NCBI GenBank assembly: GCA_049517415.1
Contig: JBEKSC010000008.1
Coordinates: 22,664 to 86,663, forward strand
DNA length: 64,000 bases
DNA from: Candidatus Bathyarchaeia archaeon
Lineage (GTDB): Archaea; Thermoproteota; Bathyarchaeia; 40CM-2-53-6
Direction of reading: 5' to 3'
Shown: piece by piece, positions 1-64,000 of the stretch
Numbering within the stretch: position 1 is the stretch's first letter
Layout of the letters: each line of letters starts with the position of its first letter
Notes under the pieces: model-generated
The model's database searches: none
Seen by the model: the letters and a program-made list of their open reading frames with translations, nothing else
Told to the model about the DNA's origin: nothing
Made by a program: the position numbers and the translations under genes

Positions 1-204
1 CTACTCTCAATGCTAGCATCTTTAGGTTTGGTGAAGAACCCTGTTGTGAGAGAACGAGTGGGTAAGAAACCTTGGATATGATATTAGTGATAGACAGACT
101 GAACAAGTGTGAGAGACCGTTCTCCGAACGAGAATGAACCATCTCCAATTTTCTCCTCGACACACAAAGCGACGCTGCCAGAATTAGATTCGGTCGTCCG
201 TCTA

Positions 205-233
205 GTGTGTGTGCGCACCATTAGACCCACACC
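205..233 (+). repeat. Dispersed hairpin repeat, copy 1 (GTGTGTGTGCGCACCATTAGACCCACACC)
   Basis: Intergenic. Shares GTGTGTGTG(CG)CACCATTAG with the copy at 63129-63159 on the minus strand. Confidence 0.6.
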
Positions 234-505
234 CTTTCTAACGACGCTGGTCCAAATTACGACTCTCGCAAGCACTAGGTCCACAATGAAGGAAAACGCG
301 ATAGTTGGACAGTTGAAATCACAGATAACGCAAATGGCGACTGCCAACTCTACAGGAGGCTGATTGGAATAATTTGATTGGATTGACGAAGAGTCTTACT
401 TCTTCGCCGATTGCTTAGCGTAGGCCGCCAAACCACCATCCGACACGCCATAATACTTAACCATTTGACTAAGCTTTTGCCATAAAGCTTTGCCAATTCA
501 AAGCG

Positions 506-1408
506 GTGCAGAATTTCTTGGAAAATCTAACCTTTCACACCTCAAAGATTGATAATTTCTCAGGCTTTTCAAAACCATTAGACGAGGCGCGCTACGTGGT
601 GGTAGGTGTCCCATACGATCACACAAGTACATATCGAGCGGGGTCACGTTTCGCCCCACGAACAATTCGCGATGCATCATTGAACATTGAGACCTATAGC
701 CTCCGAACGGCAATCGACATCGAAAACGTTCCAATACACGATGCAGGAGACCTGCATATAGTCGATAATGCTTCTGAAACACTCGACAGGCTAAAAGGGG
801 TTACAAAGGACATTCTAGCCCTTGGGAAGATGCCAGTCATCATCGGCGGAGAGCACACAATCACTCAAGCTCCAGTCCGTAGCCTTCCGCACCCTGTCGG
901 GGTTGTTAGTTTTGATGCCCACGGCGACCTGAGGGATGAATATGGTGGCGGAAAATTATCCCACGCCACAGTCTTGAGGCGCATTACCGAGATTGTTGGG
1001 ACGGATAGCGTTTTCGTATGCGGTCTGCGAGCCCTATGCAAAGAAGAGGTAGATTTTATTGAACTAGGGAAAGTCCAGACGATGACGCCATGGGAAATTA
1101 GGGAGAAAGGCTTAGCCAAGGCGACGGAACGCATCAAAGCCTTTGCTCAAAAGTTCAAACACACATACCTTACCATAGATACTGATGTCTTAGACCCAGC
1201 CTTTGCACCCGGGGTCGCAAACCCTGAATTCGATGGCTTAACGCCTCAGGAACTCCTGACACTAGCCACCGCTGTGGTTGACGAAAAAATGGTCGGCTTC
1301 GACCTCGTGGAGGTATGTCCAAACTATGATACCGGCGTCACTTCCGTAGCTGCCGCCCGTCTTATCTTCGAAGTTATCGCCAAAGCAGAGAAATCGAGAC
1401 AGCACTAA
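506..1408 (+). CDS. speB: Agmatinase (ureohydrolase family)
   Basis: GVPYD, GGEH, DAHGD, DTDVLDP and DLVEV ureohydrolase motifs. Confidence 0.9.
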   Translation: MQNFLENLTFHTSKIDNFSGFSKPLDEARYVVVGVPYDHTSTYRAGSRFAPRTIRDASLNIETYSLRTAIDIENVPIHDAGDLHIVDNASETLDRLKGVTKDILALGKMPVIIGGEHTITQAPVRSLPHPVGVVSFDAHGDLRDEYGGGKLSHATVLRRITEIVGTDSVFVCGLRALCKEEVDFIELGKVQTMTPWEIREKGLAKATERIKAFAQKFKHTYLTIDTDVLDPAFAPGVANPEFDGLTPQELLTLATAVVDEKMVGFDLVEVCPNYDTGVTSVAAARLIFEVIAKAEKSRQH

Positions 1409-2721
1409 TCGATTCTTTGTAATTTCGCTATGAAGTACCCATTGCATTCGTGTATGTGAGGGTAGAACCTCTGGCAGAGATCAAATCCCCTTAACCCAAT
1501 GGAACCCAAGAACGGCACTTGCCGGACTACTTTGAAGTCTGGATTTTTCTTTAGAAATTCTTCGATTATACATTCATTCTCTTCTGGCAGGATGCTGCAA
1601 GTACAATAGGCGAGGGTTCCGTTAGGCTTGACGTAATCCGATGCGTTCTGAATGATGGAGTATTGCCTCAATCCGTACTCACTTACGCGCGTGGGCGTGA
1701 GCTTCCATTTTCCGGCGGGGCTCCTTGCAAAAACTCCGCTGTTTGAGCATGGTGGGTCAACGATGACAACATCCGCGCTAGTCTTCAGGGGAAGCCTTCT
1801 CGCGTCAGCGCGGATGGGTCTTGCAATCTCGCATCCGCACCGCGCCATTTCCTTCTTCCAATACGCGAGTCTGCGGCCTGAAAGGTCGACCGAATAGATT
1901 TCGCCTCTATTCTGCATCTGGGCAGCTGCGTGGGTGGTTTTGTTCCCAGGTGCAGCGCATATGTCTATTACGATTTGCCCAGGCTTTGGGGAAGCGACGA
2001 GGCCGGCTGTAATGCTCGCCAAATCTTGCACAACTACGTCACCTGATTTGATGATCCGGGACGGCTGACCTTTCATCCCCAAACGAAAGACGCCATCGAC
2101 GCCTTCGACCTTCAAGCCTCCTAACTCTGCCGTCATTTCCGCTTGACTAACGGGCTTCAGTAAGTTTAGTCGGACGTAGGTAGGCATGGCATGCAAGTCC
2201 CGGCGCAGAATTCGGAGTGCAAAGCTTCTTCCAAAAACATTCACTAGCCGTTCGACGAACCAAACAGGATGGCAGGTTTCCAGAGAAAGCCTTTCGAATT
2301 CAGGCAAGGGATCCTTGGTAACTTTTCTTCCCGCAACGATTAGGGCGATTTGTTCCTCATGGATGCGGAGTTCCTTCCAACCTAAAATTTGCCGGGCCAA
2401 TTCCACGTGACGTTCCAGATCGCTTTGGCGCGTCCCATCAACATACTTGAGGTATGCGATAATTTTCAGGAAGCTCCTTATCCCGTGCGGAGTCCTCTCG
2501 ATTTCATCCTTGGAGACTACTTGTGAAATCATATGGTCAATTCGGTTTTGGAAACGAGTTGTTTCCATGATGAGTCGGTACGCTTGGCGGAGTTCATTCG
2601 CTTCCTTTACGTCCATCTGGTCAGCGGCCTTGAATAGGGCGGTTCTCTCTCCGGTGCCTGCGTAAGCCATCCAGCTCAGGGCTTCAATGGCTACTGCGAG
2701 GGAATTCTTCATCAAGGCCAT
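1405..2721 (-). CDS. RsmB/NOP2-family RNA m5C methyltransferase
   Basis: DICAAPGNKT SAM-binding motif; DPPCS and TCS catalytic Cys motifs; FYPH..GYFIA C-terminus. Confidence 0.9.
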   Translation of the reverse strand: MALMKNSLAVAIEALSWMAYAGTGERTALFKAADQMDVKEANELRQAYRLIMETTRFQNRIDHMISQVVSKDEIERTPHGIRSFLKIIAYLKYVDGTRQSDLERHVELARQILGWKELRIHEEQIALIVAGRKVTKDPLPEFERLSLETCHPVWFVERLVNVFGRSFALRILRRDLHAMPTYVRLNLLKPVSQAEMTAELGGLKVEGVDGVFRLGMKGQPSRIIKSGDVVVQDLASITAGLVASPKPGQIVIDICAAPGNKTTHAAAQMQNRGEIYSVDLSGRRLAYWKKEMARCGCEIARPIRADARRLPLKTSADVVIVDPPCSNSGVFARSPAGKWKLTPTRVSEYGLRQYSIIQNASDYVKPNGTLAYCTCSILPEENECIIEEFLKKNPDFKVVRQVPFLGSIGLRGFDLCQRFYPHIHECNGYFIAKLQRID

Positions 2722-3143
2722 ACAACCCCATTATCGCTAGTTTAACAGGCAATTATTTAGTGCGAGCTTCGCCATTCCGTTACGATACTGTCCGCTCAAT
2801 ATGTTGCATAATGCGCCGCCGACGATGTTGTAGGTTTGTTCAAACAACCTCGCCAGCAGGCTCGACAAGAATACTCGTCCACATTACGGGAAAGTAGAGA
2901 ACAGACACGGTCAGATTCGATAGCGCAAACGGCACTTGGCTCAGAGCTGGTTTTGGTCCGGGACGTGTGTGACGGAAAATCTGATAGAAAATGTAAGAGT
3001 ATATAAAGGGAACGCACTTGCCCAGTTTCGGGACTAGACCCTAGATGTCTTCCTATCTAAAATACGCGTCCAAACCGGGTTTTCTGGTAGATCAACAGCT
3101 CATAACTTCTGATAATGACACTGACGAAACAGAGGTCTAGCCT

Positions 3144-5753
3144 ATGTCGAAAACACTTGAAAGCTACTTTACGGAAAAGCGCGAGGAGATCAAACTGGCC
3201 CCGAGGCCTCTGGTCAAGCGGCAGAGCCTAGTCTTCTATCCGGCAATGCCAGCGTCAATCCCTCCATCATACTTGGTCTCCATAGGGTATGACGGGGATC
3301 TCAAGAAATGTTTTCTGCGTCTCTACGAACCTAAGTCGCATAAAATCTATTTTTGGTTTGACGACTCGGGTCACAAACCCTACTGTTACAGCAAGCAGTC
3401 GGTCGGGGAGCTTCAGAGAGTGGAGGCGGTAGCGAGGAACCCTGGGTTCGACCATTTCGAGGAGGAAACGAAGTTTGACGCGCTTCGGAGTGAGCAAGTT
3501 AAAGTGACGAAGATCGTCGCCAAAGACCCACTGACAATCGGTGGAAAACCTACCGGTTCAATGCGCGACGCCATAACCGCATGGGAAGCTGACATAAAGT
3601 ACGTCGAGAATTTCATCTATGACCGCGGGCTCGAACCTGGCATGATGTACGAGTTTAAAGACAAACAGTTGGCCGCGGTGAAATACGAACTACCGGAAGA
3701 AGCAGCGATGGAAATTGACAGTCTCTTCCGGGATGAATCTCAAGAGTACCAAGGCCTAGCAAGAGAATGGATGCGGCTCCTTGAGTGCCCCGTACCAGAG
3801 TACAGGAGGGCGGCCGTAGACATTGAAGTTTTTCAGGCCGTAGAGTCACGTATTCCCGATCCAGAATTATCGGAACATCCAGTAATTTGTGCAAGCCTAG
3901 TCGGATCCGATGGTGCCAAACGCGTACTCCTCTTACGACGAGAAGGGACTCCTGAGGGTCAGGCTTCGTTACCAACTGGCGTCGAATCGGAATTCTATGA
4001 CACCGAGGAAGAATTGTTAATCGCTCTATTCCAAGCTTTCCTGGATTATCCGATAGTAGTCACATTCAACGGTGACGATTTTGACCTGAAATACCTCTAC
4101 CACCGCGCTCAAAGGTTGGGTTTTAGAAATGAAGAAATTCCAATCGAGTTAGGCCGCGATGTCGCCTTTCTCAAGTATGGTGTCCATGTAGACCTCTACA
4201 AGTTCTTCTTCAACAGGTCTATCCAAATTTACGCGTTCGGCCAGAAGTACCGGGAGAACACGCTGGACGCTGTCGGCGCGGCGCTAATCGGCACTCCAAA
4301 GGTCGAAATAGAATCAGTCTCGAAAGCATCCTACAGGCAATTGGCCGCCTACTGCTATCGTGACTCCGAAATTGTCCTCAACCTGACTTCTTTCAACGAA
4401 GATTTGGTCATGAAGTTGATGACGGCGATATCACGAATCAGCTACATGACGCTGGACGATGTCTCAAGACAGGGAGTGTCGGGTTGGATTCGAAGCATAC
4501 TGTTCTGTCACCACCGCAAACGAGGATACTTGATTCCTAGGAGAGACGAGATTCTGGAGGTCAAAGGCCAAACTGCTACGGAAGCTGTGATTAAGGGCAA
4601 GAAGTACAAGGGCGCAATAGTTGTTGAACCTAAACCAGGCGTCCATTTCAACGTCGCAGTCCTCGACTTTGCATCACTGTACCCTTCTATCATCAAGGTC
4701 TGGAACCTCGGCTACGAGACAGTTCGCTGTCCACACGTGGACGAGGCTTGCAGGAAGAACCTAATCCCAGGAACGCCCCACTGGGTCTGCAAAAAGAAGC
4801 GGGGACTTGAAAGCCTGCTGATTGGTTCGCTTAGGGACCTGCGAGTTGGCAGGTACAAGGTCAAGTCGAAAGACCGTTCCTTACCACCGAACATGAAGAG
4901 TTGGTACAAAGTCGTATCCGATGCGCTGAAGGTGGTACTAAATGCCTCCTACGGTGTCTTCGGTGCGGATAATTTTGCGTTGTATTGTCCGCCTGTCGCC
5001 GAGGCCACTGCCGCAATAGGCAGGCACGTTATAACTCAAGCATTGCAGAAAGCGCAGGAACTTAATTTGGAAGTCTTCTACGGTGACACGGATTCCATAT
5101 TTCTTCAAGGCCAGGATAAAGTCTCGCTTAACAAGCTCATCGAATGGTCTACCAGCCAGCTCAGGATGGAGTTGGAAATCGACAAGAACTATCGTTACCT
5201 TGCCCTTAGTTCAAGGAAGAAGAACTACTTCGGCGTCCTGCCCGATGGAAGCGTAGACATCAAGGGATTGACAGGGAAAAAGCGGCATATTCCAGAGTTC
5301 TTGCACGGCGCCTTTTACGAAATGGTTTCGGCCCTGGCCGAAGTCAAATCGCCGGAAGACATCGACATTGCGAAAGCGAAAACAATTGATATCGTGAAAC
5401 GCAGTTACGTGAGACTGCGGAACAGGGAATACACGCTCCAGGAACTAGCCTTTTCAATGATGATGAGCAGAACCCCGGAAAATTACACAAAAACGACCCC
5501 GCAGCACGTGAAAGCGGCCAAGCAATTACAAGAAGCCGGCGCAGAAATGAAACCAGGCGATATTATATCCTTTGTCAAGGTACGGGGCGAGCCCGGAGTT
5601 AAGCCTGTGCAACTTGCTAGGCTAGAAGACGTAGACACTGAGAAATACATCGAATATATCCGGGGCACATTCGAGCAGGTACTTGACGCTTTAGGAGTCG
5701 AATTCGAAGATTTGGCTGGCGTAAAGAAACTGGAATCCTTCTTCAATGGGTAA
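3144..5753 (+). CDS. polB1: Family B DNA polymerase, crenarchaeal PolB1 type
   Basis: Exonuclease motifs DIE, FNGDDFD, YCYRD; polymerase motifs DFASLYPS, KxxxNAxYG, YGDTDS; C-terminal PIP-like KKLESFF; no intein. Confidence 0.95.
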   Translation: MSKTLESYFTEKREEIKLAPRPLVKRQSLVFYPAMPASIPPSYLVSIGYDGDLKKCFLRLYEPKSHKIYFWFDDSGHKPYCYSKQSVGELQRVEAVARNPGFDHFEEETKFDALRSEQVKVTKIVAKDPLTIGGKPTGSMRDAITAWEADIKYVENFIYDRGLEPGMMYEFKDKQLAAVKYELPEEAAMEIDSLFRDESQEYQGLAREWMRLLECPVPEYRRAAVDIEVFQAVESRIPDPELSEHPVICASLVGSDGAKRVLLLRREGTPEGQASLPTGVESEFYDTEEELLIALFQAFLDYPIVVTFNGDDFDLKYLYHRAQRLGFRNEEIPIELGRDVAFLKYGVHVDLYKFFFNRSIQIYAFGQKYRENTLDAVGAALIGTPKVEIESVSKASYRQLAAYCYRDSEIVLNLTSFNEDLVMKLMTAISRISYMTLDDVSRQGVSGWIRSILFCHHRKRGYLIPRRDEILEVKGQTATEAVIKGKKYKGAIVVEPKPGVHFNVAVLDFASLYPSIIKVWNLGYETVRCPHVDEACRKNLIPGTPHWVCKKKRGLESLLIGSLRDLRVGRYKVKSKDRSLPPNMKSWYKVVSDALKVVLNASYGVFGADNFALYCPPVAEATAAIGRHVITQALQKAQELNLEVFYGDTDSIFLQGQDKVSLNKLIEWSTSQLRMELEIDKNYRYLALSSRKKNYFGVLPDGSVDIKGLTGKKRHIPEFLHGAFYEMVSALAEVKSPEDIDIAKAKTIDIVKRSYVRLRNREYTLQELAFSMMMSRTPENYTKTTPQHVKAAKQLQEAGAEMKPGDIISFVKVRGEPGVKPVQLARLEDVDTEKYIEYIRGTFEQVLDALGVEFEDLAGVKKLESFFNG

Positions 5754-5759
5754 ATAAAA

Positions 5760-6506
5760 TTGATTCAGATAATTGGGCTAAGAAAGATTCCGCTCACCAA
5801 ACGCGGGGACAATATAGCCGATCAGATCGTTAACGCAGCCAGAGAGGAAGGCGCTCAAATCTCAAATAACGACATTTTGGTAATCGCGCAGAAAATCGTG
5901 TCCAAAGCCGAGGGAGGCGTTGTAGATTTGAAAAAGGTCAAGCCTACGGAAAAAGCGGAGGAACTCTCCAAGGCCTGCGGCAAGGATCCTAGACACGTAG
6001 AAACAATTCTGAGAGAAAGCGCGAAAATCGTGCGGCAGAATGGCCCTCATATCATCGTGCAAACTCGCCATGGTTTCGTGTGTGCGAACGCGGGTGTCGA
6101 CAGGTCGAATGTTGAAGATCCTGACTCAGTAGTTGTGCTCCCAGTTGACCCTGACGGATCAGCACGCAAAATAAGGGAACGAATCAGAGAACTCACCGGC
6201 CGAGACGTGGCTGTTATCATCTCCGACACGTTCGGGCGCGCCTGGCGAAATGGGCAAGTAAATGTAGCGATAGGCGTGGATGGATTACGGCCTATAATTG
6301 ATTACCGCGGATCCAAAGACATGTTCGGCTATGTTCTTAATGTAACCCAAATGGCCGTGGCGGATGAACTGGCTTCGGCCGCCGAATTGGTGATGAAGAA
6401 AAGAGATGGCGTTCCGGTTGCAATCATAAAGGGCGTCGATTACGCACACGGCAAGGGCTCAGTTCGTGAGCTCATACGGCCCGAGGAAGAGGACCTGTTT
6501 CGGTAA
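5760..6506 (+). CDS. cofE: Coenzyme F420-0:L-glutamate ligase
   Basis: KIVSKAEG, CANAGVDRSN, DTFGRAWRNG and ADELASAA motifs. Confidence 0.93.
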   Translation: MIQIIGLRKIPLTKRGDNIADQIVNAAREEGAQISNNDILVIAQKIVSKAEGGVVDLKKVKPTEKAEELSKACGKDPRHVETILRESAKIVRQNGPHIIVQTRHGFVCANAGVDRSNVEDPDSVVVLPVDPDGSARKIRERIRELTGRDVAVIISDTFGRAWRNGQVNVAIGVDGLRPIIDYRGSKDMFGYVLNVTQMAVADELASAAELVMKKRDGVPVAIIKGVDYAHGKGSVRELIRPEEEDLFR

Positions 6507-6583
6507 TTCACGGCTATCCAATAGGCTTTGGGAACGACCATTCGCAAGCTTAATTATTCCTAGACCTTTGTGTAGCTGAAACG

Positions 6584-7297
6584 GTGTCCTGCATGGAGTC
6601 ACTAAAACCGCCGGTGCCTGTTCAAGTTGCTGACATGCAGGCTTTCTCGCGGCTCGCACTCGGGTTAACGGAAGGCTCACAAATCCTCTGGTACTTCAAA
6701 CACAAAGGAAAACATGTCTTGGGACTGTTCACAGCCTACATGTACTGGGAAGGCGACCTCCCGATACTGGCCTACGCTTATTCGGATACCCCGCCGAAGG
6801 CCTTCCTCGCCTACAGAAGTGACTCAGTGAAAGGTGAAGAGTGGATGTTCACCGACGATGTAGATGATACTCGTTTCAGGTACGCCGCCTTCGTTGCATT
6901 GAAGACTGTTCCAGAAGCCTTCGCGCAGAGCCTGGACGGCAAATCACCCGAATTGACTCCGCCAATGCTCGCTGAAGTCGACGACCTCAAGTCAATCGCC
7001 AGAATCCTGCTCCCACTATCGCTCCGGGAGGGAACACTATTTCCGCTGTGGCACTTCATGCGGGGAAAGAAGCATATTATCGGTACATGTATTCCCTTCG
7101 AACATTACTACGAAGCAGATGCCCTGCCCGTCTTCTTTTACGTCTCCCAAGATGAAGCACCTGAAAAGAGTTTCATAAAGTACCTCGCGGTCAAACCGAG
7201 CGGCGAGAAAGTTGAATACTCGAACAACACAAGCGACGCCAAATACTTCTACGCAAAACTCATCGACGTGAAGGACCTACCGATTTTTCCCAAGTGA
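6584..7297 (+). CDS. Hypothetical protein made of two tandem ~110-aa homologous domains
   Basis: PP..V.D....R...LW.F...KH..G...LP...Y pattern occurs twice; ORF fits between cofE and pyrF. Confidence 0.75.
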   Translation: MSCMESLKPPVPVQVADMQAFSRLALGLTEGSQILWYFKHKGKHVLGLFTAYMYWEGDLPILAYAYSDTPPKAFLAYRSDSVKGEEWMFTDDVDDTRFRYAAFVALKTVPEAFAQSLDGKSPELTPPMLAEVDDLKSIARILLPLSLREGTLFPLWHFMRGKKHIIGTCIPFEHYYEADALPVFFYVSQDEAPEKSFIKYLAVKPSGEKVEYSNNTSDAKYFYAKLIDVKDLPIFPK

Positions 7298-7354
7298 CTG
7301 CGAGTTTCATGGATTTTATTAGCCCCTCTGCTCTCTTTCCATGGAGGTAGCTGG

Positions 7355-8104
7355 GTGTCTTTTAGCGAGAAGATACGGAAAACTGCAGAAGCGAACAGGA
7401 GCAGAACAGTTCTCGCATTAGATTTGGAAGAACACGACCCAAAACAGCTGGCGATAAAGAGTGAGAAGCTTCTTCAGAAGGTCGGCAAGCGCATCTGCGC
7501 GGTCAAGATTAACCGTCAATTGGTCATGTCATTAGGCATGCGCGGGGGGGTTGACAGGGTCGTCGAATTAGCACACGACCTTGCGCTGCCTGCCATAATG
7601 GATGCGAAGCTAAACGACGTCGGCCACACGAACGAATTCATGGCACGGTCATTCTTCGACATTGGTTTCGACGCCATCATAGCGAGCCCCGTTGTTGGAT
7701 GGGAAAACGGCTTAGACAGAGTGTTCGCCCAAGCTAATTCACGCGGAAGGGCAGTTATACTTCTCGTCTACATGAGTAATCCAGGCGCCGAGGCCTTCTA
7801 CTCATTAGTTGGGGTGCAGGGAGGAGAGCCACCAAAGCCGGTTTTCGAACTTTTGGCGGGGATGGCGGTCCAATGGAAGGCACAGGGAGTTGTAGTCGGC
7901 GCTACCAAGCCTGAGGTAATTTCACGAGTGCGTGAACTGGTTGGCCCAGGAATGGGGATTTACAGCCCGGGCGTCGGTGCCCAGGGAGGCGATCCTAGAC
8001 AGGCATTGGATGCCGGTTCAACTTACATTATAGTAGGACGAACGATTTACGGGTCTGCGGAACCTGAAAAGGCGGCTATGGAGTTCCAAGGCTTAGTCTC
8101 GTGA
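7355..8104 (+). CDS. pyrF: Orotidine-5'-phosphate decarboxylase
   Basis: LALD, DAKLNDVGHT (DxKxxDxxxT), VVGAT, PGVGAQGG and VGR motifs. Confidence 0.93.
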   Translation: MSFSEKIRKTAEANRSRTVLALDLEEHDPKQLAIKSEKLLQKVGKRICAVKINRQLVMSLGMRGGVDRVVELAHDLALPAIMDAKLNDVGHTNEFMARSFFDIGFDAIIASPVVGWENGLDRVFAQANSRGRAVILLVYMSNPGAEAFYSLVGVQGGEPPKPVFELLAGMAVQWKAQGVVVGATKPEVISRVRELVGPGMGIYSPGVGAQGGDPRQALDAGSTYIIVGRTIYGSAEPEKAAMEFQGLVS

Positions 8105-8344
8105 TTCATCATCATCCTACCATGTGACTAGCCGTCCACACCCCTTGTGTGGTGTCCCCAAATGGCCCCCCGCCCTGCCACACCGATCCAAAAGATGTCT
8201 AGCCATTCTATACGCCAAATCTGTGCATGCGGTGGGCATGGCCTGCACGGCCATTCCTTACGCCACGCCTTACTTGGAATATGTCAACTCCAAGACCAAG
8301 ATTTTTATTTACCTACATTTGTAGCCGCTTACTAGTGTTTTCTC

Positions 8345-8677
8345 ATGGGTGGGGCAAAAAAGAAGAGCCTAGCGCAGATGGAGAAGCAGCAGGATCAACA
8401 GGACTCCGACAAGAAACCTGAACCAGCAAAGAAATCGAAAGGAAAGACAGTAGCAGAGAAGAGGACCGCTGGAATAGGTCTTCCAAATTTCGACGACCCT
8501 AAATTCACCGGTGAACTCTCAAAGATGGCAGCCCTCACTCCCTACGCAATTGCCACGCAGTTCAACGTAAGAATCAGCGTTGCAAGGGACATCCTCGAGG
8601 AATTGGAGAGGCGCCGCCTGGTCAAATCGGTTGGCGGGAACGCGAGGATCAAAATCTACAAGCTAGCAGCAGCCTAG
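8345..8677 (+). CDS. rps25e: 30S ribosomal protein S25e
   Basis: MGGAKKKSL N-terminus; basic winged helix TPY.IA....VRISVA..IL. Confidence 0.9.
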   Translation: MGGAKKKSLAQMEKQQDQQDSDKKPEPAKKSKGKTVAEKRTAGIGLPNFDDPKFTGELSKMAALTPYAIATQFNVRISVARDILEELERRRLVKSVGGNARIKIYKLAAA

Positions 8678-9093
8678 ACTTTCTCAACTCGTATTTTTGT
8701 ACCACTCTTCAGCTTCGCAAATAGCTCCAGGTTACTAGTTATCTTTCCAACTAGATTGACGGGGCTGTAAGGCTGTGTTGCGCCGTAGAAGACGCACAAG
8801 GCTGAACCCATAGGCCAATATGCAATAGTCCCAACGTCAACGTTGCTCTTTGCCTTCTCAACACCTAGCCTCACAGGAGTTTCGAAATAGATTTCTTCCT
8901 TCCATCTTGCCGCGCGTCCTTCAAAAGGTAAAGCCTTGGCCAAATTATCAACAGTCATTGGACTCTGAAAACGAATTAATTCACCTTCGGCTTCGCCGAA
9001 ACCTTCTGCAACCAATCTAACCTTGTAACGGCTTACGTCGGTTTCCAGCGGTTTAGCGGTCAGTTCAGTAGGTGGTAACGAATTGGTAGACAT
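8674..9093 (-). CDS. Cyclophilin-like fold protein (TM1367/DUF369-like)
   Basis: LPF...RWKEEIYF; GTIAYWPMGSALCVFYG; SPVNLVG. Confidence 0.8.
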   Translation of the reverse strand: MSTNSLPPTELTAKPLETDVSRYKVRLVAEGFGEAEGELIRFQSPMTVDNLAKALPFEGRAARWKEEIYFETPVRLGVEKAKSNVDVGTIAYWPMGSALCVFYGATQPYSPVNLVGKITSNLELFAKLKSGTKIRVEKV

Positions 9094-9262
9094 GGCTTTT
9101 CCTCTACGAAGTCACTAGTCGTAGGAGAATCACATTTGGGGTTGCCTTCTTAAAAATTGGACATGTCAGAGCCCCGTTATGCCAAATGACCTTGAAATGT
9201 GTAGTTTTCTGACAAAAAGGATAACTACCGCCGTTTTCTAGCCGCCCGAGAGGCATCGTGAC

Positions 9263-10603
9263 TTGAGTGGTCGTGTTCGAACAATAATAATGGGGGCTGC
9301 TGGAAGAGACTTCCACAATTTCAACGTCTATTTCAGGAACAACCCAGACTACGAAGTGGTCGCCTTTACTGCCACACAGATCCCGGGAATCGAGGGACGC
9401 ACATACCCAACCGATCTTTCTGGGAAAATGTATCCGAACGGCATCCCAATTTTCCCTGAGGACGACCTGTCCAAGCTCATTAAAGAGAAGAATATCGACT
9501 TGGTCGTATTGGCTTACAGTGACCTCTCGTACGACGAAGTTATGCACAAAGCCTCTCAAGTCCTTGCGTCCGGTGCAGATTTCAGGTTGATGGGACCCAA
9601 AACGACGATGCTCAAGTCAAGATTGCCAGTGATCTCTGTCTGCGCGGTAAGAACCGGCGCTGGCAAGAGTACGGTCTCGCGCTCCGTTTCCAAGTCCCTA
9701 AAGAAAATTGCAGGCAGAGTTGTCGTCATTCGACATCCCATGCCATACGGAACTCTCTCGAACGAGATTTGCGAACGTTTCGCGACATACGACGACATGA
9801 AACGTCATGAGTGCACTATTGAAGAGCGTGAGGAATACGAACCTCACATCGACATTGGCAACATTGTATACGCAGGCGTTGACTACGAGAAGATCTTGCG
9901 TGAGGCTGAGAAGGAGGCAGATGTGATACTATGGGACGGCGGAAACAACGACCTGCCTTTCTACTATCCGGACCTTCAAATCGTGGTTGTTGACCCGCAA
10001 CGACCCGGGGATGAAGTTCGATATTACCCAGGGGAGGCTAACCTAAGAATGGCTGACGTTGTCCTCATAAACAAAGTCGACTCTTCAACACCCGAAGCCA
10101 TAGAGACTGTTCGGAAGAACGTGAAACGCGTAAGGCCTGAGGCAAAGGTTGTCGAAGCAGCCTCTGAGATTCAAGTTGACGACATCGCGCACATACGCGG
10201 TAAGAGGGTGGTTGCAATTGAGGACGGGCCAACAGTTACCCATGGCGGATTAAAGGAAGGAGTCGGTGCCCTAGCAGCAAGGAAGTACGGTGCAAAGGAA
10301 CTTATCGACCCCAGACCGTTCGCCGTAGGGTCGATCAAGCGAACATACGAGAAGTACCCTCACCTCGGCCAGGTATTGCCAGCCATGGGATATGGTGAGA
10401 AGCAGATCAAAGAACTGGAACAAACAATCGCAGCTATCGATTGCGATTCACTAATCTACGGGACACCGATTGATTTGAAGCGAATTATGAATGTGCCGAA
10501 ACCTGCGGTTAGAGTCCGGTACGAGATTCGCGAAACTACGAGGCCGACACTAGATGAAATCCTCAGTTCAATGCCTATTTTGGTGACGGCAAAGTCACGT
10601 TAG
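9263..10603 (+). CDS. COG2403 P-loop enzyme (often annotated cyclic 2,3-diphosphoglycerate synthetase or GTPase; arginine synthetase ArcE-like)
   Basis: MGAAGRDFHNFN, RTGAGKS P-loop, RHPMPYG, IEEREEYE, WDGGNND and EDGPT motifs. Confidence 0.85.
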   Translation: MSGRVRTIIMGAAGRDFHNFNVYFRNNPDYEVVAFTATQIPGIEGRTYPTDLSGKMYPNGIPIFPEDDLSKLIKEKNIDLVVLAYSDLSYDEVMHKASQVLASGADFRLMGPKTTMLKSRLPVISVCAVRTGAGKSTVSRSVSKSLKKIAGRVVVIRHPMPYGTLSNEICERFATYDDMKRHECTIEEREEYEPHIDIGNIVYAGVDYEKILREAEKEADVILWDGGNNDLPFYYPDLQIVVVDPQRPGDEVRYYPGEANLRMADVVLINKVDSSTPEAIETVRKNVKRVRPEAKVVEAASEIQVDDIAHIRGKRVVAIEDGPTVTHGGLKEGVGALAARKYGAKELIDPRPFAVGSIKRTYEKYPHLGQVLPAMGYGEKQIKELEQTIAAIDCDSLIYGTPIDLKRIMNVPKPAVRVRYEIRETTRPTLDEILSSMPILVTAKSR

Positions 10604-11713
10604 AACTCGCTTCATGGTATCGAAGATATAATTCAACTCGGCTTCAGTGAGCCTCGGGTGGACGGGCACTGAAAAGACCTGCCTACAAGCTTTCTCAGTC
10701 TCAGGAAGAGGTCGGCGTGACGTAGTGCGCTCACGGTATAGCGGGAGCAGGTGCAAAGGAGATTCATAATAGACCGCAGCCTCGATGTTCCTTGACCGAA
10801 GCTTTTCGATGATCTTATTGCGCTTCCCCGCATTCGCTCCATGCAATCTAAGCGTGTAAAGATACCATGCACTCTTCCTGCCCTCCGGCTCCTTAGGAGG
10901 CACTACCTTACCTAGAACTCCAAGCTTCTCTCCTAGAAATTCCGCGTTCTTTCTTCTTTTCTCCAAGAAAGAAGGCAGTTTCTTCAATTGGGCGGTCCCC
11001 ACAGCGGCAAGTAATTCCGTCATCCTGTAATTGTTTCCGACCATCACCGGCCAGTACGGGCGTTGTTCCCCGTGAGATCTAATCATCCGTAATCTCTCAG
11101 AGTAATCATCATCGTTCGTGGTGACCATGCCGCCCTCGCCCGTGGTCATGTTCTTCCCCGCGTACATGCTGAAACAGGTCATGTCACCGATGGATCCAAT
11201 TTTGGACCCCCTGTATTCGGCGCCGTGGGCTTGGGCCGCGTCCTCAATCAATGTCACTCCACGATCTCTGGCCAATTTCTTCAATGGGTCCAAGTCCGCC
11301 GGCAACCCGTATAGATGAACCGGCATGATGACTTTTGTATTCCGCGTCATAACGGCCTCGACTGTTTCGGCAGTTATTGTGTAGGTGTCGGGATCTATGT
11401 CGGCGAATATTGGTTCGCCCCCCGCCATTAGGACAACCTCCGCGGTTGCATGAAACGTAAAGGATGGGATGATCACTTCGTCCCCTGGTTTAACGCCAGC
11501 GATGACGACGGCGGAGTGAAGGGCGGCGGTACCACTGCTCAAAGCCACGGCATGCTTGGCGCCGACATAATGCGCGAATTCTTTCTCGAATTCTAGGACC
11601 CGGGGGCCCATCCCACTCTTCTCAGTCAGAATGCCGCTCTTCAAAACCTCTGTCACCGCATCAATCTCTTCTTTTCCGATAATTGGTTGGTTTATTCGAA
11701 TTAGGTCGCGCAT
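10595..11713 (-). CDS. DegT/DnrJ/EryC1/StrS PLP-dependent aminotransferase
   Basis: SSGTAALH, IEDAAQAHG, FS.YAGKNMTTGEGG. Start set at ATG 11713; the ORF is open to 11758. Confidence 0.9.
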   Translation of the reverse strand: MRDLIRINQPIIGKEEIDAVTEVLKSGILTEKSGMGPRVLEFEKEFAHYVGAKHAVALSSGTAALHSAVVIAGVKPGDEVIIPSFTFHATAEVVLMAGGEPIFADIDPDTYTITAETVEAVMTRNTKVIMPVHLYGLPADLDPLKKLARDRGVTLIEDAAQAHGAEYRGSKIGSIGDMTCFSMYAGKNMTTGEGGMVTTNDDDYSERLRMIRSHGEQRPYWPVMVGNNYRMTELLAAVGTAQLKKLPSFLEKRRKNAEFLGEKLGVLGKVVPPKEPEGRKSAWYLYTLRLHGANAGKRNKIIEKLRSRNIEAAVYYESPLHLLPLYRERTTSRRPLPETEKACRQVFSVPVHPRLTEAELNYIFDTMKRVLT

Positions 11714-12079
11714 AATGATCTTCTCGAGGTCGGGTTCGTTGTCTACTGGAGCGTTCATCTAAAGGTATTGCTGAGTATGGAACGATTTCAGGGGCCGATA
11801 TGGACATGGTTTTGATTTGCGCTGAACGTTAGGGACATGAACCTCCAACTAAGAACTGCTGAGAGGTCAATCCAGAAATAATCCGACAGGCCACCGCTTG
11901 CAAGGCTATTGGATCTTCGGTAACCACGGCTGGATCTGATGCATAAGGAGAGCATCAAGCTTGGGCATCAACGTTCGAGGCTTGCGGCATCGAAATCAAA
12001 GGCCGAAATAAGTGGCTAACAATCATCCAAAACGCAAGTCAAAAGTAGCTCACGCAACCGACTATACATCTGACTCAAC

Positions 12080-12322
12080 ATGCCGATAGATGTGAATGAG
12101 GCAGACCGCTCGCGTGTCGAAGGAATGATTCGGGCGTATCTACATTCCAAAGTCTCAATCGCACAAGTTAGAGGGGCAGTCAGTTCCTCATCCTTTAGAC
12201 GAGGGGGACTTAGAGCTATCCTTGACGAAGTCGAGGTAAGTACCTCAGCGCTATCTGAGGATGAAAGAGGTAAGCTTATGGCCGTTTTGAAGGCCGAGCT
12301 TCAAAAGTCGGGTTTTCTCTAG
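12080..12322 (+). CDS. Hypothetical 80-aa helical protein
   Basis: ATG-started ORF in an otherwise empty gap; protein-like composition. Confidence 0.55.
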   Translation: MPIDVNEADRSRVEGMIRAYLHSKVSIAQVRGAVSSSSFRRGGLRAILDEVEVSTSALSEDERGKLMAVLKAELQKSGFL

Positions 12323-12457
12323 AGCTATCAAACGAACGGTAACAGCCCCAAAGAGCGGCTCTTACCAAACGCAGAGGTACCAGAACCAGACAACAATAAC
12401 CTTATATGAAATTGCTTTTTGTTGGAGAGCCGTTCACGTTAGCGGAGGCTTTCAGGT

Positions 12458-14101
12458 TTGTCGGCGATTATCGGTGGGCAGCGGGCCCAAATACTCAAAG
12501 AAGGAACTTCTAGCACCCAGGGGCGCGAAGCCCTACACGCCGATATTATGGCTGCCATGGTTATCGCAGAGGCGGTCCGGTCTTCTCTTGGACCTAAAGG
12601 CATGGATAAAATGCTCGTCGATGGTTTCGGTGACGTCACCATCACCAATGACGGCGCAACGATTCTCGACGAGATGGATGTACAACACCCGACAGCAAAA
12701 ATGATGGTGGAAGTCGCCAAAACACAAGATGACGAAGTAGGAGACGGAACCACCACTGCGGTCGTCTTAGCTGCCGAACTACTTTCGAAGGCACAGGTCT
12801 TAATGGACAAGGATGTCCATCCAACGGTAATTATTGACGGCTACCAGATAGCGAGCGAGAAGGCGCTCGAGTTTATGCGCAAAATCGCAACCAAAGTCAA
12901 TCCGACCGACAAGGTAATGCTAAAGAAAATCGCCAAAGTCGCCCTCGCCTCAAAGTTAGTGGCAGAGCACAAGGACTTTGTTGCGGACCTTGCCGTTAAG
13001 GCCGTTCTTCATGTAGCTGAGAAGACGGGAACTAATTACAAGGCTGATCTTGACGACATCAAGGTGGAAAAGAAACCAGGGGGATCCTTGACCGATACGG
13101 CGCTCATTCAAGGTGTAGTGCTCGACAAAGAGGTCGTTCACCCTGGAATGCCACGCCGAGTTGAGAATGCGAGAATTGCACTCTTGAATTGTCCGTTCGA
13201 AGTAGAGAAAACTGAGTTCGACGCCAAACTAAACGTCAAGACTCCAGACCAAATGAAAGGTTTCCTTAACGAGGAAGAGAAGATTCTGCGGGAGATGGTG
13301 GACCGTGTCGTGTCCAGCGGGGCGAACGTGGTCATTTGCGAGAAGGGGATCGATGATATGGCGCAGCACTTCATGGCTAAGAAGAATGTGTTGGCCGTTA
13401 GGCGTGTGAAAGAATCTGACATGGAGAAGCTTGCTAAGGCCACAGGTGCGACTACCCTCACGCAACTCGAAGACTTGAAGGCCTCCGACTTAGGGCGGGC
13501 AAACCTAGTAGAAGAACGTAAGGTTTCAGACGATAAGATGACGTTTGTCGAAGGATGCAAGAACCCGAAGGCTGTCAGTATTCTCGTTCGAGGGGGGACC
13601 GAGAGGGTTGTCGATGAAGCGGAGCGCGCGATTCACGATGCGTTGTCCGTGGTTCGTGATGTTGTGCTGGAACCCCAGGTTGTCGCAGGTGGCGGATCTC
13701 CCGAAGCCGAGGTAGCACGAATGCTTAGGAGCTATGCTCAGAGATTGTCGGGGAAGGAGCAGCTAGCGATTCAGGCCTACGCTGATGGATTGGAGATTAT
13801 TCCACTGACCCTAGCTGAAAACGCTGGAATGGACCCGATAAATTCCCTAATGGAAATTAGGTCGAAACATCAATCCAAACAAAAATCGGTAGGGATCGAC
13901 CCCTACAAGGGGGAAGTCTCAGACCTTGCAAAACTCGAAGTTTATGAGCCCCTTTCCGTTAAGGTGCAAGCTCTGAAATCCGCTGGCGAAGCCGCCGCCA
14001 TGATTCTGAGGATTGACGACATCATAGCGGCCTCAAAGTCGAAGGAAGCGCCCAAGGGGCCAGAAAAAAGTGCCAAAGAAGAAGGAGACGGCGAGTCCTA
14101 G
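12458..14101 (+). CDS. ths: Thermosome (group II chaperonin) subunit
   Basis: [24 protein letters not shown] and ILRIDD motifs; TATA-like CTTATAT about 50 bp upstream. Confidence 0.97.
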
Positions 14102-14369
14102 GAAAACGATCCAGCTCATCGGTCCGAAGAAACTAACGCGTTTTGAACGCGCTCGGATCGTGGGTGCGAGAGCTCTACAAATATCCATGGGTGCGCCTGT
14201 ACTCTTGGACGTGCCCGAATCGATTAAGTCGCCGATAGAACTTGCTGAACTTGAACTTCAGGAAGGAGCACTTCCTATTAGCATTCGACGAGCCCTACCA
14301 GATGGAACCAGTATGAATATTCCACTCAAGACACTTCTTGAAGGCGAGCGGGAAGAAGCGGAACTATAG
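14070..14369 (+). CDS. rpoK: RNA polymerase subunit Rpo6/K
   Basis: LTRFERARIVGARALQISMGAP and IRRALPDG motifs; overlaps the thermosome stop codon. Confidence 0.95.
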   Translation: MPKKKETASPRKTIQLIGPKKLTRFERARIVGARALQISMGAPVLLDVPESIKSPIELAELELQEGALPISIRRALPDGTSMNIPLKTLLEGEREEAEL

Positions 14370-14583
14370 TTTGGCAGACTCGCCAAGCTCAACAGACGAA
14401 AGAAGACTTTGGCTCTTTGCCTTCCTAATCCTTTTGCTCGTCTCCATATGGATGCTAACAATGCACCTCTTGAACAGTGCATTCTTGGCTTTGGATTTCG
14501 AGGTTTCACTCATCTATCTCCCCACGTTACTTGCAGGATTGATTGCTCTCTACCTTTCCCTAAAAACGAAAGCTAGTCAGTAG
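14338..14583 (+). CDS. Small two-TM membrane protein
   Basis: Two hydrophobic helices; the start position is uncertain. Confidence 0.5.
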   Translation: MKASGKKRNYSLADSPSSTDERRLWLFAFLILLLVSIWMLTMHLLNSAFLALDFEVSLIYLPTLLAGLIALYLSLKTKASQ

Positions 14584-14865
14584 ATATGGGAATGATATTC
14601 ATGTTGACAGTTAGTTTTCATAAATGCGCCCAAAGAATCTCCACGACAATGCGGCTTCAGATAATGTGCTTGCAATCCGCGGCTTTACAGTAGAATTGGA
14701 GGGAACTACATTCGAAACCTTCTAAGGAACTTTGTAAGTCGCTTGCGATGCACCCGCCCCGTCTAGGTTGAAATGTAGCCTATTGGCCGGCGAGATGATG
14801 CCGTTTCGGGGCATAATGGTTCCATTCGACTCCTGCCTGAGTCCTTGCTTCCTCCCTGATTGGGC

Positions 14866-15234
14866 CTATGGTCCACGGCCATACCCATATCTTGCGTAGG
14901 GCAGTATTGGGCCTGAGTAGAATGGCAAAGTAAATCGTGGCGGGGAGTGGCGGGTAGAACACATCGGGCAGTAGGCGTTTCCAAAAATGTACTGTTTGCA
15001 GCTCATGCAGATCGGTACTCCACACATGGCACAATTGGTCTGGCTCGGAAGCCAAGGATGGTAAACGCAACCCCCAGCCCGTCCAATGGGCTGGAATAAA
15101 TTCGTCGCTGTTTCAGTGCGTTCAGGGCTCTCATAGGCGGGGGGAACTACGACCGATTGGCCGCATTTCAAACAGTAGTTGGCTATGTCTCTGTTTTCAG
15201 CTCCGCACGTTGCGCACTTGATCAATCCGACCAC
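14866..15234 (-). CDS. Zinc-ribbon plus B-box-like zinc-finger protein
   Basis: CxxCG..CxxCG, then CxxH...CxxCG.PICxxC...CxxC. Confidence 0.75.
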   Translation of the reverse strand: MVGLIKCATCGAENRDIANYCLKCGQSVVVPPAYESPERTETATNLFQPIGRAGGCVYHPWLPSQTNCAMCGVPICMSCKQYIFGNAYCPMCSTRHSPPRFTLPFYSGPILPYARYGYGRGP

Positions 15235-15442
15235 ACAGAATAAAACGTGTACGAGGGTGTTAATATTATCTCAGTTTCTCTGCAACTTGAAAATCTTATG
15301 AGCACCGAGGTCTCAACTTGCAGCCGGAATCGCCATGTCGCTGACCAGCTGTCCGAGATTCGGTGGCCCACTTGAGTTTATCTCGGGCAACAGGACAAGG
15401 TCGAAGTGCGCGAATTGCGGTTTCTACGACGATTGTAGTTAG

Positions 15443-16087
15443 GTGAATGTGATGCGGTACGAGGATGTTCTCGATTATGTCCAACGGCTGGTCGGGGAAG
15501 GAGACAGGCTGCAAGAATGGGTCTATGCAAAGTCGCAGGAACTAAGAGATTTGGGAGTTTTTCCTATCGACCCCACAAGGGGGCGCTTCTTGGAATTGCT
15601 GGCTCGGATGACAAGCCCTAGTCGAGTCCTCGAGATTGGCTCGGGGGCCGGCTACAGTGCGCTCTGGTTCATGAAAGGCATGGGTGGGAAGGGGAAGTTG
15701 GACGCAATCGAAGTCAACCCAGAAGTTGTAGAAGTTCTGAGAAACGTCACGAAAAAAGCAGGTTTGCAAAGGCGGATCCGGATTCATCATGGACCAGCCT
15801 TAGCGATGCTTCGCAAAATGAATGGGCCTTACGACATAGTCTTCATAGACGCCGACAAGGACGAATACCCTGCCTACTTGGACCACGCTCTCAGACTAAC
15901 CAAGGCGAGAAGCGCTATCTTGGCGGATAATATGTTGTGGAGTGGCGCCACTGTCCTAGGTGATACGCGAAGGGAAGGCGTGCATGGAATAATGGATTAC
16001 ACAAAGCGCATCTTCGCTGACAAGAGATTGTTCAGCATAATCATCCCACTAGGAGACGGACTGGCGGTAAGCTATCGAATCAAATAG
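15443..16087 (+). CDS. Class I O-methyltransferase (YrrM/COMT-like)
   Basis: LEIGSGAGYS, FIDADK..Y, ADN.LW.G and GDGL motifs. Confidence 0.9.
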   Translation: MNVMRYEDVLDYVQRLVGEGDRLQEWVYAKSQELRDLGVFPIDPTRGRFLELLARMTSPSRVLEIGSGAGYSALWFMKGMGGKGKLDAIEVNPEVVEVLRNVTKKAGLQRRIRIHHGPALAMLRKMNGPYDIVFIDADKDEYPAYLDHALRLTKARSAILADNMLWSGATVLGDTRREGVHGIMDYTKRIFADKRLFSIIIPLGDGLAVSYRIK

Positions 16088-16148
16088 TCCGAAGTTCTCC
16101 GATAAACCCATAAAGCCGCCAGCGTTCGAAGCAGACGCGTTCACGTCG

Positions 16149-17507
16149 ATGCTAAGGATTACGAAGACGGGGGCACTGAAGGTGTCCCTGTTCGGAATCG
16201 TCACTGTAATCATAGTAGAAAGCTTAGCGGCAATGGCGACGGGAAGCCTAGCTCTTCTAAGCGATTCCGCCCATGCCTCCTTCGATGCAATATCCACTTT
16301 GATCTTGCTGGTTGCAACGAGGCTCTCATTGAAACCCGCGGATGAAGATCACACTTATGGCCACGGAAAAATTGAATCACTAGGCGCCCTCATTGGTGGT
16401 TTTGTCCTCTTAATCCTAGCAATAGGAATCGTCGCTGCAGCAGTATTTCGTTTGAGCGTTGGGGGTGCGATCCACCCCACTCTATTCGGGTATGCTGCTG
16501 CGGCATACACGATCGGCATAGACATCTTGAGGCTAGCAGTATTGACCTCGGCATTGAAGACGGGGAGCCTATCGGTCCGAGCCGATCTTTACCATGCGGT
16601 GGCGGACCTCTTTTACACTTCGCTCGTCTTTGTTGCATTAGGATTAGTGTCCTTAGGTTACGCTGTAGGCGATACAGCAATATCACTCGTGCTCGCAATG
16701 TTGCTCGGGTATCTGAGCATTCGGCTGATTCATGCATCAATGCTCGACCTCAGTGACGCCGTATCCGGCAAACTCGTTCAATCAATTCTTCGCGAAATTC
16801 GGAAGACCGAAGAGGTGCTCAAAATAAAGGAACTTCGCGCGCGCCGAGTTGGGCAGATAACCTATGTCGACGCTGTAGTAGCTGTTTCACCCTTTGCAGG
16901 AATTGCAGATGCCGACACGATCGCTTCAAAGATTGAAGACAATCTCACGAAACTTCTAGGTAAATCCTCAATACTGATTCACTTAGAGCCCCTAGAATGG
17001 GACATACCACTTGAGTTGAAGATTCGGCACGCGACAAGCCGGGTTGAAGGCGCCCGAGGGCTCCATAACTTAACGGTAACGAAGATAGGCAGCGGGTTGT
17101 ACGTGACACTTCACGTTCAGGTCGATCCTTCATTGCCACTTGAGAAAGCGCATGAAATAGCAAAGTCCATAGAAGATGGGATAGAGAAATCTGTGCCGGA
17201 AGTGCGACAGGTTACGGTTCACTTGGAACCATCGATGCCTGAGAGCGGCAAGGGAACTTTCGTCGACGACAGATATATATCGGAAACGATCAGGTCAGTG
17301 GTTCAAGCGTACACGGATGTAATTGAAATCAACGGAATCACGACCTATGAAACTGAAGGGAAATTGCACATCAACGTTCACTGTCTGTTCGCAAGGGAAG
17401 CTCTTATTTCAGAAATACATGAGATGATATCACAAATCGAAGAGAGCGTGAGGCAAGAAATCAACAATGCAATTGTAACAATACATCCCGAGCCTACCCC
17501 ACGGTAG
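16149..17507 (+). CDS. Cation diffusion facilitator with three tandem cytoplasmic domains
   Basis: GSLALLSDSAH, HTYGHGKIE and HAVAD motifs; three C-terminal units ending IHLEP, VHLEP and IHPEP. Confidence 0.9.
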   Translation: MLRITKTGALKVSLFGIVTVIIVESLAAMATGSLALLSDSAHASFDAISTLILLVATRLSLKPADEDHTYGHGKIESLGALIGGFVLLILAIGIVAAAVFRLSVGGAIHPTLFGYAAAAYTIGIDILRLAVLTSALKTGSLSVRADLYHAVADLFYTSLVFVALGLVSLGYAVGDTAISLVLAMLLGYLSIRLIHASMLDLSDAVSGKLVQSILREIRKTEEVLKIKELRARRVGQITYVDAVVAVSPFAGIADADTIASKIEDNLTKLLGKSSILIHLEPLEWDIPLELKIRHATSRVEGARGLHNLTVTKIGSGLYVTLHVQVDPSLPLEKAHEIAKSIEDGIEKSVPEVRQVTVHLEPSMPESGKGTFVDDRYISETIRSVVQAYTDVIEINGITTYETEGKLHINVHCLFAREALISEIHEMISQIEESVRQEINNAIVTIHPEPTPR

Positions 17508-17548
17508 GCCTCCCGTGATAGGGACGATGTGACTCCTTTTCCGAAAGA

Positions 17549-18055
17549 CTAGTTCAGGAGTTTTGTCATAAGGTAGGCGTCGAACCCGTCGAAGTAGTAG
17601 TGTGGAATTGTGCGAGTGATCTCAAAGCCCATTTTCTTGTATAAGTTGATGGCCTGGAAGTTACTGACTCTGACCTCGAGGTAGCATTCATCAGCCTGAT
17701 GCGTTGATAGTGCTGATAGTGCTTGCTCGACGAGTGAGTAACCGATTCCTAGGTTCCTAAAGTCTGGCATAACTGCCACGGAGATGATGTGCCCTTTTCT
17801 TGCAAACCTTAGTCTCCTCAAATCTGAGAAACCATGTTCTAGGCGGCACATTATGTAACCCGCGACTTGTCCTTGAGACTCAGCTACTAGGAAGGTTTCC
17901 GGAAGCGTGTTGTACGTATCTATGAAGAAGTAGGCCGCGTAATTTTCAGGTAAGCAAACACGATTAATGTTGATGACCGCTTCAACGTCTGCCGGACTAA
18001 ACCGCCTGAGTGTATAGTTCTTCTGAATCAGCAAAGGACTACTCGAATTTTCCAT
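17549..18055 (-). CDS. N-alpha-acetyltransferase, Ard1/RimI family
   Basis: LPENY, GHIISVAV...R..GIG, LEVRVSN..A..LY.K.GF motifs. Confidence 0.9.
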   Translation of the reverse strand: MENSSSPLLIQKNYTLRRFSPADVEAVININRVCLPENYAAYFFIDTYNTLPETFLVAESQGQVAGYIMCRLEHGFSDLRRLRFARKGHIISVAVMPDFRNLGIGYSLVEQALSALSTHQADECYLEVRVSNFQAINLYKKMGFEITRTIPHYYFDGFDAYLMTKLLN

Positions 18056-18161
18056 GCATGCGTCGAGTATATGATACTATCTGCGCCTTTGGCCAACGAT
18101 ATCGAGAATACGTTTAAATGACAAATTTCGGGTATGGGCAGAAAACCAGAAGGATAGCCGA

Positions 18162-19301
18162 GTGACCACCGAACGCGTAATCGAGCCACGTCCGCCGTCC
18201 TTCCAAATTGATTTCGGTTCGCTACGCAACATGGTCGAGTACCGCTTTACCCTAATGGACGCTTACGTTGATGTCCAGGGGTTACCAACATTCATAGTCG
18301 CCCAGGAGGCGATTAAGGACAAATTCAGAGAATTGCTGCTTGACTTGGCGAATCATCACCTTATGGCAAAGATCAGGAGGGTTCAGGACAAACTTGTTAT
18401 TTCCATATTCCCGAAACCGAACCTTGGCAAACCTCGCACGATCATTAACTTGGTCCTTTTTATGGCCACCATTGTTACGATTGGAATAGCGAGCTCTGCG
18501 CTAATATTCAATGTTGATCCTAGGCTTACCGCTGCGCTTTTTTCCGGTGCTGACCTGAACGTTCAAGTTGTCCTTATCGGGGCATCCATTCTTGGAATAG
18601 TTGCAATACATGAGTTAGGCCATGTGATCGCGATACGTCACCATAAGATGGACGCAAGCCTACCATATTTTGTCCCCGCGCCTCCACCTATCCCAATCGG
18701 AACCTTCGGCGCCGTTATTTCCTTGCGCGGTCCGCCAGCGAACCGCGACCAATTGTTCGATCTTGGCTTTAGTGGTCCACTTGCAGGGTTCATAGCCACG
18801 ATTTGTGTTGGGATCTTCGCTATTCTGACAGCGCCAATCATGGCTGAGCAAACGGTATCCGGCTTAGTAGCCGCAAACCTACTCTCGTCGAGTTCTTGGC
18901 CCCATATGCCGCTATTTCTGGAGCTTCTGGGTGACCTGAGTTTACGCACGGTCCCGGCTGGACATGTGTTAGTCTTGACTCAAGTTGCTTTCGCGGCTGA
19001 GGTTGGAGCTCTGATAACCTTCTTGAATATTCTACCAGTCTGGCAACTTGACGGTGGTCACATCTCGCGTGCCACTTTTGGAAACCAAGGCCACAAATTC
19101 ACTGCGCTCGTGGGCCTCGGAATTCTGTTCCTAGCGGGTTACTGGGGCTTTGCACTCCTCCTTCTCGTCTTCATGTTCATAAGCCGTCGCCCCCTCGAAG
19201 GCGTTGAACCTCTAGATGACGTATCCCCACTTTCCAAGACAAGAAAGGCACTGTTTGCCCTAGCTCTGGTCATGCTTGTCCTCTCATTTGTAATCTTCTA
19301 G
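18162..19301 (+). CDS. Site-2 protease (M50 metalloprotease)
   Basis: HELGH, GTFGAVI and NILPVWQLDGGH motifs; multiple TM helices. Confidence 0.9.
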   Translation: MTTERVIEPRPPSFQIDFGSLRNMVEYRFTLMDAYVDVQGLPTFIVAQEAIKDKFRELLLDLANHHLMAKIRRVQDKLVISIFPKPNLGKPRTIINLVLFMATIVTIGIASSALIFNVDPRLTAALFSGADLNVQVVLIGASILGIVAIHELGHVIAIRHHKMDASLPYFVPAPPPIPIGTFGAVISLRGPPANRDQLFDLGFSGPLAGFIATICVGIFAILTAPIMAEQTVSGLVAANLLSSSSWPHMPLFLELLGDLSLRTVPAGHVLVLTQVAFAAEVGALITFLNILPVWQLDGGHISRATFGNQGHKFTALVGLGILFLAGYWGFALLLLVFMFISRRPLEGVEPLDDVSPLSKTRKALFALALVMLVLSFVIF

Positions 19302-19326
19302 ACGTCCAACACGAACGCGAAGACGC

Positions 19327-20046
19327 TTGCCTGCCGACTTTCAACTCAAACTCCTTGAACTAACGAGGGACGGTCACGGAGTTTCCCTAGACGAATTGGC
19401 AGGAGAGCTGCAAGCCGCGCCGGCCACCCTGATCTCACAAGCCGAGGATTTGCGTAGCAAAGGCCTAGCTAACTATCATCATGGAAGATTCGATCTCGAT
19501 ACACGCCAACGCATTTTGTTGGCTGAAGAACTAATCCACGCTGGTCGCGACCCTCAGAAGGTTTCGCGTTTCTTGGAGTGGCAAGAGTTTGAAGATTTCG
19601 CAGTTCTTGCCTTTGAAGACAATGGCTTTGCCGTCGTCAAGCATCTCGTCTTCAAGACCAGATTTGGTCGGAGAGAAATCGACCTCCTCGCTTGGAACGA
19701 TACCTTTCTTTTTGCAGTCGATTGTAAGCATTGGCTGCGTGGTCTTTCCACGTCACGAATGAGTTCGGCAGTTCGCGCCCAAGTTGAACGATCTGAGGCT
19801 TTGGCAGGGAAACCCGAGTTACTCGTCAAATTCGGGGTCACGCACCTTGACCGGCGGCGTATTGTTCCCATGATATTTACATTGGGCGAGCCGCGCCAGA
19901 CATTCGTTGATGAAGTTCCAGTAGTATCGGTTTTGAAGCTGATGAGTTTCTTGTACGGAGTCTCTCCTGTCGACGAAAGCTTCCGAAGTTTTCCGGTAAA
20001 GGGTCTAGGCATCGCCTCCCTAATCCAAGGGCAACCGAAGCCCTAA
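19327..20046 (+). CDS. HTH plus Mrr-like PD-(D/E)XK nuclease-fold protein
   Basis: N-terminal winged-helix-like segment; WQEFE..F...GF, EIDL and DCKHW motifs. Confidence 0.75.
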   Translation: MPADFQLKLLELTRDGHGVSLDELAGELQAAPATLISQAEDLRSKGLANYHHGRFDLDTRQRILLAEELIHAGRDPQKVSRFLEWQEFEDFAVLAFEDNGFAVVKHLVFKTRFGRREIDLLAWNDTFLFAVDCKHWLRGLSTSRMSSAVRAQVERSEALAGKPELLVKFGVTHLDRRRIVPMIFTLGEPRQTFVDEVPVVSVLKLMSFLYGVSPVDESFRSFPVKGLGIASLIQGQPKP

Positions 20047-20076
20047 TCTCATCCGACTGGCACAACGGCGGTAACC

Positions 20077-20733
20077 TTGAGCGAAGTACAGCAGAGGCTC
20101 CAGCAGTTGACGACTGCGCTGCTTAGCGGAAAGGCGGAAGAGGCCAGACAGAGCACAAACGCCGCCTTAGCTCTAGGTAGCACCGCCAATGAAATACTCG
20201 ACACGTTAGTTGACGCAGTGAACATAATCATCGGCCTACGCGAGGTGGGGGAGTACGATCAGGACAGGATGACCGTCGTAGAAGGCGCAGTCAACTCCTG
20301 CCTTCAAACTATCGAAGACAGGCTAGCGATAGCTGAGAGGAAGTTCAACATCAAAGCGACTACAGGCCCAGTCGGCATGAAGGCTGGAAACTTGCTCTCA
20401 TTGGCTGTATCTGCGTCACTCAGGGCGGTTGGTTTTCGGTCGGTAAACTTAGGGAAAAGCCAGACGCCCCTGGAGATTCTCCGAAACTCAGAGGAACTCG
20501 GAGCTGATTTGGTAGTGCCTCTACTATCGGGGGAACGAGTCGAAGAACAACTCCAAAGCTTTATGGAAGCCATTGAACGCGGAGGTTTCAAGACGAAGTT
20601 CGAGGTAATCCTCGTAGCCCCGGGCTTGCCAGAAACGATTGAAACCTCAATCAACCTCGCCAGGAATTCGGGCGAGGCAATTAGCAAGGCAACTGAATGG
20701 GCGTTAAGACGAAGTAAGGCCACGAGTAAATGA
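20077..20733 (+). CDS. Cobalamin-binding-domain-like protein (cap plus Rossmann domain), degenerate
   Basis: Helical cap resembling B12-binding_2, then L.A.GF..VNLG...P and GADLV; lacks DxHxxG. Confidence 0.6.
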   Translation: MSEVQQRLQQLTTALLSGKAEEARQSTNAALALGSTANEILDTLVDAVNIIIGLREVGEYDQDRMTVVEGAVNSCLQTIEDRLAIAERKFNIKATTGPVGMKAGNLLSLAVSASLRAVGFRSVNLGKSQTPLEILRNSEELGADLVVPLLSGERVEEQLQSFMEAIERGGFKTKFEVILVAPGLPETIETSINLARNSGEAISKATEWALRRSKATSK

Positions 20734-20754
20734 GGTACTGAAAGCAAAGACGCC

Positions 20755-21288
20755 TTAGGGCTTCCAGAGCCCGTCCATCGTGGAGAATGCTAAGTCTCCA
20801 ATCTCCGGGATGAAATGGTCGGCCACAACTATCAAAAACGCAACCGCGAATACCCCAAGTATCAGCCCCGTTGGATAGTGGGCGAGCGACCAAGGCAAAA
20901 TCCCATTATAGAGTAGCCATATCTCCAAGGCAATTCTGCCTAGGTTAGTGAGGTAAACGCTCACGACGACTGTCCCGAAAGCCATCAATTTTTTCTTGAT
21001 TGCAACCTTCGGCATCGCAACAATAATTCCCAAGAAAACCGTGATAACTTGGACCCCCGTACACATTCGCTGAATCTCGAATTCATTCAGGAAGACTCGA
21101 TTGCCCTCATACCAAACGGTTGCCTTAATTCCAATTAACCTCATCAGAATGGCCGAATGTTCAGCTGTCAGTTTTTCGTAAAAGAAATAGTTGGGTAAGT
21201 AGTATAGCGTGATCGCGATAGCCGAGGTTATTCCGAGGACGCGCAGAATCTCGATAGCTTTCTGGCGCTGCAAGGGTTTCAATCTCAT
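20755..21288 (-). CDS. Archaeosortase/exosortase-family transpeptidase
   Basis: Hydrophobic 177 aa with I...CTG (catalytic Cys), NLGRI (Arg) and LAH (His); adjacent to PEF/PGF-tail proteins. Confidence 0.85.
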   Translation of the reverse strand: MRLKPLQRQKAIEILRVLGITSAIAITLYYLPNYFFYEKLTAEHSAILMRLIGIKATVWYEGNRVFLNEFEIQRMCTGVQVITVFLGIIVAMPKVAIKKKLMAFGTVVVSVYLTNLGRIALEIWLLYNGILPWSLAHYPTGLILGVFAVAFLIVVADHFIPEIGDLAFSTMDGLWKP

Positions 21289-21484
21289 CCCTTACCCTTC
21301 CTCAAGCGGGACATAATGAAACTTGCCTACATTTCCATTACCGGAGCTCCAACCCCATGCTCCCCAACGGAGATACGTTGGCGGCGAATCTTGCAGGAAC
21401 CAAACAAATTCAAGGGTTTGCACATCTGCAGATCGCCGCGTAAGACGCAGAACTCGGGTGACGCAAGGTAGACTGCGAGCTTTT

Positions 21485-21958
21485 CTAACGCTTCCTTCTT
21501 GTGCGTCTCATGGCCATCAGGGCAGCTGAAAGCGCAACGACTGCAATCACCGAGATCATTCCCGACGGGAATTCGGGTACTGGTACGTGTGATTCCTCAA
21601 GGTCGAAGTTTATTGTACTTGCAGAACCTGCTGAAACGGCTACAGCGTTACTGTAAGGCTTGTAGCCTGGTTCTGTGACCGTAACGTTGTAGTTGCCGGC
21701 GGGGACGAACATGTAATAATAGCCGCCTGCACCAGAATATGCTACGAGGCTGTATTGGCCATTGTTCGCCGTGACGGTGGCCCAAGCAATTGGTTGAAGC
21801 TGGTTATACATATCAAAACCGAGCACATAGCCCGTTATCGCGCCGCCTCCCCCACCGTAATATTGGTCAGCACGAGACTGGGCAAAAGCAAACCTTGAGC
21901 CAAGAAGCATCAATGCGACAATGGCTGTCGCCAACAGAAGATATCGCACAGCCTTCAT
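21485..21958 (-). CDS. Secreted carboxypeptidase-regulatory-like domain protein with PEF-CTERM tail
   Basis: Signal peptide; PAGNYNVTVT.PGY beta-sandwich; PVPEFP, TM helix, RRTRRKR. Confidence 0.85.
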   Translation of the reverse strand: MKAVRYLLLATAIVALMLLGSRFAFAQSRADQYYGGGGGAITGYVLGFDMYNQLQPIAWATVTANNGQYSLVAYSGAGGYYYMFVPAGNYNVTVTEPGYKPYSNAVAVSAGSASTINFDLEESHVPVPEFPSGMISVIAVVALSAALMAMRRTRRKR

Positions 21959-22146
21959 TTCGGGTCATCAGAGAGATTCATGCAAGCTCCAATAAACGTT
22001 ATGCACTCATTCCAAGCCGTCGGGAGATAGGTGCACACGAACGAAGCAATAGTGAAAAGAATTCATGCATTGACATTTAACGGGAGAAGTGGGGAAGGTA
22101 CATGCATTTGCACGAGCAAGCCTAGGCATCCTAAAGGCAACCCACG

Positions 22147-24441
22147 ATGAGATTCAGAAGCTTAGCGCTCAGCATGATATTTACCGCATTGCTCGCGGGC
22201 AGCGTTACGGCTGCGGCTGCACAGGTTGTGGCTATTACTATACCGCAACCCCACGTCTCAGTTCCCAACCAGATAATTGATTTCTACGCTGGAGGAACGA
22301 GCGCGGGTTACACTCTCCGAGTATCGCCGCAAGGCGGCACTCTTTCAATAAATGATTACCTCACGATGGGCCTAATGCCGTGGGGTTACGTTACCGCACA
22401 ATGGAGTACCGGGCTAGAATACATCATTTTCTTGGTGAATGTTACACAAACGAACTTCAGAATCGGTTTTCTTTACTTGACGAATTCTTCCGAGGAGCCG
22501 TTTATGTTGCGTTTGTTCGATTATAGCACCGAGAACGTCAATTTGTGGACTTTCCAAGGGGCTCAACACGTCTATAACCGCACTGTCTCCACGTCCTCCG
22601 TTCAACTGCCAATATTACAGATGCCCCAGCCCGCAACGATTACCAATGCCATCTCCGCTCTCGGGCCTCAAATCTATCTCACGACGAAAGGGGGACTGCT
22701 ATTGAATGGCACAGCGTCCCTCAACATTTATCCCGTCATGAACCAACTGTTCTCGAACCCAACTGATTATAATGAGGTCTGGTCGCTTCTCGCCGATGAA
22801 GTTGGTAACTACTACTTTGCAATTCTATACATGCGGAACAACGATCCGTCACACGTCATCATCGAGCACCAGCTAATGCTGAATGATTATAGAAGATTTG
22901 ATGGCCGAACCATTGACGCACGATGGCAGAGGGGCTCATTCGGGAATGATGCCACCGTCAGGACGCCGATGCCCAATCTGACCGTGAATGTTGACGGCTT
23001 TCCGTTTCAAACAAACACCCGCGGTCTGGTTTCTGTCTCCGTTCCCAACGGCATCGTAACCGTCCAGGTTCCTGACGCCATATTGAATTCAACTAACTCA
23101 GAACTACGCTTTGCAGGTTGGAACAAGTTCGGTTCATCGAACCCGCTCAGCATACGGGTAAATTCGACATTAGACGTCACCGCCAAATACGAATCCGATT
23201 ATGCACTTGTCGTGAACAGCGCTTACGGTACTCCTCAAGGTTCTGGTTTGTACCCGCAAGGCGCGAACGCAACTTTTTCGGTCAAGAATGAAATGGATTA
23301 TGGTAATGGTACTAGACGAGTCTTCGAGCAGTGGGTGGGAGACTCAACCTCTACGGAGAATCAGGCTTGGATTATCCTCAACGCGCCCAAGAACGTTCTT
23401 GCGGTTTGGAAGACTCAATATACGGTCACACTCGGGACCCTTGGGCTGCCCCCCAGCGCAAGCGCTGTTGCGCTCGTAGGCGATTCGCTGGTCACGCTTA
23501 ACGGGAGCTCTCCATACTCAATATGGGTAGACGCAAATCATCCGTTGCCAATTTCAGTTCGGAGTACCCAAATTCTGGACTCCAGCGGTAATTACTCTTT
23601 CCAGGAAATTCGCGTTAACAACCAAGCGTACACAGGGGTCCTAGATGTGACCAAACCGGTCGATGTTTCCTTAGTATTTACTCAGGCCCCCAAGCAAAGT
23701 CCAGGCCTCAGCCTTCAAGTAATGCCGTCGGTTGCCGTTTCTGGCATTCCAGTGTCCATTACCGGCTCAGTTGACCCACTTGCAACCGACCCGACAACTG
23801 TCGTAATCTCTTACAGCTCAGGCGACAGCGGCTGGCAACAGATCGCAAATGTCCCAATCGCTCAGAACGGCGAGTTCGCTTACACTTGGCAAGCAACGGC
23901 CCCAGGAAACTATTCTATCAAAGCATCTTTGTCAGGCAACTCAAAGTATTCTTCAACCTCCCAAATCGTGGGAGTTCGAGTTGTGAATTCCGTTCCCATG
24001 GTTGTTGGATCTGATCTGTTTAATCAAATCCTGCACAGTGGGTTAGCGGCGGCAAGAAGCGTCCCATACTTAGGTACCCTTGTAAAGTTCACTGAGGCCT
24101 TGATGACGTTGGGTTATATGCTGGGCTCGTTCGTCATCCCAGGCGGGCCTCCTGTCGTTGGGTACTTCATCGGAAGTATCTTCGTCGGGTTCATTCTCGT
24201 CTTCCCGTTCAGCGCCGCACTCGTACTAGTTCGGGCCGCGAGGACAAAGCGCCGACCAAGCTTGCTATGGCTCACACCGATACTGGTTATCTGGTTATCA
24301 TCCTTGGCATTAGTTCTCTTGAGTCCAGCGCTCTCTTCCTCGCACTTTCTGCTTGTGGCTTCACAAATCGTGTTGGTGCTTAGCAATGTGTTTGCGATTC
24401 CTATGCTTGCATCTTTCAGACTTGCCAAACTAGTTGCTTGA
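22147..24441 (+). CDS. Membrane-anchored surface protein with divergent InlB-B-like repeats and an Ig-like domain
   Basis: Signal peptide; YGTPQGSG.Y...NGTRRVF..W.GD repeat; PGNYSIKA Ig-like domain; 3-4 C-terminal TM helices. Confidence 0.75.
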   Translation: MRFRSLALSMIFTALLAGSVTAAAAQVVAITIPQPHVSVPNQIIDFYAGGTSAGYTLRVSPQGGTLSINDYLTMGLMPWGYVTAQWSTGLEYIIFLVNVTQTNFRIGFLYLTNSSEEPFMLRLFDYSTENVNLWTFQGAQHVYNRTVSTSSVQLPILQMPQPATITNAISALGPQIYLTTKGGLLLNGTASLNIYPVMNQLFSNPTDYNEVWSLLADEVGNYYFAILYMRNNDPSHVIIEHQLMLNDYRRFDGRTIDARWQRGSFGNDATVRTPMPNLTVNVDGFPFQTNTRGLVSVSVPNGIVTVQVPDAILNSTNSELRFAGWNKFGSSNPLSIRVNSTLDVTAKYESDYALVVNSAYGTPQGSGLYPQGANATFSVKNEMDYGNGTRRVFEQWVGDSTSTENQAWIILNAPKNVLAVWKTQYTVTLGTLGLPPSASAVALVGDSLVTLNGSSPYSIWVDANHPLPISVRSTQILDSSGNYSFQEIRVNNQAYTGVLDVTKPVDVSLVFTQAPKQSPGLSLQVMPSVAVSGIPVSITGSVDPLATDPTTVVISYSSGDSGWQQIANVPIAQNGEFAYTWQATAPGNYSIKASLSGNSKYSSTSQIVGVRVVNSVPMVVGSDLFNQILHSGLAAARSVPYLGTLVKFTEALMTLGYMLGSFVIPGGPPVVGYFIGSIFVGFILVFPFSAALVLVRAARTKRRPSLLWLTPILVIWLSSLALVLLSPALSSSHFLLVASQIVLVLSNVFAIPMLASFRLAKLVA

Positions 24442-24601
24442 TGAACTCTGAAATCTTTCAGAATTCGAGAACGAGTAGTAACGTTGTAGGATTATTGTTA
24501 ATCCAAATCATTCGGCGGCATTGAGGGTGCACTGCTACGTGCAGCTAAACACTTTATGAATTCTGGGGGAACGGCCCAGTAAAGCTCCGGTCGGCGAGAT
24601 T

Positions 24602-27514
24602 ATGGTAGCGGGGAATGAAAGGAGAGTTACGATACTCGCTCTTCTCTTCTTCACATTGATTGCCGTTCCCAACCTACCGTCGGCTGTGTTCGGGCGAAGC
24701 AGTCAGCCAATTATGGCGTTCGAGCCTTCTTTGAATTCAACGATCCCAAGCCCGGCGATGCCGCTTCCCGCTCCAACCAAGGGCTATGCCCGTCAACTCG
24801 CGCCTGTTTCCGGAGTCATACGAGTTCTAATGATTGCAGTTGCTTTCTCAGATATTCCAAATCAAACAAGCATTGCCGTGTTGAAGCAAGAATACTTCGG
24901 CACCCTATCCACATATTATCACGAAGTATCACTTGGGACGGTCACAATTCAGGGCGACGCATACGGATGGTACAAGCTTCCCTATCCCGAAGCTCATTAT
25001 GGAAAGGACTGTCTAGCAATTGACGATGCTGATTGTAGCGGCGCAGACCAATCGTGGCAGATCGCCCAAGATGCTGCTCAGCTGGCCCAGAAGAATGTTA
25101 ACTTCCAAAATTATGATTACTACGTCTTCCTCCACTCAGGGGATGGACAGGAATCAAGCGGCGTGAAAAACGACGTCTGGTCAGTCACCTACCTCGGTGG
25201 AGTCTACGTTCAAACCAACACAAAAACCCTGATCAGATTCAACATAATCCCGGAACTTGAGGCAGGAGGCGCAGTGCCGGACGGGGTTTGGTGTCACGAA
25301 TTCGGCCACAACTTAGGGTTACCTGACCTTTACAATACCAGCAATGGCCAAACAATTTTGGGTCCCTGGGAGTTGATGGATAAGGGATTGTGGAATGGAA
25401 ACCCCGCGGGTTCAAGCCCGGCCCATATGTCCGCTTGGCCTAAACTTCAACTCGGATTTATCAGCGGGTCACAACTGGCAACAGCAAACATTGGAACGAC
25501 GAGCACCTTCACCATTGATCCCACTGAAATACCTTCGAGTAACATACATGTTATCGAGATACCTTGGACGAACACGCTCAACCCTAGCCAATACTACTTG
25601 GTTGAGGTTAGATCACCGATAGGTTTCGATTCAGCTTTACCTGCCGCAGGCGTTCTAATCACCTCCGTAGATAATACGGCAATCATAGGCAAAGTGCATG
25701 TTATCGATGGACATCCGAGTGTTCCTAGTTTAGAAGATGCTGTTTGGTACGTTGGCCAAACTTTCACTGACAGTCAGCACAACGTCGCTGTAACTGTGGC
25801 AGCAAAAGTTGGAAACTCTTACCAAGTGATTGTGAATCGGGGTGGATCTCAACCACCTCCGCCGCCAAATCAGAACAAGACCTACATCAACTTAGGAATA
25901 ACCGCCATCAATGCTCAACCCCAAGTAATTATCAGCCCCAACACAACGGTTACCGTTACCGTCCAAATAACGAACTTAGGAACTGAAGGAGCAACCAATG
26001 TTCCAGTAGAGGTCGACTTAGATGGTCAACTCTACACTAATACAGAAGTCAGTGCCGCCGCAGGTTCTGCAACTCAAACCTCCTTCACTTGGATCTCAGT
26101 TCTCGGAAGCCACGTGTTCAAAATCACCATAGATCCAAATCACACAATCAACAATACCAATACAGCAAATAACGTAGCGAGCGTCACACTCAACGTCGGC
26201 CCAGTACTCACGATCAATGTCCCGGCCAATGTAACATCAGCCGGTAGCATCTGGGTATTGATAAACGGCGTAAGGTACAATCTAACTTCGGGCCAACTGC
26301 AGACGAGCGTTCCGAGCGGGACTATAACCGTACAAGTGCAGCCAGCGGTCAACACTTCCCTAGGGGTCAGAGAATTATTCGGCGGCTGGTCTGACGGTAA
26401 CCTAACCAACCCACGGCAAATTGTTGTTACCTCAAATACCGCATTGCAAGCCGTTTACGCGACCCAATACTTGCTGTCCATAAACCAGAATGGCGGAACT
26501 ACAACTCCCAGCGGATGGTACTTCCCAGGTACAGTCGTTCAGGTGAATGCCGCGAATCCGTCAAACGTGACTGCTAGCGCCTCGAGGCTAATATTTGCCG
26601 GTTGGAACGGCGACCTTAATTCAACTTCAACTTCCTTGACGGTGAACATGTCCAAACCACTCACCTTGAGTGCAAGTTGGACGAAGCAATACTACGTCAC
26701 GATAATCTCCCCGACTGGCTCACCGACGGGGAGTGGCTGGTATGATGATGGCAATACCGCTACGGTGGCCGTTCAATCAACTGTTCAGTTCGCGAACGGG
26801 ACGAGAAAAATCTTTGCAGGCTGGAACGCAACCTCACTAGGTAACAACCCAACTGCGCAAGTTTACGTTGACTCTCCTACGACGCTTCAGGCCTCGTGGG
26901 AGACACAATACGCCGTAACCATTCAGTCCGAATACGGAACTCCACTCGGGTCAGGTTGGTATGATGTGGGTTCAACTGTACCAGTCTTTATACAAACGCA
27001 AGTGGATTATGGAAATGGGACACGTAGATCCTTTGCTAGTTGGACAGGTGACTACACTGGGACATCTCCTAACGTAACTTTGCGAGTAGACACGCCAAAA
27101 ACGTTGACGGCAAACTGGAACACCGAATACTTGGTCATCTTCAAAGTCGCCGGTCTGTCAAACTCAACAATAATCAAACTCAATCTCAACAATGAATACC
27201 ACGACCTTTCAATGAATAGCAACTTTCAAACTTGGTACCAGAGAGGCACAACGGTCAGCCCAACACTGAATCAAACGATCGTTGATGGGTTTTCAGTTCA
27301 CCAATTCTCAGGCTGGCGAAATGCAACAGGTGGCGCAATCGAGCCACCCCGTGCAATTAACTCTCCCGAAACCTTCGTAGCATCATATTCAAATTCACTA
27401 AGCCTGCCCCCTATCCCTGGTTTCCCGATCGAAAGCACAATCTTAGGAGTCTTAATTGGGTCACTAATGTTAGCGGCCGTCCGAAGACGTAGACCTCAAA
27501 AATCGGGCCGCTAA
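24602..27514 (+). CDS. M6 (immune inhibitor A-like) metalloprotease with CARDB domain, InlB-B-like repeats and PGF-type sorting tail
   Basis: HEFGHNLGLPDLY; WELM Met-turn; IDP.H.I...N..NN CARDB motif; repeated GSGWY units; PIPGFP, TM helix, RRRR. Confidence 0.88.
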   Translation: MVAGNERRVTILALLFFTLIAVPNLPSAVFGRSSQPIMAFEPSLNSTIPSPAMPLPAPTKGYARQLAPVSGVIRVLMIAVAFSDIPNQTSIAVLKQEYFGTLSTYYHEVSLGTVTIQGDAYGWYKLPYPEAHYGKDCLAIDDADCSGADQSWQIAQDAAQLAQKNVNFQNYDYYVFLHSGDGQESSGVKNDVWSVTYLGGVYVQTNTKTLIRFNIIPELEAGGAVPDGVWCHEFGHNLGLPDLYNTSNGQTILGPWELMDKGLWNGNPAGSSPAHMSAWPKLQLGFISGSQLATANIGTTSTFTIDPTEIPSSNIHVIEIPWTNTLNPSQYYLVEVRSPIGFDSALPAAGVLITSVDNTAIIGKVHVIDGHPSVPSLEDAVWYVGQTFTDSQHNVAVTVAAKVGNSYQVIVNRGGSQPPPPPNQNKTYINLGITAINAQPQVIISPNTTVTVTVQITNLGTEGATNVPVEVDLDGQLYTNTEVSAAAGSATQTSFTWISVLGSHVFKITIDPNHTINNTNTANNVASVTLNVGPVLTINVPANVTSAGSIWVLINGVRYNLTSGQLQTSVPSGTITVQVQPAVNTSLGVRELFGGWSDGNLTNPRQIVVTSNTALQAVYATQYLLSINQNGGTTTPSGWYFPGTVVQVNAANPSNVTASASRLIFAGWNGDLNSTSTSLTVNMSKPLTLSASWTKQYYVTIISPTGSPTGSGWYDDGNTATVAVQSTVQFANGTRKIFAGWNATSLGNNPTAQVYVDSPTTLQASWETQYAVTIQSEYGTPLGSGWYDVGSTVPVFIQTQVDYGNGTRRSFASWTGDYTGTSPNVTLRVDTPKTLTANWNTEYLVIFKVAGLSNSTIIKLNLNNEYHDLSMNSNFQTWYQRGTTVSPTLNQTIVDGFSVHQFSGWRNATGGAIEPPRAINSPETFVASYSNSLSLPPIPGFPIESTILGVLIGSLMLAAVRRRRPQKSGR

Positions 27515-27584
27515 CCTCTTCGAATAGAGGCGTGCAGAAAGCGAACGATTCTGGACAAGTTTGGAAAGAGGTCAGGGTCCCGTG

Positions 27585-29777
27585 CTAGACGTCTGATAGA
27601 GGTGCTGGTTTACTCCGAGTGAGAAAGATGATTCCTTTACCTTGCTGAACTTGGAAGCGAGTCCAGCGGTCGATATAGGGCCTGTCTCTTAGCTTCTTGA
27701 TCCTCAATCGCCTTCGTTGTCCGCTGCCAGATTCCTGAAGTTCTGTCTCAATGACACAATCAGAGGATTCCTCAAGCTTCGTCAGATCCGCTTTCTCAAT
27801 TCCCGTCCCTACCGTTACGCAGAATTTTCCGCCGTTTGCCTTCACCTTCGCGGCGACAGATTGAAGGAAATTTATCAAGTAATCAATCCGCAAAGCAGTG
27901 ATTAGTGGATTCAATGAATCGAAATAGACGTCCGCTCCCAGCCCGGCGACCTCCAAGCATTTCGTAATTTTCAAACTCAAATTAGTCAAGTCTGTGTGTG
28001 AAGAAACCGAAAATTCTTCCTTCGACAAACCTCCACCGACCGCAGAATAGGCGTCGATAAAGATCAGTTTGTCACCCTGCAAGTTACTTTCATCCGTTAC
28101 TCCAAGCCTTAACATGTTCTCACGAGTTTTGTGAGGATACTCGGTGTTGGTTATGTAGATTGATTTGCCTTGCGCAAAGTGTTCGGCGGCAAGGGAATTT
28201 AGAAGGACACTCTTCCCGGAACCAGAGTTGCCTGATATCATTATGAAACAAGTTTCGGGTAAGCGTCCTTGTGTGAGCTCTGTGAAATAGGCGAAGCTCC
28301 TTGGGTAGAGTTTGCCGCGCCTCCGTCGAACTAGTACAACAGACGCGAGTGATAGAAAAGCAAGGGCGCCTATCAATGTAAGCGTTCGATGAGGAAACGG
28401 AACCGTTACAATAGTGGGACCATTTGTCCGCACATTCAATGGGAATTCATACGTGGCAAGGAGGTAATCCACGCGAACCGTGTAGTTCCCTGCCGGGATC
28501 GTCTTAAAGTTGGCAATTCCACTTACCCCGGTGAGCACCTCTTGAACAGCGTTTTTCTGGTACAGTGTGACACTCGCTAGGGGAACCGGGACGGGCAAAG
28601 GCAATCCACCCAGTCTGATCCTGATCGATGGATCGAAAACCTGGAGTTCTATCCGAAGCTGCTGCAGCGTAGCGTTCACGACGTCAAGTGGAAAGCGTGT
28701 CCGTGTTCCAAGCCAAGTAATCGTAAGATCCAGTGAACCCACCACTCGTGTGGAAGGCAACGATAATGTGCCCCAGCCTGATGCATTCGTCACCGCGCTC
28801 CAATTCGCGTCTGTTCCCAAACTCACCGTCAAAGTTGCATTGTCAAGAACCGTTCCATCTGAACCAACAGCTTCAATGGCGAGGGGATAAAACGAACTTA
28901 TCCAAAGATGGTCCGTGAACGAATAACTGCCGCCTGATAGGTCGCGCAACAACAGGGCGACTTGCCATTCGCCCTCGCTTAGTCTCGATGTGACTGACAT
29001 TTGGCTTGAGTAGTCAGTGCTGTTTTCAGCGTTGAGCGCAAAATCGATGTTCGATCCGTTCGGAGCTGTTAACTCGAATGAACGTGAAATGAAACGGTAG
29101 ACGCCGATTGCGTCGTTAACCTCTGCTTGGATTGTGACAGCTTGGCTGCCTGTTGAGTCCGCTTGAAAGACTTTACCGAAACTGGGTTGGCCGAGGAACT
29201 GCAGAACTGCTGAAGTGGGAGACACAACTTGAATTCTTAGGCCCGTTGGTGTTCCGGGAGCATCCCACACCAAGAGTGGCGGGCCGGTGCCTGACGTTTG
29301 GTTAGCATTAATGCGAAGCACTATGGCTGAGTCTTCTTGGAATTTGTAATCGGCCAATCCTCCCGCGCCAAGCGTCACCGGTGTAGCTACGGTGGTTAGG
29401 CTGAGTTGGGCGTCCACTCTCGCGCCGGGAATCGCCGTCTCAGTTCCTTCCTTCGAGAGTTCGGTGACTTGGACTGCGACAGTTCCGAAGAAGGCCCCGC
29501 TCGCGCGAAGATATAGGGTGAACGTGATAGCCCCCTGAATTTCTAAACTCTCACCAAGCACCGGGCTAAGCCTGAAAGCGAGGCCTTTACCCAAGTCTGC
29601 ACTCTTCTGCCCAGTCCATTGCGGCAGGGCGTTCAAAATCGCGGAAGAACCGTAAGAATGAGCATACAAAACTAAGTATTGTGGCGGAGCCTGCGCGCTC
29701 GCAACAGGTGCCATCAAGAATGGCAATAGAAAGAGAAGAATGAGCAAGCGAGAGGTCCGCAATAGAAAGGCCGACAC
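27585..29777 (-). CDS. Single-pass protein with a beta-rich ectodomain and a cytoplasmic KaiC/RAD55-like ATPase
   Basis: Signal peptide; TM helix plus RRRR at about aa 465-490; GNSGSGKS Walker A, FDSL Walker B, RRRLRIKKLR. Confidence 0.8.
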   Translation of the reverse strand: MSAFLLRTSRLLILLFLLPFLMAPVASAQAPPQYLVLYAHSYGSSAILNALPQWTGQKSADLGKGLAFRLSPVLGESLEIQGAITFTLYLRASGAFFGTVAVQVTELSKEGTETAIPGARVDAQLSLTTVATPVTLGAGGLADYKFQEDSAIVLRINANQTSGTGPPLLVWDAPGTPTGLRIQVVSPTSAVLQFLGQPSFGKVFQADSTGSQAVTIQAEVNDAIGVYRFISRSFELTAPNGSNIDFALNAENSTDYSSQMSVTSRLSEGEWQVALLLRDLSGGSYSFTDHLWISSFYPLAIEAVGSDGTVLDNATLTVSLGTDANWSAVTNASGWGTLSLPSTRVVGSLDLTITWLGTRTRFPLDVVNATLQQLRIELQVFDPSIRIRLGGLPLPVPVPLASVTLYQKNAVQEVLTGVSGIANFKTIPAGNYTVRVDYLLATYEFPLNVRTNGPTIVTVPFPHRTLTLIGALAFLSLASVVLVRRRRGKLYPRSFAYFTELTQGRLPETCFIMISGNSGSGKSVLLNSLAAEHFAQGKSIYITNTEYPHKTRENMLRLGVTDESNLQGDKLIFIDAYSAVGGGLSKEEFSVSSHTDLTNLSLKITKCLEVAGLGADVYFDSLNPLITALRIDYLINFLQSVAAKVKANGGKFCVTVGTGIEKADLTKLEESSDCVIETELQESGSGQRRRLRIKKLRDRPYIDRWTRFQVQQGKGIIFLTRSKPAPLSDV

Positions 29778-29934
29778 GTGGTATACGAACGTGCCAATTT
29801 AGGATTGTCTTTGATTCATCCACCGAAAAGTAATCCCTGTTTTCTGGCATTATTTCATGCGTTTGCGTTAAAATCAATGAATTTTTGGGGCCGATTTGAC
29901 ATTTTGGCTGATATATCGGTGTCCGAGGCGTCGG

Positions 29935-29942
29935 CTTATATA
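29935..29942 (+). promoter_or_regulatory. Candidate TATA box for the large surface-protein gene
   Basis: CTTATATA about 75 bp upstream of the TTG at 30015; GGGAGA RBS-like site at about 30000. Confidence 0.45.
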
Positions 29943-30014
29943 TGTTCAGGCCGGTCTAGACGAAATTTGTATGCGTATGTAATGCGCATAACAGAATTAG
30001 GGAGAAAATGAAAA

Positions 30015-33000
30015 TTGCATAAGAAATTAGCTGCAGCGCTAACAATCGCTATTTTCCTTATTAGCACGCTAGCAATTGTGAACCCGGTCCAAGCGACCTT
30101 TACGCTTGGCAACTTAACTGGAAGCTACCCGTATGACGTTAACAATTTTGATCCGCACGTGGCTGGACCTGTCGGTTATGTCTGGCCGGGCGGCGGTCAA
30201 GCCGCATACCAGGGAATGTTGAACTCTGCTTCCAATTCTATGGCACCGGGATATCAGTCACCTTACCCGTCGGGCAATCCGCCGGGTGCACCGGCCAGTT
30301 GGTATCAGCTTGAGAGCGACGCATACTCGCCGTTCGGAGCTCCACTAACAGGCTCGACTGGTGACCTGATATTCGCATTAAACGCAACATGCACACCAAT
30401 CAATTGGCAACCAGCAAACCTAGCAGCATGTGCCACTCAATTTGACGCAAACGGAAATGGAGTGAAACAGGCTGAAATTCAGACACCACTCGCGGACACG
30501 AAAGGTTGGGATTCGTGGGTTATCCTAATCCCACCCGAATTCAACGTACCGCTCTATGGAGCGGGCGAAGCACAGGTAGCAACTACAATAACGAACAATG
30601 CGGCCGATGTCGGAGTTTACAGAGTATCGCCCTTCGACAGATACGCGCCCAACTATACAGCGATCTACATCACTGCCGATGGAACAGTGCAGAGTGAACA
30701 TAAATCCGACTTAGGCACTAACACCGTAGGCTACAACCACCAATTCATCAACTTCACGAGCGCAGGTGAATTTTACTACGCCAGAATCAACGGCGTAACC
30801 GCACCAAAGGTCGCCGGTAAGTACTTCTTCAAGATGTTACTGGTCGGCAACCTCGCAAGCAACGGCAAAATCAATGTTGGACCAACTCAAGCTGGTGCAG
30901 GTACAGACGCGGAGAATCCAGATGTTTGGGTTCCACCGCAAAACTGGCCAGTTATGCTTGTGAAGGGTGAAGTTGACCCGGCAATCGTGACCGGAACTCT
31001 CCGGTACGCTGGGTACAACGCGTCCCTATACGGGCAACCAATTGAGGAAGCGGGTCAAGTGTGGGCTCACATGACTACTCGTCTAGACCCATACACGGGG
31101 GCTCAACGCCCCGACTTGCCGACGGTTGACGCACAGGCGTACGTGAACGCGACCGCGACCGGCCACTATGAAGTGGAAGGTCTCGCTCCGGGCATTTACA
31201 GCTTGTACGCGTCCGCGGCGGGTTATCCGCAGACTCTCTGTGCTAGCGGCATAACAGTATTGAGGGGGCAATCCCTTCACTTCGACTGCTACCTACAACC
31301 AGGCCCAGTAATTCATGGGCAAGTGTTCACGAAGCATCAGTTCGGCGATGAGCCGTGGCCAGGAAACTTGACGACGGGTTCGTACATAAAGATTGAACTT
31401 TATGGCGCCCCGACGCTCAGCAACTTGGTTGACCCAAGTGCAGGCAGTCCAGTCTCATGGTCTCCGTTACCATGCACCGCGGGAGGCCAAGAAAAATACT
31501 ACGGACGCCGGGCGGCCGGACTCTGTGGTGACCCACGTGATGGAAGCGCAATCGCGTTTCCATGGCATGAGTACAGCACAGACATGAACGTGGTCGCTCA
31601 ACCGCCGGTTGGCGGAACAGCGCCAGGTTATGCGAACGGGTACACGCGCGACGTATCAATGACTGATGTTTTCGGCAGCACTAAGTTGACGTCTGACCCT
31701 GAAGGGGTCGGGCCTCCACAGAAATGGTTCGTTCAGGGCGGGACAACTACTCCGTTCGCTTACGAGTTCGGGCTTAAGGGTGAGTACGGTGCTCCAACTG
31801 ACCTCAGCGGTGAAGTACCGCAGGTCTATGCGACTTGGATCAACGGCTTGACCCCGGGAAGATACTATGTGCGTGCATGGGTCTTCCGTTATGTTCAAAC
31901 AGCTCTGGATGGTTCTATCTTCCAAGAGTACTACTTTGACATAACGCCGAATGAGTGGGCTGGAGATGTGACGTTGCCTCTTGACCTACGCTTATCAAGC
32001 TGGGTTAACAAGACAGTGTACTTCCACGACACATCCAACACCATAACAACCAGCCCTGTCCACAGCGGTGCAGGATTTCTTTGGGGTAACCTGATGGGCG
32101 CTGATGGGCACGTATATGCCCATAACGTAACCAACCTAGGCTACGATGACTTGTACTACTCATGCGCCTACGATTCCAACTCAAACGGCAGACAAGACAG
32201 AAACCAAAAAACGTTCGGAACTTACACGAGCATCTACACTGGAGTCCAGTATGTTGGTTCGGGAGAAACGGGTGCTCCTAGTATGTCATGCGCGGGCGAC
32301 TCCAACCAACTCAACAGGGCGCACACGAATGCTGATTCACTAGCCTCTGGAAAGGCAGCAATCCAATTCTTTGGCTTCAACGACACTTGGGGTGGCGAAG
32401 ACTACGGCATCCCATCTGGAACATATACACCGAACGTGGCCACAGACGGCTACTACAGCCCGTCCCCAGAGCAACAAGTATCAGTCACACTGAGCGGTAA
32501 CCCAACCTCCATCAGCGATCACTTGTTCCTCGCCCCAGGCTTCAACGTAACCGTAACCAGCATTGACTGGGAACGGCCAAGTGTAGCCCGACCGTGGATC
32601 TGGTCCGGTTGCCAAGACGCGGGAGCAAATGGCCTCGCGAACGGCAACGGCAATGCCGCACACAGCAACGCTGACAAAGACAGCGGCTGTACAGGATCAG
32701 AGATCGACCTCGGTTTCTACCCGGTAGTGAACGGCACAGCGGGCAACATCTATGACACCATCGGTGACACATCCAGCTACTTCTACCTACCCTCAAGCAT
32801 CCCATCCACCCAACTATACCAAGGTCCAGAGGGAACGGACTGCCTCCTAGGCAAGTCACCCGCGTACACCTGTACTGAGATGGATGGCGGTGGACGCAAT
32901 GTACTCCAGTACTACCAAATCTCGCACGGTGTCTTTTACGGCGATTCCGCACGCTACGCATTCGTGGGAGGACAAACCGCGGGCAAGAACGGATTCACTA

Positions 33001-34403
33001 CAGCTTCAAAGCTTCTAGTCGACAGCATGTTCAACCAAAAGAGAGTCGTCTGGCCACTTTACTTTAACCAGGGCCAATACGACCTCGCAGCCTACACGTA
33101 TGGCTACATACAAGACCAAACCTTCACAGCCTATGCCCAAAACGGCCAAGTTGCCGACATGCGAGTCAATTTGCTCATCGGCGTGAACCTAACTCTTGAT
33201 ATTCTCTTCAAGAAGGAGAGTATCATAACCGGCACGCCGTTTAACATGTCCGCACGGGTCCGCTTCTTCAACGACCAAAGTCAGATGGTTGCTGAATGGA
33301 TGTCCAGCGAGGGCACCTACGTTGACCGCAGTGGTCACGCGATCGCAGCCAACGGAGCGCTGCCGGTAGGCGGAAGTGGTTTCACGACTCCCTCCGACCC
33401 GCTCTACCCGTTCACCGACCAAGCGGGTTACCAGAAACCTGCTTCTGGGCTACAAGGATACAACTTCGTACCCGGAAACACAACATTACTTAACGTCCTA
33501 ACGGCTGGCTTACCGCAGCAGCCGCCCGCTGGAAAATTCCTAAGCAATGAATACTTCAGCGACCCACTGCAAGGCGGTGGAGGAACTTTCGGAGACTGCG
33601 ACTTCAACCTCTACTGTTACCCAGCCGCGCATGCTCAGTACCCATTCCCCAACACGGGAATCACAGGTGCTCCAGACTATACGGGTGGATGGACAGCCGA
33701 AGTCGACTTCGTCCCATGGTACGCCAACAACACCGGCATCCAGGCCTTCGTAGGCCAGAGTGGCGCGACCAGCGTAGTTGGCACAGGGCCCTATCCAGCA
33801 TACTACCCGCCGATTCAAGGGCTACTAATGGGTGAATCGTACCACATCGTCCCAGGCACGACCGCAACCTCAGGCATCAGCCTGACAGAAGACACGGCAA
33901 CGAATACATACGTGTCCCCGCCGGGCAGCAGCTTCGTCGGCCACAGCATGGCAGCGAACCACTTAGGCCCGTACTCGCAGGAAGGTGTCTGGCAGATCAG
34001 CAACGCTCACCTAAGCGGTGAAGCTAGCGGAATCTTCGAAGTCGACTTGAACGGCCTCGTATCAGGCAACGCTCTAGCGTTCACGTGGGCTAACGAGTTC
34101 CGGCCTTTGAGCTGGGCCTCAGTTAGCGTCGTGGGAGCAAGCGGTGCATCGTTTAACTTCTACACCTACGACGGCATCTACGAAGCCTACCTGCCACCCG
34201 GCACGTACAAGTTCACCATAAGCTCACCAAGCTACGCGGCTCAAACCTTCTCCGTAGTGATCTCACCAGGCCAAGCCGGGGTAGGCCAGAACGTGTACAT
34301 GCAACAGAACAACGTACCAGTCCCAGAATTCAGTGGAGTAGCAGTTGTCGCCTTCTCAGCGTTAGCAGCTTCAGTATACCTACTCAGACGAAGACGCAAA
34401 TAA
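30015..34403 (+). CDS. 1462-aa secreted glycoprotein with PEF-CTERM tail; S-layer or major surface protein candidate
   Basis: Signal peptide; rich in G/T/Y/N/P with many N-x-S/T sequons; carboxypeptidase-regulatory-like domains; PVPEFS, TM helix, RRRRK. Confidence 0.85.
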   Translation: MHKKLAAALTIAIFLISTLAIVNPVQATFTLGNLTGSYPYDVNNFDPHVAGPVGYVWPGGGQAAYQGMLNSASNSMAPGYQSPYPSGNPPGAPASWYQLESDAYSPFGAPLTGSTGDLIFALNATCTPINWQPANLAACATQFDANGNGVKQAEIQTPLADTKGWDSWVILIPPEFNVPLYGAGEAQVATTITNNAADVGVYRVSPFDRYAPNYTAIYITADGTVQSEHKSDLGTNTVGYNHQFINFTSAGEFYYARINGVTAPKVAGKYFFKMLLVGNLASNGKINVGPTQAGAGTDAENPDVWVPPQNWPVMLVKGEVDPAIVTGTLRYAGYNASLYGQPIEEAGQVWAHMTTRLDPYTGAQRPDLPTVDAQAYVNATATGHYEVEGLAPGIYSLYASAAGYPQTLCASGITVLRGQSLHFDCYLQPGPVIHGQVFTKHQFGDEPWPGNLTTGSYIKIELYGAPTLSNLVDPSAGSPVSWSPLPCTAGGQEKYYGRRAAGLCGDPRDGSAIAFPWHEYSTDMNVVAQPPVGGTAPGYANGYTRDVSMTDVFGSTKLTSDPEGVGPPQKWFVQGGTTTPFAYEFGLKGEYGAPTDLSGEVPQVYATWINGLTPGRYYVRAWVFRYVQTALDGSIFQEYYFDITPNEWAGDVTLPLDLRLSSWVNKTVYFHDTSNTITTSPVHSGAGFLWGNLMGADGHVYAHNVTNLGYDDLYYSCAYDSNSNGRQDRNQKTFGTYTSIYTGVQYVGSGETGAPSMSCAGDSNQLNRAHTNADSLASGKAAIQFFGFNDTWGGEDYGIPSGTYTPNVATDGYYSPSPEQQVSVTLSGNPTSISDHLFLAPGFNVTVTSIDWERPSVARPWIWSGCQDAGANGLANGNGNAAHSNADKDSGCTGSEIDLGFYPVVNGTAGNIYDTIGDTSSYFYLPSSIPSTQLYQGPEGTDCLLGKSPAYTCTEMDGGGRNVLQYYQISHGVFYGDSARYAFVGGQTAGKNGFTTASKLLVDSMFNQKRVVWPLYFNQGQYDLAAYTYGYIQDQTFTAYAQNGQVADMRVNLLIGVNLTLDILFKKESIITGTPFNMSARVRFFNDQSQMVAEWMSSEGTYVDRSGHAIAANGALPVGGSGFTTPSDPLYPFTDQAGYQKPASGLQGYNFVPGNTTLLNVLTAGLPQQPPAGKFLSNEYFSDPLQGGGGTFGDCDFNLYCYPAAHAQYPFPNTGITGAPDYTGGWTAEVDFVPWYANNTGIQAFVGQSGATSVVGTGPYPAYYPPIQGLLMGESYHIVPGTTATSGISLTEDTATNTYVSPPGSSFVGHSMAANHLGPYSQEGVWQISNAHLSGEASGIFEVDLNGLVSGNALAFTWANEFRPLSWASVSVVGASGASFNFYTYDGIYEAYLPPGTYKFTISSPSYAAQTFSVVISPGQAGVGQNVYMQQNNVPVPEFSGVAVVAFSALAASVYLLRRRRK

Positions 34404-34408
34404 GCGTC

Positions 34409-34448
34409 CGAGCGCCCGAAAAGCGCTCGTACCCCTTTCTATTTTTTC
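34409..34448 (+). terminator. Hairpin plus T-tract terminator
   Basis: CGAGCGC-CCGAAAA-GCGCTCG stem followed by CCCCTTTCTATTTTTTC, just after the stop codon. Confidence 0.7.
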
Positions 34449-34881
34449 AATAAAATACGAGGCTACTGTGTAAGGAGAAGCTGTCCGGTCTGGGACGATT
34501 ACAATTTCAATAGTTCGATTGCGTTTTCTCCCAGGCTCTTCTCTTTCTGCTGTTCGCTAATCCTCAGACTCTTAATGCGATCCACAGCATGGTACGATGT
34601 CAAATGGATTTCGTGTGGGAAATCTGTTACCAGCACTAGTTTCTCAGCGCCGGAAAAAGTATCCTGAGCCCATACGACGGCCGGCGACTTCCGCAGCTAC
34701 GACTCAGTTGGTCACAACGCTAACGACGACTAAGAATCCGCATCGGCAAGCACCAAGCAAGTTGGAACAGCCTAAGCCGTCTATGTGAAGGAATGCGCGA
34801 TAGCTTGACGTGGCGCTGGTAGCGCCCCTTCGACCAATGATAACAAAAGCAGGTAATAGTAAATGCGAAGAAGTTTCGCCT

Positions 34882-34984
34882 GAACATGTACATGTTCGCC
34901 AGGGAGTATGTACATCTTTCCGCAAACGGGATTGAGGTAACGTGGCCGCAAACCATGTACATGGTTACCGGCGACCAAGTACAT
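34882..34984. repeat. Four ATGTACAT-type boxes, two inside perfect 16-bp palindromes
   Basis: GAACATGTACATGTTC at 34882-34897, ATGTACAT at 34908, AACCATGTACATGGTT at 34951-34966, AAGTACAT at 34977. Spacing is 22 bp within pairs and 69 bp between pairs. Confidence 0.7.
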
Positions 34985-35167
34985 CGTTCAGAGGGTTCGA
35001 GTTCGCGGGGCGGATTGGTGTCCCGTCAGGCGGGACCTAGATGCCATTCAAGTAATCATCTATGTGAAAGCAGAACCGGCACTCGAACAACAGACACATG
35101 GCCTACCGGGGGTGAATAGCGTTACGCATATGAGTAATGTTGGCTATTCGAAAAGGTGGTGCTTTAG

Positions 35168-35935
35168 ATGCGTTTCGGTGGAAAAACCGCCGTAGTCACG
35201 GGGGCTTCCCGAGGAATAGGCCGAGCAACGGCCCTAGCCTTGGCGAGGGAAGGCTGCAACGTAGCCGTCAACTATGAGAAAAATAGTCAGAAAGCAGACG
35301 ACGTCGCTAATGCGATCAGGACTCTGAAAGCACAAGCCATCGCAGTCAGATGCGACGTTTCAAAAAGGAGTGATGTTGAGGCCATGTTCAAGGCCGCCAT
35401 AGGCGAGTTCGGGAAGGTGGACATCCTAGTGAACAACGCGGCCATCGATTTCGGAACAAACATGCTAGAAACGACTGACGAAATTTGGGACAGAACTTTA
35501 GACGTGAACCTGAAAGGCGTATTTCTTTGCACACAAATAGCCGCAAGATACATGGTGCAGAGAAAGTATGGGAAGATCGTGAACATCTCGTCGAACTCAG
35601 GATTCGGGGTCGCTGTCTGGGGTGAAACCGCCTACGCCGCGTCGAAAGCCGGCGTTATCCAACTAACAAAAACCGCAGCTTTCGAGCTCGGACAATATGG
35701 AATTAATGTAAACTGCATAGCGCCCGGATCAGTTCATGCTGACATGCTCAAGGGGAAAATGACAGATCAGGAGTACGAAAAGTTTCTAGAGGCCAGGAAG
35801 AAAATAACTTCGCTAGGCATAATCGGCGAGCCCGAAGACATTGCTGCAGCAGTTCTATTCTTGGCCAGCGACGATTCACGATTCATCACCGGCAAGACTA
35901 TCCTAGTGGACGGTGGCAGAAGAGACTTCCTATGA
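35168..35935 (+). CDS. Short-chain dehydrogenase/reductase (FabG-like)
   Basis: TGASRGIG, NNAA, YAASKAG and VDGG motifs. Confidence 0.92.
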   Translation: MRFGGKTAVVTGASRGIGRATALALAREGCNVAVNYEKNSQKADDVANAIRTLKAQAIAVRCDVSKRSDVEAMFKAAIGEFGKVDILVNNAAIDFGTNMLETTDEIWDRTLDVNLKGVFLCTQIAARYMVQRKYGKIVNISSNSGFGVAVWGETAYAASKAGVIQLTKTAAFELGQYGINVNCIAPGSVHADMLKGKMTDQEYEKFLEARKKITSLGIIGEPEDIAAAVLFLASDDSRFITGKTILVDGGRRDFL

Positions 35936-36199
35936 GAGAGAAGAAGATCCACCCGATCTCCCATTGCTTGAGATTACATATCACACAAGCTAAGAGGCCA
36001 CGTGGGCCTCTGAGGCGGCGGATTATATGGTAGTGGCGGCATTTGCCCTAGACGATTCGGCTTTTAACTCGTGCCGATGGTTTTTGATTCGATTTAGCAT
36101 TGTCTTGGCTACCATCAAGAACCGCGACTGGTTTGTCATGCATAATTCCAAACGGGAGCTGCCGAGTCAGGGATTGGGCCAAATCAGGACGAGTCTGCC

Positions 36200-37324
36200 G
36201 TGAACTTCTACATCACGTTGACGACCAATTGCAACCTCAAATGTAGCTACTGCTACGGTAAGTCCTGCGAGGATTTTGGTAGCGACTTCCATGGGCTTGA
36301 AGTCGACTATTCGCTGCCCAGTGAAGTTGCCTATGACAGCGAGGTACTGCGGAATTTTCTGCAGAAAGATCGAAAGACCGCCCTGATATTCTACGGAGGT
36401 GAGCCCATGCTACGGTTGAGCAAACTGCGAGAAATCATGAACACCGTCGAAGCTGACAGGTTCATCATCCAGACCAATGGCCTTCTGCTAAACAGGTTGG
36501 AGCCTGGGTACGTGAACAGGTTCCGATCGATCTTCGTATCACTAGACGGCGACGAAGCGTTGACTGACCATTATCGAGGGAAAGGGGTCTACGGGCGAGT
36601 TGCGCGCAACCTGAGGCTGATTCGCGAGAACGGGTTTAGAGGCGAGGTTGTGGCGCGAATGACCATCGCGGAAGAAACTGAGATCGATACCCAAGTCCTG
36701 ACGTTACTTAATGGCGCAGAGCTGCCGATATCATCAGTCCATTGGCAGCTTGATGCCCTCTTTTGGCAGAATGACTATTCGAAGCGACGGTTCTCAGAGT
36801 GGGTTAGGACGAGTTACAAGCCTCGCCTTAGGAGACTCATCGACTATTGGGTGCAGCACATGAAGGATACCGGCGAGGTACTGCGGCTCTATCCGTTTCT
36901 CGGAGTGATGCAGTCTCTGCTTCTCGGCGAGTCGAGCCAGCTGCGTTTCGGCGCCGGTTGGATTGTCTTCAACATACAAACTGACGGGAACATAACACCC
37001 TGCCCCGTCATGGCGGGAATGAAAGACTTCTACTTAGGGAACATTCGCGAAACGCACCCCGAGAGTCTGAGAAACGCCGAGTTCGTATCCGAGCCTTGCA
37101 CGCAATGCCAAGCACTTCCGGCCTGCGGTGGGCGTTGCCTCTACGCGAATGTCACTAAACTTTGGGGGAACGAAGGATTCAGGCAAGTTTGCGCAACGGT
37201 CACCGACATGATAAACGCATTGCAGGCGGCACTACCCGAAGTAAGGTCCCTCATAGATAATGGAAGAGTTCGGCTAGATGCTTTTGACTACATGAAATAC
37301 AACGGATGCGAAATAATACCCTAA
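36200..37324 (+). CDS. Radical SAM/SPASM protein (AF0577/TIGR04084-like)
   Basis: CNLKCSYC, FYGGEP, QTNG, SVHWQLD, CP and C..C.....CGGRC motifs; C-terminal EIIP. Confidence 0.85.
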   Translation: MNFYITLTTNCNLKCSYCYGKSCEDFGSDFHGLEVDYSLPSEVAYDSEVLRNFLQKDRKTALIFYGGEPMLRLSKLREIMNTVEADRFIIQTNGLLLNRLEPGYVNRFRSIFVSLDGDEALTDHYRGKGVYGRVARNLRLIRENGFRGEVVARMTIAEETEIDTQVLTLLNGAELPISSVHWQLDALFWQNDYSKRRFSEWVRTSYKPRLRRLIDYWVQHMKDTGEVLRLYPFLGVMQSLLLGESSQLRFGAGWIVFNIQTDGNITPCPVMAGMKDFYLGNIRETHPESLRNAEFVSEPCTQCQALPACGGRCLYANVTKLWGNEGFRQVCATVTDMINALQAALPEVRSLIDNGRVRLDAFDYMKYNGCEIIP

Positions 37325-37349
37325 TTCAAGAAATACGGGGTCTCTAGGA

Positions 37350-37982
37350 TTAAGTCTGCTTGACTGGAACGATCGTGGGGACACTAATGGCATCTCTGAG
37401 GCTTGCTAATTTAATATATGATATGAGCTCGTTCTTTTCGAGCGTCTCCTGTAGTTTCTTAGCAGCCAGTCTGACTTCGATTTCTGTCTTTGCACCTGTG
37501 ATGACGAGTTTGCCGCTGGTGAAAATCAAGATGACAGTCTTTGGTTCATCCATCCGGTAGATGAGTCCAGGAAACTGCTCGGGCTCATAGATCGTCTTGG
37601 TTAGACGTTCTGCCACTACCTCCAAATCGAGCGTGCCATTAAGATCGGCTGTGGCCACGATGTTCTCGATTCTAACTTCTGGGTTTCTAATTATGACTAT
37701 GCCGTGAGTTCGAAGTTCGTTCGCTATCCTCTTGATTGCGGTCTTGGCCGACCTCTCAGACTTGGCACCTGTACAGACCATCTTGCCTGTACTGAAGAGT
37801 AGGCTTGATGTCTTTGGGCTCTTCAGCCTGTAAACGAGACCAGGAAACCTTTGCGGGTTGTACTCTGCCCGGGCGCTCACTTTCAGAATCGAATAGAGAT
37901 CCAGGTTCTGACGTAACGCTCCCGTAGCCACGACGTTCTGAATCCTAACCTGCGGCTCTCTACTAGTTAACGTGCCATTCAA
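37350..37982 (-). CDS. tbp: TATA-box-binding protein
   Basis: Two TBP repeats (IQNVVAT..YNPQRFPGLVYR; IENIVAT..YEPEQFPGLIYR). Start probably the TTG at 37982; the ORF is open to 38012. Confidence 0.93.
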   Translation of the reverse strand: MNGTLTSREPQVRIQNVVATGALRQNLDLYSILKVSARAEYNPQRFPGLVYRLKSPKTSSLLFSTGKMVCTGAKSERSAKTAIKRIANELRTHGIVIIRNPEVRIENIVATADLNGTLDLEVVAERLTKTIYEPEQFPGLIYRMDEPKTVILIFTSGKLVITGAKTEIEVRLAAKKLQETLEKNELISYIKLASLRDAISVPTIVPVKQT

Positions 37983-38379
37983 CTCGCCACAATGAAGTCT
38001 TGCAACCATCATCTGATGGTACTTTAGTTTTTACAATAAGTAGATTAATAAATGGTAACTTATTAAGTGCTCTTCTATTACGTCGTTTCAACACCCAGAG
38101 TAAGGGCGCATCTCTTGCCTGAAGCCGCGTTTGGAGAATTGCATTCTTGACATCTGACGCAGATCTTTACTCTGAGTTTCTGTTCCCTTAAAAACGGATT
38201 CCGAGCCGTGAAGTTCCAACAGAAAACCAAGACACGTTACATACGCGCGCACACAGAGAACGGGGCCCAAAGGGAACGGATTTGCATTTCTATTTCGACC
38301 CACCGTATTTGTCAGGTTGAGAGTTTCTCCAGAAAGACTCCTCTCTGCTAGGTGAGCTTCATGGCTCCCTTGGGAGCAA

Positions 38380-38850
38380 TTAGTTTGTCTTGAGCGGAAG
38401 TTGTTTGAGCGCAGTGACAATTTCATGCGTGTGTTTTGTGACGTCGACGTCCGTGAAAATCTTAGCAATCTTGCCTTCCTTATCGATTATGAACGTCATT
38501 CTTTCTGCAAGCGAGCCGTCTTGACTCAAGACTCCGTAGGTCTTCGAAATCTGCTTGTCATGGTCGCTGATCAACGGGAAGTTGAGACTGTTTTTCTCGG
38601 CGAACTTTTTGTGGGATCCGACGGTGTCCACGCTAACGCCTACAACTTCTGTCCAGAGTGCTGCTATCGATTGGAGCTTGTCTCTGAAACTGCAGGCTTC
38701 TGTGGTGCAACCTTTGGTATCATCCTTCGGGTAGAAGTAAAGCACTACGTTCCTCTTTCCACGGTAATCTCTCAGACGAACCCATGTGTCTTTGGACGTT
38801 TGGCCTTCGAAGTCAGGTGCCGTGTCACCAACCTTTGGCCTTGTTTCCAC
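38380..38850 (-). CDS. bcp: Peroxiredoxin BCP/PrxQ
   Basis: FYPKDDTKGCTTEAC, FPLISD and R.TFIID.EG motifs. Confidence 0.92.
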   Translation of the reverse strand: METRPKVGDTAPDFEGQTSKDTWVRLRDYRGKRNVVLYFYPKDDTKGCTTEACSFRDKLQSIAALWTEVVGVSVDTVGSHKKFAEKNSLNFPLISDHDKQISKTYGVLSQDGSLAERMTFIIDKEGKIAKIFTDVDVTKHTHEIVTALKQLPLKTN

Positions 38851-38967
38851 TCGTAATCACTTCTCGGTAATTCGGTGTCTTCTGTCCATTATCTTCTTCT
38901 CAAGTTTATCATGCTTTAGCTTTGGAACCAACCTTGCCATGAAACACTTCCCTAGTTCAAGTTCAGT

Positions 38968-39000
38968 TGTGTGTGAGGTACCAATACTGCGCAAACACAC
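38968..39000 (+). repeat. Dispersed hairpin repeat, copy 2 (degenerate)
   Basis: TGTGTGTGAGGTACCAATACTGCGCAAACACAC, intergenic between bcp and wtpA. Confidence 0.5.
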
Positions 39001-39058
39001 TTTTTCGTGTAGCGCGACTGGTACACGCTGCAACGTGGAAGTTTACGTGTAAGGGTTG

Positions 39059-40108
39059 TTATGTCGTAGTCTGTTGGGTTGGTGCGCCGCTTTCATCAAT
39101 CGCTTGGATCGATATGCCGTTTTGATTAATCACGTCAATTACAGATGTCGGGACGGCCTGCTGATTGTAAATGTAGACTGGATTCAGCGGAGTTAGCCCA
39201 CTGGTGCGTAGGATCTGTTGTCCCATTGGGCTGAGTAGAGCTTTGATGAAGATTATGCTCATGCTCCGGTCTGGACTACTAGATGGGATGGTCACGTCGT
39301 AGAGGATGGGCGCCCCGGTCACCTGTTTGCCATTAACGGTCACGTTAACCTTTGCATACCAGTTTGCAAAGGTGAGGTTTGAGAGGTTAACTTGAGGTCC
39401 CGGATCGACGTATTGGAGTTTATGTGAAATCGCTTCCGAGGAGTACGACAGCACGTAATCTACCGCCCCTGTCTCTAACTGCGCGTCAAGATAGGTTTCT
39501 GTTGGGACTATCACCAGTTCCTTTGCTGCATTCTTCGTGTGGTAGATTTGATCGTAAAGGTAACTGGAGTTCTGATAATCTTGTAGTCCGGCTAGTTTCA
39601 GCATGAAAATTGCGTTGTAACCGCTCGGGTCAGTCTCTTTGTCCGAGACACCAACGATTACTCCCGGGCGAGTTATGATCTGATACCAGTTCTTTTGAGT
39701 AATCTCACTTTCGTATCGGCTATGGTTTGTGTAGAGTACAGCCATCGAGTTTGAAGCAAAAACGATGTACCACGAAGCGTATTTAGGAATCAGTTGATTG
39801 GGAATTATGCGATAGTCCGCCGAAGCAAAGATATCGAACGATTTGTTCGCCTGCGTAATCTCATTGGCCGCCAAGCGGCTGCCCTCGAAGATGTAATTGT
39901 AACTAAGCGTAGGATACTGTGGGCGAATCAGGGTGTTAGCAATCGCGTTGAAAGGCACTTGAAGAGTACCTGCAGCGTCTACTAGAAGAGTCGAAGATGT
40001 AGGAACCGAGTTGAACCCTTGGAAAAATCCGAGCGCGTATCCGACTCCCAATCCTGCAATTAACACCAGAATGAGAATTAGCCCACCATACTTTACCATC
40101 ACACTCAT
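39059..40108 (-). CDS. wtpA: Tungstate/molybdate ABC substrate-binding protein (WtpA-like)
   Basis: AAGTL..PF, EGS, DIFASAD, FASN, DPSGY, E..L...LETG..DY...Y.S.A and G.PI.Y motifs; N-terminal TM anchor. Confidence 0.8.
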   Translation of the reverse strand: MSVMVKYGGLILILVLIAGLGVGYALGFFQGFNSVPTSSTLLVDAAGTLQVPFNAIANTLIRPQYPTLSYNYIFEGSRLAANEITQANKSFDIFASADYRIIPNQLIPKYASWYIVFASNSMAVLYTNHSRYESEITQKNWYQIITRPGVIVGVSDKETDPSGYNAIFMLKLAGLQDYQNSSYLYDQIYHTKNAAKELVIVPTETYLDAQLETGAVDYVLSYSSEAISHKLQYVDPGPQVNLSNLTFANWYAKVNVTVNGKQVTGAPILYDVTIPSSSPDRSMSIIFIKALLSPMGQQILRTSGLTPLNPVYIYNQQAVPTSVIDVINQNGISIQAIDESGAPTQQTTT

Positions 40109-40145
40109 ATCATATTACTTCCTGCATGGATCGTCCAGCACAATG

Positions 40146-40230
40146 ATGTAAGCCTTGATAAGCGCGAACGCTTACGGTGGTAAGCGGACAAGACAGCCTA
40201 GTCGGCCTCTATGTGAACCTTGATAAGTTC
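40146..40230. promoter_or_regulatory. Candidate Tfx operator in the divergent wtpA/tfx promoter
   Basis: CCTTGATAAG direct repeat (40153-40162 and 40218-40227, each preceded by ATGT) flanking the inverted repeat CGCTTAC-GGTG-GTAAGCG (40169-40186). Confidence 0.45.
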
Positions 40231-40269
40231 AACAATATCGTTTCGTTCCTCGTGGAGAGGCGGTGAACA

Positions 40270-40680
40270 TTGACACCTCGCCGCATCATTTTGACACCAA
40301 GGCAATGGAAGGTACTTCAACTCAGAGCAAGAGGATTAACTCAGGCTCAAGTAGGAAGCAGACTGCACACTTCACGTGAGAACATAAGCATCATCGAACA
40401 CCGCGCTTACGCAAACGTAAGGGTAGCTAAGGCTACTATTGCTGCCATAGACCAACTCTCAGAATCCGAAGAATTGATAATTCCAAGCGGTACCAGTGTC
40501 TTCGAGGCCGTGTCCATGACAATCCTCAGGGCCGACATTTTACGAATCAAACTGAGAATTAATGCTGACTCTCTCCTAGCAGCGATCCGATCAAGATGTA
40601 AGGGAAGGATACGAGGACATCACCTAACAGCTGTCGTTAAGATTAGGATAAGCGAAGACGGTGCTGTAACGATAAAATGA
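40270..40680 (+). CDS. tfx: Tfx-family DNA-binding protein
   Basis: LT.RQ..VL.LRARGLTQ.....L.TSRENIS.IE.RA..N...AK.T; IPSGT; AD...IK. Confidence 0.85.
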   Translation: MTPRRIILTPRQWKVLQLRARGLTQAQVGSRLHTSRENISIIEHRAYANVRVAKATIAAIDQLSESEELIIPSGTSVFEAVSMTILRADILRIKLRINADSLLAAIRSRCKGRIRGHHLTAVVKIRISEDGAVTIK

Positions 40681-40744
40681 AATTGAACCGTCGTGCGTCG
40701 TCGTTCACGTAATGTGTGTGGTGATACTGGTACGCACACGCACA
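40681..40744 (-). repeat. Dispersed hairpin repeat, copy 3, with GACGAC-GGTTCAA tail
   Basis: Minus strand TGTGCGTGTGCGTACCAGTATCACCACACACA...GAACGACGAC..GACGGTTCAATT; the tail resembles 63801-63820. Confidence 0.6.
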
Positions 40745-40848
40745 GCTTAGCTGTTAGATTCAGGCGTAGTCTCTCGGAACATGTGGATGATTCGTCCACA
40801 ACAACTAATTAACGGCAATCCCAACGACAGGGCATAGTTTGCAGCGAG

Positions 40849-41073
40849 GTGAGAAAGTTGAGTTTACTCGAAACAGTAATGCAAAATGCCACTGCTCCCC
40901 ACCACCCTTGGCGACGCATGGGGTTTGGTATGGGGTTTGGTGGGTCGTTCATCTTCGGAGCCATCGGTGCAGTCTCAGTCCTCCTAATCACTATAGGCGT
41001 CTTCTACGTTTTAATAAAACTCGGAAGGCTCCTAGACGCAATGAAAACAGAGGCTGGTTCCGCAAAGAAATGA
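40849..41073 (+). CDS. Small single-TM membrane protein
   Basis: MGFGMGFGG followed by a hydrophobic helix and a basic tail. Confidence 0.55.
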   Translation: MRKLSLLETVMQNATAPHHPWRRMGFGMGFGGSFIFGAIGAVSVLLITIGVFYVLIKLGRLLDAMKTEAGSAKK

Positions 41074-41367
41074 AGCCCGCGAAAACGTAGACTGGGCGAG
41101 GCTTAGAAGTTGGACCACGCCCAACAACCTTTTTCTGGTTTGAACATCTCGTTTAGAGAATGGCCGATTTGACTGTACTGAGACAGCTTTTGATCAAGAC
41201 AGGGCTAGACCTTGAAGGAGACAATATCCTGATGCTATGATGAGCTACAGGGGAAAGCCTACCCGTCTCGCCTCCCTCTTTTTCTACATCGGCGTCTCAG
41301 CCATCCTTCTGAAAGTGTATGCATTTAAGTTCAAAGAAGCCTATGACAAACTGGAGTAGACACTGAA

Positions 41368-41865
41368 ATGATTAATTCGAAAGTCGAAAGCGCGTTAAAC
41401 GAACAGATGAGGAAGGAGTTCTATTCTTCCTACCTGTATCTTTCAATGGCGGCACATTTTGCCTCGTTGAATCTGAAAGGATTCGCCCACTGGATGAAGA
41501 TTCAAGCTAACGAAGAGACGAAACATGCGATGAAAATTTATGAACACCTGAACGATAGGGGAGGAAAAATTATTCTACAGAAGATAGATGCGCCACCATC
41601 AAATTGGAAATCAGCTAAGGAAATATTTGCGCAGGCGTATCAGCATGAGCAGAAGGTTACTGAATCGATAAACAAGATAGTTGAACTTGCTAGGACAGAG
41701 AAGGATAACGCCACAGAAGTATTCCTGCAATGGTTCGTGAACGAACAAGTAGAAGAAGAAGCCAGCGCCGACGAGATCACAAGGAAACTGCAACTGATAG
41801 GCGACAACGCTGCTGCGCTCGTCATGCTGGATGCTGAATTCGGCAAGAGATCAGCCTCCTCATGA
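41368..41865 (+). CDS. ftnA: Non-heme ferritin
   Basis: E.YSS.LYLSMA, EE..HA.K, HEQKVT..I and FLQWFV.EQVEEE motifs. Confidence 0.95.
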   Translation: MINSKVESALNEQMRKEFYSSYLYLSMAAHFASLNLKGFAHWMKIQANEETKHAMKIYEHLNDRGGKIILQKIDAPPSNWKSAKEIFAQAYQHEQKVTESINKIVELARTEKDNATEVFLQWFVNEQVEEEASADEITRKLQLIGDNAAALVMLDAEFGKRSASS

Positions 41866-41964
41866 GTCCCTGTTCAGACTACTGATTATGCTCGGAGAAT
41901 TATTTCCAGTTGCAAAGGGTTTGCGCTAAGTAGTCGTAACTTACGGAACTGAGGGTTTGACCAA

Positions 41965-42420
41965 TCAATTGGGGTTGGTCTTCACACGCTTCGCAATCAA
42001 CCCATCAAGGCTCACTGTGAGACTTCCGTTTAGAAACAACACCGATAATGCACTCAACAGCAAAGCAGGGACCAAAGCCTCTCCGGCGTTGCCACTCAAA
42101 AGAACAGGAGTGCCGATTATCGCGAACTCGATTACTGCCCACACAGCGGCTAACCGCGTCACAAATCCCAAGAGGAAAGAAATCGCTGCAAGAGTCTCGA
42201 GGGTGGTGAAAAAATAGGTTAAAGGCACAACCATGCTTACGCCAAATAGAATCCGAACTAGACCGTTTGCTTCTGGGTGCCCGGCCGCCAGCGCTATCCA
42301 TCGTGGTATATCGGAATGTAACCAGAAAGCAGCCATAACGACTCTTAGCGCAACAAACGCAATAGTGCCCCATCCCTTAGCTCCAGCAAAAAGAAAGGCC
42401 ACAAACTTTGAATCAGTCAC
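41965..42420 (-). CDS. DoxX-family membrane protein
   Basis: LR.....F, E......LLGF.TR.AA and G....SLD motifs. Confidence 0.75.
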   Translation of the reverse strand: MTDSKFVAFLFAGAKGWGTIAFVALRVVMAAFWLHSDIPRWIALAAGHPEANGLVRILFGVSMVVPLTYFFTTLETLAAISFLLGFVTRLAAVWAVIEFAIIGTPVLLSGNAGEALVPALLLSALSVLFLNGSLTVSLDGLIAKRVKTNPN

Positions 42421-42537
42421 GTCGAAAGCACCTTATTCCTAAACCGCCCCTAGTAAATTCAGATAGGTCTATCCCCTTGAGCATTATACTTCCCAGAAAG
42501 TCAGCCAGCGGTGCATCAACTTGAAGGGAAGCCTGTG

Positions 42538-44346
42538 CTAGCTCTCGTTTTGAGTTCTTGTTAGCTTTTCCTTCGGCTCCTGTCCGAGCTCAACCTCATT
42601 TGGGGCGAGTCTATGGGTGTTCGGCGGTGGATCTGCAGCGTGCGCGCTCTTTGAAGTCTTTATTGGCACAGCCACTTGCAGCTTCTCAGCTTCTGCCCCG
42701 TAAACATACCTCTTCCCGCGAAGCGCTGATGCGGCGGAAGCCACAACAGCCAGTGCCACGTTAGAGTACAAAGCAATTCCTAGAGATGACATGAAAGCGT
42801 TAGCGATCGCTGTTGGGAACCACACTTTTCCGGTGAGCACTGCGACCGTCTGCGGCCTCAATGAGTTCGTAAGTTTCGAAGGAAGCTGGCTCAGTACCGT
42901 GCCCATTGGGTTGTAGCCTAGAAATGCCGCGAATATTGCGGCCGTCGGAGGAATCTGGGATAACGCGGAGGATAACTGTGGAGCGCCAGCCTGTGAGGCA
43001 GCTGCTGCAAGTGAAGAAGGCAGATCTCTCGATAAGACCAAGAGAACTAGGGTAAACAATATGCTAAGGCCTATGACCGAACCCGTGTTCTGTAATGTGC
43101 TCCGCATCCCCGATGCGGAGCCTCTATGCTCGGCTGGCACCGAGTTCATTACGGATGCTGTATTCGGAGAAGCAAACATACCCATGCCGAATCCCATCAG
43201 GAAAATGACCCCAGCGAAGGAAAGGTAAGCAAAGTTGTATGGGAACGTTGAAAGCAGATAGTACCCGACTGCCGTTATGAGCATACCCGCAGTCGAGAAG
43301 CCCCTCGCACCATACTTGTCGGAGAGGTAGCCGCTGAGTGGGCCCATCACCAAGAACCCCGCGGTAAACGGAAGCATATAGATCCCCGCCCATAGGGGAG
43401 TATCCTGATAATTGATGCCGTGCAGCGGCAGCCAAATCGCTTGCAGCAGTATAATGAGGAGCAGCGACACTCCACCTCTCGAAATAGACGCTAGGAAGGC
43501 GGCGAAGTTACCCGCAGCAAAGGCTCTATTCTTGAAAAGGTGCAACCGGAACATTGGGTCTTGAACACGTGTCTCGATGAACGGAAATGCAACTAGCAGT
43601 GCAACTGAACCGATGAGGCCACCTATTACCCATGGATTGCCCCATCCCATCGTCGAGGTGCCGTAAGGTAGCAACCCATAGGTTATCGCTATGAGCAAAA
43701 CCGTCAAACCCACGCCAAACGTAATGTTCCCCCACACATCGATCCTCTGTCCCTTTCGTATGGTTGCTAGCTCCTTCAACTTCCAATACGACCAGGCTGT
43801 CCCGAAAGCCCCGAATGGCACGCTGATTAGGAACACGTATCGCCAGTCATAGACAGCCAGTACACCACCAAGCACCAACCCGACAAACGAGCCTGCTAGG
43901 AAAGCTAACTGGTTGAGCCCCAATGCCTTGCCTCTCTCCTTTAGCGGAAACGCATCGGTAATGATCGCTGCGCCGTTCGAGAATAGGAAGGCACCTCCTA
44001 TTCCTTGGACGATTCTGAAGAAGATGAGTTCGATGGCTCCCAAGTTTCCAGTGTTAGGCGTCAGGTAGAGTAGCACGGAGCCGATAGTGTACACCAAGAA
44101 GCCTAGGTTGTAGAGTTTCACTCTGCCGAAGATGTCTGATATTCGACCGAAGGTGACGAGTAACGTTGCAGTTACTATGCTGTAGCCGAAGAGTATCCAG
44201 AGCAAGTATTGAAAGGACGTGAACGGGTCAATCGCGATACCTCTGAAGATGGCTGGAAGCGCAATCTCTACTATGGTGATGTCTATTGAAGCCATGAACG
44301 TGCCGAGTGTAGTGTTCGAAAGAACAACCCACTTGTACTCGACCGT
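42538..44346 (-). CDS. DHA2-type MFS efflux transporter
   Basis: GRISDIFGR and ERGKALG motifs; about 14 TM helices. The N-terminal [14 protein letters not shown] lies upstream of the first ATG (44295) and begins at ACG 44346. Confidence 0.88.
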
Positions 44347-44456
44347 CGAACTTCTCCCCTGGGCCTCATGTTTGCTCCTAAGCTGGTTCCTCGATCATGA
44401 AATACGGTTCGTGCTGCCAGTGTCAAGGTAGATTATTTTACTCGAGAACTGCCGTC

Positions 44457-44915
44457 CTAACTTCGGTCCTTGGAACGTTGACCGCTTTGAGCTGCGTCCA
44501 GCATATGATCTAGGATTGTCAGGAGGCTTCGGGTCTCGTTCGAGGTTAGGTCTGCTGTGACTTTTTCAATGAACTTCTTGTATAGTCGGATTCCCATCTT
44601 GACTTCTTCTTCGCCCTTCCGTGTAATTGAGACCTTCACCACTCTTCTGTCGTATTCACTTCGAGCGCGCTCAACGAACCCTAATTCTCCCAAATGATCC
44701 ACAATACTCGTCATAGCTGCGGGCGTGATCGTCTGGTCCGTAGCTAGGTCAACCATCGGGCTAGGACCCGACACGGATAACACCTTTAGAACTCGAAATT
44801 CCCCCAGAGTAAGGCCAATCGGAGAAATGCACTTCTCCGTGAGCCTGTGCCAACGTCTGATCCTATCTGACAGTGCGTGTCCGAATTCGTATGGCTCCAA
44901 TAAGACTTGGCTCAA
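44457..44915 (-). CDS. MarR-family transcriptional regulator
   Basis: GLT..EFRVL, T.IVD.L...G.VER and DRRV..V.IT.KG motifs. Confidence 0.9.
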   Translation of the reverse strand: MSQVLLEPYEFGHALSDRIRRWHRLTEKCISPIGLTLGEFRVLKVLSVSGPSPMVDLATDQTITPAAMTSIVDHLGELGFVERARSEYDRRVVKVSITRKGEEEVKMGIRLYKKFIEKVTADLTSNETRSLLTILDHMLDAAQSGQRSKDRS

Positions 44916-44977
44916 TATGATTCCCCGTCACAATCGTCCCTTAATGCATAACTTTTAGAGTTGTTTAAATGCCGATA

Positions 44978-44991
44978 ATTAAACGTTTAAT
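44978..44991. promoter_or_regulatory. Candidate MarR operator (perfect 14-bp palindrome ATTAAACGTTTAAT)
   Basis: About 65 bp upstream of marR in an AT-rich promoter region. Confidence 0.5.
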
Positions 44992-45198
44992 CATTTAACG
45001 GCGATTGTCGGCCTAATCGTGCGGGCTCTTTCATTGCAACCGCTCTTCGCATCATCGCAAAGGGGCTCAGCTTCGCCTACCCTTACATAATCAAACCTTT
45101 ACTTGCAGCGCTAGGGATTCCAGGTTAGTCTCTAGATCATTAATGATTTGAACAACAATAAGAAACAACGAATCTTCGTGTTAAAGGGTTTTAGTGTT

Positions 45199-46266
45199 TC
45201 ATGGTTCGCGATGTTGTGCCGTACGCGAATAAAGGCCGCCGTACAATCTATCTTTACCTACGGGACTTGCTAAGAAGTCGTGAGGAAATCCCAAATCAAT
45301 TTTGCTCGCTTCATCAAGTCTGCGAAGGTGCTCGTCCGGAATCGTTACGTCGAGGCAGCTCAAATTGTCACGTATCTGGTCTAATCGGCGAGCTCCAAGT
45401 ATCGGAACAATCGAACCCGGGCGCGTACGCAGCCAGGCTAGCGCGAGTTGGGATGGGCTGGAGCCAATCTGCTTGGCAACTTCTACTACTACACGTGCTA
45501 TTGCGAGATTTCGATCGTTCGCCTTCTGGGTATTGACTGCATCTAGCCGCCTCTCAACGTGCCCTCCACTCGTCCCGCCGTTCTTCGTGGCAGGTGGGGC
45601 ATTGTTATACTTTCCAGTCAGCACGCCTGCTCCGAGCACCGCCCAAGGAGTCACCGTCATTCCGAGGCTGCGAGCCATAGGTAGAAGATCTCGTTCAGGG
45701 GTCCGTTCAATGAGACTATACTCGATTTGAAGCGCCACGAAAGGTGACCATCCGCGTAACTCCGCCAACATGTTGGCTCTACTCACGATCCACGCGGGCG
45801 TATCCGAAACACCAACGTAGAGTACTTTCCCTGACCGCACCAGATCGTCAAGCGCCCGCATGACCTCCTCAATCGGCGTCGAGAAATCCCAAGCATGCAA
45901 CCAGAATAGATCAACGTAATCTGTCCCAAGCCGTTTCAGACTTCCTTCTAGCGAACGAATCATGCTTTTGCGGTGGTTACCACCACTGTTTGGGTCACCC
46001 CTTACTGTGGGGAAGGAGTATTTTGTAGCGAGAACGAACTTGTCGCGGTCAGAACCTATCAAGCCGCCAACGATTCGTTCGCTAGTGCCATTAGTGTAAC
46101 CGTTGGCTGTGTCGATGAAATTACCACCGCGTTCTACATACCAGTTGAAGATCGCTCGACATTCTTCCTTCGAAGCACCCCAACCCCAATCCTCACCAAA
46201 CGTCATGGTACCGAGGCATAATTCAGAAACACGCAGTCCACTCGGACCAAGAAAACGAAACTTCAT
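45199..46266 (-). CDS. Aldo/keto reductase (aryl-alcohol dehydrogenase-like)
   Basis: LG.SGLRVS.LCLGTMTFG, GGNFIDTAN.Y, LATK and SL.RL.TDYVDL motifs; start trimmed to MKFRFLG. Confidence 0.92.
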   Translation of the reverse strand: MKFRFLGPSGLRVSELCLGTMTFGEDWGWGASKEECRAIFNWYVERGGNFIDTANGYTNGTSERIVGGLIGSDRDKFVLATKYSFPTVRGDPNSGGNHRKSMIRSLEGSLKRLGTDYVDLFWLHAWDFSTPIEEVMRALDDLVRSGKVLYVGVSDTPAWIVSRANMLAELRGWSPFVALQIEYSLIERTPERDLLPMARSLGMTVTPWAVLGAGVLTGKYNNAPPATKNGGTSGGHVERRLDAVNTQKANDRNLAIARVVVEVAKQIGSSPSQLALAWLRTRPGSIVPILGARRLDQIRDNLSCLDVTIPDEHLRRLDEASKIDLGFPHDFLASPVGKDRLYGGLYSRTAQHREP

Positions 46267-46470
46267 GGCATCCGTCACACTATTCACCTTGAAAGACCCC
46301 AAAAGCGAAATCAGGTTTGGTATAAGAAGCTGTTGAGTTAGCTCGATGGGCTTGTAAAAGAATGAATTGCAGTTGGGGAAACCTGGGAGACCCTGTTCTG
46401 TTCTAAGTTCACTCACGCTCTCAACGGTTTTTAGCATTCCACAACGGCGACGTCCCCCCGCGATGGAAGA

Positions 46471-46680
46471 TTACTGTTTCCGTCTAATTTCTTGGATTCT
46501 GGCGTATGATTTCCGGTTATACCGTGTACATCTCTTAACTACGTAGGCTGGGCCAGAATAGAACCCAAACCACCCGGTAAGAGCCATATCAAATGAAGGA
46601 TCTCTCATCTCTTCAAAATAGTCCGGGCATCCCTTGCATTCATCAGGGAAATCCTTAGAGCATGATACGAGTTTACTCAA
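46471..46680 (-). CDS. Small Cys-containing hypothetical protein
   Basis: TTG start after a GAGGG-like RBS; C..CxxC...C pattern. Confidence 0.4.
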   Translation of the reverse strand: MSKLVSCSKDFPDECKGCPDYFEEMRDPSFDMALTGWFGFYSGPAYVVKRCTRYNRKSYARIQEIRRKQ

Positions 46681-47011
46681 AACTCAACCCTCGACAAAGT
46701 CTCGAGCATTCTCCATAGCCCCGGCTAACGTACATGTTTGGTAGGTTCAGAGAATTGAATTTTTCCCCTAGTACTGTAATTATCGCAGGAAATCCTAGAA
46801 ACGACTCCTATCCAAGGAGTTATCATGATTATTGCTGTAGCTCATACCGGTGTTGCGAGATGCTGCAGCACGATGTCTGAGACTGTGAGTTTTGCTCAAT
46901 CTTAATCCCATTGGTCGAAGTGTTTTCGGGGGAGCAGGCCGCATTGGCTTTCGAACGAATGATGTGTGGAAAGGTTCATTTCCGGGCGGTTCTGAACGGG
47001 GGAGGGTTGTC

Positions 47012-47743
47012 ATGACTAATATCCTGAAGCTCATCGAAGAAAGGCATTCGTCGAGGGTTCCGTTCGATCGAGAGCGTCCTGTGACCAAGGAGGATTTGAG
47101 GCAGATTCTCGAGGCGGGACGCTGGGCGCCCACGGCCCACAACATGCAGAACTTCGAGACTCTCGTCATAGATGACAAGAAGCTTCTGGAGAAGATAGGA
47201 AACATCAAGTCCCCGATCTCGGAAGAGTTCATTCGGGAGAACTATCAGCAGCTCTCGTTCTCGGAAAAGGAGTTACTCCAAAAGAAGGTTGGACTCCTCG
47301 CCACCCTGTTCCCGCCGTCATGGACTGATCCTGCGAAGCTGGATGAAATCGTTCGTGGGAGCGGAGCCAGATCCCTGCAAGAAACCATTCGGGGTAGCCC
47401 GATGCTTCTGATAGTGATCTGTGACTCCAGGAAAAGAGCGCCTGCTTCGGAGGGGGATGTTTTGGGCATTATGAGCCTTGGCTGCGTTATGGAGAACATG
47501 TGGCTCATGGCCCAGTCCCTGGGGATTAGCTTTCACATAATAAGTGCCTTCAGTGCCGACGCCGTTGAGAAGGAGGTGAAGAGAATTCTCGATATTCCCC
47601 AACACATGAAAATTGCATTTGCCTGTCGCTTAGGGTATCCCATTTCTGCGCCAACTAAATACTTGAGAGTGCGGCGTGATATGGAAGATTTTGTGCACCA
47701 TAACCGGTTTGGCAACAAGCAACGTATGCTTCAAGAGCCGTAA
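47012..47743 (+). CDS. Nitroreductase-family protein
   Basis: R.S.R..F, ILEAGRWAPTAHNMQ and ENMWLMA.SLG motifs; GGAGG RBS before ATG 47012. Confidence 0.9.
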   Translation: MTNILKLIEERHSSRVPFDRERPVTKEDLRQILEAGRWAPTAHNMQNFETLVIDDKKLLEKIGNIKSPISEEFIRENYQQLSFSEKELLQKKVGLLATLFPPSWTDPAKLDEIVRGSGARSLQETIRGSPMLLIVICDSRKRAPASEGDVLGIMSLGCVMENMWLMAQSLGISFHIISAFSADAVEKEVKRILDIPQHMKIAFACRLGYPISAPTKYLRVRRDMEDFVHHNRFGNKQRMLQEP

Positions 47744-47886
47744 ATTAGGATCATCCTAGTCGAGCGCATGATCAAAGAATAGGCACCGACAATAAGTCGT
47801 TCTCGTTGTCGAATCGTCTGGCAAATGAATAGCAAATCAATAAATCGTTCGACTATTCGATACGTTGTTGAAGGGAGATTCTCAAA

Positions 47887-48816
47887 TTGAAGTTCGGCCT
47901 ACAACATCCCAACTTCACATTCGACGGCCAAGGCGCCGAGGTCGTTGAAAAGCTAAGAACACTAGCGCAGAACGCTGAGAGACTTGGCTTCGACTCGTTC
48001 TGGGTTATGGATCACTTCCACCAAATCCAAAATGTCGGCCAAGCTCAAGAACCGATGCTCGAAGGTTGGACAACCCAGGCCGTTGTTGCGGGATTGACGG
48101 AGAAAATCAAGCTCGGCACTCTCGTTACTGGAATCGTGTACAGGCATCCTTCGGTTCTCGCTAAGATAGGCGCAACTCTCGATGTCCTCAGTAAGGGTAG
48201 GCTATTCATGGGGATCGGCGCCGCCTGGAACGTGGAAGAGGCTAGAGCGTACGGAATTCCTTTTCCGCCTGTCGGTGAAAGGATGCGGCGCCTTGAGGAA
48301 GCCGCACAGATAATCAGCAAAATGTGGACTGAAGAACGTGCCTCCTTTAATGGTAAGTTCTACCAGATCCGCGATGCATACTGCAACCCGAAGCCCATCC
48401 AGAAGCCGCATCCGCCCCTAATGATCGGTGGGAGCGGAGAAAGGCGGACGCTGAAGATCGTGGCAAAGTACGCTGACGCTTGCAATATCTTCGGCTCTGT
48501 CGAGACGGTGAGACGGAAGCTCGGAGTACTTCGTGAACACTGTCGCTTAGTTGGTAGAGATTATGACTCCATACTCAAGACGAAGCTTGGCCACGTAGTC
48601 ATCGACAATAACAAGGAGAACGTCACGGAGGCTATCAAGGGCTTGCCGGAGGATAGGCGCCGGGAGTACGCCATTTATGGCACACCTGAAGAGGTACGCA
48701 AACAAATCGAAGCATTCAGAGACGTAGGGATCGAGTATCTGATCGTGAACCTCGAACCAGACAGAGAGCTTCAGGCGTTAGACCTATTCGCTAGCGAAGT
48801 TGCAAAAAAGCTCTGA
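47887..48816 (+). CDS. LLM-class (probably F420-dependent) oxidoreductase
   Basis: GFDS.WVMDHF, LGTLVTG..YRHP..LAK, LDVLS.GR and PKPIQKPHPPLMIGG.GE motifs; cofE is present in the window. Confidence 0.9.
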   Translation: MKFGLQHPNFTFDGQGAEVVEKLRTLAQNAERLGFDSFWVMDHFHQIQNVGQAQEPMLEGWTTQAVVAGLTEKIKLGTLVTGIVYRHPSVLAKIGATLDVLSKGRLFMGIGAAWNVEEARAYGIPFPPVGERMRRLEEAAQIISKMWTEERASFNGKFYQIRDAYCNPKPIQKPHPPLMIGGSGERRTLKIVAKYADACNIFGSVETVRRKLGVLREHCRLVGRDYDSILKTKLGHVVIDNNKENVTEAIKGLPEDRRREYAIYGTPEEVRKQIEAFRDVGIEYLIVNLEPDRELQALDLFASEVAKKL

Positions 48817-49024
48817 CCCGATTTCCAACTCGAGGCCATGGCTGTTGACTGGGCGATAGAACCCGGCCGTTTGTGGGTCGAATGCCTTCGTGACTATTGC
48901 CACAGCACTTGACCTGCTAGCGCCGAACTAACGATATTTCGGATTACGTGGCAAAAAATATCACCACTTACCAGAATGCCAAGAATTGATCCCAAGCGAT
49001 GATGTTGCCTCTCGATTAAACGTC

Positions 49025-49405
49025 TCAGAACTGAGCGCGTTTCAATAATTCTCTAAGAGCCTTTCGTCCGAACACTTCCGCATGCATTGCGAGAATGCCA
49101 AGCAGTCTCTCTTCCCATTCCTTCTGGGATTCCCTAATTCGTTTCGATAGTTTTGCCTGAGCTTCTCTGCCTCTGCGGGTAAGCTCGTAATACACCCTCC
49201 CTGACGACTCATCCCTTCTTGATCTTATGATTCCCCGCCGCTCCATACGACGCAAGAACGGGTAAATAGTCCCATAGCTCACCTTGATGTGGCCGCCAGC
49301 CATCTTCCTAAACCGTTCAGCCAGGTCGTACCCGTACGCTGGGCGGTTCTTCATGGCCATAAAGAACATCACTTCATAGGGCCCCGACTTAAATCCCCTG
49401 GCCAC
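49025..49405 (-). CDS. PadR-family transcriptional regulator
   Basis: P.YGYDL, GTIYP.L.RME..G and YY.LT..G motifs. Confidence 0.9.
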   Translation of the reverse strand: MARGFKSGPYEVMFFMAMKNRPAYGYDLAERFRKMAGGHIKVSYGTIYPFLRRMERRGIIRSRRDESSGRVYYELTRRGREAQAKLSKRIRESQKEWEERLLGILAMHAEVFGRKALRELLKRAQF

Positions 49406-49421
49406 AGGTTATCCCGCGGAT

Positions 49422-49470
49422 TATATCGTGTCGATATACTAAAATAAGTAGGGCAGCTATTGAATCGATA
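49422..49470. promoter_or_regulatory. Candidate PadR operator(s)
   Basis: TATATCG-TGT-CGATATA (49422-49438) and a degenerate TATTG-AAT-CGATA (49458-49470), between the divergent padR and ABC genes. Confidence 0.55.
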
Positions 49471-49511
49471 TTGAGGCACTTGAACGCAAGAAAGAGATAG
49501 GGGATGGAACA

Positions 49512-50381
49512 ATGGTCATGCAAGGGACGGAAACTCGTGCCGTCCCATTGACCACCGAGACGATGTTTCCGGAGAGTGGTGATGCCCGAGACAGGGTGTC
49601 TGACTATGCAATTGAGACTTATCGTCTAACGAAACGATTCAGCAGCTTCACCGCCGTTGACCACATTGACCTCAGCGTGCACAAGGGAGAGATTTACGGA
49701 TTTCTTGGCCCAAACGGAGCGGGAAAGACCACAGCGATAAGGATGCTTTGCACCCTGTTGACTCCCTCATCGGGAAGCGCCAAGGTTGCGGGATACGACA
49801 TTGCCCGCCAAGGGAATGAGGTCAGGAAGAAAATCGGGCTTGTTTCCGAGAAGCTGATCCTGTACCCCCGGCTGACAGCTTTCGAGAACTTGATGTTCTT
49901 TGGCAGCCTATACGAAATAGATCAGGATTCGCTGCGGAAAAGGACACACGAGCTCTTGGACATGGTTCAGCTCACCCCATTTAGGGATAAACTTGTGGGC
50001 GGTTACTCGAGTGGAATGAGACAGAGGGTTAATGTAATTCGGGCGCTGCTCCACGATCCGGAAATAATCTTCTTGGACGAACCCACGACAGCGCTTGATC
50101 CTCAGAGCACACGTTTCGTTAGGGACCTCATAAAAGAACTGAAGGAAATGGGACACACAATTGTCCTGACCACACACATAATGGAAGAAGCTGATGAACT
50201 CTCAGACAGAATTAGCATAATTGACCATGGCAAAATAATAGCGACAGACACACCTCAAGAACTGAAGAACAAATACAAATCGGACAACCTGCTTGAGGTC
50301 TTCTTGACTCTCACAGGCCGCGAATTAAGGGACTCAGCCTCAGATCGCATTCCCATGCGCAGAGTGATGGGGAGAATGTAG
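49512..50381 (+). CDS. ABC exporter ATP-binding subunit (DrrA-like)
   Basis: GPNGAGKT, YSSGMRQR, LDEPT and TTH.MEEA motifs. Confidence 0.93.
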   Translation: MVMQGTETRAVPLTTETMFPESGDARDRVSDYAIETYRLTKRFSSFTAVDHIDLSVHKGEIYGFLGPNGAGKTTAIRMLCTLLTPSSGSAKVAGYDIARQGNEVRKKIGLVSEKLILYPRLTAFENLMFFGSLYEIDQDSLRKRTHELLDMVQLTPFRDKLVGGYSSGMRQRVNVIRALLHDPEIIFLDEPTTALDPQSTRFVRDLIKELKEMGHTIVLTTHIMEEADELSDRISIIDHGKIIATDTPQELKNKYKSDNLLEVFLTLTGRELRDSASDRIPMRRVMGRM

Positions 50382-50385
50382 GCAC

Positions 50386-51597
50386 ATGCTCAGCGGACTT
50401 CGAACGTTTTCGATAGCTCTCAAGATAGCACGACGTGACCTCCTAGACTTGTGGAGGGCAAAGATGCTTCTCTTCGCGTTTCTCTTGATGCCCCTCTTGC
50501 TGATAGCGATGTTTGGATACATGTTCCCGACTACGCCGAAAGCAAACCTTGCGGTCGGCAACATACCTACAGCTTATCCCAACCTACCGGTAGCATTAAT
50601 TCAAGTAGACCAAGGTTCCCTTGCAAACGCCGTTGCGTATCAATTCGTAGACATTGCCCAGGCACAACAGTTATTCCGAGTATCGGAAATGACTAGCTAT
50701 CAGACAGCAAGGGACTGCATCGTGCGCGGTACGATTTCCGGAATCGTCGTCATACCTGATGGGTTCACAGCCGCGATTAGGGCTGGGATGCAAGCGACTG
50801 TGCAAGTAACCGTCGACGAAACCAACCCGCAGATCGCGGCGGTCGTCCAAGCTGAAATAGCTACAATCTTCGGCGTGATATCGTCGAATATTTCAGCAAC
50901 GATTATGAGGGACATGATGGGCAACCACATCAACCCGACCTTTCTTGTTGACCCAGTTTCCATTGCTCAAGTTCCGTTGATTTCTGGGCCTTCTACGACA
51001 TTCCAATTCCTCGCTCCTGGGTTTATGGCGTTAACTGTAGTCTTCGGCGCTTTGTCAGGAGTTGGTTTTTCAATATCACGAGAAAAAGAGCAAGGCACCA
51101 TGGACGGTCTTATGGTCTCCCCTATAACTAGAAGGGCGATTATTTTCGGCAAAGTCCTTTCCCAGACTGTGCGAGGATTGATCCAGGCTTTCCTAATCTT
51201 GGGACTTTCGATGCTGCTCTTCGGAGTGAGGATCTATGGGAGCCCGTTACTGATGCTGCTCACAATGCTCTTGGGAGTGGCGAGTTTTGTGGGGGTTGGG
51301 ATAATTCTCACAGTATTCGCTCCAGAACAAGAGACTGCACAAATGATAGTTATCTTGCTGCAATTTCCTATGATGTTTCTTAGCGGCATAATATTCCCCG
51401 TGACCTCGCTTCCCGGTTGGATGCAGTGGATAGGAAAAGCGATGCCACTGTACTATGCCGCTGACGCACTCAGAAAAGTAGTCATATTGAACGCCGGCCT
51501 CAACGTGATAGCAACGGATCTAATCATCCTCATTGCCTATGCGCTCATAACATTGACGGCAGCAGTACCCCTCTTCGAGAAAGCAATGACTCGTTGA
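50386..51597 (+). CDS. ABC-2 type permease
   Basis: REKEQGT, FLSG..FP...LP.W and P.YY motifs; TM helices plus an extracellular domain. Confidence 0.9.
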   Translation: MLSGLRTFSIALKIARRDLLDLWRAKMLLFAFLLMPLLLIAMFGYMFPTTPKANLAVGNIPTAYPNLPVALIQVDQGSLANAVAYQFVDIAQAQQLFRVSEMTSYQTARDCIVRGTISGIVVIPDGFTAAIRAGMQATVQVTVDETNPQIAAVVQAEIATIFGVISSNISATIMRDMMGNHINPTFLVDPVSIAQVPLISGPSTTFQFLAPGFMALTVVFGALSGVGFSISREKEQGTMDGLMVSPITRRAIIFGKVLSQTVRGLIQAFLILGLSMLLFGVRIYGSPLLMLLTMLLGVASFVGVGIILTVFAPEQETAQMIVILLQFPMMFLSGIIFPVTSLPGWMQWIGKAMPLYYAADALRKVVILNAGLNVIATDLIILIAYALITLTAAVPLFEKAMTR

Positions 51598-51972
51598 AGC
51601 GGCACGGGGTGAACGCGAAGAATATTAGCGTCGAAGAAATCGCCGAAACAGAACAGGTGAGACGGATGCTCAACTTAAGCTGGGCAACAATACTGTCGCA
51701 AGAACCCTGCCAGTAACTATCTTACGTCAGATCTTGCAAGTGCTTTGTGGATTGTTGTGTGTTTGTCTCAACTGTCGAGGTCCTGAAGGTATGGATTGAA
51801 CTCTCGAAGTCTCAACGTCTGATCGAAGATACGTTTCCCCTAAACTGGGTTTGTGCAGGACCGTACGTATCGCAAATCGTTGGCAAACCGCTGCTCGATT
51901 TCGGATGGGGAAAAGGAGCAAATTGCGTATTACGACGGAGTTCACGGCATATAATGACGGTAGCTGGTACCA

Positions 51973-52743
51973 TTGTTACCGATTAGCGAAGTTGGCACGA
52001 AGCTGCGTCTGGCCGGTAGGTTGAAAAGCCGACCGCTTTGCGTTTACGGCTCGAAAATAATCCCCGAAGAGACAGTGCCATCGACCTCCATAAGTTCGTG
52101 TGTAGCGAAGGCAATCATGACAGTGGCCTTTCGTGACAAAACCCCTCCAATCTACGTCGCCGCAGAAATGCCGGAGGCATGCTGTCCAGGAGGCCTCGCG
52201 CATTTCGGGTTTATCAAGTTCAACCCAGGGATCAAGTACTTCGTGTCGACCGGTTCCAAGAATTTCCGTAACGGTGAAGCTGAGTTTCTCAGGGCTAGCC
52301 CCGAGCTGGTTGACGAGAACCATAAGCTGATGGGCAAGATCACGCCTCTCAGCAGGTTCATAATCATTCGGCCTTGCGCCGACTTGACTAGCGAAGACCC
52401 TGGTGTTAGATCGATCTTGTGCTTCGGGAGCGCGGAGCAGATAAGAAATATGGTCGCCCTGGTGCATTTCAGTGCTCGAGATCCATTTCGTGAGGTTCTT
52501 GTTCCTCAAGGCGCAGCTTGTGCATCATTTGTGAGCTATGCTGCGGGTATGGTTGAGAAAGCCCCAGTCGACACCGTCTTCGTTGGTCCATGCGACCCTA
52601 CGGGAAACACATGGTTTCCTCAGGACCATCTTTCGTTGGCCATGCCGACCAAGATGGCGAGGCGCATGGCCGATGACCTAGAGGACTCGTTTGTAACCAA
52701 AAGGCCGACTGTAGCGTACCCTGAGCAGAGATTAGAAGTTTAA
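51973..52743 (+). CDS. DUF169-family protein
   Basis: CCPGG..HFGF, ..EQI....L, AC and G..DP motifs. Confidence 0.65.
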   Translation: MLPISEVGTKLRLAGRLKSRPLCVYGSKIIPEETVPSTSISSCVAKAIMTVAFRDKTPPIYVAAEMPEACCPGGLAHFGFIKFNPGIKYFVSTGSKNFRNGEAEFLRASPELVDENHKLMGKITPLSRFIIIRPCADLTSEDPGVRSILCFGSAEQIRNMVALVHFSARDPFREVLVPQGAACASFVSYAAGMVEKAPVDTVFVGPCDPTGNTWFPQDHLSLAMPTKMARRMADDLEDSFVTKRPTVAYPEQRLEV

Positions 52744-53019
52744 TCCTGAGAGCTGAAAGCCCCCCTGCAGAACAAATATCCGCTCAATGGAGTAAGTCCG
52801 GGCGCGCTCACACGGGCGGATCCTTGCCGTTCATCACCGGAAATTTCCGCTTACGGCCTTCTATACGACCAGGACGTCGTTGAGTCGAAGGACAATTATC
52901 TACCGATATTAGTGCGCTGACATAATACGGATAAGTTCTGAGGGGCGGAACGCCAGCTAGGAACTGAGTGCTGGACTGGTGTTCATGAAAAGTGAAATGA
53001 ACAGTCAATTATTTTCCAC

Positions 53020-53433
53020 CTAAAATCCAAGGAAAGAGTCAACTGAGATTACACCTGCTCCCAGTACTATTAGAACAATGGCGAGCATGAGATACGTTAT
53101 GTCAATCTCATACGAATTTTGACCCATGTAGGGCGCTTTCATCTTAGTTTTCTTCAGGAGTATAGCGCCGATCATTTCGAGTGCGATGAAAAACCCAACA
53201 ATTGGCACAATGAATCCAATGATCAAAGATAATCCACCAAAGAACTCCAGAATTATTGCTAGATAAGTTGCGGCCGCTGGAACTCCTAGGCTCTTAGTCC
53301 ACTGAAGCGTCTGTTGCCTACCCTTGCCGAGCTTCGGATAACCGTGAGCAGCAAAGTTAACTCCAACCCAGACTCGCAAAAACAATGCAAGGAAACCAGT
53401 ATAGGGCAGAAGTATCTGAAAGATGCCAGTCAT
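53020..53433 (-). CDS. DoxX-family membrane protein
   Basis: LRV..G..F..HG..K, EFFGG..LI.G, YE and GAG..SVD motifs. Confidence 0.88.
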   Translation of the reverse strand: MTGIFQILLPYTGFLALFLRVWVGVNFAAHGYPKLGKGRQQTLQWTKSLGVPAAATYLAIILEFFGGLSLIIGFIVPIVGFFIALEMIGAILLKKTKMKAPYMGQNSYEIDITYLMLAIVLIVLGAGVISVDSFLGF

Positions 53434-53971
53434 TATGAGAACACCCTAACTGAACGTCACCTATTCACTCCTAATATAGACTGAGTATTTGTGAACCGAG
53501 CCCACTGAATGAAAGGAAGATCAAATACACGTCAGCTAACAGCGCTTGAGCGCCACGCTCTTCTACGCCTCTCATGGCGCGCACGTGGCGTTGCTAGAAA
53601 CCGAAATATTCCTCTGGTATGAAGCTTGCATCCCAGTCAATGCATCTGTTAATCAGATCCATTGATAAGTAGCAATTTTCTTCCTGAACGAACCAGGCTT
53701 CGAATTCTCTACGAAACCGGTCTGTGGGAATTCTCCTCCGTTGCCAGAGCGACCACGCCGAACACACTCAATAGAGGTTGAGCATTTGCGGGGTGTAATC
53801 ACCCAAACATTACGTGAAATCACCCACCTTGACCTGTGCAATTCTATATCTTGTTACGGGTTTTCGGACATCGCCTCAAGGTGCAATGCACACGATGTTT
53901 GGTGTAATGCACCCTCCATGGGAGTCGGTTCAAGAGGTTTACAGTTTGTCTGTCGGACTAGGCTAACTCAT

Positions 53972-54559
53972 CTATGGTTTCATTGATTCGGTTCTAAGGG
54001 AGTTTATCTTCTCTATCCAAACGTCCCAGCGCGGCCTCGAGGTGAGAATCCCCTGACCTGAGGTTGACCATTTACCCTCCTTCAAATTCCATTCATGTTC
54101 CCACGAGTCTCTGTTTCCATGATTTTCCAGGAACAGATTCAGTTTTTGGCCGGTTTGGTCTTGCGAGCGGACCTTCAGATACTTGTGCCCCCATGCTGAA
54201 TCAACTTCAAGCTCCAATATTGCATTTCCGCCATAGAACGGGATCTGTAGGCTACCCAGCCCAGTTAGTGCCGACTTGATACTCTCAAGTGTGTCGACTT
54301 TCGGTGAACCAAAGCTTAGAAAGCCTCCGCTTGGCAGAAAGATTAGTCTTCGACTCGTAAGAATGAGAGTACCGAAGGCCCTCTGGAAAGCCTTGGGTTT
54401 TTCGCACTCGCGATGCAGAATCACATTAGTAGCGTTCATCAATAACTGTTCAGGAACGGACTCTGTAGACCCGGATGAAGGAGCTACGGAGTTACCGCAA
54501 TTCGGACAGAACATTGCACCCTCAAGCACCTCTGCGCCACACTTTACGCAGAGGTTCAA
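53972..54559 (-). CDS. Zinc-ribbon protein with a PH/GRAM-like domain
   Basis: CVKCG...FCPNCG and GTLILTSRRLIF. Start probably the TTG at 54559; the ORF is open to 54640. Confidence 0.7.
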   Translation of the reverse strand: MNLCVKCGAEVLEGAMFCPNCGNSVAPSSGSTESVPEQLLMNATNVILHRECEKPKAFQRAFGTLILTSRRLIFLPSGGFLSFGSPKVDTLESIKSALTGLGSLQIPFYGGNAILELEVDSAWGHKYLKVRSQDQTGQKLNLFLENHGNRDSWEHEWNLKEGKWSTSGQGILTSRPRWDVWIEKINSLRTESMKP

Positions 54560-54820
54560 TTCACGCACACAAATGATTTTAGTGATGGGGTTCGAAATAA
54601 GAGTGGTTCCGTCGTCGGGCCTAGTGGTCCGCGCGTGCACATATCAATCCTGGAGTTCGCCCGCCATCTTACCTCTTTCTCATCAGGTCACGAAAAGAAG
54701 ACCGATCAAACGATGTCAACATGATGGAAACGCGGTAAGTCTGAGCATTCATTATACGTACTTACAGTACGTATTTTCTGCAAGCTTCGCAAGCGTTAAT
54801 ACTTTGAACGCGAATGAATT

Positions 54821-56446
54821 TTGTCGCTTACAGGTTGTTACGAATTGTCGATTTCTAGAGTCTCTGCGTGTTTTATGGCGTTCCTAATGTTGACTTCAGT
54901 TATTGTCGGTCTGGCTGTTGTTCCAAATGTCCAGGCGCAGTCGGGCATCACGAGCATTCTTAATCTCCAATATCCTTCGCAAGTTACACTGCAGGGCGGA
55001 ACGGCTCAAGCCACGGTGACATTTGCACTGTACTACAGTAACTATTACAATCTCATAGGGGGGTATCTTGTCTTCGGCATTTGGGGTGCACACAGTTCAA
55101 CGGATATTCCAGGTTCAGCAACGGCAACGCCCGACCCATGCCAGCCAGCAGCAAACAATGCGGGTTACGCAATCTGCGAAGTTGTTCCTAGTGCATATGC
55201 CGGGACAGAATCGGCTTCATTTACTCTCACTTTCAACTCGGCTCAACAGTACGATCTTCAAGTCTCCGCTGGCGTGCTTGATGAGTATGGTAATGTAGTC
55301 CAGGGATCCACTAGCTATCAGGATTTCACAATTTCTGTCACCGGTCAAGTGTCGACGACAACCATGAGCAACCTCGTACTTCCTTCGCGTGCTTTACTAA
55401 AGAACGGAGTGGCTCAAGCAACAGTCAGCTTTACGGATGAGTATGCCAATATTCCCTCCGGCGACGTCCTAGCCGCCGGAGTCGCCGATGTAAACACCAA
55501 AGGCGCTGCCACGGGATCTGCGAGCTCGACGCCCGACCCATGCGCGTCGCTGGCCGGAACAGCATATGCTAACGATGCAGTGTGCATTATGACTCCGGCT
55601 TTGAGCTCTGGAACAGAATCTGTTTCATTCACCCTCACATTCAACTCGATCCAACAGTACAATCTCGAGGTTGTCACTAGTGTCGAGGACCAGTCTCACA
55701 ACGTGATTAGTGGATCCACAAGTAAATCGCCTTTCACGGTCTCCGTCACAGACAAAGCGCAGTTGACCCTCACTCTGCCTAACTCTGTAACGGCGGCAGT
55801 TGACGGAGCCAATCAGACGGCTGGCAATGTCGCTATGTCGCTCCTGCCGGGCCAGCACACGATCTCGGTTCCTGAAACAGTTCCACTCACGAGCGGCTCG
55901 CAATTGAGGTTTGATCACTGGTCTGACGGCTCGACAACGACAAGTCGAACAGACGACCTCGAGAACGACACAACCCTTGCAGCGACATATGTGACTCAGT
56001 ATAGTCTGAGTTTGACGGATCCGTCGGCGAGCGGAGCGGGATGGTACGACAAGGGAGCTACGGCTCAATTCTCAGCTCCGCCGTCTGAGCCTGCTCCAGG
56101 AATTTTGGGGATGCTCGGAGCAACTTCGACCTTCCAAGGATGGTACGAGAACGGGGCCTCGATCACTTATAGCAGCAGCGGCTCCATAACAATGAATGCT
56201 CCGCACACGCTAACCCCGCAGAGAACAGAAAACGACACGATGGCCATGATAATCATAGTAATCATCGTGGTTGCGGTGGCAGCGATTTGCTTTGCTGTAC
56301 TCCGCAGAAAGAGAACGGCTGGCCGACCGAAATCAACAGTTTCACCGGCCCCCAAAGCGAAGAAGAAGGGGCAGTTCTGCCAGAACTGCGGCGCCCAACT
56401 ATCGCCCGACAGCGAATTTTGCGGGGAGTGCGGTGCCCGGAATTGA
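54821..56446 (+). CDS. Single-pass surface protein with a duplicated ectodomain and a cytoplasmic zinc ribbon
   Basis: Signal peptide; two GSA..TPDPC...C...GTES.SFTLTFNS.QQY units; TM helix; FCQNCG...FCGECG. Start position uncertain. Confidence 0.8.
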   Translation: MSLTGCYELSISRVSACFMAFLMLTSVIVGLAVVPNVQAQSGITSILNLQYPSQVTLQGGTAQATVTFALYYSNYYNLIGGYLVFGIWGAHSSTDIPGSATATPDPCQPAANNAGYAICEVVPSAYAGTESASFTLTFNSAQQYDLQVSAGVLDEYGNVVQGSTSYQDFTISVTGQVSTTTMSNLVLPSRALLKNGVAQATVSFTDEYANIPSGDVLAAGVADVNTKGAATGSASSTPDPCASLAGTAYANDAVCIMTPALSSGTESVSFTLTFNSIQQYNLEVVTSVEDQSHNVISGSTSKSPFTVSVTDKAQLTLTLPNSVTAAVDGANQTAGNVAMSLLPGQHTISVPETVPLTSGSQLRFDHWSDGSTTTSRTDDLENDTTLAATYVTQYSLSLTDPSASGAGWYDKGATAQFSAPPSEPAPGILGMLGATSTFQGWYENGASITYSSSGSITMNAPHTLTPQRTENDTMAMIIIVIIVVAVAAICFAVLRRKRTAGRPKSTVSPAPKAKKKGQFCQNCGAQLSPDSEFCGECGARN

Positions 56447-56610
56447 TGCTCGGATTGTCAGCTTTTAGATCTTCCGCGTATCTAGTAATGGCCATAATGC
56501 TGACTTCAGCGATTGCTCCGTCTCGGTTGCAGCCCAGACCGAGCCGTTGGTAGGGTCTCTCTTGCTATGCTTGCTACGTCGCAGACGCAAGTAAAACTTG
56601 CGAGGGGAAT

Positions 56611-58365
56611 GTGACGAATCGAATGCGCGTTTTCTTAACCGCGTTTTCCTGTCTTGTCATGTTCACGCTGGTCGCTTCTCCGGCTGGTGCCGTATCGCCT
56701 TTGACTCCTGACGTCTTTCGTTCCGCATACAACGTCAACCCATTGATACAATCCGGATACACTGGGAAGGGGGTGACTGTGGCGATCATTGGCCAATCGG
56801 TCCTGAGCACATTCGACTCGGACGTGAAAGAATTCAGCACTAAGTATGGCTTGTCCGCGCCTATCATGTCAGTCGTGCAACCGTTCGGTGCGACCGCACC
56901 GAACAATTCAGATACAGAGGAAATTACTGCAGATACTGAGTTTGTTCACGCGATGGCCCCCGACGCGAAGCTCCTGATCGTGCTGGTCGAAAATCATACA
57001 ACGCTCGACGGGTTCTCGTACGTCATAGACCACAACGCAGCTGATATAGCAACGATGAGCTTTGACGCGTGGTACTATGACAATGGAAACGGTAAGGCTA
57101 GAGAAAAGGTTCAATCCTACAATGAGGAATATGCCAAGTCGGTTGGCGAGAAGATCACGCTCATCTCCGGATCTGGTGACTTCGGATCTAACAATACTGT
57201 CCCTTGGCCTTCGCCTTGGAAAGGTGACTTCTGGGCCAATCATCTACCTAACGTGTATATGATTCCTCAGTATAGTCCATACGTCACGATCGTCGGAGGC
57301 ACGGCACTATTGCAGCTGTCCGGCGGCACGTACTCGGAAACCGGATGGAACCAAAGCGGCGGAGGACCAAGCAACCTTTTCCCCGAACCCAGCTGGCAGG
57401 TCGGAAACGGCGTTCCTCAAGATCACCGCCGCAACATTCCCGACATCGCATTGGACGCGTCATGTGACACACCATACTCGTTCGCTTATCTCGGCGGAAC
57501 CTGGTTCTGTGGAACCAGCGCAGCCGCACCAACGTTCGCCGGCATCATGGCGGATATCGTGCAGGCTGCCGGAGGAAGGCTCGGTTTCATCAACCCGACA
57601 TTATACGAACTAGCCGCCACCGATCCAACGGTATTCCATGATGTTACCTCAGGCTGCAGCTTAGTGAAGACCGGCGGAACAACTCAGACAGGGTACTGCG
57701 CAGGAAAAGGGTGGGATGCTGTAACTGGTTGGGGAAGCATTGATGCAACTAAACTTGCCAAGCACTTGGCGCCCAACGCCAAAATAGTTACTGAATATCC
57801 GACTGGAACTACCACTCAAACTGTTCCAATACCACTTACGACTGCGGCCGCATCAACATCAACGACCATATTGGGTCTTTCAGTAATCGCATTACCTTTT
57901 ATCGTGATTATTGGATTAATCGTCTTTGTCGTTCGACGCGGGAAAGGTAAAAGGACCCCCGTCACTCCGGCCGAAGTGCCGCCCTCAACCATTACAGAAT
58001 CTCCTCCGGGGGGGTTATGCATGGCGTGCGGCGCCGAACTCAAGCCTGGCAAGCGATTCTGCGAAAAGTGCGGTACACCGGTCTCTCCACAAACTCAAAC
58101 GGAACGTTTTGCTAGTGGCGGGTTCTGCGCGAAGTGTGGAGTCCAGCTGAAGCTCGGCAAGCGCTTCTGCGAAAAGTGCGGAGCACCCGTTCCCACAGCT
58201 CAACCAACTGCACCTCTCCGCAAGAAGAAGACCGTGGCCTCAGCACAACGGGCAGACTCGCTGCCGCGTCTGACAGTGAAAGCTGCCGAGTTCTGCGGGA
58301 ACTGCGGAGCCCAGCTGGCGCCCAACGACGATTTCTGCACCAAGTGCGGCGCCCGGAAGTCGTGA
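56611..58365 (+). CDS. S53 (sedolisin) peptidase with TM anchor and three cytoplasmic double zinc ribbons
   Basis: EITAD (Glu/Asp), SGD.G, GTSAAAP and GWD.VTGWGS motifs; TM helix; three CxxCG..FCxxCG units. Confidence 0.88.
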   Translation: MTNRMRVFLTAFSCLVMFTLVASPAGAVSPLTPDVFRSAYNVNPLIQSGYTGKGVTVAIIGQSVLSTFDSDVKEFSTKYGLSAPIMSVVQPFGATAPNNSDTEEITADTEFVHAMAPDAKLLIVLVENHTTLDGFSYVIDHNAADIATMSFDAWYYDNGNGKAREKVQSYNEEYAKSVGEKITLISGSGDFGSNNTVPWPSPWKGDFWANHLPNVYMIPQYSPYVTIVGGTALLQLSGGTYSETGWNQSGGGPSNLFPEPSWQVGNGVPQDHRRNIPDIALDASCDTPYSFAYLGGTWFCGTSAAAPTFAGIMADIVQAAGGRLGFINPTLYELAATDPTVFHDVTSGCSLVKTGGTTQTGYCAGKGWDAVTGWGSIDATKLAKHLAPNAKIVTEYPTGTTTQTVPIPLTTAAASTSTTILGLSVIALPFIVIIGLIVFVVRRGKGKRTPVTPAEVPPSTITESPPGGLCMACGAELKPGKRFCEKCGTPVSPQTQTERFASGGFCAKCGVQLKLGKRFCEKCGAPVPTAQPTAPLRKKKTVASAQRADSLPRLTVKAAEFCGNCGAQLAPNDDFCTKCGARKS

Positions 58366-58369
58366 TGCA

Positions 58370-59335
58370 ATGATGGATCCGAATGCGAGTTTTGATGCCG
58401 AACCTTCGAGTCGATTCTGCGGGAAATGTGGAACTCAGATCAAGCCCGGCAATAACTTCTGCGAAAAGTGCGGAGCACCTGCCCCGGCCGAAGCACCGCC
58501 CTTACCTCCTACGAGACCTCAACCTCCTCCGGCTGAGTTCTGCGTGAAGTGCGGAGTTCAGCTCAAGCCTGGCGATCGCTTCTGCGGAAAGTGTGGGGCA
58601 CCCGTCCCTCCCACTCGGACCACGGCTCAGCCAGTTGCACTTACGTGTTCCAACTGCGGCAGCCTCGTACCCGCCGGAAAGAGGTTCTGCACCAGCTGCG
58701 GCAAGAAATTGGACACCGACGAAACACCTCCGCCAGGAAATTCGGAGTTTAGTTCAGCTTTCACTGCCAAAATACCTGTACCTGTAGGTGCCGGGGTTGG
58801 TTCAGTTTTTTCTGGTAGGGAGTACATAATTGAACAGAAGCTTGTGGCACTGCGAGATACGTTCGGCGTCAAGGATAGGGACGGTAACCCTCTCGCTTAC
58901 GTGAAAAAGAAAATTGTGAGCTGGGGACCACAATTCTACTTTGAAACACCGGACGGCGGTAGGTTAGGTGAGATGCGAGGAAAGGTGCTCACTGTACGGC
59001 CGACGTTTGAAATTTACGACGCCCAAAGCCTCGTCGCCGTTGTGAAAAAGAAAGTTCTCAAACTGTTAGGCTCAGAGTGGTGGCTTGAAGATGGATCGGG
59101 GGCGGAGGTTGCGCGAATCAAGGGGAACATAAGTGAACATAATTTCTCAATTCAATCCCCCTCTGGAACAGAAATCGCCCAAATCAACAAGAAGTGGGTC
59201 AGCGTTCGGGATTCATACGGCATCGAAATTCTAAGCGAAGAACTCACGCCGTACGTCATCATAGCTTACGCTATTGCGATGGACCACGCCGAATTCAAAG
59301 CCGGGAAAGGTTTGAAGATCGGGCCCCGGTTTTGA
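58370..59335 (+). CDS. Triple double-zinc-ribbon plus LURP-one/scramblase-like domain protein
   Basis: Three CxxCG..FCxxCG units; I.QK...LRDTF.V.D..G..L..V and KKW.S.RDSY.IEI motifs. Confidence 0.8.
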   Translation: MMDPNASFDAEPSSRFCGKCGTQIKPGNNFCEKCGAPAPAEAPPLPPTRPQPPPAEFCVKCGVQLKPGDRFCGKCGAPVPPTRTTAQPVALTCSNCGSLVPAGKRFCTSCGKKLDTDETPPPGNSEFSSAFTAKIPVPVGAGVGSVFSGREYIIEQKLVALRDTFGVKDRDGNPLAYVKKKIVSWGPQFYFETPDGGRLGEMRGKVLTVRPTFEIYDAQSLVAVVKKKVLKLLGSEWWLEDGSGAEVARIKGNISEHNFSIQSPSGTEIAQINKKWVSVRDSYGIEILSEELTPYVIIAYAIAMDHAEFKAGKGLKIGPRF

Positions 59336-59336
59336 G

Positions 59337-59816
59337 GTGTGTGAACTTAGGTCGGGTTGGATTGTGTTGAAGGTAGAATACAAGGGTCTAGGGATCAGGT
59401 TCGCAGCGCAGGTCATCGATGGAATCGTATTGGGCGGATTGTTCATGCTTGCGAACCTTGTGATGTCATGGACGTTATGGTGTTGGGGATGTGTTTGGGA
59501 ATGGATGAATCCGTTCGATGAATTACCCTACTTGGTAATAGTCTTCGCCTTGCTTCAACTCGTTTACTTCACGGTTCTGGAAGGAGCCACAGGAACGACT
59601 ATTGGAAAAAGAGCCTTCAAAATCAAAGTGGTAAGGGAAAATGGACAGCCATGCGGGATGCGCTCGTCGCTGGTAAGGAATATTCTGCGTTTTGTGGACG
59701 CAATACCACACCTCTTACCATACATGTCAGCGGGTTTTTGGTTTGTACGCGGGTCGCCCAAAAAGCAGAGACTAGGAGACAGATTCGCGCATACGGTCGT
59801 AGTGGCGTCTGCATAG
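59337..59816 (+). CDS. RDD-family membrane protein
   Basis: RF.A..ID, YF..LEG..G.TIGK....IKVV, RN.LR..D and QRLGD..A.T.VV motifs. Confidence 0.88.
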   Translation: MCELRSGWIVLKVEYKGLGIRFAAQVIDGIVLGGLFMLANLVMSWTLWCWGCVWEWMNPFDELPYLVIVFALLQLVYFTVLEGATGTTIGKRAFKIKVVRENGQPCGMRSSLVRNILRFVDAIPHLLPYMSAGFWFVRGSPKKQRLGDRFAHTVVVASA

Positions 59817-60014
59817 CAGCCTCAAACCAGATCGACCTCAGGCACCGAGAAAATGTTCATCTAGCCTCATCTGCGAGTGAGAGGATCTCGCCGCACAGAA
59901 GGATGAGTTTGCTAGTTGTAGTATTCGCTACCGCCAACTGGGTCAACGCCTTAATGTAAGCTACTTTGAACAATACGCGATCTAGGGGGCGGTAGGAGAG
60001 CTAAGGTTTGGGTT

Positions 60015-60305
60015 CTATTCGGCGAGTCCGAACCTTTTCAGCACCACGAGGACTCTTTTGTACTGGGATAGAAATTCCCGACCTTTTGTGGTGCTCCTGA
60101 TGGCACTGCTATACGTGATCAGTCTCAGCCGAACCATTTGTCGCAAGTGGCCGCGCAGTCGGTCGGAGGGAAGGTTGGTCTCGTTCTGAACCCTTGTAAT
60201 CCTCACGAACCCTTTCTGTTCTTGACGGACGATTGAACGTAGAATGTCGTAGAAAATCATTTCCCGATTGCGCCCGCGTGGTTTCCCTGGTTCGTCCTGT
60301 GGCAA
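60015..60305 (-). CDS. Winged helix-turn-helix protein
   Basis: R.R..I.YDIL, IT.V....NL....L..HL and T.KG.EFL pattern. Confidence 0.8.
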   Translation of the reverse strand: MPQDEPGKPRGRNREMIFYDILRSIVRQEQKGFVRITRVQNETNLPSDRLRGHLRQMVRLRLITYSSAIRSTTKGREFLSQYKRVLVVLKRFGLAE

Positions 60306-60311
60306 ATGTGG

Positions 60312-60971
60312 TTAAGCCCTTCGAAATCCCGTAGCTAGAGCAGTCGCCAACATGGCAAGCCCCACGAGTCCCATTGCATGAGCTAGGGCGAATGACCAGA
60401 ATCCGCCGTCAAGTCCCCATAGCAGGAGGCTGTACTGGCTGCCAGCGAGAAGCACGAAACCCGCTAGCACCATGCCCCCTAATCCAACCCGCCTAGGTTT
60501 GAAGTCTTGGTACAAGCTAAAGATTATGTAAACCAGCAATACGAGGTCGGTGGTTCGAAATATCTCATAAACGCTCCGATAAGATGGAAGGAGAAAACGC
60601 GGTGGAACAACGATCAATATAATGGCCGCAACAGCAAGGATAACTAGCATGGAGAAAAGCCACGCGGACATGCGCCCAACCCTCCTCCGCAAACTCTTCT
60701 TCAGGAAGTATGTTCCAGCGATGAATGCAAACCCATACGTCACGATTGAGAGATGGAGCCAGCTGGCCAACTCCTCCAACCCAGGGTAAGCATATGACAA
60801 TCCGAATGCGATGAATCCAATCGCTAGGAGTGTAAACTCTATAGGAAAACCTAGTAAGTATTCTCTTCGAACCACCCGAACAAGTCTAAGCATCGAATAT
60901 ACGATAAATATGGACAACCCAGCCGCGACCACTTCACATATGAAGGGAACCGAAGGATCGAAACCCAGCAA
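60312..60971 (-). CDS. Seven-TM membrane protein (possible sensor domain)
   Basis: About seven hydrophobic helices; ends 6 bp upstream of the winged-helix gene on the same strand. Confidence 0.7.
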   Translation of the reverse strand: MLGFDPSVPFICEVVAAGLSIFIVYSMLRLVRVVRREYLLGFPIEFTLLAIGFIAFGLSYAYPGLEELASWLHLSIVTYGFAFIAGTYFLKKSLRRRVGRMSAWLFSMLVILAVAAIILIVVPPRFLLPSYRSVYEIFRTTDLVLLVYIIFSLYQDFKPRRVGLGGMVLAGFVLLAGSQYSLLLWGLDGGFWSFALAHAMGLVGLAMLATALATGFRRA

Positions 60972-61386
60972 ACATCAAGTCCCCCGAAAGATGCCTCATA
61001 ATCTTAAGCCGAAGTCATGATCTAAGGGTAGCCGGGTTGGTAACGAGTATCCACATGGCCTCCCCCCGCTTTCCTCGAAAAGCAACGCCATCCAACAATA
61101 ATCCGTGAGCATTTCGCAGTGGACGCATTTACTTTCTTTGTAACAACAATGCCTAATGTAATTACTAGCAGCGCGAACATGACAGGAGCGCTAAACATGC
61201 GTCGTTAGAAACACCCGACCCCCGATAGGGTATTCCGTGGCAGAGAGATATCTACACTAATCTTTCCACTAAACTACAGAAACAAAACGCGCACTCCAAA
61301 GATTTTCAACCTACTGCAACACAGAACAACGAATCCCAGTCCAACTGATACCAATCTGAAAAAAGTGTCCGCGAGCACGTTCCATT

Positions 61387-61465
61387 TGTGTTTGTGCGAC
61401 CAGCATACGCACCAAAAAAAGGGTGGTTCGAATCTGGTTGGCCGCACCAGTGGCATCACATACAA
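61387..61465 (+). repeat. Hairpin copy 4 plus tRNA 3'-end mimic plus right arm
   Basis: TGTGTTTGTGCGACCAGCATACGCACC; GGTTCGAATCTGGTTGGCCGCACCA (61425-61449, 25 nt); GTGGCATCACATACAA. Confidence 0.6.
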
Positions 61466-61515
61466 CATTGTTCCTCTAGCGCTAAGTACACATCAAGTTG
61501 GGAGAGACCACAGTA

Positions 61516-62592
61516 TCAGTCTGCGTAGTCCAAAATGAACCTTAGGATAGGATTCGGTATCTTGAAGCAATTAGTCAAGAAGTTCCGCACTGAGTAGAAC
61601 ATCGAAGTCTCGACGTTCACCGAGTTGGAACAGCTACTGCAGTGATCTGTCGATCTTGCATACTTCGCATAGGAGTCTGAGCAAAGCACGTCGCCCAGAC
61701 TCTGTTTACGCAGGTCTCCCAGAACTTCACCGTTCCTCGTGCACCAGAAAGGAGTAATCTCACCGGTCTCGGAAACCGTGATGAAAATTTTAGGTTGTGC
61801 ACACGAGTATTTCTTCTGCTTAGTAAGATGCCGCAGGTAATCATACGAATTGAGGATCGGATAACCGGCTTTCTTGTATCTCAATATCTCTGTGGCCAGG
61901 TTTCTGACTTCCTCATCTGATAAGGCGTATCTATCATTTATCCCTGGAAAAACATGCATGGGATCAAATGCCAATTTCGTATCCAACTCTTCTGCCAACG
62001 CGGCCATCTTGGGAACGGCATCTCTGTTGAGTTTGCTCAGAACACAATTGATGACAACCCTTCCACCCATTCGTCTCAATGCAACTATGCCAGTACTCGC
62101 TCTTTCAAACGCGCCGGGAAAGGCGCGCATTCGATCATGGTACTCAGAATTGTAGTCCAAAGAAACCCAGGTAAGGTCGACACAATTTGCCATTTCCCTG
62201 GCCCTTTGAGATAGGTAAATTCCGTTTGTGATTAGGCTAGTATACAAACCGACGCTATGTGCACATTGCATTATCTCCATGATATCCCGCCTCAAGAGCG
62301 GTTCCCCGCCCCAAACGAGATACGCGGCGAATTTCAGATTTCTCGCCTCGACGAGTGTTCTGAGAATGTCGCGAGTTGCCATCTCACCTTCGTTCCTCGG
62401 CTTTCTCCACACATCGCACATCAGACACTTGCAGTTGCATTTCGATGTTACCGAATGTGTTAGGATTATTGGTTTTCCTGTCCAGAATCGAGAATAGTTG
62501 TAGCGATGTGCGTATCTCAGGGCGCTGAGCATTTGATCCCATCTTTGTTTGGCTGTTACAGGCACACGCTGTAATGACCTAATATATAGCAT
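61516..62592 (-). CDS. Radical SAM protein with a SPASM/Twitch-like C-terminus
   Basis: CNCKCLMC, GGEPLLR, ITNG and VSLD motifs; C-terminal C...C...CSSC. Confidence 0.88.
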   Translation of the reverse strand: MLYIRSLQRVPVTAKQRWDQMLSALRYAHRYNYSRFWTGKPIILTHSVTSKCNCKCLMCDVWRKPRNEGEMATRDILRTLVEARNLKFAAYLVWGGEPLLRRDIMEIMQCAHSVGLYTSLITNGIYLSQRAREMANCVDLTWVSLDYNSEYHDRMRAFPGAFERASTGIVALRRMGGRVVINCVLSKLNRDAVPKMAALAEELDTKLAFDPMHVFPGINDRYALSDEEVRNLATEILRYKKAGYPILNSYDYLRHLTKQKKYSCAQPKIFITVSETGEITPFWCTRNGEVLGDLRKQSLGDVLCSDSYAKYARSTDHCSSCSNSVNVETSMFYSVRNFLTNCFKIPNPILRFILDYAD

Positions 62593-62619
62593 CGAATTCT
62601 TGATTTGTCCCTCTAAGGG

Positions 62620-63100
62620 CGGGCATTAAACGCAGGTCCAGAACATGAACATCGAAATCGCCAAACTCGCCTGCAACCGGGAAGACGTGAAACTCATTTC
62701 TGAGAAGCTTGCAAGCTGGGCTGGACTGGCTCCAAGCATCCGACAATCAGGCAGCCAAACCAAACGTGGACACATCACAAAACAAGGCTCCAGAATGCTC
62801 CGCTGGATTCTCATCCAATCAGCTCAGATTTCCCATCGATCCGACCCAAGATTCCAATCCCTCCACAATCGAATCGCAGCCAGACGAGGCAACAACAAAG
62901 CCATAGTCGCCGTTGCACGTGAAATGCTGACCATCGCATACTACATGCTCACCAGACGAGAGGAATATCGGGGCATGGATATGGAACGTTACAAGGAAAA
63001 ACTCAAGAGGCTAGAACGAATAGCAAACAGAGGCTTGCAATAATCCGCAGGAAACCAGTCAAACAGCCTTCCGCAGAAACAGATTGCGTTTTCATGGATG
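62620..63100 (+). mobile_element. IS110-family remnant (5'-truncated, internally deleted transposase at 62645-63043)
   Basis: SWAGLAPS..QSG, GHITKQGS..LRW.L and KAIVAVAR motifs; the DEDD domain and the IPG.G...EIGD segment are missing. Ends are approximate. Confidence 0.85.
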
Positions 63101-63159
63101 GTGCGAGCACCTAAATTTGAACCGTCATTGTGTGTGTAGTACTAATGGTGCACACACAC
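63099..63159 (-). repeat. Hairpin copy 5 plus tRNA 3'-end mimic
   Basis: Minus strand GTGTGTGTGCACCATTAGTACTACACACACA-ATGAC-GGTTCAAATTTAGGTGCTCGCACCA; the 25-nt mimic is 63099-63123. Confidence 0.65.
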
Positions 63160-63204
63160 CACCGGACTATGTGACTGAGAGGAACACAGATTGAATGCGA
63201 TGCT

Positions 63205-63630
63205 TCACTGTTTTTTCAATCTGTATAGTGCATAAACAGCTGCAGTCATCCCTAAGAAAAAGTATAACACTGCTATTTCTATTGGCAAAGTTCCACCTAT
63301 CATGTAAAACGGCGAATGATAATAACTCCACAATCGATTTCCAGTTCCATAAAGCTCCCACACTATATCTGCCACAAAACCAATAGCACCAAGCTCTAAG
63401 ATTACAGGATTTCTAAGTTTAACAAGTCCAGCTATTCCGATGACACCAAACAGAACCATTAGAAGTGTACTCGTCCAGACATTTCTGCCTAATTGACTTG
63501 CTAGAAAAGTGGAAAAGATAATGGCCAAGATCATAATTGAAACTATTGTGACACTATTTTTGAAGGCATCGGCTTTTCCGGCAGAGATAATCCACTCAAT
63601 AACATGCTGAACTTGATTTCGTTTTCCCAT
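63205..63630 (-). CDS. Hypothetical four-TM membrane protein
   Basis: GGAGA RBS; hydrophobic helices; E..G....LW.Y...P.E motif; visibly AT-richer than neighbouring genes. Confidence 0.7.
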   Translation of the reverse strand: MGKRNQVQHVIEWIISAGKADAFKNSVTIVSIMILAIIFSTFLASQLGRNVWTSTLLMVLFGVIGIAGLVKLRNPVILELGAIGFVADIVWELYGTGNRLWSYYHSPFYMIGGTLPIEIAVLYFFLGMTAAVYALYRLKKQ

Positions 63631-63750
63631 TATTCATTTCTCCTCAGCTGGTGGCATAGTAATTTCCTGCACCACATTCATGTCATATAAGAATTCCATC
63701 AATCACTATTGGGAACTAATGGCGTCTTATCGTCGTTTGAGCGGGACTTA

Positions 63751-63857
63751 TTCTTGTGTGTGGATATGCTGGTGCGCGCACACACACACTTTCTGTCGAC
63801 GAACGACGACGGTTCAAATTATGATGCCCGCACCAATGATATATACACACACAAGAA
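63751..63857 (+). repeat. Hairpin copy 6 plus tRNA 3'-end mimic plus right arm
   Basis: TTCTTGTGTGTGGATATGCTGGTGCGCGCACACACACAC; GGTTCAAATTATGATGCCCGCACCA (63811-63835); ATGATATATACACACACAAGAA. Confidence 0.65.
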
Positions 63858-64000
63858 AATACGGTGGATGACGCGTGAAGGATTAGGGTAAGGTTCTGGC
63901 CGATAACATATGTTATCACAAAATCTAATGCATACCCTGCTGCAATACACATGATAAGTGTTGACTTCTCGCGATAGGCATGTTGCGATCCTGATTCTAC

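Follow-up and report, generated by a model that had tools for sequence, protein, structure and literature searches.

The question raised by this locus is why strings resembling the 3' end of a tRNA lie between its genes, next to GT/CA palindromes, and which enzyme could have brought them there. Judged from sequence, the strings are probably copies of the integration target of a casposon-type family of Bathyarchaeia that is moved by a stand-alone Cas1. In the window, meaning the whole stretch of 64,000 nucleotides that was analysed, the motif GGTTCRAAT-N9-CGCACCA is found exactly three times, at 61425-61449 (+), 63099-63123 (-) and 63811-63835 (+), and the 25-mers at these positions (T1, T2 and T3) are letter for letter those claimed by the earlier note. 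Chance predicts no match and none was found in 100 dinucleotide-preserving shuffles of the window, so the motif is more frequent there than in shuffled DNA. A scan of the whole genome (2.65 Mb) rendered 21 exact matches. Seven of these have, by eye, the T-stem of a tRNA (ATCCC...), and four of the seven end ARAGORN -i tRNA calls. The remaining 14 are members of the repeat family, which is spread across one genus of soil and peat Bathyarchaeia.

Strings of this kind might be real pieces of tRNA, either 3' halves of split or intron-cut tRNAs or decaying pseudogenes. Interruptions are a pronounced feature of the tRNA genes of the genome, of which ARAGORN detects 28 when introns are allowed and 8 when they are not; CCA is encoded, and CGCACCA is the end of at least four of the tRNA genes called by ARAGORN. 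However, the strings occur in dozens of copies with a freely varying middle, transposon tips follow them, and the bases at their T-stem positions cannot pair with upstream bases, which takes the split or intron-cut tRNA out of consideration. ARAGORN found no tRNA gene in the window or on its contig, and RF00005, with 18 matches genome-wide, has none on that contig, in agreement with the earlier observation that no tRNA 5' half lies near the strings. An origin as genuine tRNA pieces is highly improbable. A separate RNA element was rejected as well: the Rfam scan of the window gave no family at gathering score, and the variable N5 and N9 have, by eye, no consistent pairing to nearby bases.

T1 shares 20 of its 25 positions with a real tRNA 3' end, and in 4 of 22 relatives this tRNA end, GGTTCAAATCCCGGCGGCCGCACCA, is directly followed by N6 and CCACAC (7 sites, all with the same 25-mer). 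The tRNA end itself is thus occupied, which supports the proposal that the strings copy a real tRNA 3' end and are attB-like. Integration at a tRNA 3' end with a duplication starting with CGCA characterises family 2 casposons, and both are found here. Passages of PMC4779613 describe, for Methanosarcina mazei, duplications of 14 bp that begin at CGCA and overlap with the tRNA-Leu end, together with look-alike intergenic sites and solo TIRs beside CGCA. Integration in M. mazei requires about 30 bp of upstream tRNA sequence and is abolished when bases 12-17 are mutated, according to parts of PMC6977970. At the present locus T1 continues after its CCA into GTGGCATCACATACAAC and T3 into ATGATATATACACACACAAGAA, the right arm reported earlier, and the "tRNA end plus right arm" hybrid is real as a junction between target and element; T2 has no such arm after its CCA.

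The genome contains 324 CGCACCA sites. A tip follows in 55, of which 24 have the T-loop at -18 and 21 a preceding tip, and the T-loop is found in only 16 of the 269 tip-less sites. Sixteen of 53 CA-tip junctions have a T-loop in the same orientation 21-43 nt inside the tip (about 0.55 expected), and none has one in the opposite orientation. About 30% of the CA-type ends bear their own copy of this recognition pad, so that new elements can land inside old ones.

A GT/CA inverted repeat is located just 5' of each string, at 61387-61412 (degenerate), 63130-63159 and 63755-63789. DNA folding gives -5.1, -6.9 and -8.3 kcal/mol, respectively, and z-scores against shuffles of -1.7, -0.4 and -2.3. These scores are modest and therefore the hairpin claimed beside each string stands as a genuine inverted repeat in all three cases, the first one degenerate, but not as an unusually stable structure. 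The "hairpin" is composed of two terminal-inverted-repeat tips (GTGTGTG and CACACAC) that flank a target duplication of 13-14 bp with CGCACCA at its start. What had been taken for an attP-like site is instead made up of the right tip of one element, the left tip of the following one and, between them, the target duplication. The region 61387-63857 is a stack of elements Y, M, Z and W (Table 1), and the stacking of gene cassettes proposed by the earlier note is upheld; Cas1 is encoded by none of the four. A loop inversion that would explain inverted 13-mers is superfluous in the window, where both 13-mers are forward on the minus strand. IS110 was rejected as the cause because its sole match in the genome is a 132-aa fragment in element Y (cargo or debris), and a lone fragment cannot account for dozens of sites.

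Table 1. Features of the locus; positions are counted from the first base of the window unless a contig is named.
Feature	Position	Strand	Description
Nearest cas1 ORF	C8:20750-21964		404-aa Cas1, about 0.7 kb left of the window
Far-left junction	205..236	+	GT tip, 13-mer CGCACCATTAGAC, CA tip (CCACACCC); closes a cas1-bearing stretch left of the window
Hairpin 1, decayed junction	61387..61408	+	Right tip GTGTTTGTG of the left-hand element, then duplication-like 13-mer CGACCAGCATACG
Pad T1	61425..61442	+	Recognition part of the target mimic, GGTTCGAAT + N9
13-mer CGCACCAGTGGCA	61443..61455	+	Putative target-site-duplication position at T1, by analogy with the three intact elements
Element Y	61456..63138	.	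Decayed, without cas1; left tip TCACATACAAC to right tip TGTGTGTGTA
Radical SAM/SPASM gene	61516-62592	-	Cargo of element Y
IS110-family transposase fragment	62645-63043	+	Cargo of element Y, C-terminal fragment
Pad T2 with its CGCACCATCCATG	63093..63123	-	Inside the end of element Y; unoccupied in the window's genome
Hairpin 2 loop	63139..63152	-	14-mer TGCACCATTAGTAC between the element Y tip and the cassette M tip
Cassette M	63151..63762	-	About 612 bp, CA tip to GT tip; boundaries within 2 bases
Cassette M ORF	63205-63630		Single ORF, 141-aa membrane protein, no Pfam match
Hairpin 3 loop	63763..63776	-	14-mer CGCACCAGCATATC (minus-strand reading) between the element Z tip and the cassette M tip
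Element Z left end	63777..63828	+	CA tip (CGCACACACACAC), T-run, ACGACG-repeat spacer 63790-63810, built-in pad T3 63811-63828
T3 13-mer and element W tip	63829..63857	+	CGCACCAATGATA, then CA tip of element W (TATACACACACAAGAA); W extends to the contig end

Perfect 13-bp repeats, CGCACCACTATAC, CGCACCAGCATAC and CGCACCAGCTGAC, stand on both sides of three elements that bear cas1 (8,629, 10,979 and 7,158 bp), which is to say all three of the cas1-bearing elements for which both junctions were located. In every case the repeats adjoin the inverted tips on their outer side and a T-loop pad lies to the left; the tips are CCACACACAC / GTGTGTGTG on contig C3 of genome G000 and of the 17-bp CCGCCCCCGCCGCCGCC type in G014 and G004. 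Every one of these duplications begins with CGCACCA, and the six bases that follow (N6) are the same on both sides of an intact element but different between insertions. Because CGCACCA and N6 are duplicated as a whole and N6 is specific to the insertion, the pattern fits a target duplication made by a staggered cut and not the conservative exchange inside a fixed CGCACCA core that the earlier note proposed. Contig C3 has a further, third copy of its 13-mer behind a second element whose cas1 is broken, and this tandem layout is the shared-duplication arrangement described for Methanosarcina in passages of PMC4779613.

Perfect direct repeats alone are equally compatible with the shared core of an attL and an attR. 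A conservative site-specific system, where a tyrosine or integron-type recombinase would cross a tRNA-like attB with a hairpin attP in the CGCACCA core and thereby build cassette arrays, would account for several properties of the locus: the arrays are integron-like with single accessory genes separated by a conserved site, breakpoints are found exactly at the 5' edge of CGCACCA, and most cas1-less cassettes are without matching duplications (GCATAT and TTAGTA flank cassette M, CTGAGA and TCCATG a cassette in G002), which a crossover in the core allows. It does not predict, however, that N6 is identical within intact elements and differs between elements with the same tips. Against it also speak the inverted repeats at the element ends and the N6 in front of cassette M, which varies from genome to genome. 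When neighbouring junctions were paired naively, 4 of 27 pairs had identical N6 compared with 4.9% per random pair, a weak excess from a pairing that is unreliable because elements are nested or recombined. The casposase loci L133-L136 and L138 gave no clean junction pair with a simple finder, and L140 and L141 have few or no sites.

A tyrosine recombinase was sought without success in the 35 ORFs that make up the three complete elements and in the 66 ORFs of five repeat-rich stretches, and no IntI-type recombinase was found among 66 + 26 + 25 scanned ORFs. Those integrases that are clear in this genome are at other places, namely C2, next to a different tRNA, and C16, and all PF00589 matches are outside the arrays except one sub-threshold ORF; this weak tyrosine-recombinase-like ORF, beside a cas1 fragment on C9 (24.3 bits, cut-off 27.1), speaks for a conservative system. 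Such a system, and with it the tyrosine integrase of the earlier note, is very improbable. As a separate observation, an integrase-type element is apparently located at a different tRNA in the genome (C2:121864-122861). A TnpB-type transposase was also rejected, with a single match in the genome on C17, far from any repeat.

The genome has four cas1 genes or fragments and every one of them is inside a repeat cluster; an intact casposase is encoded at C3:145169-146395 (G000). The Cas1 encoded on C8 has its best PDB match in the M. mazei casposase 6OPM (E 4.3e-69, residues 36-403), against E 4.5e-21 for the best CRISPR Cas1, and no Cas2 was found in the genome. A stand-alone Cas1 outside a CRISPR-cas locus is consequently present in the genome, with no cas1 inside 61387-63857, which agrees with the expectation that the enzyme is encoded outside these coordinates. 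A Cas1 casposase is the most likely enzyme to act at the strings, rather than a tyrosine integrase.

The three elements have 11 + 14 + 10 ORFs, most of them without any Pfam match, and the matches obtained include no polymerase family (PolB), so a very divergent polymerase is possible. The elements therefore fail the "self-synthesizing" part of the casposon definition, and on sequence grounds the family is a polymerase-less variant of the family 2 casposons. The conserved accessory genes of family 2 are two HTH proteins and an HNH endonuclease (passages of PMC4779613); HNH_3 was found in one of the three intact elements (G014), and HTH family matches in none. Casposase loci compared within and between two genomes share at most 80% DNA identity and hence do not point to a very recent burst.

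Cassette M is found in five other genomes with 88-94% identity from tip to tip, at different loci and in two copies each in G011 and G013, and the homology stops at the tips. The chromosomal flank is just 73% identical to that of G011, and homology to this relative ends about 10 bases before the first junction (61387..61408). The distal 13-mer is inverted in three of the five foreign copies whose junctions were read, and the copy at G013:C14 has near-identical flanks. Pad T2, empty in the window, is filled in the relative G002, where the GT tip of a 1.9-kb cassette precedes the shared downstream DNA with a breakpoint exactly 5' of CGCACCA. Synteny breakpoints between genomes are accordingly located exactly at strings and tips (T2 in G002, the copies of M, and G011), as the earlier note anticipated. 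A fresh insertion in T2 is expected to leave a second copy of CGCACCATCCATG; G002 has a single copy, and the other flank of its cassette is a different pad. In four metagenomes from peat or wetland, cassette M has a summed contig depth about 3 to 30 times as high as the unique flank, and the contigs that exit its tips lead into a wide variety of flanking sequences. Among the contigs of the four runs there was none with a joint from which a cassette had been precisely removed, but since contigs drop rare variants this says nothing about excision.

These data also bear on whether the repeats could be free-standing REP- or MITE-like palindromes, for example terminators or protein-binding sites, which spread alone and lie near casposons by chance. 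The repeats are intergenic, often just 3' of ORFs and with a T-run after the hairpin, and C39 has two identical copies of a 96-bp module whose flanks are unrelated. Furthermore, 9 of 20 motif-bearing genomes of the same genus have no casposase match at E <= 1e-20, and these nine motif-rich relatives include well-assembled ones with 15-33 motif hits. On the other hand, homology starts and stops at the tips, which means that the DNA between the repeats moves and not the repeat; the 13-mer acts as a duplication around the cas1 elements, all four cas1 genes or fragments are within clusters, and the genome (estimated 100% complete) has no match to the Y1 (HUH)/RAYT transposase PF01797. Independent palindromes are a very improbable explanation.

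For a casposon-type family, the natural target would be the 3' end of one tRNA gene. By comparison with the M. mazei enzyme, the casposase would recognise both the CGCA where it cuts and, 10-18 bases upstream of it, the T-loop segment GGTTCAAAT. As the three intact elements show, the two strands are cut 13-14 bases apart, and CGCACCA with the next 6-7 bases is thereby duplicated on both sides of the insert. The elements end in short inverted repeats of the CCACACACAC or the GC-rich type, and a string with its right arm would represent pad, duplication and left tip. The middle of the strings has probably drifted because there is no need for them to fold as tRNA. Elements Y, M, Z and W are without Cas1 and any movement of them would presumably need an enzyme in trans. 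It is a more tentative suggestion that the cas1-less cassettes, many of which bring along a fresh pad at their own termini, together act as a platform for gene capture that renews itself and is driven by the casposase, an archaeal and Cas1-based counterpart of the integron.

The closest known systems are the family 2 casposons (M. mazei MetMaz-C1 and relatives, and Aciduliprofundum boonei), given that the stand-alone Cas1 is closest to 6OPM. They too have a tRNA 3' end and intergenic look-alikes as target with a 13-14 bp duplication from CGCA (passages of PMC4779613 and PMC6977970), tandem elements that share one duplication and solo ends beside CGCA (PMC4779613, in part), and a requirement for upstream tRNA sequence in targeting, which the present family would share if it behaves as in M. 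mazei (PMC6977970, in part). An HNH endonuclease is also common to both, although here in one of three elements examined. The present family differs in that no PolB was found in the three intact elements, its tips consist of CA repeats or of a GC-rich 17-mer, small cassettes that lack cas1 make up most of the units, target copies are built into about 30% of the CA-type ends, CCA is encoded and hence inside the duplication, and the host belongs to Bathyarchaeia. Casposons are presumed ancestors of the CRISPR adaptation machinery and are known mainly as a few large elements that carry a polymerase. A limited search of the literature, with sources available in part, found nothing that connects casposons with Bathyarchaeota or Bathyarchaeia. 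A widespread soil and peat archaeal group appears to hold a polymerase-less casposon branch, which is notable for a target that mimics a tRNA end, for the multiplication of this target in element ends and for single-gene, non-autonomous derivatives that pile into islands. For annotation, it accounts for many "tRNA fragments" and GT/CA palindromes in Bathyarchaeia genomes and for assembly breaks there.

Integrons (IntI, attI/attC) are similar in their rows of single, mostly promoter-less accessory genes between recurring structured sites. The integron attC core pattern is GTTRRRY, which the present sites lack, as GGTTCAAAT has C at the fourth base of GTTC; nor is there an IntI-like gene in the elements and stretches examined, and the cassettes have inverted-repeat tips and target duplications. 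If the casposase moves cassettes in trans, this would be a second, independent route to gene-cassette arrays. The elements that target tRNA genes with a tyrosine integrase, such as archaeal proviruses and plasmids and also the tycheposons of Prochlorococcus, likewise land at tRNA 3' ends and leave partial tRNA copies along islands. They have an exact copy of the att core and an integrase gene at the element end, in contrast to the inverted tips, the Cas1 and the variable six-base repeat tail found here.

Acquisition of CRISPR spacers by Cas1-Cas2 at the leader-proximal repeat differs from the present system in its repeat of 25-50 bp compared with 13-14 bp, in that whole elements with their own ends are inserted here, and in that no Cas2 was found in this genome. 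The principle is nevertheless alike, with a Cas1 that is guided by upstream sequence and duplicates the segment it cuts across, so that repetition gives a repeat array. Movement of cassettes by the casposase in trans would provide a natural setting for repeated Cas1 insertion beside a recognition sequence, and if the capture-platform reading is true, the arrays of 13-14 bp repeats would be a living example of the proposed intermediate between casposons and CRISPR arrays.

The three 25-nt mimics of a tRNA 3' end described in the earlier note (T1, T2 and T3) are all present as matches to GGTTCRAAT-N9-CGCACCA, at 61425-61449 (+), 63099-63123 (-) and 63811-63835 (+), and the pattern has no match in 100 shuffles of the window. 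Neither ARAGORN nor a search for Rfam families gave a hit in the window. A GT/CA inverted repeat precedes each mimic, and a CA-rich arm follows the CCA at T1 and T3 but not at T2. Folded as single strands the inverted repeats give -5.1 to -8.3 kcal/mol (z-scores -0.4 to -2.3). The proposed inverted repeats and right arms are thus real, yet as hairpins they are thermodynamically ordinary.

The host genome (2.65 Mb in 59 contigs, the window being C8:22664-86663) has 21 exact matches to the pattern, a large family, seven of them with tRNA-type T-stems and 14 sharing a modular repeat (Table). A looser pattern, GCACCA-N4-8-CACACA, gives 45 sites, concentrated at contig ends, on small contigs and in a few islands. 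The genes between repeats are single, unrelated and accessory, including helicase, CBS, GNAT, TBP, AsnC-type, nitrilase, luciferase-like oxidoreductase and transporter genes; no recombinase was found among 66 ORFs located there. On C39 (locus L001), two junction modules of about 95 bp (263-356 and 4430-4523) lie 4,167 bp apart, each consisting of tip (a short terminal inverted repeat), 13-mer (CGCACCA-N6), tip, spacer, pad (the T-loop part of a mimic), 13-mer and tip; they are identical over the printed parts and have unrelated outer flanks. Within the genus 20 of 22 genomes carry the core motif, as do 2 of 18 from other genera, and the reversed pattern gave zero matches across all 41 genomes. 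When one genome per prokaryote species was scanned, at least 116 stretches carried the motif, and 78 of the 80 listed come from records with Bathyarchaeia or Bathyarchaeota in the title, for the most part of peat and soil origin.

Features of the repeat system (window positions unless a contig or locus is named; G000 is the host genome, other G numbers are relatives)
Feature	Location	Details
Right tip of element further left	61387-61395	
Decayed 13-mer	61396-61408	
Pad T1	61425-61442	+ strand
13-mer	61443-61455	CGCACCAGTGGCA
Element Y	61456-63138	decayed tip TCACATACAAC, radical SAM/SPASM gene, IS110 fragment, inward-facing pad T2, tip
14-mer between Y and M	63139-63152	
Cassette M	about 63151-63762	
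14-mer between M and Z	63763-63776	
End of element Z	63777-63828	tip, spacer, pad T3
13-mer	63829-63841	CGCACCAATGATA
Element W	63842 to contig end	
cas1 gene	C8:20750-21964	404-aa product; ~0.7 kb left of window
cas1-bearing element	G000:C3	8,629 bp; 13-bp repeat CGCACCACTATAC; tips CCACACACAC / GTGTGTGTG
cas1-bearing element	G014:C3	10,979 bp; 13-bp repeat CGCACCAGCATAC; 17-bp GC-rich TIR
cas1-bearing element	G004:C45	7,158 bp; 13-bp repeat CGCACCAGCTGAC; GC-rich TIR
Modular repeat, T-form		GGTTCAAAT-N9-CGCACCA-N6-CCACACACAC
Modular repeat, hairpin form		GTGTGTGTG-CGCACCA-N6-CCACACACAC
Modular repeat, spacer		ACTTTT...ACGACGAACGACGAC, leads to next T-form
Second end type	L137 (G014:C3:221800-241799) 6280-17245; L139; L014 (G000 C9) about 3000-3050	
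GGTCAGAATCCCCTCCCCCGCACCA mimic	L011 (G000 C4:125000-143000); L008 8533-8620; L015, L038, L046, L048, L049, L057, L083, L121	

The recombinase postulated outside the window has a likely counterpart in the neighbouring Cas1, which is not of the tyrosine type; the clear tyrosine recombinases of the genome are on C2 (beside a different tRNA) and C16. All four Cas1 matches of the genome (C3:145490-146242, C8:21065-21814 and fragments at C3:142652-143035 and C9:17654-17893) are within repeat clusters. The C8 protein aligns almost end to end, C-terminal part included, with the Methanosarcina mazei casposase 6OPM (E 4.3e-69); its best CRISPR Cas1 match has only E 4.5e-21. Neither Cas2 nor a Y1 transposase was found in the genome. 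On C9 (18000-26000, locus L014) a 351-aa ORF at 589-1641 scores 24.3 bits as a tyrosine recombinase, below the cut-off of 27.1, and adjoins the cas1 fragment and a GC-tip junction. Six relatives have full-length casposase genes; among the 20 genomes of the genus that carry the motif, nine gave no casposase match at E <= 1e-20. The casposase loci compared at the DNA level are at most 80% identical, so recent bursts are not evident.

Pairing each opening site (CGCACCA-N6 then tip) with the next closing site (tip then CGCACCA-N6) gives three elements that carry cas1 and are flanked by perfect direct repeats of 13 bp. In all three, a T-loop pad precedes the left repeat and the CA tip of an older element follows the right one. 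The C3 13-mer has a third copy 8 kb further, after a second element with a stop-broken cas1, and its N6, CTATAC, is absent from all other listed sites in the genome. No polymerase or tyrosine integrase is among the Pfam matches of the three elements; the one in G014 encodes an HNH endonuclease, a TIR-domain protein and a TPR protein. Element ends also come in a second form, in which CCGCCCCCGCCGCCGCC precedes ACGACG-rich repeats; the pads and the CGCACCA-N6 duplication are unchanged.

The target itself is recognizable in 34 tip-followed sites without an upstream tip, where positions -18 to -10 (GGTTCAAAT) are 59-94% conserved, position -3 is 94% G and positions -8 to -5 are almost free. This casposon-target profile accounts for the conserved T-loop and CGCACCA and the drifted middle noticed earlier. 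The 25-mer GGTTCAAATCCCGGCGGCCGCACCA forms the 3' end of a genuine tRNA gene with an intron (C1:120540-120671, called Arg-TCT by ARAGORN), and T1 matches it at 20 of 25 positions. The C1 gene has no clear tip downstream; in 4 of 22 relatives (seven sites) the 25-mer is followed directly by N6 and CCACAC. At such an occupied end ARAGORN calls a tRNA that stops at the junction with a different anticodon in one relative, and makes no tRNA call in another. ARAGORN finds 8 tRNA genes in the host without the intron option and 28 with it; the set is heavily interrupted, and CCA is encoded in the genes inspected.

At 16 of 53 CA-tip junctions of the host genome a T-loop in the same orientation is present 21-43 nt inward of the tip, against about 0.55 expected from the genome-wide frequency; none of the 53 has one in the opposite orientation. 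Such pads inside element ends account for the nesting and for short tandem series of pad, duplication, tip, spacer and again pad. Read on the minus strand, both 14-mers flanking M, a cas1-less cassette of about 612 bp, are forward and the order is Z end, duplication, M, duplication, Y end. Hairpins 2 and 3, taken for attP-like sites in the note, are therefore just pairs of opposed tips with a duplication between them. Element Y includes 132 aa from the C-terminal end of an IS110-family transposase (PF02371; 62645-63043, +). This fragment is the only IS110-family match in the genome, and with the DNA downstream it is 90-93% identical in G002. Two junction sites enclose the cargo gene for the radical SAM protein (61516-62592, -), whose C-terminal end has DUF3463/SPASM-like matches; a search of 22 genomes of the genus gave no homolog of the gene at the DNA level. 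Many pads have beside them, in reverse orientation, another mimic of a tRNA end, GGTCAGAATCCCCTCCCCCGCACCA, with a pairable GGGG/CCCC T-stem; six of its copies lie inside 13 kb of C4. Because a nearly identical sequence, GGTTCGAATCCCCTCCCCCGCACCA, ends a real tRNA beside a tyrosine integrase (C2:121864-122861), this mimic may be an att remnant of a separate integrase-type element.

Breakpoint mapping, which the note had proposed, places the ends of homology at these sites. Cassette M recurs at 88-94% identity in G013 and G011 (two loci each), G021, G014 and G004, and in the five copies with junctions read the homology is bounded by the tips and the flanks differ; copies are 97.6% identical within G011 and 96.2% within G013. 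In the chromosomal flank 61178-61376, identity to G011 is only 73%, and homology ends about 10 bases before 61387, beyond which G011 has other junction units. Pad T2 is followed by CGCACCATCCATGAAAACGCA... without a tip, and in G002 the matching downstream DNA, 90-93% identical, has the GT tip of a 1.9-kb cassette before it in place of the pad, the breakpoint being exactly 5' of CGCACCA. The stretch was found in 20 metagenome runs (peat, wetland, soil) from 19 studies, nine of which may be sources of the assembly. In four metagenomes M and the junction modules have a summed contig depth about 3 to 30 times as high as the unique flank, a depth that pools all organisms and so reflects community multiplicity, not copy number; contigs in four runs lead from tips into many alternative flanks. 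Contigs of 3.6-4.3 kb covering 63665-64000 extend beyond the right end, where the genome contig stops, and one metagenome joint hints that the pad T3 region is repeated in inverted form just past 64000.

Matching duplications are rare around cas1-less cassettes. The N6 flanks are GCATAT and TTAGTA for M in the window and CTGAGA and TCCATG for the G002 cassette; among foreign M copies one has near-identical flanks and three have an inverted distal 13-mer. Neighbouring junction pairs share N6 in 4 of 27 cases compared with 4.9% of random pairs, and three of those four enclose cas1. We infer that the mismatched flanks result from age and from recombination or deletion between many similar ends.

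Outside subscription journals, the partly available literature gave no paper linking casposons with Bathyarchaeota or Bathyarchaeia, and for non-autonomous or miniature casposon derivatives only the solo TIRs of PMC4779613 were among the matches listed. The available part of that paper describes M. mazei casposons with 14-bp duplications that always begin with CGCA, inserted at the tRNA-Leu end and at look-alike intergenic sites, with tandem elements sharing one duplication between them and having one copy inactivated, and with solo TIRs adjoining CGCA. According to the accessible text of PMC6977970, the final 4 bp of tRNA-Leu fall within the duplication, and targeted integration depends on the duplication together with 30 bp of the tRNA sequence upstream and is lost when upstream bases 12-17 are mutated. 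As far as these sources go, the layout of the Bathyarchaeia sites is alike, and by enzyme, target, duplication and tandem habit the elements appear to work like family-2 casposons. They differ in that the three intact ones show no match to the polymerase that defines "self-synthesizing" casposons, their tips are different, small cas1-less cassettes predominate and the elements hold copies of the target in their own ends.
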